A stretch of 64,000 nt of DNA from Dendrobates tinctorius (GCF_039654945.1 NW_027361831.1:1364001-1428000), one strand, 5' to 3'. Shown: positions 1 to 64,000, numbered from the stretch's first letter. Translations and numbers: made by a program. Notes: generated by a model from the letters alone, not told the origin.

Positions 1-104
1 GTTACCGCCCCCTGTGCCCAGTAATGGAGGGGTTACTGCCCCCTGTGCCCAGTAATGGAGGGGTTACTGCCCCCTGTGCCCAGTAATGGAGGGGTTACTG
101 CCCC
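1..104. repeat. 31-bp tandem repeat (gttactgccccctgtgcccagtaatggaggg), intron 1 of a ZNF gene that continues left of the window
   Basis: Three full copies at 1, 32 and 63; a single related unit occurs at ~26850 in the paralogous intron. Confidence 0.85.
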
Positions 105-240
105 GTGATGGGGAATCTCCAGCACCTACCTCCACCTGCAGAGCCGCACTCCACATATATGGCTGCTCTGTGCGCACAGGACCTGGGATGAGGTCATAGG
201 AGGGGAGGAGTCAGGGGTCACATGATCAGGGGCCTCAGTG
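105..240 (-). promoter_or_regulatory. Promoter and non-coding first exon of a third zinc-finger gene (gene body outside the window)
   Basis: Near-identical to 26885-27015; minus-strand donor GAG|GTAGGT at ~129; E-box GTCACATGA at ~216. Confidence 0.6.
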
Positions 241-331
241 TGTGCAGGACTCTGCTGTGCTGGTTGTCATGGTGCTGGATGAGGGGAAGTTTCTGTGTGG
301 GGTCAGGAGGGGTTTACAGGGTGGGTGTAGC

Positions 332-1640
332 AGAGCCGCGTGTGTACGGGGTGTACGGAGCGGAGCGGAGCCGTGTGTGTACGAGGTGTACAGAGAGGAG
401 CCGTGTGTGTACGGAGCAGAGCCGTGTGTGTACGAGGTGTACGGAGCAGAGCCGTGTGTGTACGAGGTGTACGGAGCAGAGCCGTGTGTGTACGAGGTGT
501 ACGGAGCAGAGCCGTGTGTACGAGGTGTACGGAGCAGAGCCGTGTGTGTACGAGGTGTACGGAGCAGAGCCGTGTGTGTACGAGGTGTACGGAGCAGAGC
601 CGTGTGTGTACGAGGTGTACGAGCAGAGCCGTGTGTGTACGAGGTGTACGGAGCGGAGCCGTGTGTGCACGAGGTGTACGGAGCAGAGCCGCTTGTGTAC
701 GAGGTGTACAGAGAGGAGCCGTGTGTGTACGGAGCGGAGCCGTGTGTGTACGAGGTGTACGGAGCGGAGCCGCGTGTGTACGAGGTGTACGGAGCGGAGC
801 CACGTGTGTACGAGGTGTACGGAGCGGAGCCGCGTGTGTACGAGGTGTACGGAGCGGAGCCGCGTGTGTACGAGGTGTACGGAGCGGAGCCGCGTGTGTA
901 CGAGGTGTACGGAGCGGAGCCGTGTGTGCACGAGGTGTACGGAGCGGAGCCGTGTGTGCACGAGGTGTACGGAGCAGAGCCGCGTGTGTACGAGGTGTAC
1001 GGAGCGGAGCCGTGTGTGCACGAGGTGTACGGAGCGGAGCCGTGTGTGTACGAGGTGTACGGAGCAGAGCCGCGTGTGTACGAGGTGTACAGAGAGGAGC
1101 CGTGTGTGTACGGAGCGGAGCCGCGTGTGTACGAGGTGTACGGAGCGGAGCAGTGTGTGTACGAGGTGTACGGAGCGGAGCCGTGTGTGCACGAGGTGTA
1201 CGGAGCGGAGCCGTGTGTGCACGAGGTGTACGGAGCGGAGCCGCGTGTGCACGAGGTGTACGGAGCGGAGCCGCGTGTGTACGAGGTGTACGGAGCGGAG
1301 CCGCGTGTGTACGAGGTGTACGGAGAGGAGCCGCGTGTGTACGAGGTGTACAGAGAGGAGCCGCGTGTGTACGAGGTGTACGGAGCGGAGCCGCGTGTGC
1401 ACGAGGTGTACGGAGCAGAGCCGCGTGTGTACGAGGTGTATGGAGCGGAGCCGCACCTGTACGAGGTGTATGGAGCGGAGCCGCACCTGTACGAGGTGTA
1501 TGGAGCGGAGCCGCACCTGTACGAGGTGTACGGAGCGGAGCCGCATGTGTACGAGGTGTACGGTGTGGAGCAGTGTGTATACGAGGTGTACAAAGCAAAG
1601 CTGTGTATTTACAGGGTGCATGGAGCGGAGCCGCGTGTGT
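332..1640. repeat. 30-bp minisatellite (gtgtacgaggtgtacggagcggagccgcgt)n
   Basis: About 43 near-identical units; accounts for the six overlapping repetitive ORFs. Confidence 0.95.
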
Positions 1641-1679
1641 AGAGTGAGGGTGGTTTTCTATAAAGGGGACAGGACTACT

Positions 1680-2299
1680 GCACCATATTTAAGGGCAGAT
1701 GGATGGGGTCATGTATCGCAAGATTTTGGCCAACAACCTCCTTCCCTCAGTAAGAACATTGAAGATGGGTCGTGGCTGGGTCTTCCAGCATGACAATGTC
1801 CCACAGTACACAGTCAGGGCCACTAACGAGTGGCTCTGTAAGAAGCATTTGAAGGTCCTGGAGTGGCCTAACTAATCTCCAGACCTGAACCCAATAGAAA
1901 AATCATTTGAGGGAGCTGAAACTCAATGTTGCCCAGTGACAGGACCAAAACCTGAAAGATCTGGAGAAGATCTGTATGGAGGAGTGGGACAAAATCCCTG
2001 CTGCAGTGTGTGGAAACTTCGTCAAGAACTACAGGAAACGTCTGATCCCTGTAATTGCAAACAAAGGTTTCTGTGCCAAATATTAAGTTCTGTTTTTCTA
2101 TTGTATCAAATGCTTATTTCATGCAATAAGATGCAATTTAATTGTTTTAAAATCATACAATGTGATTTTCTAGTTTTTCTTAGATTCTGTTTCTCACAGG
2201 TGAAGTGTACCTATGATATAAATTACAGACCTCTCCATTCTTCGTAGGTGGGAAAACTTGCAAAATCATCAGTGTATTAAATACTTATCTTCCCCACTG
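1680..2299 (+). mobile_element. Tc1-like transposon, 3' fragment (decayed DDE region plus right TIR)
   Basis: Translates WVFQHDN...[14 protein letters not shown]; ends ...ccccactg|TA; TIR matches that at 10950/12917. Confidence 0.85.
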
Positions 2300-2442
2300 T
2301 ATATTTACATTAAGATTGCTTCCTTTTTCCATGCTGAATATTCCCAAGTTTGCTAACATATTTTCACACTGCAGTTCACCCATTCCCTTAATAACCTTGG
2401 TTGCTCTTCTCTGCGCCTGCTTTAGTTAAGTTATGTCCATAT

Positions 2443-2690
2443 TGGTGATGAGCGAGTATACTCGTTGCTCGGGTGATCTCTGATTATTTTGGTGTGCCCG
2501 GAGATTTAGTGTTCGTCGTCTCAGTTGCATGATTTGCGGCTAATAGCCAGCCTGAATACATGTGGGGATTGCCTGTTTGTTAGGAATTCCACACGTATTC
2601 AGGCTGTCTAGCAGCCGCCAATCATGCAGCTGCCAACAAACACTAAATCTCCGAGCACGCCAAAATACTCGAAGGTCACCTGCTCTCTGG
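2443..2690. mobile_element. Palindromic hAT-type MITE (TAGTGATGAGCGAG family), partial
   Basis: Foldback structure; same family as 17690-17902. Confidence 0.7.
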
Positions 2691-3344
2691 AATTGATCAA
2701 ATCTAGGGATGAGCGAGCACTAAAATGCTCGTTACTGGAACTGAGCAATTCCTGATGCTTATATGCTCGTTTTGAGCAACGTGTGTAATGGGAGCCAATG
2801 GGAAATCCAAACATCTTTCCAGCAGACCATACAAAGAAGTCTGTGGGGCAGTGAAAATGTTGAAACATATGTAAAAGTGGTGAGTAGAATGAGAACAGCA
2901 TGGGGAAGACACCTGGAAGCATCTCTGGCTCCCAGATCGCTGCTGAGAACAATAGTGAAACACTTTTACTGCACTTTTAGGATTGATAATAATCCTCCTG
3001 CAGTTCATCACTGAGGTTACCTGAGTTCAGGCTCTCACTTTACAGCAATGCTGCATGAGAATTAGGGCTAGGCCTAGAGTTAGGGATAGGGTTACGGAAC
3101 TCTTTCACAGCGGCGGAGGGATACACAGCTAATCCTCTTCTTGTCATTTCAGTGCAGGAGCCCCTGAAGAGCGGTCACATCAGCTGATGCAGCTGCTCTC
3201 CACGGGAGATCGTTGTGGGACACTCGTTATTAATTGGACTATGGCGGTGAGGTGAGTATAGATTGGTTTATTATTTTATCTTTATTACAGGAGATCGATG
3301 GCTTCGGGGAATTAGATGTGTGCGGTATGTACTCGATGTTATGT

Positions 3345-3545
3345 GTTCTATGTTATATGTATGTTCTGAATGTTATATGTTGTATGTTTTGTACGTTGTA
3401 TGTTCTGTTCAGTATGTTATATGTTATATATTCTGTATGTTGTATGTTCTGTGTTGTATGTTCTGTATGTCAAATGTTCTGTGTTGTATGTTCTATGTTG
3501 TATGTCCTGTATGTTGCATGTTCTGTATGTTGTATGTCCTGTATG
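3345..3545. repeat. Low-complexity (tgttgtatgttc)n repeat
   Basis: Degenerate short-period TG/TA repeat. Confidence 0.8.
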
Positions 3546-3869
3546 GTTTTTTTTACATTCAACACATTAGCCGGATGATGGGACTACTACTGTCCCATCA
3601 TTGGCTAATGTGTCACTCACTGTCAGTGTAGCAGGCATAGCCTGATGCGACTTGTAGTCCCATCGGACGATGCCTGCATACACGTACATACACAGCCCCG
3701 CACAGCCCCACGGCTCCCCCGCACAGACCACGGCCCCCACACAGACCGTGGCCCCCCGCATGGATCCACGGCCCCCCCGCACAGATCTGCGGCCCCCCCA
3801 CAGACCCAAGGCCTCCCCGCATAGACTGCAGCCCCCTGCACACACATGCAGACAGCACGCACAGCCCCA

Positions 3870-4175
3870 TCACTCTGAATGGGGGAGGAGACATGCTGCA
3901 GAGAAGGTTTGCTGTGTCTGTCAGCGTAGTGTCCAGAGGCTGGTGGCGCTACCAGGAGACAGGCCAGTACACCAGGAGACATGGAGGGGGCCGTAGGAGG
4001 GCAATAACCCAGCAGCAGGACTGCTACCTCAGCCAAGGAGGAAGAGTAGGAGTACTGCCAGAGCCCTGCAAAATGACCTTCAGCAGGTGACAAATCTGCA
4101 TGTGTCTGCACAAACGGTTAGAAACTGACTCCATAAGGATGGTCTGACTGCCCGACGTTCACAGATGGGGGTTAT
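3870..4175 (+). mobile_element. Tc1-like transposase N-terminal fragment
   Basis: [36 protein letters not shown] resembles the Tc1 paired/HTH region with its GRPR-like linker. Confidence 0.65.
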
Positions 4176-5828
4176 GTGTAGGATATGTGAGTGCCAAGGA
4201 GAGTTCCATCCCAGAAATTCTTTTCCACAAACAACGATATGCTCTGGAGTAGGACGATCATAATTTGGTGTATTTTAATCGCATTGAATATTTGATGCCA
4301 TTCGAATTTCCTGACCAAAATTAGGGGAACTTCCAAATTCAAATTTCATCTGCTTAGCTCAGCAATGAAATCACCATTACTTGAGCTTGCAATATGTATA
4401 TTTTTCAGATGGATCAAATGAATGTTTCATATTTAATGGGATTTTCCAGTACCATAATTTTGATGACCTAACCTTGGCATAGTCTTCCATCACTAGGCAT
4501 AGCTATCAATCAGCTGATATCAGCTCTGCCAGTAGCCAGATAAAACAATCTACTAAGAAGAACATGGCTCAGTACAATCTATGCAGTGGCCATTCTTGGG
4601 TTGTCCTGTGAGCTATTATTCACTTCAATCGTATTTCTTAATTTAAGTCTAAAATATTGCCCACAAAAAAATAAAAGGAGCCATGTCCGCTTTTGACCTG
4701 TCTTGTGGAATAAAATTACACATTTAAGTCATAAATGTTGTCCATTATCATTCAAGTGCAGTCCATTTTTTCTGGTTGATAGAAGCTGGCAAATTTCGAT
4801 TTTCGCTTTTACATATGAGAAAAAATGGATGCCACACTTATTGTATTTGACAGATGGATCAAAACTGGAAATCATATTCAGTACACTTTTTTAGATACAA
4901 AAAGCAGACTTCTAAATGGGGCTTTAGTGTAGGTGCCCATCTGAAAAGATTGCCTCGGTGCGGACAGATGGGTTGCGCACACACACAGTTTGTTTAAAAT
5001 ATACTCCAAGAGCCTTAAATCTGTAAGTACAATTCATACAGTTCAAAATTCATACTTTATGGAATAAAACCAAAAACTGACCTAAAAGCCTTAATTCCCT
5101 CCATAATGGATAAATAGTGATTGTGACTATTTAGAGTATACATTTTACACAGATAATGCAGAGAGTAAAGCAGAACTACAGAGTCAAATTTGCTCCAACA
5201 ATTCACACTGTGTTTGCCACAAAAAGGGCAAGCTTGATCAAGTACTAATTACAATGAGCTGACATTCTACAAATTCACTGATATTCCACTTTTCATGAGA
5301 AAAAAAAATTATGTTTCTTGGTTGTTAAAAAAGTTTAGAAAAGTGCACTTGGAGGATTGATCACGATTTAAATTCCAGGGAAATAAAATGGTCCTCAAAT
5401 TGATTCAGGGTAGGAGACGATAAAAGTCTGATTGAGCAGACGAAGCAAAAGACAACTTGTTTAAGATATTGATATACCGTAAAGTATGGCTAGGTTATTG
5501 TGAAACATTCTGTGCCTATGTTTGCTTTTTGAATAACTTCATTAGTAACTTCATACGTTTCCTAATTATCATTTACTGCCCGAAAGAGCTCTCCCTTTCT
5601 GGAGTCTGACATGTGACCTTGCTATGACTAGGAGGAAGTACTGGTTCTCCTTCAAGAGAGTGGCTTGTCATGGAGTCTTCTTGGCAATTCATTTATCCCT
5701 GGGAATGTTACTAGTGATTTGTGAATAAAACATTTCTAACATTCTGGACATGACAATGTTTATCCAATGTGAGATTTTTTTTTTTTTTTTTAAGTGCAAT
5801 TGAAGCAAAATTTTTATTAACTTGGCTG

Positions 5829-8800
5829 TCACACTTGATACATAAAATGGCATCCTCTTTGACTCATCTGATGTTTAACAAGATCTGATTTTGGGAAAAA
5901 ATGTCCACATTCTGAACATGAATACAGCTTTTCTACTGTGTGAAGTCTTTCATGAGCAACAAGATTTGATCTATGGCTAAAACATTTCCCACAGTCCAAA
6001 CATAAATACGGCTTCTCCCCAGTGTGATGTCTCTGATGTATAGTAAGATGTGATTTATTTGCAAAATACTTCCCACATTCTGAACATGAATACGGCTTCT
6101 CCCCTGTGTGAATTCTCTGATGTATAATAAGATGTGATTTCTCTGTAAATGATTTCCCACATTCTGAACATGCAAATGGTCTCTCTCCTGTGTGAACTCT
6201 CTCATGTTTAAGAAGATGTGATTTCTGCTTAAAATATTTTCCACACTCTAAACATGCGTATGGCTTCTCCCCTGTGTGAATTCTCTGATGTCTAACAAGA
6301 CTCGATTTCCGGTTAAAACATTTTCCACAATTTAAACACGAAAATGGATTCTCTCCTGTGTGGCTTCTCCAATGTCTATCAAGATCTGATTTCCGGCTAA
6401 AACTTTTCCCACAGTCTGAACATAAAAATCTTTTATCCTCTGTGTGAATTTTTTTACGTTTTGCAAAAGAAGTTTTGAGGGAAACACTTCTTCCATATTC
6501 TGAACATGAGAATATCTTCTTTCCTGCAAAAGTATTTTGATTTTTAGCTCCCTTTTTCTGCCTTTTATTTTTCTTACTAGTCGGTGATGAAGCAGAAGGA
6601 AGGACCTGTTTAAAAGTATCAGATGATATATCTTTGCTCTGAAGGGATGATGGTATACCTTGAACATTGGCATATACTCCAGTTGTATCTTGTGTGATAT
6701 CAAGGTCATCTGATAGAAAAACTGAAGATGTGAGATATTCCTCTGATGTCCTGGTACAGTCATCTGCCAAGAATAAAACCAATTATTATGTCTGAATTCA
6801 ATAACCTTCTAAATTATATTTTTATAACACTTCTATTTAAAATCTCCATAGGAATTGCAAGTAAGGCTAGTTTCACACTAGCGCTTTGGAGCGCACCGTC
6901 AAAAAGGCGCATGCGCCGCCAAACGCATACTGCGCACGGCCTGCGCCCCCAGTGATAAAGATAGGGGATGCAGGACGCATGCAGCGTCATGCGCCGGTAG
7001 GCGGAGCTACCGGCGGAGGCGCGGCAGGGGCGGGGCTTAGCGGCGGCCGTGCGCAGGCCGTCGCTGCGCTCCAAAGCGCTAGTGTGAAACTAGCCTTATA
7101 TAGCAAAATTAAATTTTTCAGTGAGAAAAAAATGCAGTACACAAGCTAAAACTAGACCTCAGAGCAAGGAGCAGTAGAGCCCAATATTAGACCACCTAGT
7201 CGCCACCGCCTGTCTCTATTAGTTTTTCAATCCAGTCAGATACCCATTAATGCAGAGCCGATCTAATCTTTAGAGTTTTTACAAGTTGTCACGAAAAGTG
7301 TGTGTTGGTAAAATAATAAAATCTGAATTACTTGCCTGTTGAATCCTCTTTCATTCCAGCACTCCATTTAGGTTGCTCTCTTTCTTGTCTGTGTGTAATT
7401 GGCACTGTGGTGATGTGTCACATAACTGCTGTATCTGGTGTTGTCTATCACGGGAGTACCGTGACAGAGTGGTCTCCCCTATTTCAGGGATCAGAAGATT
7501 GCAGCATTTGGCTACACGCATGCCTGCGCTGCTTGGATTTGCTTTACTTTCCAGTTAGCCGTACAGATTTTCCCTTGTTCAGTTGTTGCAAGGATTAAAC
7601 ACTCCCGAGTTATCTCAGCTGTTCTGATTGATTTTCTCCACTCTCCTCTGGTATAGACAGATACTCACCTATTAGCTCGAGTAGTTGCTAGTGACAGCTT
7701 GCTATATCTTGGAATTGGTTTGGAGCGGTGAGCCGTGGTTAGAGAAGTCGTTTAGAAGTAGGGTCCAGAGGTTGCTGTTTGGAAGTTTGTCTGGTGTTTT
7801 CCTTATCATTATCTCCCTTTTTGTTTTGCCTCTCCATTTCTTTTTCTTTCCCATACCATTCCATTGTCTGGGTGCGCGTTGAGAGATTCCTGCTTTCCGT
7901 TACCTTTGTCTGTTTCCCTTTGTGTCTTTATCATAGAGCATAGCGTCACTGCTGCCCCGTGCACAAGTCAGGGCCGTGCTTTGGGCAAGACGGTCATAGG
8001 AATGCAATCGCCACACGGGGTGAAGGGATGTCAGGGAGCTCAAGGTTGCACAGTGCAAGTTTTATGGATTGCCCATCGTCTTTCCCTAGTGGCAGTGCTT
8101 CCCTTACCATCTGTCTCTCCATGTACCGTCTGGTGGAGCATGACAGTATTGTTAGGTCAGTGATGGGCATCAGATCCTATATGTGCTTTATGGCATTATA
8201 ACTGCAGTCAAGAAAAAAAAATGGCATAAGCACCAACAAAGCACTGTAACCACTGTGGCATGTGACTGGAAAGGAATGTTTCTAGTATTATTCCATCACA
8301 TTCCACTCCCAGATCATAAGGGGGTAAACAGAATGGTCAGTGGGAAGCACAGAAAGCTGTCACTAATATGTAACTCACCTGTCTTGGCTTCTCTGTCGAG
8401 TCCAGTTCCCATCGTCTACTGTTGCCTTGGCTGTAGGCCACGTCGTGTTTTCCAAGTAGTACTGCAAACGATACGGCGAGTTTTCCAAGTAACATGGCGA
8501 ATTTGATGCCAACTCCTGACATCACCCAAGGCCTTTGAAAGACGATTGCAGCAACTATGTGCTACTTTTGCATGCTTTTGGAATTTGTCTCACGTTCCAT
8601 TACTCAGCTCTTCAGTGAACCTCTGCTTGTTCATCATCTACCTGCATTTACATTATGGCTTAGACCTGTACATTTTGTTTGCTGTAAGCCTCACAATAAG
8701 GTTCCATAGACATACACTGGTACAACAACTTAAACCTGTGTGATCTGTTGAGTTGACATTTCAGTCTTGTGAGCTAGAAGCGGACTGAAGAGGTGTTGAA

Positions 8801-11800
8801 AACCGGGGAAGAAATCAATTGGTGATTATTTTAATGTATCCACACTACACTACCCTAATATTAAAAAAAGGTTAAGGGTATGTGCACACGGTGCGGATTT
8901 GGTCACGCGGATTTTGTAAAATCCGCAGGTAAATCTGCAGGTCAAAAGACTTGCGGTTTTACCTGCGGATTGGCCTGCGGTTTTTCATCTCCACAATGGA
9001 GGATATGGCAAACCGCAGCGGAATCCGCAGAAAGAAGTGACATGTCAATTCTTTCTGCGGTTTAGAAACCGCAGGAAAACCGCACGGAAAAATCCGCACC
9101 GTCTGCACTGCGGTTTTTAATATCCATAGGATATTATGGTACTGTACACCGCAGCAGAAACTGCTGCGGATCCGCAGGACCAAAACCGCTGCGGAACCGC
9201 AGCAGAATCCGCAGCGTGTGCTCACACCCTTAGGGTATAACATTTTTGTTGAGATTGCATATTTAACCAATTGTTTGCTGCAAACCCTGGTCTGGCTATA
9301 CCTCTGCTTTTTTGCCTGCCTCCTTCATACCCTGCAGTACTGGTCCTCGATACAAATTCATGTCAGTCGTTGAAACAATCAGCACAGGACTTATTTATTT
9401 ACTAGATGGTGGTCCGGTTCTATCGCATCAGGTATTCTAGAGTCTCTGTTAAAATAAAAAATAGTGATATACTCACCTCCCGACGGCCCCCGGACTCTTT
9501 CTCTCCTCACCACGCTCCCGGCATCTTCCGGTCCCAGTAATGATTAGCACGAAACACCGCTGATGACGTCGCGCTCTCGCGAGAGTGACGTCATCTCCGG
9601 GCCTTCTCGCTAAGCATTACTGGTACCGGAAGATGCTGGGAGCGTGGTGAGAGGAGGGACAGAGAACGGGGGTCGTCGGAAGGTGAGTATATAATTATTT
9701 TTTATTTTAACAGAGACTCTAGAATACCCGATGCGATAGAATCGGGCCACCATCTAGTGTATTATACTCCTGTTACACCCGGAGCTGCTGTCACTGTTCT
9801 GCTGTTACCTAATGTATTGTACTCCAGTTACACCCAGAGCTGCTGTCACTGTTCTGCTGTTACCTAATATATTGTACTCCAGTTAATCCCTGAGCTGCAG
9901 TCACTGTTCTGCTTTTACCTAATGTGTTGTAGACCAGTTACACCCAGAGCTGCAGTCACTGTTCTGCTCTTACCTAATGTATTATACTCCTGTTACAGCC
10001 AGAGCTGCAGTCACTGTTCTGCTGTTACCTAATGTATTGCACTCCAGTTACACCCAGATCTCCAGTCACTATTCTGCTGTTACCTAATGTACTCCTGTTA
10101 CACCCAGATCTGCAGTCACTGTTTTGCTGTTATTGAATACGGCGAAAGGGTGGTGAATTGAATATATATATATATTATATATTTTTAAACACTTTTTTTT
10201 TTTTTTTTTAACTTTTGGCATGCTTCAATACCCTCCATAGGAGACTAGAAGCTGCCACAACTCGATCAGCTCTGCTACATAGAGGCGTTGAGATCGCCTC
10301 TATGTAGTAGAATTGCTGACTTGCTATGAACACCGACCACTGGGTGGCGCTCACAGCAATCCGGCACTGACAACCATAGAGGTCTCCAGGAGACCTCCAG
10401 TTGTCATGCCAACACACCGGTGACCTGTGATTATGTGACGCGGGTCACTGGTGTGCGTGTTTCCGTCATGATTGCCAGAAGCGCTTGTTAAATGCCGCTG
10501 TCAGAGTTTGACAGTGGCATTTAACTGGTTAATAGCTGCGGGTGGATCGCGACTCCACCCGCAGCTATTGCGAGCACCTGTCAGCTGTTCAAAACAGCTG
10601 AAATATCCCAGGAAAGATGTAGGCTCACCGCCGGAGCCCACATCAAAGGGAGGGCTTCCGACATTGGCATAAATATACGCCCAATGTTGGAAAAGGGTTA
10701 AAAAATAAAGTCTAATATTTTTAGCACATTTGTTTTATTTGGTTCTGTTTATCTACTTTTAGAACTCGTGTAAAATTCTGAAGTAGTTTTAGGCTATATT
10801 TAAGCACTAGTATTGAAAATTCTGATAGGTTCACAAACCTTCAAGCACACCTGTGTGTATATATAATTGTGTTTGAAAGTTGAACATTTCAGAATTTTTA
10901 ACACTTCTGTATCTATCTATACTTACATACACAAACAATTTGGAAAATACATTTTTGATACACTGCCGATTTTGCAAGTTTTCCCACCTACACAGAATGG
11001 AGAGGTCAGTAATTTTTTTTATCATAGATACACTTCAACTGAGAGAGACAGAATCTAAAAATAAAAAAACAGAAAATCACATTGTATGACTTTTAAATAA
11101 TTAAATTGCATTTTATTGCATGAATTAAGTATGTGATCACCTACCAACCAGCAAGAATTCTGGCTCTCACAGATCTGTTAGTTTTTCTGTAAGAAGCATC
11201 AACACCTCTTCCTTTGAGGTTCTCAGAAATCTCCTTTGTGTGTGCTGACACTGCGCGCTACTGAAGAGGAATGAATACTCATTGCTCTCTGTGATGAACA
11301 GTCCCGGTGAGTATTCTGGCAGCTGTGCTCTGCTTGTGAGCAGCGCAAGACGTCCCTGCTATACGCTGCTCACAAGCATTAAGCAGCTGCTGGCACCGGA
11401 GCAGGACACTGCGAGGGAGAGGAGGAAGGTAAGCCAATCATACCAGGATGAGGACGGGACAATGCATACCAGGACCGGGATGGGGCCAGTCATAGCAGGA
11501 TGAGGACGGGACCATGTATACCAGGACTGGGATGGGGCCAATCATACCAGGATGAGGACGGGACAATGCATACCAGGACCGGGATGGGGCCAATCATTCC
11601 TGGATAAGGATGGGACCATGCATATCAGGAACGGGATGCTGCCAATGATATCAGGATAAGGATGGGACCATGCATATCAGGAACGGGATGGGGCCAATCA
11701 TACCAGGATAAGAATGGAATCATGCATATCAGGAACGGGATGGGGCCAATCATACCAGGATAAGAATGGAATCATGCATATCAGGAATGGGATGGGGCCA

Positions 11801-14800
11801 ATCATACCAGGATAAGGATGGGACCAAACATACCAGGACTGGGATGGGGCCAATCATACCAGGATAAGGATGGTACCAATCATACCAGGACTGGGATGGG
11901 GCCAATCATACCAGGATAAGGATGGGACCATGCATAACAGGATAAGAATGGGACCTTGCATACCAGGGATGGGGCCAATCATATCAGAGTAAGGATGGGG
12001 CCATGTATATCAGGAACGGGATGGGGCCAATCATACCAGGATAAGGATGGGACCATGCATATCAGGAACAGGATGGGGCCAATCATACCAGGAAAAGGCT
12101 GGGACCATGCATATCAGGAACAGGATAGGGCCAATCATACTAGGATAAGGATGAAACTGTGCATATCAGGAACGGGATGGGGCCAATGATACCAGGATAA
12201 GGATGGGACCATGCATACCAGGAAGGGATGGGGCCAATCATACCAGGATAAGGATGGGAACATGCATACCAGGACCGGGATGGGGCCAATCATACCAGGA
12301 TAAGGCTGGTACCAATCATACCAGGACCGGGATGGGGCCAATCATACCAGGATAAGGATGGGACCATGCATACCAGGACCGGGATGGGGCTAATCATACC
12401 AGTATAGGGATGACGGCGATCATTCCTGCCAGGATAAGGACGAGGGGGACCATTCCTACCAGGATAGGGATGAGGAGGCATGCATCCCAGGATGGAGATG
12501 AAGAAGCCATGCATATCAGGATAGGGATAAGGGGGCCATGCATTCCAGCATAGGGATGAGGTGGCCATGTGTATCAGGATTGGGATGAGTGGAACATATT
12601 TACCAGGAATGGGGATACTAAGTACAGAATTGACCACATTTTTTGCTTCAGTTTTGTTTCCTAATTTCCTCCTCTAAAACCTAGTTGCGTCTTATAGTCC
12701 GAAAAATACGGTAAGTTCTATTTTTCTATTAAATCAAATACCTATTTCATACAATGAAATGCAAATTAATTAGGTAAAAATCATACAATGCATTTTTTTA
12801 AGATTCTGTCTCTCCCAGTTGAAGTGTACCTAAGATAAAAATTACAGATCTCTCCATTTTTCGTAAGAGGGAAAAGTTGCAAAATCGGCAGTGTATCAAA
12901 TCCTTATTTTCTCCACTGCATATATGTATTATTCAGATACTTTGTTATTATGCCTGATGAAAGAAGCTAAGCAGTCTCAAAAACTTGTAACATAATTTCT
13001 TTTATTTTATTTAGCCATTAAATTTATCACATCTACAAGATTATTTTATTTTTTTCTTTCTGAAAAGTGTCTGATAAGAATCTATGACTTCTCTGCCCTT
13101 AGTGGTTACTACTCACCTGGTTGGTTGTCTGTAGGAATCTCCTCTTTACACCACTCATCACACCTCACATATGTCTCTGTAGTATTAATATGGGTCAGAT
13201 CTTCATCCTGAAACAAATATTGTAAAAGTCACAGACACATGGAGAAATCACTGTGGGGAAGTGGACCGGACAGCGGGTACCTGCACGCCAGGTACAGAAC
13301 TTGAGAGGCTGCGTCTCCTGTCTCCGGGAGGAAGCAGGAGAGAGACGATGCTTCCTGGAGTGACAGGGGGGCGTGCAGGAGGGCAAGGCTAGTAAGAGGA
13401 AGCACGTGAAAATGAGGGGTCCAGGGCCAACGGAGGGCAGCGCGCAGGAGAGTGGTGAGGAGTACGCACGGTTTCCCCCTCCCTCACCAGAGCGTACCAG
13501 GGCAGTGACAGGCAGTGCTGCACCCGATGAGAGAGACAGTGACCGCTGTGCTGAGAGTGCAGAGCAGTGTGAAGTCGAGCCAGAGAGTGTAAAGCCATGC
13601 ACACAGAGCAGTGCCATGCAGACCAGCGTCCACCGTCGCCCATCGCCAACAGCGGGGACCAGGTAGAGTGGGACGTACAGTGTGTCCAGTGACTGCCAGA
13701 GAACCGGCTGCTGTGCCCTATGTGACCGTGAGTACCGCACACATGATGCACAAGAGAGACCGTATACCAGACTTGACACTTGTGCCGACTGGGTCAGTAG
13801 ATAGTTACCCTGACATTTTTGACTGGACGTTACTAGTGGAAATAGTTAAGGAGCCACGTTGGGCCCAAACAGGACTGTGGCCCGTGCCTTTAATTAGCCA
13901 CGTTAACATATGGACAAGGGGCAGTGGAAGGTGCCGGAGACCGACCACTGTCACCAGAAGACGGACCAACGTCTACAGCGACCTCCAGGAGGAGGCACAG
14001 CGCCCGCCGTTGTCGGTGCTATCGAGTACGCAGCAGAAGCTGCAGAGTCAGGACTTCCTAATGTACCTCTTACGCAAATTACTGCTTGATATCTTACATC
14101 ACATCTATGATCAGCTCTAATCCTGCCATCTCCACCATTCTCATTACACAAGTATAAAACATATAATACTGGTGGATAAAACATGACTGAGCACAAGACC
14201 TTCACAGCCATCTACACATCATAGGGGAGATCTCATGACACCTTCTCTCCATCTACCTGATGATCCTGAGGAACATCGGGATTTTCTTGTTTACAGTTCT
14301 GAGGAAGAAGAGGACGGGGACATCTCTCTGGTGTTGTCCTCTTACTGGATAGATCTGGAGGAAACACATAAAGGGACTGAATTCATTCTTTATATACAGA
14401 TAATTATAGGCCGTGTGTATTTAGTCTTGTCTATTACCTGGTCCGTTAACACACAGTAACATGATACAAGTCCAAAAGGAAATAAAGATTCAAACAGATG
14501 GTCAAAAAAAAAACTCATTCACATAGGAATATATCATGTCCATATACCATATTGATAAGGTAGAGCATGTGCTATCATCTATAACAGTATTATAATTACA
14601 TCCACATTTATCATAATTTTTTGTGTGAAGGATGGAAAATATACTGAATAAAAACTGAGAGATCACAGAGAATAAAGAATCAGAACAAAACAATTATATC
14701 CAGTGACTGATAAGAATCTGTGACTTCTCTGTATTTAGTGGTTACTACTCACCTGGGTAGCCATATGTAGGAATCTCCACTTTACACCACTCTTCATCCG

Positions 14801-15778
14801 CGAGATCTTCACCCTGAAGCAAATATTGTAAGAGTCACAGACAGATGAAGTCACATGATCAGCTCTAATCCTGCCATCTCCACCATTCTCATTACACAAG
14901 TATAACACATATAATACTGGTGGATAAAACAAGACTGAGCACAAGACCTTCACAGCCATCTACACATCATAGGGGAGATCTCATGACACCTTCTCTCCAT
15001 CTACCTGATGATCCTGAGGAGCATCGGAATCTTCTTGTTTACAGTCCTGTGGAAGAAGAGGACGGGGACATCTCTCTGGTGTTGTCCTCTTACTGGATAG
15101 AACTGGAGGAAACACATACAGGGACTGAATTCATTCTTCACATACAGATAATTACAGGCCGTGTGTATTTAGTCCTGTCTATTACCTGGTGATGTGAGGG
15201 GCTGGGGAACCTCCATCATGATGTCCTTGTACAGATCTTTGTGTCCTTCTAAATACTCCCACTCCTCCATGGAGAAATAGACGGTGACATCCTGACACCT
15301 TACAGGAACCTGACACAAACATTGATACAGTCATCCCCCGATACCTTCATAGCATTACTGTATAATGTCCCAGCATTCCCAGCAGTGTCACCTCTCCAGT
15401 CAGCAGCTCAATCATCTTGTAGATGAGTTCTAGGATCTTCTGGTCATTGATGTCCTCATGTATCAGGGGGTGAGGTGGAGGCCCAATGATTGGGTTCAGG
15501 GGTCTTCCCCATCCCTCAGACACAGGGGCCTGACAGCGCTCACTAGAGGTCTTCTTCACTACTATGTAATCCTGGTTATGGAGAGACACATTAATAAATC
15601 TCACTACAGACATTTCCAGAGTCCTCACCTCTCCAATTCTGTCCATCTGTTATTCCCATAGATAAGAATGATGTAATGTGACGTCATCAGAATCTCTCAC
15701 CTCTCCAGTAAGCTGGAAGAGGATCTCTAGGGTGAGGTGCAATAGCCTCTCTGCCATCTTGTCTCTGTCCCTATCCAT
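5829..15778 (-). CDS. Zinc-finger gene A: FAX/KRAB-like N-terminus plus C2H2 array (oocyte/gastrula zinc finger XlCOF/XlCGF-like), ~554 aa. Coding exons 15778-15701, 15571-15392, 15309-15186, 15102-15005, 14813-14753, 14354-14257, 13207-13117, 6763-5829
   Basis: All exons have GT-AG borders and compatible phases (78,180,124,98,61,98,91,935 nt); KRAB-A-like [33 protein letters not shown]; 6 intact and 2 degenerate C2H2 fingers with TGEKPY linkers. Confidence 0.88.
6865..7095. mobile_element. PIF/Harbinger (Tourist-like) MITE
   Basis: TIR GGCTAGTTTCACACTAGCG...CGCTAGTGTGAAACTAGCC flanked by TAA/TTA. Confidence 0.85.
7287..8145. mobile_element. Probable solo LTR (Gypsy-type)
   Basis: TGTCACG...CATGACA termini; no clear TSD. 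Confidence 0.5.
8876..9229. mobile_element. PIF/Harbinger MITE with internal (tgcgg/ccgca) repeats
   Basis: GGGTATGTGCACACG...CGTGTGCTCACACCC flanked by TAA/TTA. Confidence 0.8.
9402..9757. mobile_element. Palindromic element with a Helitron-type 3' end (CATCTAG) at both termini
   Basis: Both ends match the terminus at 58423; inserted between A and T with no TSD. Confidence 0.7.
9759..10130. repeat. 55-bp tandem repeat (aatgtattgtactccagttacacccagagctgcagtcactgttctgctgttacct)
   Basis: About 6.5 copies. Confidence 0.9.
10140..10701. mobile_element. Terminal fragment of a TTAA-type (piggyBac-like) non-autonomous element
   Basis: Ends AAGGG|TTAA; partner end not found. Confidence 0.4.
10945..12918. 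mobile_element. Tc1 derivative with ~200-bp TIRs; interior replaced by a pogo/Tc2-type MITE carrying a minisatellite
   Basis: ttgatacactgccgattttgcaa at ~10955 versus its inverse at ~12880-12900; inner end gcgtcttatagtccgaaaaatacgg|TA at ~12711. Confidence 0.7.
11430..12620. repeat. Minisatellite, ~25/26-bp alternating units (ccaggataaggatgggaccatgcata / ccaggaccgggatggggccaatcata)
   Basis: Direct inspection. Confidence 0.9.
13252..14098. mobile_element. Solo LTR in an intron of gene A
   Basis: TG...CA termini with 4-bp TSD TCAC; the paralogous intron of gene B (~61125) shows the empty site gaagTCACatctatg. Confidence 0.85.
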
Positions 15779-17059
15779 CCTTGATGGGTTCTCTTATGCA
15801 GAAGATCTCCACTGAGAGCATCCAATATTTTATAGACCTGAATGGGAAGAAGATGACACTGATGTAACTTAATAGAGAATCCCATGTAATAATACAATTA
15901 CAATACAACTAGAGGTAATATGGGATTTAAGATTGCTCCATATAGTCTAGAATATTTTTTATTAAGTACAGACTTGTTGGAAAGTAAATAGTGAAGGTTA
16001 ATCCATTATCAACATTGGCTGCAGTAGTATGGGTTTTCATGTATGATGTGGGCTCTGATGGCTGCTGATAAATTCCAAGGCCAGAGATTGAGGTAAGGAG
16101 TGCAATCCAAAGGGTTGCCCATGGCCTGCCATGATGGTACTCCTGGGAAGCTCAGCCTGTGATTTTTAATCAATACCACAATATTGTGGTATTGCAGTAA
16201 ATAGCACAAGTAATCAGACAGTTGAAGGTTCAAGTACCCCTACAGGGACTTAAATGATTAGGTAAAATAATATTTGTTTATTTTTTTCCAGACAAATTTG
16301 AATTATCCCCCTTTTTCCCTAATAAAAATACAGAACTAAAAATATTTCCAAAAATAAACATAATTGATATCACTAAATCCATAAAGTTCCAGTCAATCAA
16401 AATATAAAATCAACCCCTACAGTAGATGACGTAAAGAGAAATCGAAACACAAGAATTGCAGTTTTATAGTTGCCAGAGCTCCAAACACAATAAAGAGTGA
16501 CAAAAGCATCGTACTGTATGTCCCCGGAAAATATCATAAAAAAACATGAAAAGAAGCAACTAAAAGAAGTCCTTAGACAGCTTAAAGAGCTTAAAAACAC
16601 ATGTGACATGCACAAATGTGAACAAGTCGGTCGGACAGTGTTCACACCACCCACTGACTGAAACCCAAAAAAAAACAACACAGAATGACACATGTGTTTT
16701 TAATCCCTTTTTTTCCTTGCTTATGCATGGTTTGAGAGACCCCACCCCTCTCGTGTGACATGCACATAAAGAGCTGTCTTACACCACGTGCCCATACTAG
16801 GAAGCGCCTGTCTTAATCCTGATCATTTAGACGCTGTTCATATGTTCAGGTTTTAAATTCATTAGATAGGGACTGCTCCATTAAGGGTTACCTTGACGAG
16901 GTGGAGTAGCTTGGTATACACTTTTTTGCAAAAAAAGTATCGACTAAATACCCTATATTTGTTGCCATCTTTTTACCAGCACTTCCTGACTACTGTCATA
17001 TTTGTTACTGCAGGGTATTTCTGCACATTTGTCATTCTGTGCTTTCTTTTTGAACTTAA

Positions 17060-17278
17060 AGAGGTTGTCCACTACTTTTTCATTGATGACCTACCCTTTT
17101 GCTATACCCAGCTGCAGCCACCATTAGAACACAGAGCAGCTCTGCAATTGAGCACTTCTGGCCGGCGGCCGACAACACCAAGAACAGATGATCGTCAGTG
17201 GTGCAGGACCCAACCGATCAGACATTGAAGACCTATCCTAGGGATAGGACATCATTGATAAAGTAGTGGACAACCTCT
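17060..17278. mobile_element. T2-type/Kolobok MITE
   Basis: TTAA|AGAGGTTGTCCACTACT...AGTAGTGGACAACCTCT|TTAA. Confidence 0.9.
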
Positions 17279-17358
17279 TTAATTGATGAAAAAATAGTCA
17301 TGGGTCTCAGAAAATAGTGAAACAAACCAAATAATACAACTATACAATTTTTTACACA

Positions 17359-17400
17359 AGCCCCCAAAGAAGCCCATAGCGCAAAACGTGCGTTGGGGCT
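17359..17400 (+). ncRNA. Degenerate hammerhead ribozyme in a Penelope-like pLTR remnant
   Basis: agcccc-CAAAGAA-gc..gc-GCAAAA-cgtgcgtt-ggggct; stem I intact, core mutated. Confidence 0.45.
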
Positions 17401-17689
17401 ACGGAAGTAGCACGTACTTCATCTGTGTCCCACGTGGGTAAGCACTTTGTCAGGCACTCTACACTTTATTTCCCAGACTGTTTGTCTGTATAATTGTGGG
17501 TACCTTTTAAGATATGGTTCAGAATTCTGACATCTCTTATCAGTACTAAGGGTACCCCACTTGCAGTTTCCAGGGTGGACAATTCCTGGTACATGCAATA
17601 AAACATAATTGTAAGCCTGGAGTGAGTCCTTCTATACAGAAATACTGATTGTATGGTGCCGCTTGTGTTGTCCTTTTTGTCATAACCAT

Positions 17690-17902
17690 TAGTGATGAGT
17701 GAGTATACTTGTTGCTCGGGTTTTTCAGAGCATGCTCGGGTGTCCTCCGAGTATTTTGGCGTGCTCGGAGATTTAGTTTTTGTCATGTCAGCTGCATGAT
17801 TTGAGATGGAGATGACGAAAACTAAATCTCAGAGCATGCCAAAATAGGACACCCGAGCATGCTCTGAAAAACCCGAGCAACGAGTATACTCGCTCATCAC
17901 TA
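17690..17902. mobile_element. Palindromic hAT-type MITE
   Basis: TAGTGATGAG...CTCATCACTA with ~90-bp inverted arms; TSD not conserved. Confidence 0.8.
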
Positions 17903-18483
17903 CTTATAAACTAACCTGAAGAATAATGCAGACTGATTGTTTTTATCACACAATGAACGCTGTAAAAATAAAACTCCACAACAGCAACGGCAGAATTGTG
18001 GGCTTGTTTTTCACGATTTCACTGCATATGGAGTTTTAGGGATCATTCAGACCTTTTGTTGTACGAGTTCTGTCCCTGTTTTTCATTATATATTATAATC
18101 TATCTGAAAAAATTGGACAGAACTTTGATGCCATCCACTTCACATCCTGTTTGATACGAGAAACATCTACATTTTTTTCTTATGTACTTTTGAAACTCAG
18201 ACCATTTTTTGCGCAGATGAAAAATCATTGACCTTTGATTGAGCCCTTAGAAAAGAGGTCCCCAACCTTTCTGACCTTGAGAGCCACATTCAGCTATGAA
18301 AGCGGGTCAGGTCATGAGCCACATTCAGCTCTGAGAAAGGGTCGTGAGCCAAATCCAGCTGCTGCCCCACTCACATTAGTGATACCCAGAGCCCCCTCTG
18401 TTACCGGTATAATGACCGCCAAAGCTTTTCCACTCAAATCACACCAAGGCAGTATGCTGAGCATCAGGGTTTCTTATCTTACC

Positions 18484-20219
18484 TAAACTCATATATTTTA
18501 TTCCCTAAAATGATACTTTATTAATTAAAAACCACAAGTGTGGTATACACCAGAAAAAATGTGACAGAAAATGAAAAATAAAAATAAAACAAAAGTGTTC
18601 AAACAGAGCCCATACTAAGGTGACACCTTAGGGTCCCTAATTCGTTACTGAGCTGTACCCTGCCTGGCTGCGGAGGTTGGCACCCTAGGGGGAACGTTGT
18701 GGCGCCCCCGCTCACGATGGCTATCCCTGGGGGCCCTAATAAACCCTACAGCCACTAGTGGTCCCTTCTACCCGATAATAAGGGAACCCCTACTTCTAAA
18801 CAGAGATCAAACCTGCTCTATAGAGGACCCTGTGTCCCAAGATAAGAGGTTAAAAATAAATTTAGAACACACATGGCATTAGGTGGTCATTTTTATATCC
18901 CACAAACAAGCAGACAGCCGTAAGGCAAAACAATGGGATGAAACAATTCAGATAATGCCTAAATCTTGTATACAAAAGATTTATAACCAAGAGAGGCACG
19001 TATTACATTGACTCAATGATAAGCCATGGCCAAAAATAAGGCCATCAACAGTATCCCATTGTTAAAGGTATGGGGAACGCAGAGCTGCAAAAGCGGTACT
19101 TATCTGCGTTTTTCACCACCTGCCATCCAGTAGTTAATGCCTCAACGCATTTCGCCTTCTAAAGCTCATCAGGAGGCCTGATGCTGCGATAATTTGTGTC
19201 CCATAAAGGTGCAAATAGCTTACCGATATTCAAAACTGTTCCACTCTTTAAACCTGCCGCGCAGAGCCTAAGCTCCGCCCACTCACATCCCATGACATCT
19301 CTGAGCGCCACCCATTTACTGTTGCTCCAATCAGCTATCGGATCTCTCATGCAGCGTCATGATGACCAATCAAGTGTCCCCACACAGAGGGCTCCCCAGC
19401 TCTCTCCAATCGTCAGGGCTTAGACTAACCACCGCACCTGACGTACATACAGCGTCGCTGCTGACTCACCAATCGCATGTCCTTAGACAGAACGTCCCAC
19501 GGCAACCACCAATCAGTGCACCTCAGACATATTGTCAGTTCTGAGTAATATCCCCATGTACACAGTAGACACTCCAGACAGGGCATACATGTCCACATCA
19601 CAATATTAGACCCACAATCTCATGCCTGACAGTCTCATCAGATATGTTACCCATATTACATTAGCGTTTTTACTCAGTATGAAAATCGCATCCTACCCTT
19701 CATCAATGTGAACAGGCGTCGATATATAACTGCCTCATCACATGTAATCAACATATGACCTATAATCCCATACTGATTACAATGTGATAACTATAATACA
19801 ATCATATTTTGAGCAGAGCTAGACACACATAGATCGCATCATAATCTTCAACAAAGTGAACAGGCGTCGATATGAAGCTACCTCATCAAATTCTGTCAAA
19901 GGTACCCGCTCTCACAAAGTAGTTATTTGACTTATTAATCATTCCAGAAAATAATCAAAATCATAGATCACTTCAATATTATAAATGCAACTGCCCTGCC
20001 AAAGTCATGTACTGAGGACCTTATTTAGATGTAACCGAGGTTACGATAAACTTGCTCAGAAATCATTTATGGAGTGAATATATAGCTACGACAGTAAAGA
20101 GGGAGATTCTATATATATTCAATATTCCACGCCAATGCATGGAGATTCCACTATAGCCGGGAACCAACAAAACAAAACCCAGAAGGCCGGTATCCCCAAA
20201 AAGGAAACATATTATTCAA
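18484..20219 (-). mobile_element. Non-coding hammerhead-containing retroelement (Penelope pLTR or retrozyme-like)
   Basis: 14-bp direct repeat TTTCTTATCTTACC on both sides; internal hammerhead; no long ORF. Confidence 0.7.
19139..19177 (-). ncRNA. Minimal type I hammerhead ribozyme
   Basis: Minus strand gcctc-CTGATGA-gctttagaaggc-GAAA-tgcgtt-gaggc. Confidence 0.75.
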
Positions 20220-21324
20220 TTTCTTATCTTACCCCCCATTCAGATCTGCTCTTATTTGAAGGGCTATACACAAAAGTCACCATCTAGATATCTCCACTTA
20301 ATAGTTGTTTAATTGCTACACCTGTTAATGCCCCAAGCTGGCAGACAGCTATGAGCCACACATGGCTCTCAAGCTACAGGTTGGGTACCTCTGCCTTAGA
20401 AGAAGGGAAGAAAAAATTAAGTCACAAAAATGAAAATTAACTGTGACGGGAAGGCGTTAATTAAGTGGTCCGGTAATAGACCATGGAGTATAAGAGACGG
20501 ACAAGTTGGGGGTCCGATAGATTGTAGTGAAGAGGAGATAAGCACGCTGAGTGGGAACTGATTGGAGATCAACGAGGACAAAATCCTTTGGGACAACATT
20601 GACAGTGACATTGACAGGCTGGTCAGACCAAAGAAGGCGGTTCAAACACCAAGTTTGTGACGTGCCAGACGAAACAATGACCACTAAAAAAAAAAATTAT
20701 ATAAACAAACCACAAAAAAAATATAAAATTCCATAAAAGTTTGAATGCATGCATAGTATATGGCAACGGGTGGGAACCTGTGGCACGCGCGCCATTGCCG
20801 TTCCGCTTCATTGGACCGAGGCTGTCGGGTGAGGAGCCTCGCGACACCAGTCCTTACTTCAGCTGGATCTGCATCCTCTGACATACATCTAGCTGAAGTG
20901 TATTGCATTGCAGCGCACAAACTTCCCGGGTCTGTGTGCCTCAATACATGCTGCTGGCCAAACACAGGTCGGCATCGGACATCAGCGTACATGCAACTGG
21001 GCGGATGGCAGTGACGCCATGCACCTCCCGAAGCTTGAACGCTGAAATCAGCTGCTAGGAGAGGAAGGAAGGAAGGGGAGTTGTAATGTTTATTGTGGTT
21101 TTTTTTTACTATGTGTTGAACTCTGGTGCCAGTAGGAAGGGGGACATATACAATAATGTGGTGACATTTACAAGGATGGGAAACAAAAGGGAAAATGCTA
21201 GCACAGCCAGTGGCGGAGGTGCCGCTAGTAGGTTCCCAAACCGTGGAATATGGTATAGAAGACCAGGTACACTCTCTTACATGCAGTGAAGAATTTTAAT
21301 GTGCAATACATTCAGTAGTCACAT

Positions 21325-21362
21325 CACAAACGTTTCGGTCTGTCAAGACCCTCATCAGTGTG
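21325..21362 (-). ncRNA. Minimal type I hammerhead ribozyme (in Penelope-like remnant ~21170-21510)
   Basis: Minus strand caca-CTGATGA-g-ggtc ttgaca gacc-GAAA-cgtt-tgtg. Confidence 0.8.
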
Positions 21363-21519
21363 CTAAAGAGATTAGCCTTGATATTTACAATGGGCACAAA
21401 GAGTGGTAGGCAATGGAATGGGTATGGTGGAGGCACGACGGTTTCCTCATATGGTGGATCAAAGAGAATGTGAGGGGGCATATCTAGCCTAGGGATGCAG
21501 TATCCACTGCTTGTCACAG

Positions 21520-23561
21520 AGTCCTCCATCTTTTGACACCTTTCACTCCCTCCTCAGGCCAAAAGCACAAGCCCCTATCACAGACATTTGTGCGGATGAC
21601 CTGGCCTCCCACTTTATAGAGAAAATAGATAATATCCATCAGGAAATCCGCTCCCAACCACCAAGTGTTGTGACTCCCATCCCTTCCTGCATTTCCTCTG
21701 GCTCACTTTCCACATTTGATCCCTTCACAGAAGAAGTCTCCAGACTCCTCTCTTCTTCTTGTCCGACTACATGCACTACAAACCCCATTCCCTCACATCT
21801 CTTCCAGTCTCTCTCTCCAGTCGTCACAACTCACCTAACTACAATCATTAATCTCTCCCTCTCCTTGGGCACTTTCCCATCCTCCTTCAAACACTCTATC
21901 GTTACTCCATTACTAAAGAAACCCGCTCTCGACCCATCCTGCACAAACAACTACAGACCAGTCTCCAATCTCCCCTTCATCTCTAAACTTTTGGAGCACC
22001 TAGTCTACTCCCGCCTTACCCGTTACCTCTCCACTCACTCACTCCTAGACCCTTCACAGTCTGGCTTCCGACCCCTACATTCGACTGAAACTGCGCTCAT
22101 CAAAGTGACCAATGACCTTCTGACAGCAAAATGTAACGGTGACCACTCTCTGCTCATTCTTCTTCACCTATCTGCAGTTTTCGACACTGTTGACCACTGT
22201 CTTCAGCTCTGTAGGCTCCAGTCACTAGGCATTAAGGACACCGCACTCTCCTGGTTTTCTTCCTATCTTTCTGACCGCTTCTTCAGTGTTTTGTTTGCTG
22301 GCTCCACGTCATCTCCTCTTCCTCTCGCTATCGGGGTACCTCAGGGCTCAGTCCTTGGCCCCCTTCTCTTCTTTCTCTACATGGTCCCAATTGGTCAGAC
22401 CATCAGCAGATTTGGCTTTCAGTGCCATCTTTATGCTGATAACACACAACTATACACGTCATCCCCTGACCTTAACCCCATGGTACTACAGAATGCCAGT
22501 GACTGTCTGTCCGCAGTCTCCAACATCATGTTCGCGCTCTATCTGAAACTTAACCTCTCAAAAACTGAACTTCTGCTCCAGCCGTCTACTAACCTCCCCA
22601 AATCTGACATTTCCCTCTCCGTGGTTGGCACCACAATAACAACCCGGCAGCAGGCGCGCTGTCTGGGTATTATGTTTGACACCAATCTCTCCTTAACATC
22701 CCATATACAATCTTTTGCCCGCTCTTGCCGCTTACACCTAAAGAACATTTCCAGAATCTGCACTTTTCTCACCATGGAAACAACAAAAACCCTCACATTG
22801 ATCCACTCCGGCCTGGACTACTGCAACGCTCTATTAATTTGCCTCCCCGTTACTCGACTTTCCCCTCTCCAGTCCATACTTAATGCAGCTGCCAGGGTCA
22901 TCCATCTGGCTAATCGGTACTCAGATGTGTCCGCTCTTTGCCAATCGTTACACTGGCTGCCCATTCATTATAGGATCCAATTGAAAGTACTTGTTCTCAC
23001 CCACAAAGCTCTCCAACAGTGCGACACACCCCTACATATCCTCCCTCATTTCTATCGGCATAACCGACCGCTGCGCTGTGTAAACGACTTTCAACTAACC
23101 TCTGCACTAATCCGCACCTCCCACTCCCGATTCCAAGACTTCTCCCGTGCAGCGCCAATCCTCTGGAATGCTCTACCCCAAGAAATTAGGACTATCCACA
23201 ATTTGCACAGTCTTAGGAGTTCCCTCAAAGCGCATTTGTTCAGAGCGGCCTATCACGTTCACTAATCAAAGTCATTCTATGTGTAAGTATGCATGTGTAG
23301 TGAATGGGCTATCTCCATCCATCCCTCACTCCCTCAAGATGGCTGGACCTTCCTTGTAAATACATCATTGTAAATACACACCTGTACTCTGTATCTCCCC
23401 CACCTCATTGTAGATTGTAAGCTCTCACGAGCAGGGTCGTCTTATTTTGCTTTAATTATTGTATTGTTAACGTTGTTACTTATGACTTGTGTTTTGAAAC
23501 TGTTAAACTGTAAAGCGCTGCGGAATATGTTGGCGCTATATAAATAAAGATTATTATTATT
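21520..23561 (+). mobile_element. 5'-truncated L2 (CR1/L2 group) LINE; ORF2 reverse-transcriptase part open 21511-23265
   Basis: [51 protein letters not shown] motifs; 3' gcgctgcggaatatgttggcgc stem-loop and (TTA)n tail. Confidence 0.92.
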
Positions 23562-23599
23562 CACTGCATTTAAAAGTGTGTGCCCGGTCCTTTATACCA

Positions 23600-23876
23600 C
23601 TTACAAGGATGGGGCATAATTACCAGGATGAAGGGCATATATAAGGATGGGGGAGCATATAAATGGATTGAGGGAGCATATACAAGGATGAGGGAAAATA
23701 TACCAAGATGCGGGTAGCATATACCAGGGTAAAAGGCATATATCAGGAAGAAGGGCATATAAATGGATTGGTGGCATATATACCAGGATAACGAGCATAT
23801 ACATGTATTGGAGGAGCATATACAAGAATGTAGGAGCATATACAAGGACGGGCAAAAACATGGATGTGGGTGCATA
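23600..23876. repeat. Degenerate ~20-bp minisatellite (ccaggatgagggcatata), resumes at 25250-25310 after the Tc1 insertion
   Basis: Direct inspection. Confidence 0.7.
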
Positions 23877-23878
23877 TA

Positions 23879-25248
23879 CACTACCGTTCAAAAGTTTAAG
23901 GTCACTTAGAAATTTCCTTATTTTTGAAAGAAAAGCACAGTTTTTCAAATGAAGCTAACATTAAATGAGTCAGAAATACACTCTATACATTGATAATGTG
24001 GTAAATGACTGTTCTAGCTGCAAACGTCTGGTTTGTAATGCAATATCTTCATAGATGTGTAGAGGCCCATTTCCAACAACCATCACTCCAGTGTTCTTAT
24101 GGTACTTTGTGTTTGCTAACTGTGTAAGAAGGCTAATGGATGGCTAGAATACCCTTGAAAACCCTTGTGCAAGTATGTTAGCACAGCTGGAAACAGTTTG
24201 GCTGATTAGAGAAGCTATAAACCTGACCTTTCTTTGAGCTAGTTGAGAATCTGGAGCATTACATTTGTTGGTTCCATTAAACTCTCAAAATGGACAGAAA
24301 AAAAGAACTTTCATGTGAAACTCGACAGTCTATTCTTGTTCTTAGAACTGAAGGCTATTCCATGCGAGAAATTGCCAAGAAACTGACGATTTCCTACAAC
24401 GGAGGAGAGCACAAACAAGCTCTAACCAATGTAGAAAGAGAAGTGCAAGGCCCCACTGCACAACTGAGCAACAAGACAAGTACATTAGAGTCTGTAGTTT
24501 GTGAAATCGATGCCTCACAGGTCCTCAACTGGCAGCTTCATTAAATATACATGCAAAACGCCAGTGTCAACGTCTACAGTGAAGAGGCGACTCCGGGATG
24601 CTGGCCTTCAGGGCAGACAGGCAAAGAAAAAGCCATATCTGAGACTGGCTAATAAACGGAGAAAGTGGGAGATTTGTACAAGGTAATAAGGAAGGCTATC
24701 ACTCCATTTTGCAACGCCATGCCATACCCTGTGGACAGCTCTTGATTGGAGCCAATTTCATCCTACAACAGGACAATGACCCAAAGCACACCTCCAAATT
24801 ATGCAAGAACTATTTAGGGAAGAAGCAGGCAGCTGGTATTCTATCTGTAATGGAGTGGTCAGAGCAGTCACCAGATCTCAACCCCATTGAGCTGTTGTAG
24901 GAGCAGCTTGACCGCATGGTACGCAAAAAGTGCCCATCAAGCCAAAGCAACTTGTGGGAGGGGCTTCTGGAATCATGGGGTGAAATTTCTCCAGATTACC
25001 TCAGCAAATTAACTGCTAGAATGCCAAAGGTCTGCAATGTTGTAATTGATGCAAAGGGAGTATTCTAGGTCGAAAGCAAAGTTTGAAGGAGAAAATTATT
25101 ATTTCAAATAAAAATCTTTTTTTCAAACCTTGTCAATGTCTGGACTAGATTTTAAATTCATTTGGCAACTCATCTGATTAATAAAAGTATGAGTTTTCAT
25201 GGAAAACACAAAATTGTCTGGGTGACCCCAAACCTTTGAACGGTAGTG
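23879..25248 (+). mobile_element. Tc1-like transposon, internally deleted and decayed
   Basis: TA|CACTACCGTTCAAA...TTTGAACGGTAGTG|TA; fragments MDRKKELS...GYSMREIAKKL and QQDNDPKH...SPDLNPIE. Confidence 0.9.
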
Positions 25249-25485
25249 TACCAGGATGAGGGTGCATACACCAGGATGAGAGTGCATATACCAGGATAGG
25301 AAGCATATTCCTTTCTATCTGCAGCCTGATACCGCTGCTCCTGTCTATGGCTGCTCTCCGCATGAGTTGTCCTTTCTAATGGAAAACCTCAGTATTCCGG
25401 TTATATAGCCGTGTTGTGTTGGCACTTTGCGATAAATGACTGGGTTTTGGGTCGCAGTTTGGGCACTCGATCTCTAAAAGGTTCT

Positions 25486-26589
25486 GTGGGAGGAACGGCC
25501 CCCGTCGAGTGTCCGGGCCGGAACTAAGGGAGCCGTCATCTAGGTTCCGGGGGAAACTATTCCCGGGGGACAGAGTTCGGGGACGGATCGTTGAGATAGA
25601 CCGATGGGCTAGGGGAGGGGCCCGTATAAAAGGGGCGGGGAGTGCCAGTCTCGATGACTCAGCAGACTGGGACAGAGGCAGCAGGAAACCGTGGAAGCGA
25701 CTGAGAGCTAGAGCGACTTACCAGTGCCAGTGAAGACGCTCACTGAGGACTTCAGAGGGGCGGCGCCAAGACGACCGTCCGAGACTTGCTGCCCCGCTCC
25801 AGCCCACGGCCAGTCGCCCCAGCTCAGCACACGGCCGCTGCCGCCTCACCACAGCCCGCGGTCGCCCGCAGCCGTTGCAGTCCCGCTCCGGCCCGCGTCT
25901 GCGGCCTGTTCCCCGCCACCCGCAGCCGCCCTGCTCTCACCAGTGGCCACGGCAAGTCCAGTGCCGTCGGCGGCCACCACTGTCTCGCTCCGGTCTGCGG
26001 CAAGGGCCGAGCCTCTGCTCGCCGCGGAGTCCCCGTCGCAGCGGCTAGCTGCACAGGTGGTCTGTCAACCGCCACCCCGCATCGCTGCCGCTTGCCCCCC
26101 ATCCAGGGGCTGCGCCCTACTCGTCCAAGGACTCCTCTGGGGCCGGAGGTGCCCCAGCGCCACAGGAGCAGCGGAACGCTCGAAGACTACGTCAACTCTT
26201 TAGCAGCTGGGCCCAGCGGCTGCTCCGCCGAAAAACCACCGTCCAGAACGCCGAGGGACGTCAGGACGGCTAAGTTGACTTTATAGTTAAGGACCCGTAG
26301 TCGGCCATACCGCGGCCCTATAGTGACCGGCTCTCGCCGGACGTAGCCGTCTCCTCTGTTTGTGTGAACTGTATTGAGTCCCTGCGAGGGCAACCCTTGT
26401 TACCCCCTTTGGTTGAACAGGCTGAGACTGAGGAAAGTCCCCTTTAGGCCTATAAATGTTATTATAAAGGCACCAAACCGACTCGCGACTCGTCACTGCA
26501 TCCTGCGTACCTGCTAGTACCACATCACTGGTATATGGTGTTAACTCACGCAAGCTTATCTGGGATCAGCGGAATCCTAATAACCCACA
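25486..26589 (+). mobile_element. LTR-like element, GC-rich
   Basis: TGTGGG...CCCACA termini, TATAAAAG at ~25625; truncates a MITE end; no TSD seen. Confidence 0.5.
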
Positions 26590-26906
26590 GACAAGATACG
26601 ACACAATTTTTACATAAAGTAAACGGCGACTGTTAAAAATGCATAAAAGGGCAAAATGAGTATATGTCACTACTAATCAATCACAAATACATATAGGTGA
26701 TCAGTGCCCAAAATATAACTCATCCCGGGCCAAATGCAACGGATTAGGAACAAGAGGAAGCTGTAAATAAATGCTGAAGGGGTTAATGGCACCCAGTGAT
26801 GGGGAATCTCCAGCACCTACCTCCACCTGCAGGGGGCGCTATCTCCGGGAATGGAGGGGTTACTGCCCCCTGTGCAGCCCAGTAATGGGGAATCTCCAGC
26901 ACCTAC

Positions 26907-27015
26907 CTCCACCTGCAGAGCCGCACTCCACATATATGGCTGCTCTGTGCGCACAGGACCTGGGATGAGGTCACAGGAGGGGAGGAGTCAGGGGTCACAT
27001 GATCAGGGGCCTCAC
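26907..27015 (-). promoter_or_regulatory. Putative non-coding exon 1 and promoter of zinc-finger gene A
   Basis: Conserved with 105-240; donor GAG|GTAGGT at 26907/26906; E-box GTCACATGA at ~26994. Confidence 0.65.
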
Positions 27016-27040
27016 TGTATGCATGATCATGATAGTTTGT

Positions 27041-27059
27041 TGGCGCCATCTAGTGGCCA
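27041..27059 (-). promoter_or_regulatory. CTCF binding motif
   Basis: Minus strand TGGCCACTAGATGGCGCCA matches the CTCF consensus CCASYAGRKGGCR. Confidence 0.7.
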
Positions 27060-28799
27060 AAATTATAATAACGTATTGTGACACCATTGGAACCATTACT
27101 GCTGCATGATTGATTATTTTTTGTGACTCATTTGTGATTTATCTTGATTCCTTTTTTTTTTTACATTGGTTTTTGCATGCATCAGCACTTTAACGATAAT
27201 AGATAATCATCTTTTTAAATTGATTTCACAATCGTGCTTTTGAAATTCTGAAATTTTGTCGGGAAAAGTGCCGGCGAGACCGGTGTAGCGGGTCGGTCTG
27301 CGAAATGTCTTCCCTTCTAATGATTCCACCATTAAATGTGAGTGGTAATACTGAACAGTAGAAATGTTTCGGAACCTCATCAAACTTAGACACAATGTCG
27401 CAGACCACTTAAAAGTCACAGAGTAGAAAAAAGTCGCCAACACTCACAAACCACCTCTGGTATTAGCTCCTGCAGAAAAACTGGAGCCTCATGACATGTT
27501 TCCATAGCCATGAATCTGGGTATGGAAACTTCCGAATGTTATCTACCTCACCCTATAGTTCCAACTAGAGTTGAGCGACTTTTGCTTTTTTAGGGTCGAG
27601 TTTCGTTTCGTGAAACCCGACTTTTCCAAAAGTCGGGTCGAGCAAAATCGTCCGATTATAGGGAAAAGTCGGGGGTCCGACTGAAACACCAAACTCAATG
27701 TAAGTCAATGGGGAATAAAAGTCGGCAGTGAGAGGAGGACAGGAAACACACCTACAGTGCCCATTTGAATGCCAAAAGCATCAATTCTTCTTACTTAAGC
27801 TGGTCAACCTTAATTTACTTCATAATACAAGTTACGCACTGAAAAATGGGGGTTATTTGGCTAAAGTTGTGGGGGGGAGGGCTGGCTCCAGGTTTTCGTG
27901 TGCCCTGGGCGAAAGAGCGCCCCTTTAACACATACCACAACTCATCATGCTCCGATACGGCAGAGAAATAGCGGTATAGTACAATGAAAAATACCTCACT
28001 TTTTACATCTCATGACAAGGTCCATCTATTTCTCCATACAGAATCATTGGTCCCATATAATGTTTGAAACAGTATATGATGAGCTCCACATAATGCTACA
28101 GTATATGTTGGTCCCCATGGATGAAGCTCCACTGTCTTATGGGCCCAAATAAAGCTCCAAACATAATGGGCCCCATTTCTAATGCTCTAGTGTATAATGG
28201 GCCCTGTAAATGCTGCTCCAGTGTCTGATGTCCACCTTTGGAATGTTCCAGTGTATGGTGGGCCCCATCTATCATTCTCCAGAGTATAGTGCTCCCCAAA
28301 AATTGCTGTCCCAACATTGAAAACAATCAAATAAGTCTCCTCGCTAGGGAATCCCTGTACTTGTCTGGACTCCTCGTCGTCCCCATCTTCCATCTCACTG
28401 CACAGTATTTCAACCTTGCAAGTGCTGTGATCCTGAGCAAGCAGGGGGGGGCCCACTCGTTGGCGACGGCACTGGCACAGGGCCCCTGATAGTACGGTGG
28501 TGTGTCTGATGGCGGGTGGGCCGAACCTGCACTTTCATCTGCAGCTTCCTCTTTGTCACCGTGTAAGATGGAACTGTATATGGGAAGGGTAACCTGAGTT
28601 TCATCAGGGTCAGATTCAGGCCGGGTAGCGTGCGAGGGGAATGTAGTGGTCTGGGTCAATGTACCAGCAGAATCATCGAGCAGTGGCTGGGCATCAGGGC
28701 ACTTGTGTCGCCCCCAGGAGTACGGTCGCCACAGTGGCATTACCTTCCTCCTAGGGAGTGTGATGTCATGCTTGGGAGCAACGAAGGATCTCTCTAGTA

Positions 28800-30869
28800 C
28801 AGTGGTCCCCAACCTTTTTTGCACCAGGGACCGGTTTCAAGCAAGACCATTCTTCCATGTCCCGGCAGGGCGGGGATGGAGGTGTGGCAGGGGCGGGGCT
28901 TTGGTCATAAGGGGGCGGGGCTATGGACACGGTTGTAGTGTAGCAGTGCATACTTATAATTAAATAACATTTATAATGTGACTCAACTCACCATAGGTTT
29001 TGAATAAGTGCTCCATCACCCCCTTCTCCCCATCATTGCCTTCACCCCATCACTCCCTTCTCCCCATCATTGCCTTCACCCCATCACTCCCTTCTCCCCA
29101 TCATTGCCTTGACCCCATCACTCCCTTCTCCCCATCATTGCCTTCACCCCATCACTCCCTTCTCCCCATCATTGCCTTCACCCCATCACTCCCTTCTCCC
29201 CATCATTGCCTTCACCCCATCACTCCCTTCTCCCCATCATTGCCTTGACCCCATCACTCCCTTCTCCCCATCATTGCCTTCACCCCATCACTGCCATCTC
29301 TCCATCATTGCCTTCACCCCATCACTCCCTTCTCCCCATCATTGCCTTCACCCCATCACTCCCTTCTCCCCATCATTGCCTTCACCCCATCACTCCCTTC
29401 TCCCCATCATTGCCTTCACCCCATCACTGCCATCTCTCCATCATTGCCTTCACCCCATCACTCCCTTCTCCCCATCATTGCCTTCACCCCATCACTCCCT
29501 TCTCCCCATCATTGCCTTCACCCCATCACTGCCATCTCTCCATCATTGCCTTCACCCCCTTCTCCCCATCATTGCCTTCACCCCATCACTCCCTTCTCCC
29601 CATCATTGCCTTCACCCCATCACTGCCATCTCTCCATCATTGCCTTCACCCCATCACTCCCTTCTCCCCATCATTGCCTTCACCCCATCACTCCCCTCTC
29701 CCCATCATTGCCTTCACCCCATCACTCCCTTCTCCCCATCATTGCCTTCACCCCATCACTCCCCTCTCCCCATCATTGCCTTCACCCCATCACTGCCATC
29801 TCTCCATCATTGCCTTCACCCCATCACTCCCTTCTCCCCATCATTGCCTTCACCCCATCACTCCCTTCTCCCCATCATTTCCTTCACCCCATCACTCCCT
29901 TCTCCCCATCATTGCCTTCACCCCATCACTGCCATCTCTCCATCATTGCCTTCACCCCATCACTCCCTTCTCCCCATCATTGCCTTCACCCCATCACTCC
30001 CTTCTCCCCATCATTGCCTTCACCCCATCACTCCCTTCTCCCCATCATTGCCTTCACCCCATCACTGCCATCTCTCCATCATTGCCTTCACCCCCTTCTC
30101 CCCATCATTGCCTTCACCCCATCACTCCCTTCTCCCCATCATTGCCTTCACCCCATCACTGCCATCTCTCCATCATTGCCTTCACCCCATCACTCCCTTC
30201 TCCCCATCATTGCCTTCACCCCATCACTCCCCTCTCCCCATCATTGCCTTCACCCCATCACTCCCTTCTCCCCATCATTGCCTTCACCCCATCACTCCCC
30301 TCTCCCCATCATTGCCTTCACCCCATCACTGCCATCTCTCCATCATTGCCTTCACCCCATCACTCCCCTCTCCCCATCACTGCCGTCTCTCCATCACTCC
30401 CCTCATGGCCTTCTCCTCATGTCCCCATCTCCTCCAGGGCCAGGCTACACAAACACAGACCAACACACACATACATACACACACACACAGACAGACATAC
30501 ACAACACACACACACACATTATGCATACACACAGACACCACCTCTCTCCTCTCACCTGCCCGCCGCCCGCGCTACCTCGCTCTGACACAGCGGCCGCGCT
30601 CCTCTCTGTGTCAGTCAGAGACAGGAAGCGCGGGCGGCGGGCAGGAAGCTGGACGCAGTGGACGGGTCCTTGCAGCTCCGCTCCTGCTATTACCTCTTGC
30701 AGGCAGCGGAGCTGCTTGGATCGCTCCCTGGCTGCCGCTAGAACTGCTGCGCGCCGCCCCAGCCCCCGCTAGGCCACTGACCGCCCCTGGCTCCCCTTGT
30801 GTCCGCGGACCGGCAAGGGCACTGCAGCGGCCCGGTGCTGGGCCGCGGACCGGCGGTTGGGGATCCCTG
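28800..30869. mobile_element. Non-autonomous hAT-Charlie (MER1-like ends) element nested in the large hAT
   Basis: CAGTGGTCCCCAACC...GGTTGGGGATCCCTG, TSD CTCTAGTA (28792-28799, 30870-30877). Confidence 0.9.
29012..30405. repeat. 34-bp minisatellite (ccttcaccccatcactcccttctccccatcattg)n
   Basis: About 40 units; accounts for the PSLPSPHH ORFs. Confidence 0.95.
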
Positions 30870-30887
30870 CTCTAGTAGGTTAACTGA

Positions 30888-31000
30888 TTGGGCGGCGTTA
30901 TTCCCACGAGTCACGACCCTCCAAACAGCGTTCATGAAGGCAAAGTGTTTGTTTTACGTGGGCATTATGGTTGCAAAGCTGAACCTTAAACGAATGTCCA

Positions 31001-31031
<31 letters not shown>

Positions 31032-31363
31032 ATAATTTGACTCATCATGGGCAACCTCAACCATCCAGCCGCAAAAAAGATGCACACATTGCACAAGCTT
31101 AATTCCGTTAACGAACGAGACTCCGTCATGCCCCGCGGTCCGAGTCCGGCTTACTAGAGGGACACGCGAGGCTCTGGCACGTGAGATTGGCCAATAACTG
31201 GTGTGTCATGCCCTTACATGTCCGTGGCTGCATGTGCGCTACACTGAAAAGGCCAGCGTTTGTCGCTTACAGGTGCAGATAACCCGCTGAAGACCGTTAG
31301 TGATGGGGATCTGGGATTACAATTATTACCCGCGAACGATGATTTCCCAGTAAGTGCAGGTCA
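30888..31363 (+). pseudogene. Diverged, internally deleted 18S rRNA segment (3' major domain region)
   Basis: Recognisable blocks ggcggcgttattccca, tatggttgcaaagctgaa, gaagggcaccaccaggagtggagcct, ttaattccg.taacgaacgagactc, atgccctta.atgtcc, gcgctacactga, ttcccagtaagtgc.ggtca, all in 18S order. Confidence 0.9.
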
Positions 31364-31388
31364 ACCGCAGTTCCGGAATTAGGCCTAA

Positions 31389-32301
31389 GGCTGAGTTCAC
31401 ACGTGGCGTTTTTTTCGCGTTTCCGCGGCGGTTTTAACTGCGCGATTTTGCCGTGAAAACGCGAAAAATAAGCATCCCATGCATTCCTATGGGATTCCGC
31501 AATGCTGTGCTAATGCTGCGGTTTTTACCGCGGCGGAATCGCTTCGGAGTAAAAAACGCAGCATGCTCATTAATTTGCTGAATTGCGGTGATCCCGCACC
31601 CATAGGAATGCATTGTTCCGCTTACTTCCCGCATGTGGCTGTGCACACCGTGCGAAAAGTAAGCAGAACATTTGCCGATGGTACCCACGGTCCGGAGGAG
31701 AGGAGACTGTCCTCCGGGCTTTGGGTACCATATCCCTGTAAAAAATAGAATTTAAAATATAAAATATTGTTATTCTTACCTTCTGACGTCCCGCGCAGCC
31801 TTCCCGCCTCTCTCCACGCTCCCGGTCCCAGTAAGCCTTTGCGAAAATGCCCGCGATGGTGTCCGTTCTCGCGGTCATTCGGGCGACGTCATCGCGAATT
31901 ACCGCGAGACATCGCGATCCCGCGAGAACGGACGTCATCGCGGGCATTTTCGCAAAGGATTACTGGGAACGGATGCGCGGGACGTCGGAAGGTGAGAATA
32001 ACACTATTTTTTATTTTTTTTACATTCTATCTTTTACTACTGATGCCGCATAGGCAGCCTCAGTAGTAAAAAGTTGGTCACACTCGTCAAACACTATGTG
32101 TAACGAGTGTGACCAACCTGTCAATCAGTTCTCCAAGCGATGCTACAGATCGCTTGGAAAACGGTAGCATTTTGCAAGCTAATTACGCTTGCAAAATGCT
32201 AGTTTTTCCGCGGGAAAATCGCGGGAATTTAAAATGCGATATTCCCGTGGAATGGAATTCCGGTAATTTCCGCGAGAGTTCCGATACGAGTGCACATAGC
32301 C
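31389..32301. mobile_element. PIF/Harbinger MITE nested in the large hAT
   Basis: TAA|GGCTGAGTTCACAC...GTGCACATAGCC|TAA; internal palindrome at 31745-32020. Confidence 0.8.
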
Positions 32302-32385
32302 TAACCGTCATTCCTGAAAAAATGAAAAACTTACGTGTACAAACCACAGGTGCTGTAGCTTGCTTAACAGCTCGCCAGCCGTTCT

Positions 32386-32802
32386 CAGGCCCAGTATGGA
32401 TTACACGTGATTGCACAAAGGTGTGAAAGGGTACCGTATCCCCGGATAACATGTATGGATAGCATAGTGTACACATTCAAAATATATGTCTATACATCAG
32501 GAGGCAGGCTCAGACGGTGTCAGGCCCAGTATGGATTACACGTGATTGCACAAAGGTGAGAAGGGGTACCGTATCCCCGGATAACATGTATGGATAGCAT
32601 AGTGTACACATTCAAAATATATGTCTATAGATCAGGAGGCAGGCTCAGACGGTGTCAGGCCCAGTATGGATTACACGTGATTGCACAAAGGTGAGAAAGG
32701 GTACCGTATCCCCGGATAACATGTATGGATAGCGTACACATTCAAAATATATGTCTATAGATCAGGAGGCAGGCTCAGACGGTGTCAGGCCCAGTATGGA
32801 TT
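32386..32802. repeat. 135-bp tandem repeat x3 inside the hAT
   Basis: caggcccagtatggatt starts at 32386, 32521, 32656 and 32786. Confidence 0.92.
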
Positions 32803-33220
32803 TGACGGCCCAGACTACACAGCGGAGGAGCAGGGAGAGGTAAAGATTGCAAATGCTGGGGCCCTGCCCAAGCAAGGGGGGCCCACTCGTGGGCGTCGGT
32901 ACTGGCACTGGGCCCCTCATAGTACGGCGGTGTGTCTGACGGTGGGTGTGCACCACCACCGTCAGAGACACTTGATTGCACTATGAGGGACCCTGTGCCA
33001 GTGCCCGCGCCCAAGAGTCGGCCTACCCACCTGTCCAGGGCAACGGCACTCGCACGGTTTCGTGCGCTAGGTGGTGACCCCAGCCATGGGGGGGAGGCAG
33101 CACAGTTAGGGAGTTTTAGAAAGTGGCATATGTTGATGTTGGACATTCAGCTGATGCAAAAGGCGAAATTGTTCAAGTCCCAGGAAGAGGAGGACCAAAG
33201 CAAGCCATTTTTCTGTCACC

Positions 33221-36200
33221 CTATGTGTCATCAGGGGAAGGTGGGACAAAATCCTTGGAAACCCATGCATGGTTCATTTTAATGAAGGTTAGATCATCCA
33301 CATTTTGGGTTGACAGACGGGTCCTTTTTTCTGTCAGGATTGATCTAGCTGCACTGAAGACTCTTTCCGATAGCACACTTGCAGCTGGGCAAGCGAGCTC
33401 CTGTAAGGCATATTGTGCCAATTCAGGCCAGGTGTCCAGTTTAGCGTCCCAATAGTCAAAGGGGAATGACCTGTGCGGCAGAACATCGATATGGGAGGAA
33501 AAGTAGTTTGTAACCATAGTTGACAACTGCTGTCTCCTGTCACTTTCCATCGATGCCGTATTACCAGTTGTGTGAGCGGTACTTGAAAAATCAGTCCACA
33601 ACATTGTCATGAAACCCCTGTCTCCAACGCCACTTCTGCTCTGTGCACCACGAACACCTCTGCCAAGCTGTCCCCGGCCCGTATGGCTCGTGTGAGAACC
33701 ATCACCGTTGCTGTGTGCTGGGAATGCCTCAACCAACCTGTTTACCAGAGTTGCTTGTTTATTAGCCAATATTAGGTCAAGGTTCTCGTGTGGCATGATG
33801 TTTTGTAATTTGCCTTTATAGCGTGGATCCAGGATGCTGGCCAACCAGTAGTCGTCATCGTTCATCATTTTGGCAATGCGGGGGTCCCTTTTTAGGATCT
33901 GCAAGGCATAATCTGACATGTGGGCCAATGTTCCCGGTGTCAATGATGCACTGCGAGTGCTGGTTGGAGGAGCACTTTCTGGCAAATCCACATCCCTCCA
34001 GTCACGCACAAACCCTGTACCAGACCTTGCCACGACAACATTTTCACGTGCCCCACGAGATGCATCCTCCTCCCCTAAGTAATCATCCCCATCATCATCC
34101 TCCTCCTCCTCTTCTTCCTCCACCTCGTCCAGGAGAGGTCCCTGAGCAGACAATGGCTGAATGTCATCAAGGATTCCCTCCTCCTCTTCCTCCTCGTCAA
34201 CATTGGCAGCAGACGCCTGCTCCTTAAGGTGCGTCAAAGTTTGCATGAGCAGACGCATAAGTGGGATGCTCATGCTTAGGATTGCGTCGTCTGCGCTTAC
34301 CAGCCGTGTGCATTCCTCAACACACTGAAGGACTTTACAGAGGTCTTTCAGCTTCGACCACTGCACACCTGTCAACTCCATGTCTGCTCTCAAAGTGCCT
34401 GGCTGTGTATCCTCCCACAAATGCATTATGGCCTGCCTCTGTTCGCACAGCCGCTCAACCATGTGCAGGGTGGAGTTCCACCTTGTTGCAATGTCGATAA
34501 TGAGGCGGTGGTTGGGAAGGTTGAGCAACCGCTGCAGCTTCTGCATACGAATGGAGTGTACAGGCGACCGGCGGATGTGCGCGCACAGTCTTCGCACCTT
34601 CTGGAGCAGGGCTGTTAACTCCGGATAATTGTTGAGGAAGCACTGCACCACCAGGTTCAAGGTGTGAGCCAAGCAAGGTATGTGGCTGAGTTTTGAAAAG
34701 GCTATGGCTGCCACAAAATTACGGCCGTTATCACTAACTACCTTGCCTGCCTCAAGATGTATACTGCCCAGCCATGACTCAGTTTGTCGCTGAAAGTACT
34801 CGGCCAGCACCTCCGCGGTGTGTCTGTCGCCCAAACACATCATCTGCATCACAGCCTGCTGACGCTTTCCACTAGCTGCTCGATAGGGGGACACCTCGTG
34901 TGCAACAGTGGCAGCTGCAGATGGAGTGCTCGTACGACTGCGCTCTGTGGACAAGCTTTCGCTTCTGGAGGAGGAGGAGGAGGAGGGTCAAACGCCTACA
35001 GCCAACTGTTTCCTATACCGTGGGCTAGGCAGCACTGTCCCACCACCGCTGTCCCCTGTGGACCCTGCATCCACCACATTAACCCAGTGCGCAGTGATGG
35101 ACACGTAACGGCCCTGGCCATGCCGACTGGACCATGCATCTGTTGTGAGGTGCACCTTTCCACTCACTGACTGCTTGAGTGCATGGACAATGCGGTCTTT
35201 CACATGATGGTGGAGGGCTGGGATGGCTTTGCGAGAGAAGAAGTGGCGACTGGGTAGGTCATAGCGTGGTACTGCATAGGCCATGAGTTCGCGGAAAGCT
35301 GTGCTTTCCACCAACCGATAGGGCATCATCTCGAGATTAGTTTGGCAATGTGGGCGTTCAAACCCAGTGTACGCGGATGAGAGACTGAGTACTTTCTTGA
35401 CCTACTCATAGTCTCTGGGAGGGTGAAGTGGACTTGAGAGCTGCATATGGTGGAACTAGCGGTGGACAGGGCGGACTGAGAGAGGGTTGATGATGGTGAT
35501 GGAGTTGGTGTTCTTTCTGATGGCCTAGATTCAGTCTTTCGTTGATATAACAGTGGGATTCCCTGACTGCTTTGGCCTTGCAACGACACCTCAACATTTG
35601 CTGCTGTGCTAACCAGTGGGCTTACAGTGGGGGAAACAATGTAGCGTTGCTGACTACCTTCTTTGTGATCAGTTGCACATGTGGTACTTGAGGTTTGGTG
35701 TTGTGTCCACGCTTGCAAGCGCATGCTGGTTAAATGTCTAAGCATGCAACTGGTATTCAAATTTTTCAGATTTTTCCCTCGGCTAAAGGTCTTTGCGCAC
35801 TTCTTACAGATAACCTTGGCCTGATCATGAGGATTTTGTTCAAAAAAGTGCCACACTGCACTCTTCCTACTTTGGAAGACATTTTGCAGCCTAGCACGCT
35901 GTGCTATTTTGACCGTGTGGACAAGCTGTCCAGCAACTCTTTTGATTTTTGGAACCTGTCTTTGGAGTGCTCCGGGCCTGCCAGATAACAGCTGTTGCGA
36001 TGTCGATGTCTGCTGTGGATGCTCCTCCTCCTCATCTGAGCTATTGGAAGCAGCACCCTCTTCCCCCAATGGATGCCAATCTGGGTCAACAACTGGGTCA
36101 TCCATCACCTCCTCTTCAATGTCATGTGCACCTTCCTCTGTGTCACCGTGTATGGTGGTATAGTATGCGGGAAGGGGCACCTGAGTCTCATCAGGGTCAG

Positions 36201-36762
36201 AATCTGGCCCATTACACTGCGACGACAAGGTAGTGCTCTGACTGAATGTACCAGCAGAATCATATATCAGTGGCTGTGCATTAGTGCACTCCATGTCAGA
36301 TTCATCTTGGCCTGGGTAATTCACCATTTCACTTGATAACCCAGGCATGGTATGTGAAAACAGCTCCATGGAGTAATCAGTTGTATGGCCTGCGTCATCC
36401 TTCAATCTTGGTTGGGGTGAAGGACACAAGGAAAGGTGTGGTTCATGAACATGACCCTCCAATGACGACTCAGTGCTTTTATTTTTTACAACTTCAGAAG
36501 AGGAGGCGATAGAGCTGGAGGCTGAGTCAGCGATGTAAGCCAAAACTTTTTCCTGATGCTCTGGCTTTAAAAGCGGTTTGCCAACTCCTAGAAAACTAAG
36601 CCTTCGAGGCCTTGTGGAGCCAGACGATGATGCGGGCTCAACACCTCCTGCATTCGGTCCTATTTTGCTTTTGCCAGTACCATCAGATCCACCACCAACA
36701 CCATCATTACCAGCTGGCAACCCCCGCCCAATTCCACGACCTCTTCCACCAGCCTTCCTCAT
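33221..36762 (-). pseudogene. hAT transposase (BED zinc finger, DDE, hATC dimerisation domain), ~1180 codons, one frameshift (~35332) and one in-frame TGA (34988-34990)
   Basis: SAVWHFF..CKKC..MLRH (BED); LTTDAW, VSDNG, CLAH, TRWNST, LDPRYK, SVLSERVFS motifs. Confidence 0.93.
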
Positions 36763-36828
36763 TTTTGGTAAAAATGTACACAAAATCCCACAAACTATTA
36801 TGTAATGTAAAACAAGGTACAAGGTGTA

Positions 36829-37592
36829 TATAGGACAGGGGAGATGTAGAATTTCTGAACACACTTGTGGACACTGTTGGATTGTGTGAAGCCCAGTTAA
36901 TATCACACCGCTATGTCACAGGCTCAATGTCGCAGGTGTGAAAAATGTCACTATAGGACAGGGGAGATGTAGAATTTCTGAACACACTTGTGGACACTGT
37001 TGGATTGTGTGAGGCCCAGTTAATATCACACTGCTATGTCACAGGCTCAATGTCGCAGGTGTGAAAAATGTCACTATACGACAGGGGAGATGTAGAATTT
37101 CTGAACACACTTGTGGACACTGTTGTGTGAGGCCCAGTTAATATCACACCGCTATGTCACAGGCTCAATGTCACAGGAGTGAAAAATGTTACTATAGGAC
37201 AGGGGAGATGTAGAATTTCTGAACACACTTGTGGACACTGTTGTGTGAGGCCCAGTTAATATCACACCGCTATGTCACAGGCTCAATGTCGCAGGTGTGA
37301 AAAATGTCACTATACGACAGGGGAGATGTAGAATTTCTGAACACTCTTGTGGACACTGTTGTGTGAAGCCCAGTTAATATCACACCGCTATGTCACAGGC
37401 TCAATGTCGCAGGTGTGAAAAATGTCACTATAGGACAGGGGAGATGTAGAATTTCTGAACACACTTGTGGACACTGTTGGATTGTGTGAGGCCCAGTTAA
37501 TATCACACCGCTATGTCACAGGCTCAATGTCGCAGGTGTGAAAAATGTCACTATAGGACAGGGGAGATGTAGAATTTCTGAACACACTTGTG
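36829..37592. repeat. 118/123-bp tandem array, left part
   Basis: About 6 copies of taggacaggggagatgtagaatttctgaacacacttgtgg...; continues at 41036. Confidence 0.95.
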
Positions 37593-37846
37593 TATTCAAA
37601 ACTAAAGGAACAAAAAAGCGCAATAGGGTCTTATCTGGGTTATTTCTGGAGAAATAGATTAGAATTTACTCACCCTTTTTAGGAGAGATTCAGGCATGCG
37701 GAATCAGTAATCTGCTTGCTGCATGTCCAAAGGTCAGCTCTGTGACCACTTGAAACACCAGATTTCGGAATAAATTCTTGGACTTTAGTGCGCTGCCAGA
37801 TAAAAGTCACTAATCCAGTTTAAGAGAAGGTTTAATCCATTTTATT

Positions 37847-37889
37847 TCCCAACGCGTTTCGAAATGTGTACCATTTCTTCCTCAGGGGA
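37847..37889 (-). ncRNA. Hammerhead ribozyme in the inverted pLTR
   Basis: Reverse complement of 40904-40946. Confidence 0.8.
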
Positions 37890-38823
37890 TGACGTATATG
37901 ATCAAACAGAGCTGTCACAGATTATATACAGCAAGAATTCAAAAAACGGCGCCAAAGGATCACATGTCATCTGGTGCAAATGTCAGGGTTCAAAGTGTCA
38001 CAGATAAGATGATGCATTAGTTGATCTAAATTCATTAAAAACATATTATTTTTATTATCTCATAGATAAAAAAGGAAGAGAAGAAAAGAAAAGAAGGAAG
38101 AAGATAGAAAACGAAAAATGGAATAAATATAAAACAAGGGAAATATAGAAACGAACTCATGACATCTAGGAATAAAAATAGCATACTGGGTGTCTTGGAC
38201 CACTATACCAAACCCAGGTCATACCTGACAAGAAAAAAGAAAGGAAGAAAAGGACTTAAAAATGATTAAAAAAGATGATTAAAAAAATATATATATATAA
38301 AAGAACTACTTAATTAAAATGTATAATTTATATGACAATAAAGGAAACTTTCTTTTTTTATTAAAAAATGTTTGTATGAATCACCATGAATATGGCCAAT
38401 TAAAAAATGTGGCCGAAAAAATCAATCAGTACGATCGATTATAAAGAATTCACACACCATTTTAAAAAAGGGAAGGTATTAATTCCATTCAAAAATCATC
38501 AGAGTGTTTGATGGGAAATACACAGAGACACCGACTACGGAGAGCTCAAACAGCGCCCAAATGAAGAGACCAGGATCGCTTCCACCGACAGAAAGTGAGG
38601 AAATAAAGAAGGAAATAGGGGGAGACCGATCATCTATAATATAATAAAACAAAACTGACATCTTTTTCTTATACCACTATAATATAAAATAAAATTATAT
38701 AAAAGAGATGTGCACATTAAAAAAGTATAAAGAAAAAATAAATAATTCAGCCACATTACAGGGATAAAAAGTCGCATACAGAAAAGGGGTTAAACATACA
38801 GAATACAGCAGAAATCAATAAAA

Positions 38824-39912
38824 ATGACATATGATAGTCACGTTGACAATTTCATCCATGATATTAATAATAATAACTGGGGTCTATCATTCTCCTCAGT
38901 ATATGAACAGAATAGTATCAACTTTTTAGATATAACCGTTTTTATTAAGGACAATACCATTTTAACTAAAACCTTTTTTAAAAATGTTGATATTAATAGT
39001 TATATTCCTTTTAATAGCGGACATTTTGGAAAATGGCTAAGGAATATTCCAGAGAATCAGTTTAGGAGGATCAGAAAAAACTGTTCTAGCATTGAGGATT
39101 TTAAGGACCAAGCTGATATATTAAAAAATAGGTTTGTGGATAAAAAATACCCTAATAATTTAATCAAAAGTGCCTATAATAGGTGTGTCAATATGTCACA
39201 AGACACTCTCATTAATGAACAAAAAATAGCTAAACCTGATAATAAAAAATTTCTGACAAATTTTATTACCCAACATTGTGCTGAACATACAAGAATACGC
39301 AAAATTCTATGTAATAATTGGTATATACTTTTAAGTGATCCTATTCTACAGAAATTTTTACCTAGCAATCCAGGAATAACTTTTAGAAGGGCACCAACTA
39401 TCAAGGGATTGGTTGCCCCGAGTCGACTAAAAACTGAATCGACATCGAATCCAATTCATGCCCCTTTAAGAGGGATTTATAAATGTGGAAAGAGAAATTG
39501 TCTCTGTTGTAATATTATTACACACAGAGAAAAAACTGTAAAATCATCTACCACCAATGAAATCTTTCCTATAAAAAATTATTTGAACTGCACCACGGAA
39601 TTTGTTATATATTTAATCGAATGTAGTTGCAAAAAACAGTATGTTGGAAGAACAACCCAACCCTTACACTCAAGGGTTAATTCACATAGATATAACATTA
39701 AGAAGGGTTTCTTACAACATGGTCTTTCTAGACATTTCGCTATTAAACATAATAAGGATCCGAGTGGTTTAAAAATCAGTCCAATTGAACATATTCCTTT
39801 TGACATTCCCGATAGAATAGGGCAATTAAATATAAAAGAAGTCTTTTGGATTTACAGGTTGAATACACTTAAGCCATATGGATTGAACGAAATTACAGAG
39901 GTTTTTCTTTAA
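38824..39912 (+). CDS. Penelope ORF C-terminus: RT thumb, Cys-rich linker and GIY-YIG endonuclease
   Basis: INFLDITV, CGKRNCLCC, LNCTTEFVIYLIECSCKKQYVGRT, EVFWIYRLNTLKPYGLN. Confidence 0.88.
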   Translation: MTYDSHVDNFIHDINNNNWGLSFSSVYEQNSINFLDITVFIKDNTILTKTFFKNVDINSYIPFNSGHFGKWLRNIPENQFRRIRKNCSSIEDFKDQADILKNRFVDKKYPNNLIKSAYNRCVNMSQDTLINEQKIAKPDNKKFLTNFITQHCAEHTRIRKILCNNWYILLSDPILQKFLPSNPGITFRRAPTIKGLVAPSRLKTESTSNPIHAPLRGIYKCGKRNCLCCNIITHREKTVKSSTTNEIFPIKNYLNCTTEFVIYLIECSCKKQYVGRTTQPLHSRVNSHRYNIKKGFLQHGLSRHFAIKHNKDPSGLKISPIEHIPFDIPDRIGQLNIKEVFWIYRLNTLKPYGLNEITEVFL

Positions 39913-40903
39913 AATTGGATAATTTTAATAATTCTCTTTTTTAATAATTTCCAATTATGTACTCATATGTCATTTTTATTGATTTCTGCTGTATTCTGTA
40001 TGTTTAACCCCTTTTCTGTATGCGACTTTTTATCCCTGTAATGTAGCTGAATTATTTATTTTTTCTTTATACTTTTTTAATGTGCACATCTCTTTTATAG
40101 AATTTTATTTTATATTATAGTGGTATAAGAAAAAGATGTCAGTTTTGTTGTATTATAGATGATCGGTCTCCCCCTATTTCCTCCCTTTGTGTCGGGACAT
40201 CGGTGGAAGCGATCCTGGTCTCTTCATTTGGGCGCTGTTTGAGCTCTCCGTAGTCGGTGTCTCTGTGTATTTCCCATCAAACACTCTGATGAATTTTGAA
40301 TGGAATTAATACCTTCCCTTTTTTAAAATGGTGTGTGAATTCTTTATAATCGATCGTACTGATTGATTTTTTTTGGCCACATTTTTTAATTGGCCATATT
40401 CATGGTGATTCATACAAACATTTTTTAATAAAAAAAGAAAGTTTCCTTTATTGTCATATAAATTATACATTTTAATTAAGTAGTTCTTTTATATATATAT
40501 ATATATTTTTTTAATCATCTTTTTTAATCATTTTTAAGTCCTTTTCTTCCTTTCTTTTTTCTTGTCAGGTATGACCTGGGTTTGGTATAGTGGTCCAAGA
40601 CACCCAGTATGCTATTTTTATTCCTAGATGTCATGAGTTCGTTTCTATATTTCCCTTGTTTTATATTTATTCCATTTTTCGTTTTCTATCTTCTTCCTTC
40701 TTTTCTTTTCTTCTCTTCCTTTTTTATCTATGAGATAATAAAAATAATATGTTTTTAATGAATTTAGATCAACTAATGCATCAGCTTATCTGTGACACTT
40801 TGAACCCTGACATTTGCACCAGATGACATGTGATCCTTTGGCGCCGTTTTTTGAATTCTTGCTGTATATAATCTGTGACAGCTCTGTTTGATCATATATG
40901 TCA

Positions 40904-40946
40904 TCCCCTGAGGAAGAAATGGTACACATTTCGAAACGCGTTGGGA
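40904..40946 (+). ncRNA. Minimal type I hammerhead ribozyme in the 3' pLTR
   Basis: tccc-CTGAGGA-a-gaaatg gtaca catttc-GAAA-cgcgtt-ggga. Confidence 0.82.
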
Positions 40947-41035
40947 AATAAAATGGATTAAACCTTCTCTTAAACTGGATTAGTGACTTTTATCTGGCAG
41001 CGCACTAAAGTCCAAGAATTTATTCCGAAATCTGG

Positions 41036-41703
41036 TGAACACACTTGTGGACACTGTTGTGTGAGGCCCAGTTAATATCACACCGCTATGTCACAGGCTC
41101 AATGTCGCAGGTGTGAAAAATGTCACTATAGGACAGGGGAGATTTAGAATTTCTGAACACACTTGTGGACACTGCTGTGTGAGGCCCAGTTAATATCACA
41201 CCGCTATGTCACAGGCTCAATGTCGTAGGTGTGAAAAATGTCACTATAGGACAGGGGAGATGTAGAATTTCTGAACACACTTGTGGACACTGTTGGATTG
41301 TGTGAGGCCCAGATAATATCACACCGCTATGTCACAGGCTCAATGTCGCAGGTGTGAAAAATGTCACTATACGACAGGGGAGATGTAGAATTTCTGAACA
41401 CACTTGTGGACACTGTTGGATTGTGTGAGGCCCAGTTAATATCACACCGCTATGTCACAGGCTCAATGTCGCAGGTGTGAAAAATGTCACTATAAGACAG
41501 TGGAGATGTAGAATTTCTGAACACACTTGTGGACACTGTTGTGTGAGGCCCAGTTAATATCACACCGCTATGTCACAGGCTCAATGTCGTTGGTGTGAAA
41601 AATGTCACTATAGGACAGGGGAGATGTAGAATTTCTGAACACACTTGTGGACACTGTTTGATTGTGTGAGGCCCAGTTAATATCACACCGCTATGTCACA
41701 GGC
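41036..41703. repeat. 118/123-bp tandem array, right part
   Basis: About 5.5 further copies. Confidence 0.95.
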
Positions 41704-41771
41704 AGAAATTGGCTAGTGTATGACAAACTACAAGGTGTATATAGAATTGGGCAGAATAGGAATCTCCCTAG

Positions 41772-42935
41772 AGTGTAGGTCTGTAAGAACGGAGCATGTC
41801 CTCGACTTATCCTTACAGAGTGACACACAGATAGCTTCACTGTGGCCGTGATAACAACCATTACACGGTACTGAGAGAGGAGCGTGCACGTACACCGCTG
41901 TCTGGTGTCCGTAAAATTGTCAAGCTCCGTGTTTTTTAAGTATACGGACTGACACAGGCTGTCTCTCTATAGTTTTGAATGTGATCAAACAGCAAATATA
42001 CTTAACTGTTTGAAAAGCAGACAAAACTAGAAGGTGTAGGTCTGTAAGAACGGAACATGTCCTCGACTTATTCTTACAGAGTGACACACAGATAGCTTTG
42101 CTGTGGCCGTGATAACAGCCGTTACACAGTACTGAGAGAGGAGCGTGCACGTACACCGCTGTCCGGTGTCCGTAAAATTGTCAAGCTCCGTGTTTTTTAA
42201 GTATACGGACTGACACACGCTGTCTCTCTATAGTTTTGAATGTGATCAAACAGCAAATATACTTAACTGTTTGAAAAGCAGACAAAACTAGAAGGTGTAG
42301 GTCTGTAAGAATGGAACATGTCCTCGACTTATTCTTACAGAGTGACACACAGATAGCTTCGCTGTGGCCGTGATAACAGCCGTTACACGGTACTGAGAGA
42401 GGAGCGTGCACGTACACCGCTGTCCGGTGTCCGTAAAATTGTCAAGCTCCGTGTTTTTTAAGTATACGGACTGACACACGCTGTCTCTCTATAGTTTTGA
42501 ATGTGATCAAACAGCAAATATACTTAACTGTTTGAAAAGCAGACAAAACTAGAAGGTGTAGGTCTGTAAGAACGGAACATGTCCTCGACTTATTCTTACA
42601 GAGTGACACACAGATAGCTTCGCTGTGGCCGTGATAACAGCCGTTACACGGTACTGAGAGAGGAGCGTGCACGTACACCGCTGTCCGGTGTCCGTAAAAT
42701 TGTCAAGCTCCGTGTTTTTTAAGTATACGGACTGACACACGCTGTCTCTCTATAGTTTTGAATGTGATCAAACAGCAAATATACTTAACTGTTTGAAAAG
42801 CAGACAAAACTAGAAGGTGTAGGTCTGTAAGAACGGAACATGTCCTCGACTTATTCTTACAGAGTGACACACAGATAGCTTCACTGTGGCCGTGATAACA
42901 GCCGTTACACGGTACTGTGTGAGGAGCGTACACCG
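41772..42935. repeat. 261-bp tandem repeat x~4.5, each unit made of four stem-loops
   Basis: Period 261 (ORF track repeats at 41920, 42181, 42442, 42703); inverted repeats visible in each unit. Confidence 0.93.
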
Positions 42936-43749
42936 CTGTATGGTGTGGAAAAATGCATGCTCAGTACCTCACCAGGACAAAAAAAAATTTGGATTGCTTT
43001 TAAAAAAGCAGTTTGCAGAGCAGTGGGAAAACAGCAATGCAGCTATCAGGAAGCCTTATAAGGCAGCCTAACAACCAACACAGCTGATCCAGCAAAATAT
43101 AGCCTCCACTTGCACTGCACACACAGTGACTGGTGTGTTGTACAGGCAAAATCGCTAGTAGCAGAAGCAGTTTTTGGTGTCTTCTTCCCTGCCTAACGCT
43201 CTCCCTACAGAATCAGCAGCAGCAGCAGCTCTCCCTATTCTGAGATCAGCATGAGTAACATGGCGGTCGGCGTGCACGCCCTTTTATACCCCCTGTGACG
43301 CCCCCTAAAGCAAGCCAATCACTTGCATGCCCTTCTCAAAGATGGTGGTGACCCTTGTCTATGTCATCACGTTGCCCACAGTGTCCGTGGATCCTGATTG
43401 GCTGAAAAAGGGCGGAAAACAAACTTTTGAAACGCGACTTTGGCGCTAAAGTCGCCGAGCTTGTGGCCGACCTCACCCTAGGGTCGAGTTTCGTTTCATG
43501 AAACCCGACTTTACCAAAAGTCAGCGACTTTTGAAATTTTTCGACCCGTTTCGCTCAACTCTAGTTCCAACTATACTGTTGGTGGAGGAGGGAAAATGTT
43601 TTGGAGATGGTTTTCTGGGATTAGCAGAAGTCTCTAAGCTCCGCTGAAAAGAAATCTGAAGTATATTTCTAGCATTGACGCACAGCAGAAACAAGCTTTA
43701 AAAAAAAACTCCTCTTAGTGAGTTGTGCACTTTTTATTCCAGCGGTCTT

Positions 43750-45765
43750 GTTACTACTCTGTTGCTCCTTCCCTGTCCCCAACACTATGGGCGCTCTAGC
43801 TCGCCTTGTTCCGTGAATTACTTCTGATCATGAAGATGCCGGGGCCACGTACTGTACCTTGCTTTAGCTCCTGAATCCGCCATTAGTCTGTACCCTTCCC
43901 CCACCCAGGGAAGAATGGAGTAGTAATGTACTGTAGTACACCAACCAGACTAACAATGTAATACGAACAGGGGTAACAAAAAAATACTAAACATGCAAAT
44001 ACACTCACACATATAACAGAGGAATGTAGCAGGGAGTGCAGGATGGGGTTAAACCAAAGTAGGAGATGAAGGGAATTATAACACATTCAAAACATAGCAA
44101 CAGTTACCGATAAACCCACCAAACACCTTCTCCTAACCAACAACCTCCAGCCATGCAGTATAAGCTTGCTCTGACAATGAGTGTTGGCAAGGGCCTAGTT
44201 TATATAGGAAAAAAGTGGCAGATTAACTCCTGTATTGCCAAAAGAAATGTACACCATTTAATAAGAAGGCAAAGTGCTTCTATTCAGTTCAGGAGTAGGA
44301 GAAATCAGGCGCTGTGGTCTTCTGGCTTTTCTCTGTTGCGGTAAACCCATGACAGTATCCCCCTTCTACTAAGGACCTCTGGAACCTCAGAACTGGGTTT
44401 ATCATGGTGTTCCAGGTGAAAAGACCATGTCAGCCTGGCCGCATGGAGATCAGGGGCCGGTAGCCACATCCTCTCTTCAGGATGGTATTCCTTACAGTGT
44501 ACCAGATACTGAAGCAACTGATGAACTAAGTGAGAATCAGTGATCTTGGCTATTCCAAATTCCAAATTACCATTCACAATGACTGGAGTTGGCAGTAGCG
44601 GTGATGGTACAGAGGATGCAATGTATTTTTTTGAGTAGAGATCGACGAAACACATTAAGGTTCTTAAAAGGGAGCCACAAATCAAGGCAGAATGCTACAG
44701 GATTGATGACAACCACAATCTCATAAGGGCTAATGAACCTGGGACCCAGTTTCCAAGAGGGAACCTTCAACTTTATGTTCCTTGATGACAACCACACCAA
44801 GTCACCAACACACAGGTCAGGACCACCAAAAGTTTCCGATCAGCCACACTCTTATATTTGAAGCCCATCTTCCTCAAGTTATCAATAATCTCTTGCCACA
44901 TTGACGTATATGATGAAAATTCTACTTCTTCAGGTACTCCAGAAGAATGATTACTCTTAAATGAGCTAAACTGAGGATGAAACCCATAGGCCCCGAAAAA
45001 CAGGGACTTACCAGTAGGCTCATAACGATTATTTACAGCAAATTCTTCTAGAGGCAGGTAGGTAACCCAATCCTCCTGATTCTCAGAAACAAAACACCTA
45101 AGATAAGTCTCAAGATTCTGGATAACCCATTCAGTTTGCCCATTAGACTGCGGTTGAAATGCTGGACAGAATGACAGATGGATCCCCAAACCAGTGCAAA
45201 ATGTCCACCAAAATTTGGAAATAAACTGCACCCCCCCCGGTCAGACACAATATTTATAGGGATTCCATGTAGTTGTACTATTTCACTGATGAAAATTTTC
45301 TCCAAGGACTTGGCATTCGGTAAAGCGGGTAGCGCAATAAAATGGGAGATCTTACTGAATCTATCCACCACCAAAATTACAGTATTACCTGCCTACATGG
45401 GTAGATCACTAATAAAATCGACCAATAAATGAGTCCAAGTCCTACTGGAGATCGCCAATGGTTGGAGAAACCTATACGAATGAGTATGAGAGGTTTTAGA
45501 ATGCGACACTGCAGGTGGTCAAATACTCCCGAGCATCCTGATGTACCCTTGACCACTAAAAATGCTGAGTAAGAAGATCTGTGGTGGCTTTATTACCATG
45601 ATGTACAGCCAATACCGAATCATGATGTTCACTAAGAAGTATCAGACGGAGATTCACAGGAGCAGTTTACCCAATGGACAGACAGCATTGGCGTCCCCTT
45701 GAGCGTCAACAAGATTGGAGCATATAGATGCAATAGCCACCCCTTTTTGTAGTATAGGAACCAGT
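43750..45765 (-). mobile_element. Decayed Ty3/Gypsy chromovirus: integrase and chromodomain remnants, PPT and 3' LTR (LTR edge at 44354)
   Basis: VVDRFSK, IVSDRG, QSNGQTE, KLGPRF, LQYLVHCKEY; minus-strand gaagggggatac|TGTCATG. Confidence 0.85.
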
Positions 45766-45769
45766 TCAC

Positions 45770-48700
45770 AATTATCTCCACCCCCAGGAAAACAACGATA
45801 CTAGGCATCCGCCTCTATCTTTTTGTTTCCCTGAGGTCATATTGTCTGAATAAATTCTGACATGAGTTCCCTGAAGTACAGATCCCGCTGCTCTGTGGGC
45901 TTCCTCTGCGGCTCTTAATTTTCCTAAATTTGAGGACTGGCAGCTCGAAGCCTTTCTGCCAGACACTCTGGAAGACTGCCTTGAGATGTAATCGCTCCCC
46001 AAAGTCTTTTACTGGCATCTGATGTCAATAAAGAGAGAGAGGATGTTGAATCCAAGATATTCCCTTTGCCAGATTTTATTGGTTGAAACACCAGTCGAGA
46101 GATATTTTTATATAGTGAGGGATAGAGATTCTCATGCTGAATAAGTCTGAAGTTTTGTCCCAGCGAGAATGAATTAAATTCTGGCGGACTGACATTGCGA
46201 ATCTTGTGGATATCCTCTTTTGGGTCGTTAGGATACGAATCTTGGATCTTACATGTATCCACTTGGTCATTAGAAGTGAGGATATATGGTCTTGAGAATT
46301 CAGGAGAATCCCCAAAAACACCTTCTTGGTCAAAGGAGTCAGATCCAATTTCTCCTGATGTATGATCCAACCTAAGGATGTTAGAGTGTGGAGAGCTTAC
46401 TGGAGATGGTCTCTGAGACAGGGAACCAAGGGAGCCATGATGAGGAACTCATCCAGGTAAGGGATAATGCAAATATTTTCCTTCCTGATAAACGCTATCG
46501 CCTCTGCCATGATTTTTGTGAAGGTTCGGGGAGCTGAGAAAATCCTGAAGGGAAGGACCCTGAACTGAAAATGGCATACTTCTTGATCTAGGATGACCCC
46601 AAATCTTAGGTATCTCGGATAATCTGGATGAGTGGGCACATGGTAGTATGCATCTCGAAGATCTATAGTAGACATGGGGAAGTGCTTGCCGATTAATGGG
46701 ACTGTAGATTTTACTCAATTTTGATTCTTCTGTATATAATGTGCTGATTCAGTTTTTTGAGTTTTATAATGACTCAGTAGGACTTGTTTGCTTTTTACAC
46801 AAGGAACAATTGGAAATAATGTCCCCTGCCCTGTTTTGTCTCCGGAACAGGTGAGATCACTCCTCCCGTTAGCATAGACTTCTAACTCAAGGATCTTTTG
46901 TAAGTTCAAAGATGAAAAAGATGTTACTTCCAGCCTCTGTGGGACCAAGGAAGAGCACTCGATTTTTATTCCCATTCTGACCGAGACCAGAATTTTTTGA
47001 TCCAATGTTATCTACTGCCACTGGGAGAAGAACCTTAAAATTCTGCCCCCTACCTGTTTTTCATTTCCTCTTCCCCATTTTGGGTAGCTCAAACGTCCTG
47101 TTTTACCTTTCCCTCTGTACTGAGAGTTTTTGCGTCTGTGGAGGATGGAATGGTCTTCTTTAGAAGGTTTTAGTCTCGGAAAGAGATTTCTTTTTATATG
47201 CTTCTTTCTCTAATAGATCGTCCAGAGCTGGACCAAACACATACTCTCCTCTGAAGGGTATAGAGAATAATTTTGACTTGGATAGAATGTCCTCACTAAC
47301 GAAAGAGCTATTCTTGTGATGTTTGAGAGAACCGAAGCCCTTGCTACTCTCCAGAGGACTACCTTATTCTGCAGGGTAAGGTAGTCTTCTTAGCTACCAT
47401 GGCCACATGCATATCCACTTTAGAAATTTCCATCCAGAATTTGGATATGTCCTCATTCAGAGGGAAGTGGAATGTCCAGACTCAAACCCAGCAGCTCTTG
47501 TGCACCAGGCAGCAGCTCTTCCCTCTGAGCTATTAAGCTCAATGGATAGTTCCTTGCTAAATCAGTTACTAGTACCTGTGTTGTTCAGGATTGTCTCCAC
47601 CCCGAGTTCCTGATTGGCTCAACCCTTTGATCTCCTGATTGAACACACTACTTAAACCTGGAACTGCACTTCCTTCTTTGTGAGATTATTGAGCTCTCAG
47701 CCTTTTTAGTCTAGCTTCTTTCCACCTGCTGCTTATCCTCGATGATTGTACTACTGCTACCGTGTACCGACCTCTGGCTATTTCCTATGATCCCTGCTTA
47801 TCCTCCCAACTACACTGCTGCCCTGTGTACCAACCTCTGGTGATTCCCTGACTATGATACCTGCTGGTGCTGCACCTAATGGTTGTAATATCACTAATCC
47901 AACTCTGTTCAGTCCATAACACAGAATTTCAGATCTCCTGGGATGTTCAGTCGGCTTTCTGGGAACTCTCATTCATCCAAAATTAAATTCTGTACATGTG
48001 CTGTTCCATCTAAGGTTATGATTGTATGCTTATATAAATGTGTTATGTTACCTTTCTTTGTATTCAGTTTTGCATTTGCTCTGCTGCCACCTGCTGTCCT
48101 TTTCTGTATAGCAGACGGCAGCTAATTAATTCTAGTACATGCCTCCCACTTCCAGGTCAGTGACTCCTTCTCTTCCTGCCGGTGGCCATTACTAGTTTCT
48201 TTTTCACCTGGGAGAGACACGCTTACCAGGCTGTGGAAGGCATCAGTTTTTTGACCACACACACAATTTGCTAAATTTGCTGAATCATCTTGCTGCATAC
48301 CTGCTGCACACATCTTGCTGTACCACCTGGGTTGTTACACCTGCATTTCTGGAGAAGTACTGCATTACCAATCATACGCTGTATGTCCAGATTTCCAATA
48401 AACAAGTCTGGACTTCACAATATCTGGTGTGTATCATCTCTCCGGACGTATGAACAGCAAAACAGCAACAATGGTCCTGTCTGCTCTGCACTGAGGAAAC
48501 GGAAGGTAGGAATCTCTCCCAGCCCCACTCAACTACACCTCCATTCGCCTCATGTGGGGACAGAACAGTACATTGTCATGGATGGGGAACACCATCTTCC
48601 TTCTTGATCTTTAACTCCCAAACATCTCATCCTGGACTGTACGGGATGTTTTCTCCTCTTCTACTCCCATTGTATTCCTAACAGCAAGTAACAGCTCCTC

Positions 48701-49020
48701 CATGTCTTCAGAATAAAAGAAAAAAAACTTTTATCATCCTGTTCAGCATTATAATTCAGAGTAACTTCACCTTCCTCCAACCATTCCTCGGGAATCTATA
48801 TTTCCACATGTGTGTCTGAGCTGTCCTTTGGGGCGTATTTCCTCTTTTATGACCCTGTGGGACCTCCTGTCTAGGTTTGGGAGAAGGTGGCTAAGGATGA
48901 TTGGATCTCATAACCCACCATTTATCTAACCTCTTCCATCAAAGAGGGTTGTTCATCTCTGATGATTTTCTACATGCATCTTTGGCATAGAGCTTTTTTG
49001 TGGGTAGATGGAAGCTTTTT
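45770..49020 (-). mobile_element. Decayed DIRS (tyrosine-recombinase) retrotransposon: gag, RT and RNase H fragments
   Basis: IDLRDAYYHVP, FQFRVLPF..SAPRTFTK, IIPYLD, HVRIYSDNMT; gag PFRGEYVFGPALDDL. Confidence 0.8.
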
Positions 49021-49021
49021 A

Positions 49022-49170
49022 CAGTGGATACGGAAAGTATTCAGACCCCTTTAAATTTTCACTCTTTGTTTCATTGCAGCCATTTGGTAAATTCAAAAAA
49101 GTTCCATTTTTTTCTCATTAATGTACACTCTGCACCCCAGCTTGACTGAAACAAAAGCAGAAATGTAATT
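49022..49170. mobile_element. Isolated Tc1 TIR fragment
   Basis: TA|CAGTGGATACGGAAAGTATTCAGAC, same family as 62957. Confidence 0.8.
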
Positions 49171-49417
49171 GTAATGCAAATGTAATGTAATGCAAATTGG
49201 CTGACCATGGACGAGCCCTGTGACAATGCCAGCAGTCAGAGCGTGGTGTCATGGGTGACTCACGGTTGCAGGAAGACCTGCTTCAGAGTGCCCAAGAACT
49301 GCGAGGCACTCTGCACCACATGATCACCACACTCCCACAGCGGTGTGGCCCACTCCAAAGCCCTGCCCGACAAGAGGGAAATAATAAATCCCACCTTAGC
49401 CCACTCGGAGGGGAATC

Positions 49418-50130
49418 TGTTATGAATGGGTCACCGAGGAGAAAAAAGCAAAACAAACTAAGTCACAGAAAACCAGAGAGGTTGGTAACTATGCAGATTG
49501 CAGATCCCTGATCTTACCACACAACTAGCAGTAGCTGTGGAGCGTGCCTATGATGTTCCTAGACGCCTCGTCACGGCCAGAGGACTAAATAAGCCTAAAG
49601 CAAGAAAAGAGAAAACTAACTGCCCCAGAGCAGACCCCAAAGGAATAGATAGCCCCCACACATGTATTGATGGTGAAACAAGATGAAGGCACAAACACAG
49701 GCAGGAAAATAGGCTGAGCAAATGATGGGGCCCAAACTAACTAGACAGGAAAGGAAAAGAAAGACACTGTCTGCAACCTGCAAAAAACTCTACAAAAATC
49801 ATGACCAACACTTCTGATAGGAAAATTAACCCTGAAGTCACTAGACTTCATCAGCACTCTGAAATATTCTGAGACAGAGCAAAAAGAGACCGAACTAGTA
49901 AGGGACAAAAAGCCAATTGGCAAAAAACTGATAAATAAGAGTGGAAATTCAGCACAGCCCCCAGCAGGGGCTGGCTGACCACACCAAAAAACTGAATAGA
50001 CCAACAAAATCAAGTGTGAACATTAGCAGAAAAACTTGGTTTTCAGCTCTGTTCCAGTCATCTAAAGCTAAGAGCTGACAAGCCAGAAGGAATCACCAGC
50101 AACTGAATAGGGCGTCGGCTGTCTTAAATT
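49418..50130 (+). mobile_element. Gypsy-type LTR fragment preceded by a purine tract
   Basis: ggaggggaatc|TGTTATG. Confidence 0.5.
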
Positions 50131-50139
50131 CAATCTGAG

Positions 50140-51642
50140 ACTCCTGAGATCCAATCGTCATCCTCATTCTCAGGTGGCAGATCTCCACCGATCAAATCAG
50201 CCTCTCTACCTCCTATTACCACCAGAGGGAGTCTGGAAGGAGAACTCACAACTGGAACTGAACCAGAGAATGAACTCACAACAGGAATCGTGCTGCCAGC
50301 AGCTCCAGCTGTATAGAGCACTGGATCACGAAACCCCTACAAGAAGCACTATTGCCCGAGAACTTCTCGGGCAGTGGGAGGCGGGACAAAGTCGGGGCAG
50401 GGATGGCAGTGGTCACACGGAAGACAGCCTCCGTGGCTGCCTGAACAGCGACCGCAGTAACATCCGCAGCTGAGGCTGAAGGCTCGAGAGCCACCAACAT
50501 GCCCTGCAGCTGGCCGATGTACTGCAGCAGTCGCTGTTCGTCCGCCATTACTAGCCAGACCCTGGCGCTAGTATAATGTTAGGGGCTGGCGGAATGCACC
50601 AAATAATAAAGATGGTATTTAGGTGCGTTCGCAGCCTGGGGTCCACCATGCAGAGGTGTTAACTGCTGCTCAGTAATTGCGGACGTGATATGGCGGTATA
50701 ATAAAGGGACACATGAGGTTAACCTCACCCAGTGTGTACAGAGGCGGACTCTGTTACCTCACAGAGCCGCACAACCGCCAAATAATAAATGCCATAGCCT
50801 GTTTGTACTCACAGAGCTCGGCAGTGTGAGCGCTAGCGTATAGTCACAGGACTCTGCCCGAGACACTGGGTTAGAGTCCCTCTAGACATGCTAGTGCTCG
50901 GCACCGCACCTGCGGTGCCAGCTAAGTATAACATGTGCAAGTGTGCACAGTGCCGCTCAGGCGGCCGCCACTAATCTCCCCGGATTGGGCCAGATAAACG
51001 CAGGTTGCGCAAGGCGTTGCACAGGCGTGGCTGTCACTTGCCATGGTACGATAGTGCCCTGCAGTGGGCGACACCATCGGACGCTAGTGTGCAGAAGGCT
51101 GGACTGCACTGTGGCATATACAGTAGCCACTGACAGGCGCTAATTCTAACCGCTGAACCCTAACAACAAACACAACCAAGGGTTGGGGTGTTATAATGAG
51201 TCAGTCACCAGATACATGCATCCATCATCATACACTCCATAACAATTTGAGTCTATACTAGCGCATGGCCGTGCGGCCATGTGGCTCTTTTATAGTAGCG
51301 TCCTTCCGGGACCTTCCTGACCCTCCTGATGGTCCAATCCGAGCTGGAAAAGGACCTGAGCATGTGACCTCCGATCTCCAACGAGAGATCGTCCCACGGG
51401 CATGCTCACTGGACCGAAAGGAAGACCTAGTCCCTGGAGTAGCTCAATGCTGACCAGCATGCGTTGCTATAGCTGGACCAGAGGTGGCAGCAGTAACCAA
51501 ACCCACAGAGCTGGTCTGAGCAGAGCGCCTGGATCGACGAGTCTGCTGGGCAGCCTCCTCTGCGGCCAGAGAGGAATGGGAGACTGCCGAATGCAAGGCT
51601 CGGGATTCCTGCTGTGCAGCGACAGGAACCCAATGCCTAACA
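50140..51642 (-). mobile_element. Ty3/Gypsy 5' LTR (50577-51642) and start of gag (from 50548)
   Basis: TGTTAGG...CCTAACA; gag MADEQRLLQY...LPEKFSGNSASCRGFVIQCSIQL (sushi-like). Confidence 0.8.
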
Positions 51643-53330
51643 GAAACAGCATAATCCAGCTAATCGATAGCCATCCCTTGGCCAAGAAAATTGCCAAACT
51701 GCATCATGTGAGTGCCATGACAGTCGGAAGAATACGAAATGAAGTCTGTCCATCCATTCACAAGCCCAAAGGTGGACATGCAGGAAAAATATCAAAGTTG
51801 ACAAAACAGCTCATCTCAAGGTCTATCAGTTCTGGAACGACAAACATGGCAGTGGAGGTGGCTCATATGCTTCATAATAATGAGATCACAGATGTCAATG
51901 CAAGCAACATGTGACTCACAATACACAAAAAAAGGTGAACAAGCCTCAACTTCAATATTGTCATAAGAAGCGATAGTTCGAATTTGCAAACAAGTACAAA
52001 AAGGGGACATTTAAAGATTTGAAACGGGAGATTTGGAGTGATGACACAGAAGTCAATAGACTAGGCTGTGATGGGTGCAAATAGGTCTGAAAGAAATAAA
52101 GGAAAAAGTGGCTAACGGCTTGAGAAATTGAACGAAATCTCGAGTTTGGTGGAGGAAGCCTGATGGTATGGGGTTGTTTCACAGCCGAAGGCATTGGATA
52201 CTTGACCAGGATCGATGGTGGTCTCAATGCTGAACTATATGTGAGTATCCTACAAGAAGAGTTACTTCGTACACTCAAGTACTATGGATATAAGAGATGA
52301 AAAAGTGGAGTAACCGTAAACCACAAATAATGTTAAAACAAGGATGTATATTTGAAAAAAAATTCACTAAACGATAAATAACATGTAATACAGCAATAAA
52401 TAAAAAATAAGGAGGATTAATACACAGAGATCCGCTGAGTCAGTCCAGCAAAATAAGCTATGCATAATATATACGCCTCCCCTCACTATGGGTCAGCATT
52501 ACAAACTGTGAACCTACTTTTTGCTTCATTCTGACTTCCTTGGACTTTCATTTTACATGGTGACTGGGGTGGACACGTTTTGTATATATTATACATTGCT
52601 TATTTTGCTGGACTGACTCCGCAGATCTCTGTGTGTAAATCCTTCTTATTTTTTTTATATATTATTGTATTACTTGTTATTTATCTTTTAATGAATTATA
52701 GTTAAAATGGTGACAAAATGTACAATTTGTGGAGGAAGGTTGAACTTGATGGACCTAGGTCTTTTTCAACCTATGTAACTATGATTTTTTTCCAAATAAA
52801 CATTCTTGTTTTAACACAAGTTTATGGTTATTCCATTTTTTCCTCTTATATGCATGCCTTTTGGAATACTCCACCACCTGATGCCATATTTTTACTCTAT
52901 GGGTGGATACTAGACTTTAGTCCCTTACCCTTTAATGAATATGTGCTTTAGGAATACCCCTTTATTACTCAAGTACTATGGGTATGAAAAGGACGACATA
53001 GTGTTCCAACAGGACAACATGAAGCATGCATTGCCATATGGCGAAGAAATGATTCAATGACAATGAAGTAGAGGTGCTGGATTGGCCACTACAATCCGCA
53101 GACCTAAACGCAATCAAACACTTGTGGGTAGAATTGAAGAAAATACTGTATACATACCCAAGTGAGTCAACCAGTATGCACCAACTTTGGAAATGTGTAA
53201 AAGAGACACGAGATCAATTTTCGGTCAACACAAGCTTTAATCTGATTGAGAGCATGCCCAAAAGGATTCAGGTAGTGTTGAAAACCAAAGGTGGATTTAT
53301 GAAATGCTAACAAAAAAATTAAAATGCAGA
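51643..53330 (+). mobile_element. Decayed Tc1-like transposase interrupted by a 679-bp insertion
   Basis: IWSDDT, FGGGSLMVWGCF, VFQQDN, DWPLQSADLNAIKHLW. Confidence 0.8.
52288..52966. mobile_element. Non-coding insertion with internal inverted repeat (Penelope-like tail pair)
   Basis: 15-bp TSD ACTCAAGTACTATGG (52273-52287, 52967-52981); inverted arms ~52370-52460 and ~52598-52690. Confidence 0.65.
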
Positions 53331-53866
53331 TCTTTAGGAGTAAAACAGTAACAATGTAGTGACATGACAAGAATCTGCATAACTAATCATATGCTAAATA
53401 GTTGCAAGTCAAATTTATGTATGAGATATCCACGATGATTGCCTATCAAATGACGGCAGTCTCAAGTTCAAAGCAGAAGTGGAAAATGAGATATGGAGCC
53501 TGAAAGTCAAAAGTTCAAAACATTGTTACCCTTTTGCTCTTCACTATACATAATAGAAAACACCACAGGAAAAACACAGTGATAAAGTCCAAAACTTTAA
53601 TATATGTTTTGCAAAAGTTTATTGTACAAAAGCAGATCTTAAAACAGATAACAGGGATAAAAAGTGACAGGCAAAAATCTCATCAGCCAGGGCGGTATAG
53701 ACACCATGGGAATCCCAGTAAATAATCAAAGGTCACATAGATACATAGGCATTTAAGAGCAAAAGCTCATGTGAGGTGAATGCCAGTGCATGGTAAAGTG
53801 AAATCACTACATCAAATCATTGATTACATACCCCACATAGAGCAAGCATACAAAATGTTAAATATA

Positions 53867-55087
53867 CACTCACTGGCCACTTTATTAGGTACACCATGCT
53901 AGTAAGGGGTTGGACCCCCTTTTGCCTTCAGAACTGCCTCAATTCTTCGTGGCAGAGATTCAACAAGGTGCTGGAAGCATTCCTCAGAGATTTTGCACCA
54001 TATTGACATGATGGCATCACACAGTTGGCGCAGATTTGTCGGCTGCACATCCCTGATGCGAATCTCCCGTTCCACCTCATCCCAAAGATGCTCTATTGGA
54101 TTGAGATCTGGTGACTGAAGAGGCCATTTGAGTACAGTGAACTCATTGTCATGTTCAAGAAACCAATCTGAGATGATTCGAGCTTTATGACATGGCGCAT
54201 TATCCTGCTGAAAGTAGCCATCAGATGTTGGGTACATTGTGGTCATAAAGGGATGGACATGGTCAGCAACAATACTCAGGTAGGCTGTGGCGTTGCAACG
54301 ATGCTCAATTGGTACCAAGGGGCCCAAAGAGTGCCAAGAAAAAATTCCCCACACCATGACACCACCACCACCAGCCTGAACCGTTGATACAAGGCAGGAT
54401 GGATCCATGCTTTCATGTTGTTTATGCCAAATTCTGACCCTACCATCCGAATGTCGCAGCAGAAATCGAGACTCATCAGACCAGGCAACGTTTTTCCAAT
54501 CTTTTACTGTCCAATTTCGATGAGCTTGTGCAAATTGTAGCCTCAGTTTCCTGTTCTTAGCTGAGAGGAGTGGTACCCAGTGTGGTCTTCTGCTGCTGTA
54601 GCCCATCTGCCTCAAAGTTCGACGCACTGTGCGTTCAGAGATGCTCTTCTGCCTACCTTGGTTGTAACGGGTGGCAATTTGAGTCACTGTTGCCTTTCTA
54701 TCAGCTCGAACCAGTCTGCCCATTCTCCTCTGACCTCTGGCATCAACAAGGCATTTCCGGCCACAGAACTGCCGCTCACTGGTTTTTTTTTCTTTTTCGG
54801 ACCATTCTCTGTAAACCCTAGAGATGGTTGTGCGTGAAAATCCCAGTAGATCAGCAGTTTCTGAAATTCTCAGACCAGCCCTTCTGACACCAACAATCAT
54901 GCCACGTTCAAAGGCACTCAAATCACCTTTCTTCCCCATACTGATGCTCGGTTTGAACTGCAGGAGATTGTCTTGACCATGTCTACATGCCTAAATGCAC
55001 TGAGTTGCCGCCATGTGATTGGCTGATTAGAAATTAAGTCTTAACACACAGTTGGACAGGTGTACCTAATAAAGTGGCCAGTGAGTG
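53867..55087 (-). mobile_element. Intact Tc1/mariner element, DD36E (Incomer-type), 1221 bp
   Basis: Perfect 29-bp TIR CACTCACTGGCCACTTTATTAGGTACACC, TA TSD, uninterrupted ORF. Confidence 0.93.
53899..54939 (-). CDS. DD36E transposase, 346 aa
   Basis: [23 protein letters not shown] with 36 residues between the second D and E. Confidence 0.93.
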
Positions 55088-55591
55088 TACATGCAAAGTG
55101 CCACCAGAGAGAAAGCTGTAATCATACCGGGTATACACGCTGTCTGCTGCCTACCCCAACGCACGTTTCGGAGGTTCTCCTTCCTCAAGGGGCGTGCCAT
55201 ACAGAGTGACATAAGTTAAATAACTTATGTCACTCTGTATGGCACATCCCTGAGGAAGATTATTTACTGGGATTCCAATGGTGTCTACACTGCCCTGGCT
55301 GATGTGGCTTTTGCCTGTCACTTTTTAGCCCTGTTATCTGTTTTATGATCTGCTTTTGTACAATAAACTTTTGCAAAATATATATTATAATCTTGGACTT
55401 TATCATTGTGTTTTTCCTGTGGTGTTTTTTGTTCTGACATACAGTGTGTTCTATATTGTGCTGATATACAGGCTAGTGGTATTTTTTATATAAATATCAA
55501 CTATATATGATATCTTTAACATGATGTTTCATTATGTTATACCATACTAGCCTTTGGTGTTTTTCTTGTAGCCATATTATACATAACGGTT

Positions 55592-58500
55592 CTAACCTGC
55601 GTGAGTTTTCTGATGTGTAACAAGATTTGATTTCTGGCTAAAACATTTTCCACATTTCGAACACAAGTATGGCTTCTCCCCAGTGTGACTTCTCTGATGT
55701 ATAACAAGAATTGATTTCCGGTTAAAACATTTTCCACATTCTGGACATGAAAATGGCTTTTCCCCTGTGTGAGTTCTCACGTGATCAAGAAGATATGATT
55801 TGTGCCTAAAATATTTCCCGCACTCAGGACATAAAAATGGCTTCTCCCCTGTGTGAATTCTCTGATGTCTAACAAGACTTGATTTCCGGTTAAAAGAATT
55901 TCCACAATCTAAACATAAAAATGGTTTCTTCCTTATGTGAACTCTTTCATGTCTAAGAAGAAATGATTTTGTGTTGAAACTTTTCTTGCACTCTGAACAT
56001 GAAAATGGCTTTTCTCCTTTGTGAATTTTTTTATGTGTAAAAAAATTTGTTTTGTGGGAAAAACTTCTGCCCAATTCTGAACTTGAAGATGGCCTCTTTA
56101 CTTCCACGGCACTTTGATTTGTACGGCCCCTTTTGTGTCTTTTATTTTTCTTAATAGTCTGTGATGAATTAGAAGATAGGTACTTTTTAAAAGGATCAGA
56201 TGATAGATCTTTGCTGTGAAGGGTTGATGGTGCAGCTGAGACAATGACATACTCATCAAATGTATCTTGCTTGATATCAAGGTCATCTGATTTAAAAATT
56301 GAAACTGTCAGATGTCCCTCTGTTCTGCTACAGTCATCTGCCAAGCATAAAAACAATTATTTTTGAATAACAAAACCTTAACATTTTTATAACATTTCTA
56401 TGTAAAATGTTCATAGAAAATACAAAAAAAAAATCACAATTCTGCAGTAGACCTCAGTGCACCTAAGTACACGAACACAGGACCATAACATGTAGTTCCA
56501 CCATTACTCCCCAGCAACATGCCCACTGTCTTGGGGTCATACTTGATTCCGAGCTTTCCTTTGTCCCCCACATCCGATCACTGGCTCACTCTTGTTATCT
56601 GTACCTCAAAAACATTTCTAGAATTCTACCTTTTCTTACTTTCAACTCTGCAAAAGACTCTGACTGTTTCTCTTATTCATTCTCGTCTGGACTATTGTAT
56701 CTCTCTAATAATCGGTCTCCCTCTTACCAAACTCTCCCCTCTCCGATCCATCCTGAATGCTGCAGCCAGGATCATATTCCTCACCAATCATTACACTGAT
56801 GCCTCTACCTTGTGCCAAATAACAGAAAACTGACGGCACATCAAGAACTAGTTAGTCTGAACAGGTGCATACCAAAAAACAGCTTACATATCAAAATGAT
56901 AAAATGGTTGCACTCAATTGCATTAGGGCACATCAATGTGAAATACATGAAGTTTTGGCCAAATTTTGTGCTAAGCATCTCATGTGTTTTTCCTAAATTT
57001 CAAAAGCCATTACGCTATTCACACTTCATGTAAGTAGGGAAGGCTACTTACAAAATGAGTGGTAAAAAGTGAGGTCATGGTGGAAGAGGGAACAGGCTTG
57101 GTCGGGTTAGGTGTGGACCTCATAGAAGTGCCAGAGACATGAGCGCCTTCTTGCTGCACTATCTTCAACACGATGCCCATATTCATAGGGTTAGAGATAG
57201 TGCTGACTACTGGGTTGCCACTCTGTTAGATCCTGGTACAAGAGTAAATTTAGCCAGATGCTTTTCCCCCTGGAAATTCAACTACCTATGTTACTTTCCT
57301 TATATTTTTCTACCAATATTAATGTATGAAACTGATGTTTGTCCCATCTGAGTATGACTGGAATAAAAAAAAAAATTGGAGGTGTTGCATGCGGTAAGAG
57401 GTCTATGAGGTCTCCCACCTAAGAAGGCTTACCCCGTTCCCTTAACCATCAGGTCCTTATTGAAACTTCAATTCCAAGCCGTAAATGCTGGTCCAGGCCC
57501 TGATACCTCATGCATGGCCCATGGCAGATTGCGTCTGGGCTATTATAACAGGTACTCCTGTGGATCAATTGATGCCACTTTTCATGGTGTCTGCCCCTAA
57601 TTTTAGCTGTTTGGGAACTTTTTTGTCACCCCTTAAGGTGTTGACTATGCGTTTGGTTTTGCCCCCAATTGAATCTAATGAGGTTCAGATACATTTGTCG
57701 AACGTCGGTATGTTCGGTGAATTCAAACCAAATCGAACCTTGAAAGATTCGCTCACCTCTACTCATTACTGAATTTCCTATGCCTTCTTGTGGATTTCAA
57801 TTCTGTTCTACCTGTGTCCATAATTTCAACTTACTTCAATGGATCCTGTAGTTACTATTTGCTCTTCCTTTTGCTGTTTTACCAGTGTTTCATCTGCAAC
57901 TCACTGATATGGATAATATTTTTCTTCAAATATTTTTTTAAGTTGTCTGGTGTCCTTTGGTATGTAGTTCAGAAATCTGGGGAAATAAGGGTCAGCATCT
58001 TCTAAGTCCAAGGGTGTTGGGAATATCATTTAAGGTTTCATATCAAGCCAGAGCAGATAACATTGCAATAGATGGGTTTTGATGACAAAAGTTAAGCGGA
58101 CAGTTTTTGGTGAAAGAGGATGCAGTGGCCTAACGACAGAATTGTGTTCTCTTTATTGTGATATGGAAGGACTACACCTTAAATCAAGCAGACATAATAA
58201 AGTAGGATGGGATAATCTAAGACCTCAATCCCTGGATAAAAACAAGGAATTCAACTAAAGATTGGGCATTGCTCCAGCGGAACGATAGCCCCAGGAAAGC
58301 CCACGTCAGCAAAAGATCCTGGCTTCAACATGTATCAATTATACTCTTGTGATAAAGATGGTCTTAGCCAAAGTGAAATAGTACAGAAATTAAGTTGAAA
58401 TTTTCAGTTAGATTATATCCAACTAGATGGTGGCCCGATTCTAACGCATCGGGTATTCTAGAATATATATGCAGTTTATTTTTGAAGATTTAATAATAAT

Positions 58501-61500
58501 GCAATAATGCACCCCCCAATCCTGATATGTATGGTTCTCTCACCCCCAATCCTGATATGTATGGTTCTCTCACCCCCAATCCTGAAATGCATGCTACCCC
58601 TCAACCCCCTATCCTGGTATGCATGGTCCACTGACCCCTCAATCCTGGAATGCATGGTCCTCTCACCCCCCAGTCCTGGTATGCATGGTCCTCTCACTCT
58701 ATAATCCTGGTATGCATGGTCCCCTCACCCCCCTTTCTTGGTATGCATGGTCCTCTCACACCCCAATCCTGGTATGTATGATCACCGTCACCCCCCTTTC
58801 CTGGTATGCATGGTACCCTCACCCCCCAATCCTGGTAGGCATGGTATCCTCACCCCCCTTTCCTGGTATGCATGGTCCCCTCACCCCCTTTTCCTGATAT
58901 GCATGGTCCCCTCACCCCCCAATCCTGGTATGCATGGTCCTCTTACCCCCCTTTTGGGGTATGCATGGTCCCCTCACCCCCCAGTCCTGGTATGCATGGT
59001 CCTCTCACCCCCCAATCCTGGTATGCATGGTCCCCTCACCCCCAATCCTGGTATGCATGGTCCCCTCACCCCCCAATCCTGGTAAGCATGGTCCCCTCAC
59101 CCCCCAATCCTGGTATGCATGGTTCCCTCACCCCCCTTTCCTGGTATGCATGGTCCCCTCTCCCCCTTTCCGTGTAGCCGCGACCAATCAGCGTCGCGGC
59201 CCTCTGTCCGCGACCAATCAGCAACACGGCCCTGTAGTCCCGACCAATCACTGCAGCGGCCCTGTAAAAAATAATATTAAAAAATAAAAAAAAGTTATTC
59301 TCACCTTCCCACGGCCTCCTGTCTTCTTTCCACGCGCCCGGACTCGCGTTCCCAGTAATGCTTTGCGTCTTAGACCGCTGATGACGTCGGTCTTCTTTCT
59401 CGCTCTCGCGAGAGTGACATCATCAGCGGTCTAAGCTGCAAAGCATTACTGGGAACGCGAGGCCGGGCGCGTGGAAAGAAGACAGGAGGCCGTCGGAAGG
59501 TGAGAATAACTTTTTTTTATTTTAGTTCTCTTTTTTACAGATTAAGGCCTGTGCCTGTCGCTGAATGGTTACGGCCTGGCGGGGGCCTGGCGGCCGCGAC
59601 CAGTCGGCGGCCTGCGATTTTGGTTACAGACAGACACGATAAGGCGTTTATATATATATATATAGACAGAACCACAGTCTCATAGACTGCACCACCAGAG
59701 CGATGTCCATGGCTGTTGAATGTCCACCTAAGTTGAGCAATATTTTATATCTAGTGTATTTCTGAAGATTGAACTAAAGAATGGAAATTTTAAACCAAAG
59801 AGATCATTTTGTACATCAAAAATCCTTTAGTTCAATCTTATCTGTAAATCAGATTTTTTTCTTTAAATTTGAATATATTATGTAGTAGAAGAAAATGTAA
59901 TTTATTTTATTTAACAGCCTTTAGTTCGATCTCGAGCCATGGCGACTTGATGGATAAATGATCTGTAGGAAGATCGATCTTGTGCAAGCCTAGATAGGTC
60001 CACTAGGATCTTCTCCACTATTGTCATGATTGTATCAAGCCATTGGGCTGCTGGTTTTCCTCTTTGCTTTGTTCCCTTTATTCGTCCAACCATGATGTCC
60101 TTCTCCAATGATTACTCTCTTTATATGATATGTCCATTGAAGGCAAAAAGTAGAAGAAAATACTTTACCTTAATTCCGTTTTAAATCCTGCACATCTGTA
60201 GTTGAAATAGCTTTGGCAAAGTATATCCTTCTCATTTCAGTCCTCTGATATTAATGCTATGGAGCAAATATAGGATGAAGTAGGACAGGCTGTTCAGAGC
60301 ATGTCAGTATCTTCATTAAATGAGTCACTCTAAATTGTCCGATTTCTCTATACAAGGATTTCCACATCTACTGAAATGTGAGCCATAACGCATTAATGAA
60401 ATTCTAAGGCCAAAGAAGGTCCCAAGCGTTGTCACAGGGAAAGGGGGTCTATAATAAGGTGGCCATTCAGTGCATGTCTCTAACATCTATACTTTGTTAA
60501 AAAACAGTAATTTGATACAACGCTAATAAGTCTAAATTCCAAAATCGATCAGTATAGAGAAAACACCGTATGCACTACTAATGAGCAGGTGCTCAAGTAG
60601 GTTCCCACACCATATACAGAGAGAAAATGAACTTGGCACTCAACTTATGATGAAGTTTTTTGTAATTTAAAGTGGTCAAAGTAGTCAAGAAAAACGTTTC
60701 GGCCACAACCAGCCTTCCTCAATTTCCTAAATTCCAAAATTGAGACAGCACACGATGAAGACATAAGACATATTAACATAGGAATATAGCATGTCTATAA
60801 TCAATATTATAAATACCCAGCATGTGATATCAATGGTAATTACATCCAAATTTAATTTATATTTTGGTTGAAGGAGGGAAAAAATACAACTAATACCTGA
60901 GAAATGACAGTGCCTAAAATATCAGCACACAATTATTACAGCTGGTGACTGAGAAGAATCTGTGACCTGTCTGCATTTAGTGCTTACTACTCACCTGGGC
61001 GGTTATCTGTAGGAATCTCCTCTTTACACCGCTCATCACCCCTCACACATGTCTCTGTAGTATTAATATGGGTCAGATCGTCACCCTGAAACAAAAATTG
61101 TAAAAGTCACAGACAGATGGAGAAGTCACATCTATGATCAGCTCTAATCCTGCCATCTCCACCATTACACAAGTATAAAACATATAATACTGGTGGATAA
61201 AACAAGACTGAGCACAAGACCTTCACAGCCGTCTACACATCATAGGGGAGATCTCATGTCACCTTCTCTCCATCTACCTGATGATCCTGAGGAACATTGG
61301 GATCTTCTTGTTTACAGTCCTGTGGAAGAAGAGGACGGGGACATCTCTCTGGTGTTGTCCTCTTGCTGCATAGAACTGGAGGAAACACATACAGGGACTG
61401 AATTCATTCTCTACATACAGATAATTATAGGCCATGTCTATTTAGTTCTGTCTATTACCTGGTGATGTGAGGGGCTGGGGAACCTCCATCATGACGTCCT

Positions 61501-62051
61501 TGTACAGATCTTTGTGTCCTTTTAAATACTCCCACTCCTCCATGGAGAAAAAGATGATGACATCCTGACACCTTATAGGAACCTGACATATACAATGATA
61601 CTGTCATCCCCCGATCCCTTCATAGTGTTACTGTATAATCTCCCAGCATTCCCAGCAGTGTCACCTCTCCAGTCAGCACCTCAATCATCTTGTAGGTGAG
61701 TTCTAGGATCTTCTGGTCAATGATTTTCTCATGTATCAGGGGATGAGGTGGAGGCCTCATGATGGGGCTCAGGGGTTTTCCCCATTCCTCAGACACAGGG
61801 GCCTGACAGCGCTCACTAGAGGTCTTCTTCACTACTGTGTAATCCTGGTTATGGAGAGACACATTAATAAATCTCACTACAGACATATCCAGAGTCCTCA
61901 CCTCTCCAGTTCTGTCCATCTGTTATTCCCATAGATAAGAATAATGTAATGTGACGTCATCAGAATCTCTCACCTCTCCAGTAAGCCGGAAGAGGATCTC
62001 TAGGGTGAGGTGTAATATCCTCTCCGCCATCTTGTCCCTGTCCCTATCCAT
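55592..62051 (-). CDS. Zinc-finger gene B, paralogue of gene A, ~438 aa. Coding exons 62051-61974, 61844-61665, 61582-61459, 61375-61278, 61085-60995, 56337-55592
   Basis: GT-AG exons of 78,180,124,98,91,746 nt in frame; KRAB-A-like exon; 5 intact and 1 degenerate C2H2 fingers. Confidence 0.88.
56515..56816 (+). mobile_element. L2 LINE fragment
   Basis: [31 protein letters not shown] homologous to 22740-22945. Confidence 0.85.
57040..57772 (+). mobile_element. Deletion remnant of a related hAT element
   Basis: [22 protein letters not shown] resembles RDPRIAKMMNDDDYWLASILDP; end TCGCTCACCTCTA at ~57750-57761. Confidence 0.65.
58423..59666 (-). mobile_element. Non-autonomous Helitron with internal minisatellite and palindrome
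   Basis: Minus strand starts TC(TA)n and ends CATCTAG|T; no TIR or TSD. Confidence 0.7.
58505..59165. repeat. ~33-bp minisatellite (cctggtatgcatggtcccctcaccccccaat)n
   Basis: Direct inspection. Confidence 0.9.
59900..60137 (-). mobile_element. RTE-clade LINE 3' fragment
   Basis: [28 protein letters not shown] resembles the RTE/BovB ORF C-terminus. Confidence 0.7.
60688..60727 (-). ncRNA. Degenerate hammerhead ribozyme (Penelope-like remnant)
   Basis: Minus strand ggaaa-TTGAGGA-aggc..ggcc-GAAA-cgtt-tttct; first core C mutated. Confidence 0.5.
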
Positions 62052-62562
62052 CCTTGATGGGTCAATGAGGAAAATTCTCTTATATAGCAGATCTCTACTA
62101 AGAGGATCTGATATTGTAGGCACCTGAAAGAGAAGACGATGAGGCAGTTGTAACATCATAAAGAATCCTAAGTGATAATACAATTACTGGAGATAATACG
62201 GGGAACATATAATAATATGAATTTAAACAAATGTAACATGTAGATGTTGTATTCTCGCTTTGTACAGACTGTTTGCTCAAGTCTGGGGAACAGATCCAGT
62301 TATCATTTCTCAGCTACCGAATTGATGGAAAATCCCTCTATGAACCTTGCCGTATGGAAACAGTTCTCCTTGGATGCTGTGGTCAATAGTGACGGTCTAA
62401 TCTACCCAGTTAAACAGCTCATCAGCATGATGTTACATGAAGGCACTATTGCAAGAAAAAATAACATTTATATGAAATGGATACATAAAGGCTATGTACT
62501 TTTCCAAGAAAAATATTCTTGTGTAATGTTTTTTTTTTATTGTGGAAAAATCATATAACAAA

Positions 62563-62950
62563 TAGTGATGAGTGAGCATTGGGGTGCTCGGGCAGGCTCG
62601 GTGCTCGATTGAGTATTGCGGGTGCTCGAGCGCCATACTCAAGTCCCTGCCTTCGAAGTTTGGCACCTGTTAGACAGCCAATGAACATGCAGGGTTTGCC
62701 CACCATACATGGTAATGCTGTAGCCATGTTGCATACTGGCATTACTTTGATTGGCCAGCAGCATCAAGTCATGTGGTCTTATTTAAGACTCGGTGACGTG
62801 AAGCTTGGCACACTGTGTTCAAGAAGCAGGGAGAGGTGTTGGAGGGAGAGCATGGTTTAGAGCAGAGATAAAGTCATAGTTTAATAATATTGCTAATGCA
62901 GCACTTGTATTCTGTTCCTGCAGCACTAAAACAACAGTCCTTATCACGGC
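62563..62950. mobile_element. Left end of a non-autonomous hAT element
   Basis: TAGTGATGAGTGAGC terminus with gtgctcg subterminal repeats. Confidence 0.6.
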
Positions 62951-62956
62951 TACATA

Positions 62957-64000
62957 CAGTGGGTACGGAAAGTATTCAGACTCCTTTACATTTTTTACTC
63001 TGTTTCATTGCAGCCATTTGGTAAATTCAAAAAAGTTCATTTTTTTCTCATTAATGTACATTCTGCACCCCATCTTGATGGAAAAAAAAAACAGAAATGT
63101 AAAAATTTTTGCAAATTAAAAAAGAAAAACTGAAATATCACATGGTCATAAGTATTCAGACCCTTTGCTCTGTATTGTGTAGAAGCACCCTTTTGAGCTA
63201 GTACAGCCATGAGTCTTCTTGGGAATGATGCAACAAGTTTTTCACACCTGGATTTGGGGATCCTCTGCCATTCTTCCTTGCAGATCCTCTCCAGTTCCGT
63301 CAGGTTGGATGGTGAACGTCGGTGGACAGCCATTTTCAGGTCTCTTCAGAGATGCTCAATTGGGTTTAGGTCAGGACTCTGGCTGGGCCAGTCAAGAATG
63401 GTCACAGAGTTGTTCTGAAGCCACTCCTTTGTTAGTTAAGCTGTGTGCTTAGGGTCATTGCCTTGTTGGAAGGTGAACCCTTGGCCAAGTCTGAGGTCCA
63501 GAGCAGTCTGAAAGAGGTTTTCATCCAGGATATCTCTGTACTTGGCCGCATTCATGTTTCCTTTAATGGCAACCAGCCATCCTGTCCCTGCAGCTGAAAA
63601 ACACTCCCATAGCATGATGCTGCCACCACCATCTTTCACTGTTGGGATTGTATTGGGCAGGTGATGAGTAGTGCCTGGTGTTCTCCACACAAACCACTTA
63701 TAATTATCACCAAAAAGGTCTATCTTCATCTCATCAGACCAGAGAATCTTATTTCTCATAGTCTGGGAGTCCTTCATGTGTTTTTTTAGCAAACTCTATG
63801 CGGGCTTTCATATGTCTTGCACTGAGGAGAGGCTTCCATCGGGCCACTCTGCCATAAATGCCCGACTGGTGGAGGGCTGCAGTGAAAGCTTTCTCCCATC
63901 TCCCTACTGCATCTGTGGAGCTCAGCCACAGTGATCTTGGGGTTCTTCTTTACCTCTCTCACCAAGGCTCTTCTCCCACGATTGATCAGTTTGGCTGGAC
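62957..64000 (-). mobile_element. Tc1-like (DD34E) transposon, decayed, runs off the window
   Basis: TA|CAGTGGGTACGGAAAG TIR; [31 protein letters not shown] fragments. Confidence 0.9.

What the first reader, a model, noticed from the sequence alone, without database searches (positions are those of the whole stretch)
27566..43563. 16-kb hAT transposon loaded with structured non-coding cargo around its transposase
Seen: TIRs and a perfect 8-bp TSD delimit one element. Removing the clearly nested insertions (Penelope, Charlie MITE, Harbinger MITE) leaves ~9.5 kb, of which only 3.5 kb is transposase. Upstream of the ATG are a 261-bp four-hairpin array and a 118/123-bp array. Downstream of the stop are a 134-nt hairpin, a 135-bp array, an 18S rRNA-derived segment and a duplicated ORF piece. 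Known: typical hAT elements are a few kb with short subterminal repeats. Inference: this may be a DNA-transposon lineage with a built-in structured-RNA layer (small-RNA source, silencing decoy or translation control).
Basis: partly seen in the sequence, partly recalled or inferred. Interest (0 to 1): 0.8.

Follow-up and report, generated by a model that had tools for sequence, protein, structure and literature searches.

The report
Frog hAT transposon carrying repeat arrays
This is a broken copy of a very abundant poison-frog "cut-and-paste" (hAT) jumping gene whose long non-coding parts are inherited repeat arrays, scrambled self-copies, a captured 18S rRNA fragment and three later insertions; this is a known way for transposons to grow, and nothing here shows a structured-RNA system.

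Summary
A 13-bp TIR and a perfect 8-bp TSD (GTTCCAAC) delimit a 15,998-bp hAT element. Three nested insertions, each with its own TSD, account for 6,426 bp. The backbone is 9,572 bp, of which 3.5 kb is a BED/hAT transposase gene on the minus strand. All listed modules exist. The transposase is broken by one frameshift and one in-frame stop.

The structured-RNA reading is not supported. Only the 261-bp unit and the 3' hairpin fold better than shuffles, and the 261-bp unit, the one tested on both strands, folds equally well on each (DNA palindromes). The 118/123-bp and 135-bp arrays do not fold better than shuffles. Covariation is untestable because the units are 98-99% alike. No run on record as RNA holds the element.

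Contigs from three frog species labels show that the two upstream arrays and their junctions are family-wide, whereas the Penelope interior draws few contigs. The ATG-proximal 1.4-kb array has 0 sense ATG against 45 antisense (P about 0.02 per unit), which fits a start-codon-free leader.

This scan has noted the same module set on other DNA of this genome (s1-381462, s1-386056) and similar hAT layouts elsewhere (s1-382824, s1-362235).

Verdict: a new member of a known kind, of low to moderate interest.

The parts
27558..27565 (.). Target-site duplication GTTCCAAC, left copy. Right copy at 43564-43571.
   Evidence: Fits the hAT target consensus nTnnnnAn (own knowledge).
27566..27578 (+). Left TIR TAGAGTTGAGCGA. 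This is the 3' end of the element relative to the transposase.
   Evidence: 13/13 match with the right end.
27576..27725 (.). Left subterminal cluster of AAAGTCG/CGACTTT motifs, the likely transposase-binding repeats.
   Evidence: 5 copies here and 4 at the other end. Elsewhere in the element they occur only inside the Penelope (2 copies).
28412..28703 (-). Diverged second copy of a hairpin arm (like 32847-32951, 84%) joined directly to an N-terminal ORF piece (like 36114-36290, 78%). It looks like the junction of a Ds-like internal deletion derivative.
28800..30869 (.). Nested hAT-type MITE with TIRs CAGTGGTCCCCAACC and CAGGGATCCCCAACC and an 8-bp TSD CTCTAGTA. It carries the 34-bp x41 C-rich minisatellite (29011-30401), an (AC)n run and a GC-rich hairpin (30555-30645).
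30960..31396 (+). Diverged 18S rRNA-derived fragment (model positions 1118-1666, with deletions), antisense to the transposase.
   Evidence: 86-94 bits, E = 1e-23 to 1e-24.
31389..32301 (.). Nested PIF/Harbinger-type MITE with a TAA TSD. A palindromic MITE lies inside it at about 31737-32030, and a related copy sits at 59260-59523.
32376..32802 (.). 135-bp x3.1 tandem array, 96% alike. It does not fold better than shuffles.
32847..33059 (.). Long hairpin formed by an inverted duplication. It starts 165 nt downstream of the stop codon.
   Evidence: z = -9.6. The miRNA-model hits fall on both strands and are all below threshold.
33221..36762 (-). hAT transposase pseudogene of about 1,178 codons. 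It has a 300-aa N-terminal extension, a BED zinc finger, the catalytic region and the hAT dimerisation domain. It is broken by a frameshift near 35329-35340 and an in-frame stop at 34988-34990.
36829..37592 (-). ATG-proximal part of the 118/123-bp array. It has no ATG on the sense strand.
   Evidence: contigs.
37593..41035 (+). Nested 5'-truncated Penelope-like element. It has 1.08-kb inverted arms (97-98% alike), an HTH + GIY-YIG ORF at 38824-39912, and a 14-bp TSD at 37579-37592 and 41036-41049.
   Evidence: Few contigs lie on its interior.
41036..41703 (-). Distal part of the same 118/123-bp array.
41773..42933 (-). 261-bp x4.4 array, 98-99% alike. Each unit has four palindromic stem-loops and one sense ATG that opens an 18-codon uORF.
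   Evidence: contigs.
42934..43550 (-). 5' unique region with a promoter-like CCAAT (43401-43397), an inverted CCAAT (43319-43315), TATAAAAG (43288-43281), and a subterminal AAAGTCG cluster (43435-43531).
   Evidence: These are read from the sequence; promoter function is inferred.
43551..43563 (-). Right TIR, at the 5' end of the element.

Best explanation
This is a dead copy of an abundant, formerly autonomous hAT (Ac/ZBED-like) DNA transposon family of dendrobatid frogs. A 9.6-kb backbone has been inflated to 16 kb by three later nested TE insertions. It moved as one unit by hAT cut-and-paste, and today it could move only with transposase supplied in trans.

The non-coding bulk is ordinary transposon baggage.
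1. Two upstream minisatellite arrays arose in place by slippage or unequal exchange. Their ends grade into degenerate partial units of the flanking unique sequence. They are inherited by the whole family.
2. The downstream region is a patchwork typical of aberrant gap repair or template switching in cut-and-paste elements. It holds an inverted duplication (the hairpin), a small array, a captured 18S rRNA fragment and a Ds-like deletion junction.

The arrays lie between a TATA/CCAAT promoter-like region at the 5' end and the ATG, so they would form a leader of about 3 kb. That placement is inferred. The ATG-proximal 1.6 kb of this leader is kept free of AUG. The distal 261-bp array contributes one short uORF per unit.

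The hairpins are DNA-level palindromes. Nothing shows that they act as RNA.
For: hAT identity:
- 13-bp TIR beginning TAGAG, an 8-bp TSD, a BED finger and the hAT dimerisation domain.
- The closest proteins come from Dendrobates tinctorius (92%) and Ranitomeya (59-80%). They read straight through both places where this copy is broken.

Nested elements: each has its own TSD.

Family-wide upstream modules:
- 10,074 contigs of organism A, 4,131 of B and 1,038 of C lie on the laid stretch.
- 57-92 (A), 6-59 (B) and 12-33 (C) distinct contigs cover informative sites in the ORF start and both arrays. Sites inside the Penelope interior draw 1-14, 0-9 and 0.
- Contigs bridge the leader-to-array boundary (X15 record 10; X17 records 21, 22).
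- An X15 loose end reproduces the 261-array-to-5'-region junction, 28 of 30 letters.
- This copy differs from the majority letter at 36677, 36739, 41437 and 42361.

In-place origin of the arrays: partial degenerate units at both array edges.

No RNA-specific structure.

AUG-free array: 0 sense against 45 antisense ATG in 1,432 nt. Shuffles of the consensus unit give a mean of 2.8 ATG, P(0) = 0.017. All 8 uATGs of the hypothetical 3,039-nt leader lie in its first 1,462 nt.

Self-derived downstream pieces.

Background: tandem arrays are common in this window. Five more lie outside the element.

Literature: TE-borne tandem arrays are documented in frogs and elsewhere (PMC12628747, PMC4079207, PMC12054243). 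hAT makes up 3.9% of the D. tinctorius assembly (PMC11152451).
Against: - Sharing of the downstream modules (hairpin, 135-bp array, 18S piece, deletion junction) among copies was not tested here. It rests only on unchecked notes from other windows.
- The promoter, the start site and the extent of the transcript are inferred from sequence alone.
- The runs guessed to be RNA (X15, X17) may be DNA, so transcription of the arrays is not shown.
- The AUG-free signal comes from one repeat unit and one test (P about 0.02).
- The 261-bp unit does fold far better than chance, and its palindromes are kept across units. A function for them, as DNA or as RNA, is not excluded.
- No canonical poly(A) signal lies on the sense strand of the backbone downstream of the stop.
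Confidence: 0.7

Rival explanations
1. The palindromic 261-bp units and the 3' hairpin are transcribed and act as RNA. They could be hairpin-derived small-RNA precursors, a silencing decoy, or structured leader/UTR elements that control transposase translation.
For: - The 261-bp unit (z = -4.5) and the 3' hairpin (z = -9.6) fold far better than shuffles.
- Both lie inside the presumed transcription unit.
- The 261 array is family-wide and present in three species labels.
- One stem pair in one unit changes on both sides.
Against: - The 261-bp unit folds equally well on both strands, as DNA palindromes do.
- Two of the four arrays show no excess structure.
- The covariation score is matched by 115 of 500 shuffles, and two stem pairs are broken without compensation.
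- No Rfam family reaches its threshold.
- No holder run is on record as RNA.
Confidence: 0.1
2. The upstream arrays act as DNA. They could be repeated promoter or enhancer monomers, as in the tandem monomers of the mouse L1 5' UTR. They could instead be extra transposase- or host-factor-binding sites, with a proximal promoter just upstream of the ATG.
For: - The arrays sit directly upstream of the ATG.
- The last degenerate unit reads CCTATATAC about 70 nt before the ATG.
- The arrays are conserved in position across species while the unit sequence diverges (loose ends).
- The 261-bp palindromes would suit dimeric DNA-binding proteins.
Against: - The subterminal AAAGTCG motif is absent from the arrays.
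- A better TATA/CCAAT region lies at the 5' end of the element, upstream of the arrays.
- The strong strand bias in ATG content (0 against 45) is expected for a transcribed leader and not for an enhancer.
- There are no functional data.
Confidence: 0.12
3. The upstream arrays sit in a 5' UTR intron (donor near 42972, acceptor near 36797). On this view they are tolerated junk that is spliced out of the message.
For: A GT donor-like site CCTG|GTGAGG at 42972/42971 and a pyrimidine-rich AG acceptor-like site at about 36797 flank the arrays.
Against: - Contigs from the two runs guessed to be RNA run straight through the putative acceptor into the array (X15 record 10; X17 records 21, 22).
- No joint or loose end was reported at 36796/7 among the rows shown.
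- An intron would not explain the absence of sense ATG in the 118/123 array.
Confidence: 0.05
4. The downstream 2.7 kb is private to this copy or to a small subfamily. It would be a one-off chimera made by template switching during gap repair, or by joint (macro)transposition of an autonomous element and a deletion derivative with captured DNA between them.
For: - The junction at 28412-28703 looks like a Ds-type internal deletion.
- It is only 78-84% like its counterparts in the same element, as if it came from a diverged relative.
- The 18S piece is foreign DNA.
Against: - No internal TIR or subterminal motif cluster marks a second element.
- Notes from two other windows of this genome describe hAT copies with antisense 18S-derived cargo, one of them with the same hairpin and 'chimeric second ORF'. 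These notes were not checked by me.
Confidence: 0.15

Closest known systems
Autonomous hAT elements (Ac, hobo, Hermes, Tol2) and the ZBED1/4/6-like transposase clade
   Same: 8-bp TSD that fits nTnnnnAn. Short TIR beginning YARNG. Subterminal short-motif clusters. BED finger plus C-terminal hAT dimerisation domain. Cut-and-paste movement as one unit.
   Different: The backbone is 9.6 kb, against about 3-5 kb. The protein has a 300-aa N-terminal extension. There are 3.4 kb of arrays and unique sequence between the 5' end and the ATG, and 2.7 kb of patchwork after the stop.
Transposons that carry tandem arrays or seed satellites: Tetris (PMC4079207), Xenopus Xstir and miDNA4 MITEs (reviewed in PMC12628747), Helentron-borne arrays (PMC7492417), FEDoR of Rana temporaria (PMC12054243)
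   Same: Homogeneous internal tandem arrays are inherited with the element. They vary in copy number and are spread through the genome by transposition.
   Different: Those cases are mostly non-autonomous or foldback elements. Here the arrays flank an (ex-)autonomous transposase gene, and one of them shows a start-codon-free strand bias.
Mouse L1 5' UTR monomers (own knowledge)
   Same: Tandem units of about 100-260 bp lie directly upstream of the element's ORF and are conserved as a family feature. This is a 'works like' candidate only.
   Different: That is a different TE class (LINE). Promoter activity of the frog units is untested.
Ds-type deletion derivatives, filler DNA and gene-fragment capture by cut-and-paste elements through abortive gap repair (own knowledge)
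   Same: An internal deletion junction, an inverted duplication and a captured host fragment (18S) sit inside the element.
   Different: Here the rearranged pieces sit behind a full-length transposase gene instead of replacing it.

Membership tests
hAT superfamily DNA transposon | 8-bp target-site duplication | tested here: met
   GTTCCAAC on both sides.
hAT superfamily DNA transposon | Short terminal inverted repeats, consensus start YARNG | tested here: met
   13/13 TIR TAGAGTTGAGCGA. The consensus is from own knowledge.
hAT superfamily DNA transposon | Transposase with the C-terminal hAT dimerisation domain | tested here: met
   PF05699, E = 2e-11, 44 bits against a cut-off of 21.4.
hAT superfamily DNA transposon | BED zinc finger DNA-binding domain | tested here: met
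   PF02892, E = 1e-10.
hAT superfamily DNA transposon | RNase-H-like DDE catalytic core | tested here: inconclusive
   No Pfam hit in the local Pfam copy. The region is 67-80% identical to Ranitomeya proteins that carry PF27039. Catalytic residues were not mapped.
hAT superfamily DNA transposon | Intact ORF (autonomy) | tested here: not met
   One frameshift and one in-frame stop, judged against continuous homologues. This copy is non-functional.
Penelope-like element (nested insert 37593-41035) | GIY-YIG endonuclease C-terminal to the reverse transcriptase | tested here: inconclusive
   No Pfam hit. The nearest Atlas clusters carry PF26215 HTH_animal and PF01541 GIY-YIG (score 0.96). The motif ...QYVGRT...R...H is seen by eye. 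The RT part is absent because the copy is 5'-truncated.
PIF/Harbinger-type MITE (nested insert 31389-32301) | TWA 3-bp TSD and TIRs | tested here: met
   TAA on both sides. The TIRs match imperfectly, 9 of 12. This is weak evidence, because a 3-bp match arises by chance 1 time in 64.
Curated structured RNA family (Rfam) | Match at or above a family's gathering score | tested here: not met
   Only SSU_rRNA_eukarya passes, for the 18S-like piece. The hairpin hits to miRNA models score 30-44 bits against thresholds of 52-150, and they fall on both strands.
Conserved structured RNA (generic) | Strand-specific folding excess and compensatory substitutions | tested here: not met
   The 261-bp unit gives z = -4.5 on both strands. 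The other arrays give z of about 0 or above. Covariation is not above the shuffles, but the test has very low power because the units are 98-99% alike.

The most novel reading that the evidence does not exclude
Dendrobatid hAT families have evolved a conserved, modular non-coding architecture that regulates the element itself. The parts would be a start-codon-free repeat leader of variable length, a uORF-bearing palindrome array, a 3' long hairpin and an antisense 18S fragment. For example, they could tune transposase translation, or feed hairpin or antisense-rRNA-tagged transcripts into the small-RNA machinery. Array copy number would then act as a heritable dial of activity.
Probability: 0.1. 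Interest if true: 0.6.

Novelty: new member of a known kind. Interest (0 to 1): 0.3.

Why it matters
Poison-frog genomes are 6-12 Gb and largely made of TEs. hAT elements make up about 4% of the D. tinctorius assembly (PMC11152451), but their anatomy has not been described. This copy documents three things:
- Cut-and-paste elements can reach 10-16 kb through inherited internal arrays, self-rearrangement, host-fragment capture and nesting.
- Such elements spread satellite-like arrays through the genome.
- One array carries a simple sequence signature (no sense AUG over 1.4 kb) that can be tested as a leader constraint.

It also warns that hairpin-rich repeat units folding equally well on both strands should not be read as RNA elements without transcript data.

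Tried and rejected
- Fetching other copies. The look-up of encoding contigs on four close homologues (P0002, P0004, P0005, P0006) returned gene ranges but no DNA, because the frog assembly files are too large. Word searches with short N- and C-terminal pieces found no close relative on a short, readable contig: only large NCBI frog assemblies, plus two distant 54-57% ENA fragments under 1 kb that I did not fetch. No multi-copy consensus or cross-species covariation could therefore be made.
- 5' UTR intron idea. Candidate donor and acceptor sites exist, but contigs cross the acceptor unspliced. The two sites are 6.2 kb apart, beyond the 6,000-letter limit, so a joint could not be tested directly.
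- A second, internal element end at 28975-28989. This is a 15-nt partial match to the TIR that lacks the terminal TA, and I judge it a chance match.
- Hairpin arm as a derivative of the N-terminal coding sequence. The Ranitomeya N-termini do not contain it.
- Covariation within the 261-bp array. It is uninformative.
- Look-ups of the 261-bp unit and the 18S piece by sequence in the scan's notes were blank. The operators state that such blanks mean nothing.
- Contig depth was not used as a copy number, as the tool advises. Only contig counts and positions were used.
The broken transposase was searched piece by piece only.

Full report

Yes. The left end reads TAGAGTTGAGCGA (27566-27578). The right end is its exact reverse complement (43551-43563). 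Both are flanked by GTTCCAAC. A perfect 8-bp duplication next to a 13/13 TIR is far beyond chance. From my own knowledge, it also fits the hAT target pattern nTnnnnAn and the hAT TIR start YARNG. AAAGTCG/CGACTTT motifs cluster in the first 160 nt (5 copies) and the last 130 nt (4 copies). Elsewhere in the element they occur only inside a nested insert. These are classic subterminal repeats.

**2. The coding part**

The transposase lies on the minus strand, from the ATG at 36762 to the stop at 33221-33223.

- Pfam finds a BED zinc finger (E = 1e-10) and the hAT C-terminal dimerisation domain (E = 2e-11).
- The reading frame is broken twice. There is a frameshift after ...AHIAKLI near 35329-35340, and an in-frame stop at 34988-34990.
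- Ranitomeya homologues read continuously through both places. These are therefore lesions, not introns, and this copy is a pseudogene.
- The closest proteins are from Dendrobates tinctorius (92%) and Ranitomeya (59-80%), annotated as 'ZBED4/6-like'.
- The unusual 300-aa N-terminal extension is conserved in Ranitomeya.
- The window is therefore most likely from the dyeing poison frog or a close relative.

**3. Nested insertions**

Three insertions, each with its own target duplication, account for 6,426 bp.

a) A 5'-truncated Penelope-like element, 37593-41035.
- It has a 14-bp TSD, visible as a 14-nt duplication in one array unit.
- It has 1.08-kb inverted arms.
- Its ORF has nearest Atlas clusters that carry HTH_animal and GIY-YIG domains.

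b) A 2,070-bp hAT-type MITE, 28800-30869.
- It has a perfect TSD, CTCTAGTA.
- It holds the 34-bp x41 minisatellite.

c) A 913-bp PIF/Harbinger-type MITE, 31389-32301.
- It has a TAA TSD.
- A palindromic MITE is nested in it, and a relative of that MITE sits at 59260-59523.

**4. The non-coding modules**

All the modules exist at the stated places.

Upstream of the ATG, in sense orientation:
- a 5' unique region with CCAAT, inverted CCAAT and TATAAAAG (43401-43281);
- the 261-bp x4.4 array;
- a 69-nt spacer;
- the 118/123-bp array. It has about 12 units and is a mix of two length variants that differ by a 5-nt indel.

Downstream of the stop:
- a hairpin of about 200 nt;
- the 135-bp x3.1 array;
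- the antisense 18S-like fragment (Rfam 86-94 bits);
- a 292-bp segment in which a copy of one hairpin arm (84%) abuts a copy of an N-terminal ORF piece (78%).

In the main body those last two pieces lie 3.2 kb apart. The segment therefore looks like the junction of a Ds-type internal deletion derivative.

Both upstream arrays end in degenerate partial units that grade into the unique flanks. This points to an origin in place.

**5. Are the modules 'structured'?**

Only partly, and not in an RNA-specific way.

- The 261-bp unit folds well on the sense strand (-84.6 kcal/mol, z = -4.46) and equally well on the antisense strand (-87.4 kcal/mol, z = -4.54). That is the signature of DNA palindromes.
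- The 3' hairpin has z = -9.6, folded on the sense strand only. It is an inverted duplication. It hits miRNA models on both strands and far below their thresholds.
- The 118/123-bp and 135-bp arrays fold no better than dinucleotide shuffles. This holds for single units and for multi-unit stretches on either strand (z -0.93 to +2.64).
- Among the four full 261-bp units, 77 of 84 stem pairs never vary, one changes on both sides and two are broken. 115 of 500 shuffles reach the observed covariation. The test has no power either way.

**6. Are the modules private or shared?**

I could not fetch other copies as sequence. Instead I laid Logan contigs of four runs on 36550-42549. The runs were chosen:
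- X1, organism A, DNA;
- X6, organism B;
- X15, organism A, guessed to be RNA;
- X17, organism C, guessed to be RNA.

Following the tool's caution, I use where contigs lie and how many distinct contigs there are, not depth.

| Place | Region | Distinct contigs with the majority letter (X1 / X6 / X15 / X17) |
|---|---|---|
| 36677 | ORF start | 68 / 55 / 1 / 33 |
| 36739 | ORF start | 92 / 59 / 1 / 16 |
| 41437 | 123-bp array | 57 / 6 / 5 / 12 |
| 42361 | 261-bp array | 69 / 45 / 5 / 21 |

- This copy departs from that majority letter at all four places.
- Sites inside the Penelope interior have 1-14 contigs in X1, 0-9 in X6 and none in X17.
- Contigs bridge the boundary between the 66-nt pre-ATG segment and the array (X15 record 10, 36618-36873; X17 records 21 and 22).
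- An X15 contig leaves a 261-bp unit into letters that match the array-to-5'-region junction of this copy at 28 of 30 positions.
- Loose ends in X1, X6 and X17 show diverged versions of the 118-bp unit at the same position.

The two upstream arrays and their order are therefore family features shared by at least three species labels. The Penelope interior, by contrast, draws few contigs, as expected of a later insertion present in few copies.

The downstream modules were outside the single 6-kb call allowed. Their sharing is suggested only by this scan's notes on other windows: s1-381462 (hairpin, antisense 18S, chimeric second ORF) and s1-386056. I could not check those notes.

**7. Transcription**

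It is not shown.
- No holder run is on record as RNA.
- X15 and X17 are only guessed to be RNA.
- If they are RNA, the array is contiguous with the ORF in transcripts. That argues against my own intron hypothesis (donor about 42972, acceptor about 36797).
- No canonical poly(A) signal lies on the sense strand of the backbone after the stop.

**8. A possible functional signature**

- The 118/123-bp array has 0 ATG on the sense strand and 45 on the antisense strand in 1,432 nt.
- Dinucleotide shuffles of the consensus unit carry 2.8 ATG on average, and only 1.7% have none.
- In a hypothetical 3,039-nt leader from the TATA box to the ATG, with the Penelope removed, all 8 uATGs lie in the first 1,462 nt. 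Four of the eight open the same 18-codon uORF, in successive 261-bp units. The last 1,577 nt are AUG-free.

This fits a transcribed leader kept compatible with scanning. It is one unit and one test, so the evidence is suggestive only.

**9. What it is and how it works**

Best reading (0.7): this is a dead copy of an abundant dendrobatid hAT family.
- Shown: hAT identity, nesting, pseudogene state, family-wide upstream arrays, and the lack of RNA-specific structure.
- Inferred: array birth by slippage or unequal exchange, the downstream patchwork by aberrant gap repair or template switching with capture of an rRNA fragment, the promoter at the 5' end, and the arrays as a leader.

Rivals:

| Rival | Confidence |
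|---|---|
| RNA hairpin / small-RNA layer | 0.10 |
| DNA-level promoter, enhancer or binding monomers | 0.12 |
| Intron housing | 0.05 |
| Private chimeric origin of the downstream part (overlaps with the main reading) | 0.15 |

**10. Comparison with what is known**

Tandem arrays carried by transposons are well documented:
- Tetris (PMC4079207);
- Xenopus Xstir and miDNA4, reviewed in PMC12628747;
- Helentron-borne arrays (PMC7492417);
- the dispersed repeat-rich FEDoR element of Rana temporaria, with a short hAT-like flank (PMC12054243).

The D. tinctorius genome paper reports hAT at 3.91% of the assembly and 265,361 fragments, but it does not describe their anatomy (PMC11152451).

This window also has five other minisatellites outside the element, so arrays are common background here.

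The element passes the hAT membership tests apart from ORF intactness. The DDE core was not mapped.

I class it as a new member of a known kind. The same family and similar layouts were already noted by this scan on other DNA of this genome.

**11. Score**

Interest is 0.3. The anatomy is confirmed and tidy, and the AUG-free array is a neat testable detail. The headline idea of a structured-RNA layer is not supported, and the general phenomenon is known.

Noticed in passing
window 36550-36749: The first 200 nt or so of the transposase ORF draw the most contigs of any part laid, in three species labels. The count exceeds that of the arrays. This suggests very abundant deletion derivatives that keep the 5' arrays plus the ORF start. 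The depth figures are not copy numbers.
   Followed up: partly
window 37593-41035: The nested Penelope-like copy has an odd shape. A 163-nt unique head is followed by two 1.08-kb arms, 97-98% alike and in inverted orientation, around a 1.1-kb core that encodes only the HTH + GIY-YIG tail. It is very AT-rich (26-32% GC), and few contigs match its interior.
   Followed up: partly
window 59260-59523 and 31737-32030: Two copies (73-89% alike) of a palindromic MITE of about 260-290 bp whose arms contain ...TTATTCTNACCTTC... One is nested inside the Harbinger-type MITE and the other is free-standing.
   Followed up: partly
window 5867-6428 and 55596-56027: 84-bp periodic repeats inside minus-strand ORFs (5829-6782 and 55592-56356). 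They look like tandem C2H2 zinc-finger units. No family scan was run on them.
   Followed up: no
window 329-1641, 9754-10132, 11433-12589, 58510-59166: Further homogeneous minisatellites (30-bp x44, 55-bp x7, 26/52-bp x18-38, 31-bp x21) lie outside the hAT. Tandem arrays are common background in this region.
   Followed up: no
window 21511-23265 (+): A 584-aa ORF upstream of the element. It was not examined.
   Followed up: no
window 27566-33220, sense (minus) strand: No AATAAA or ATTAAA lies on the transposase sense strand in the 2.66-kb backbone after the stop. The only hit is inside a nested MITE at 32010.
   Followed up: partly
window 28069-28303: Degenerate repeats of about 30 bp (TGGGCCCCAT...CTCCAGTGTAT..TG) in the 3' terminal region of the hAT. 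They may be a further subterminal repeat set.
   Followed up: no
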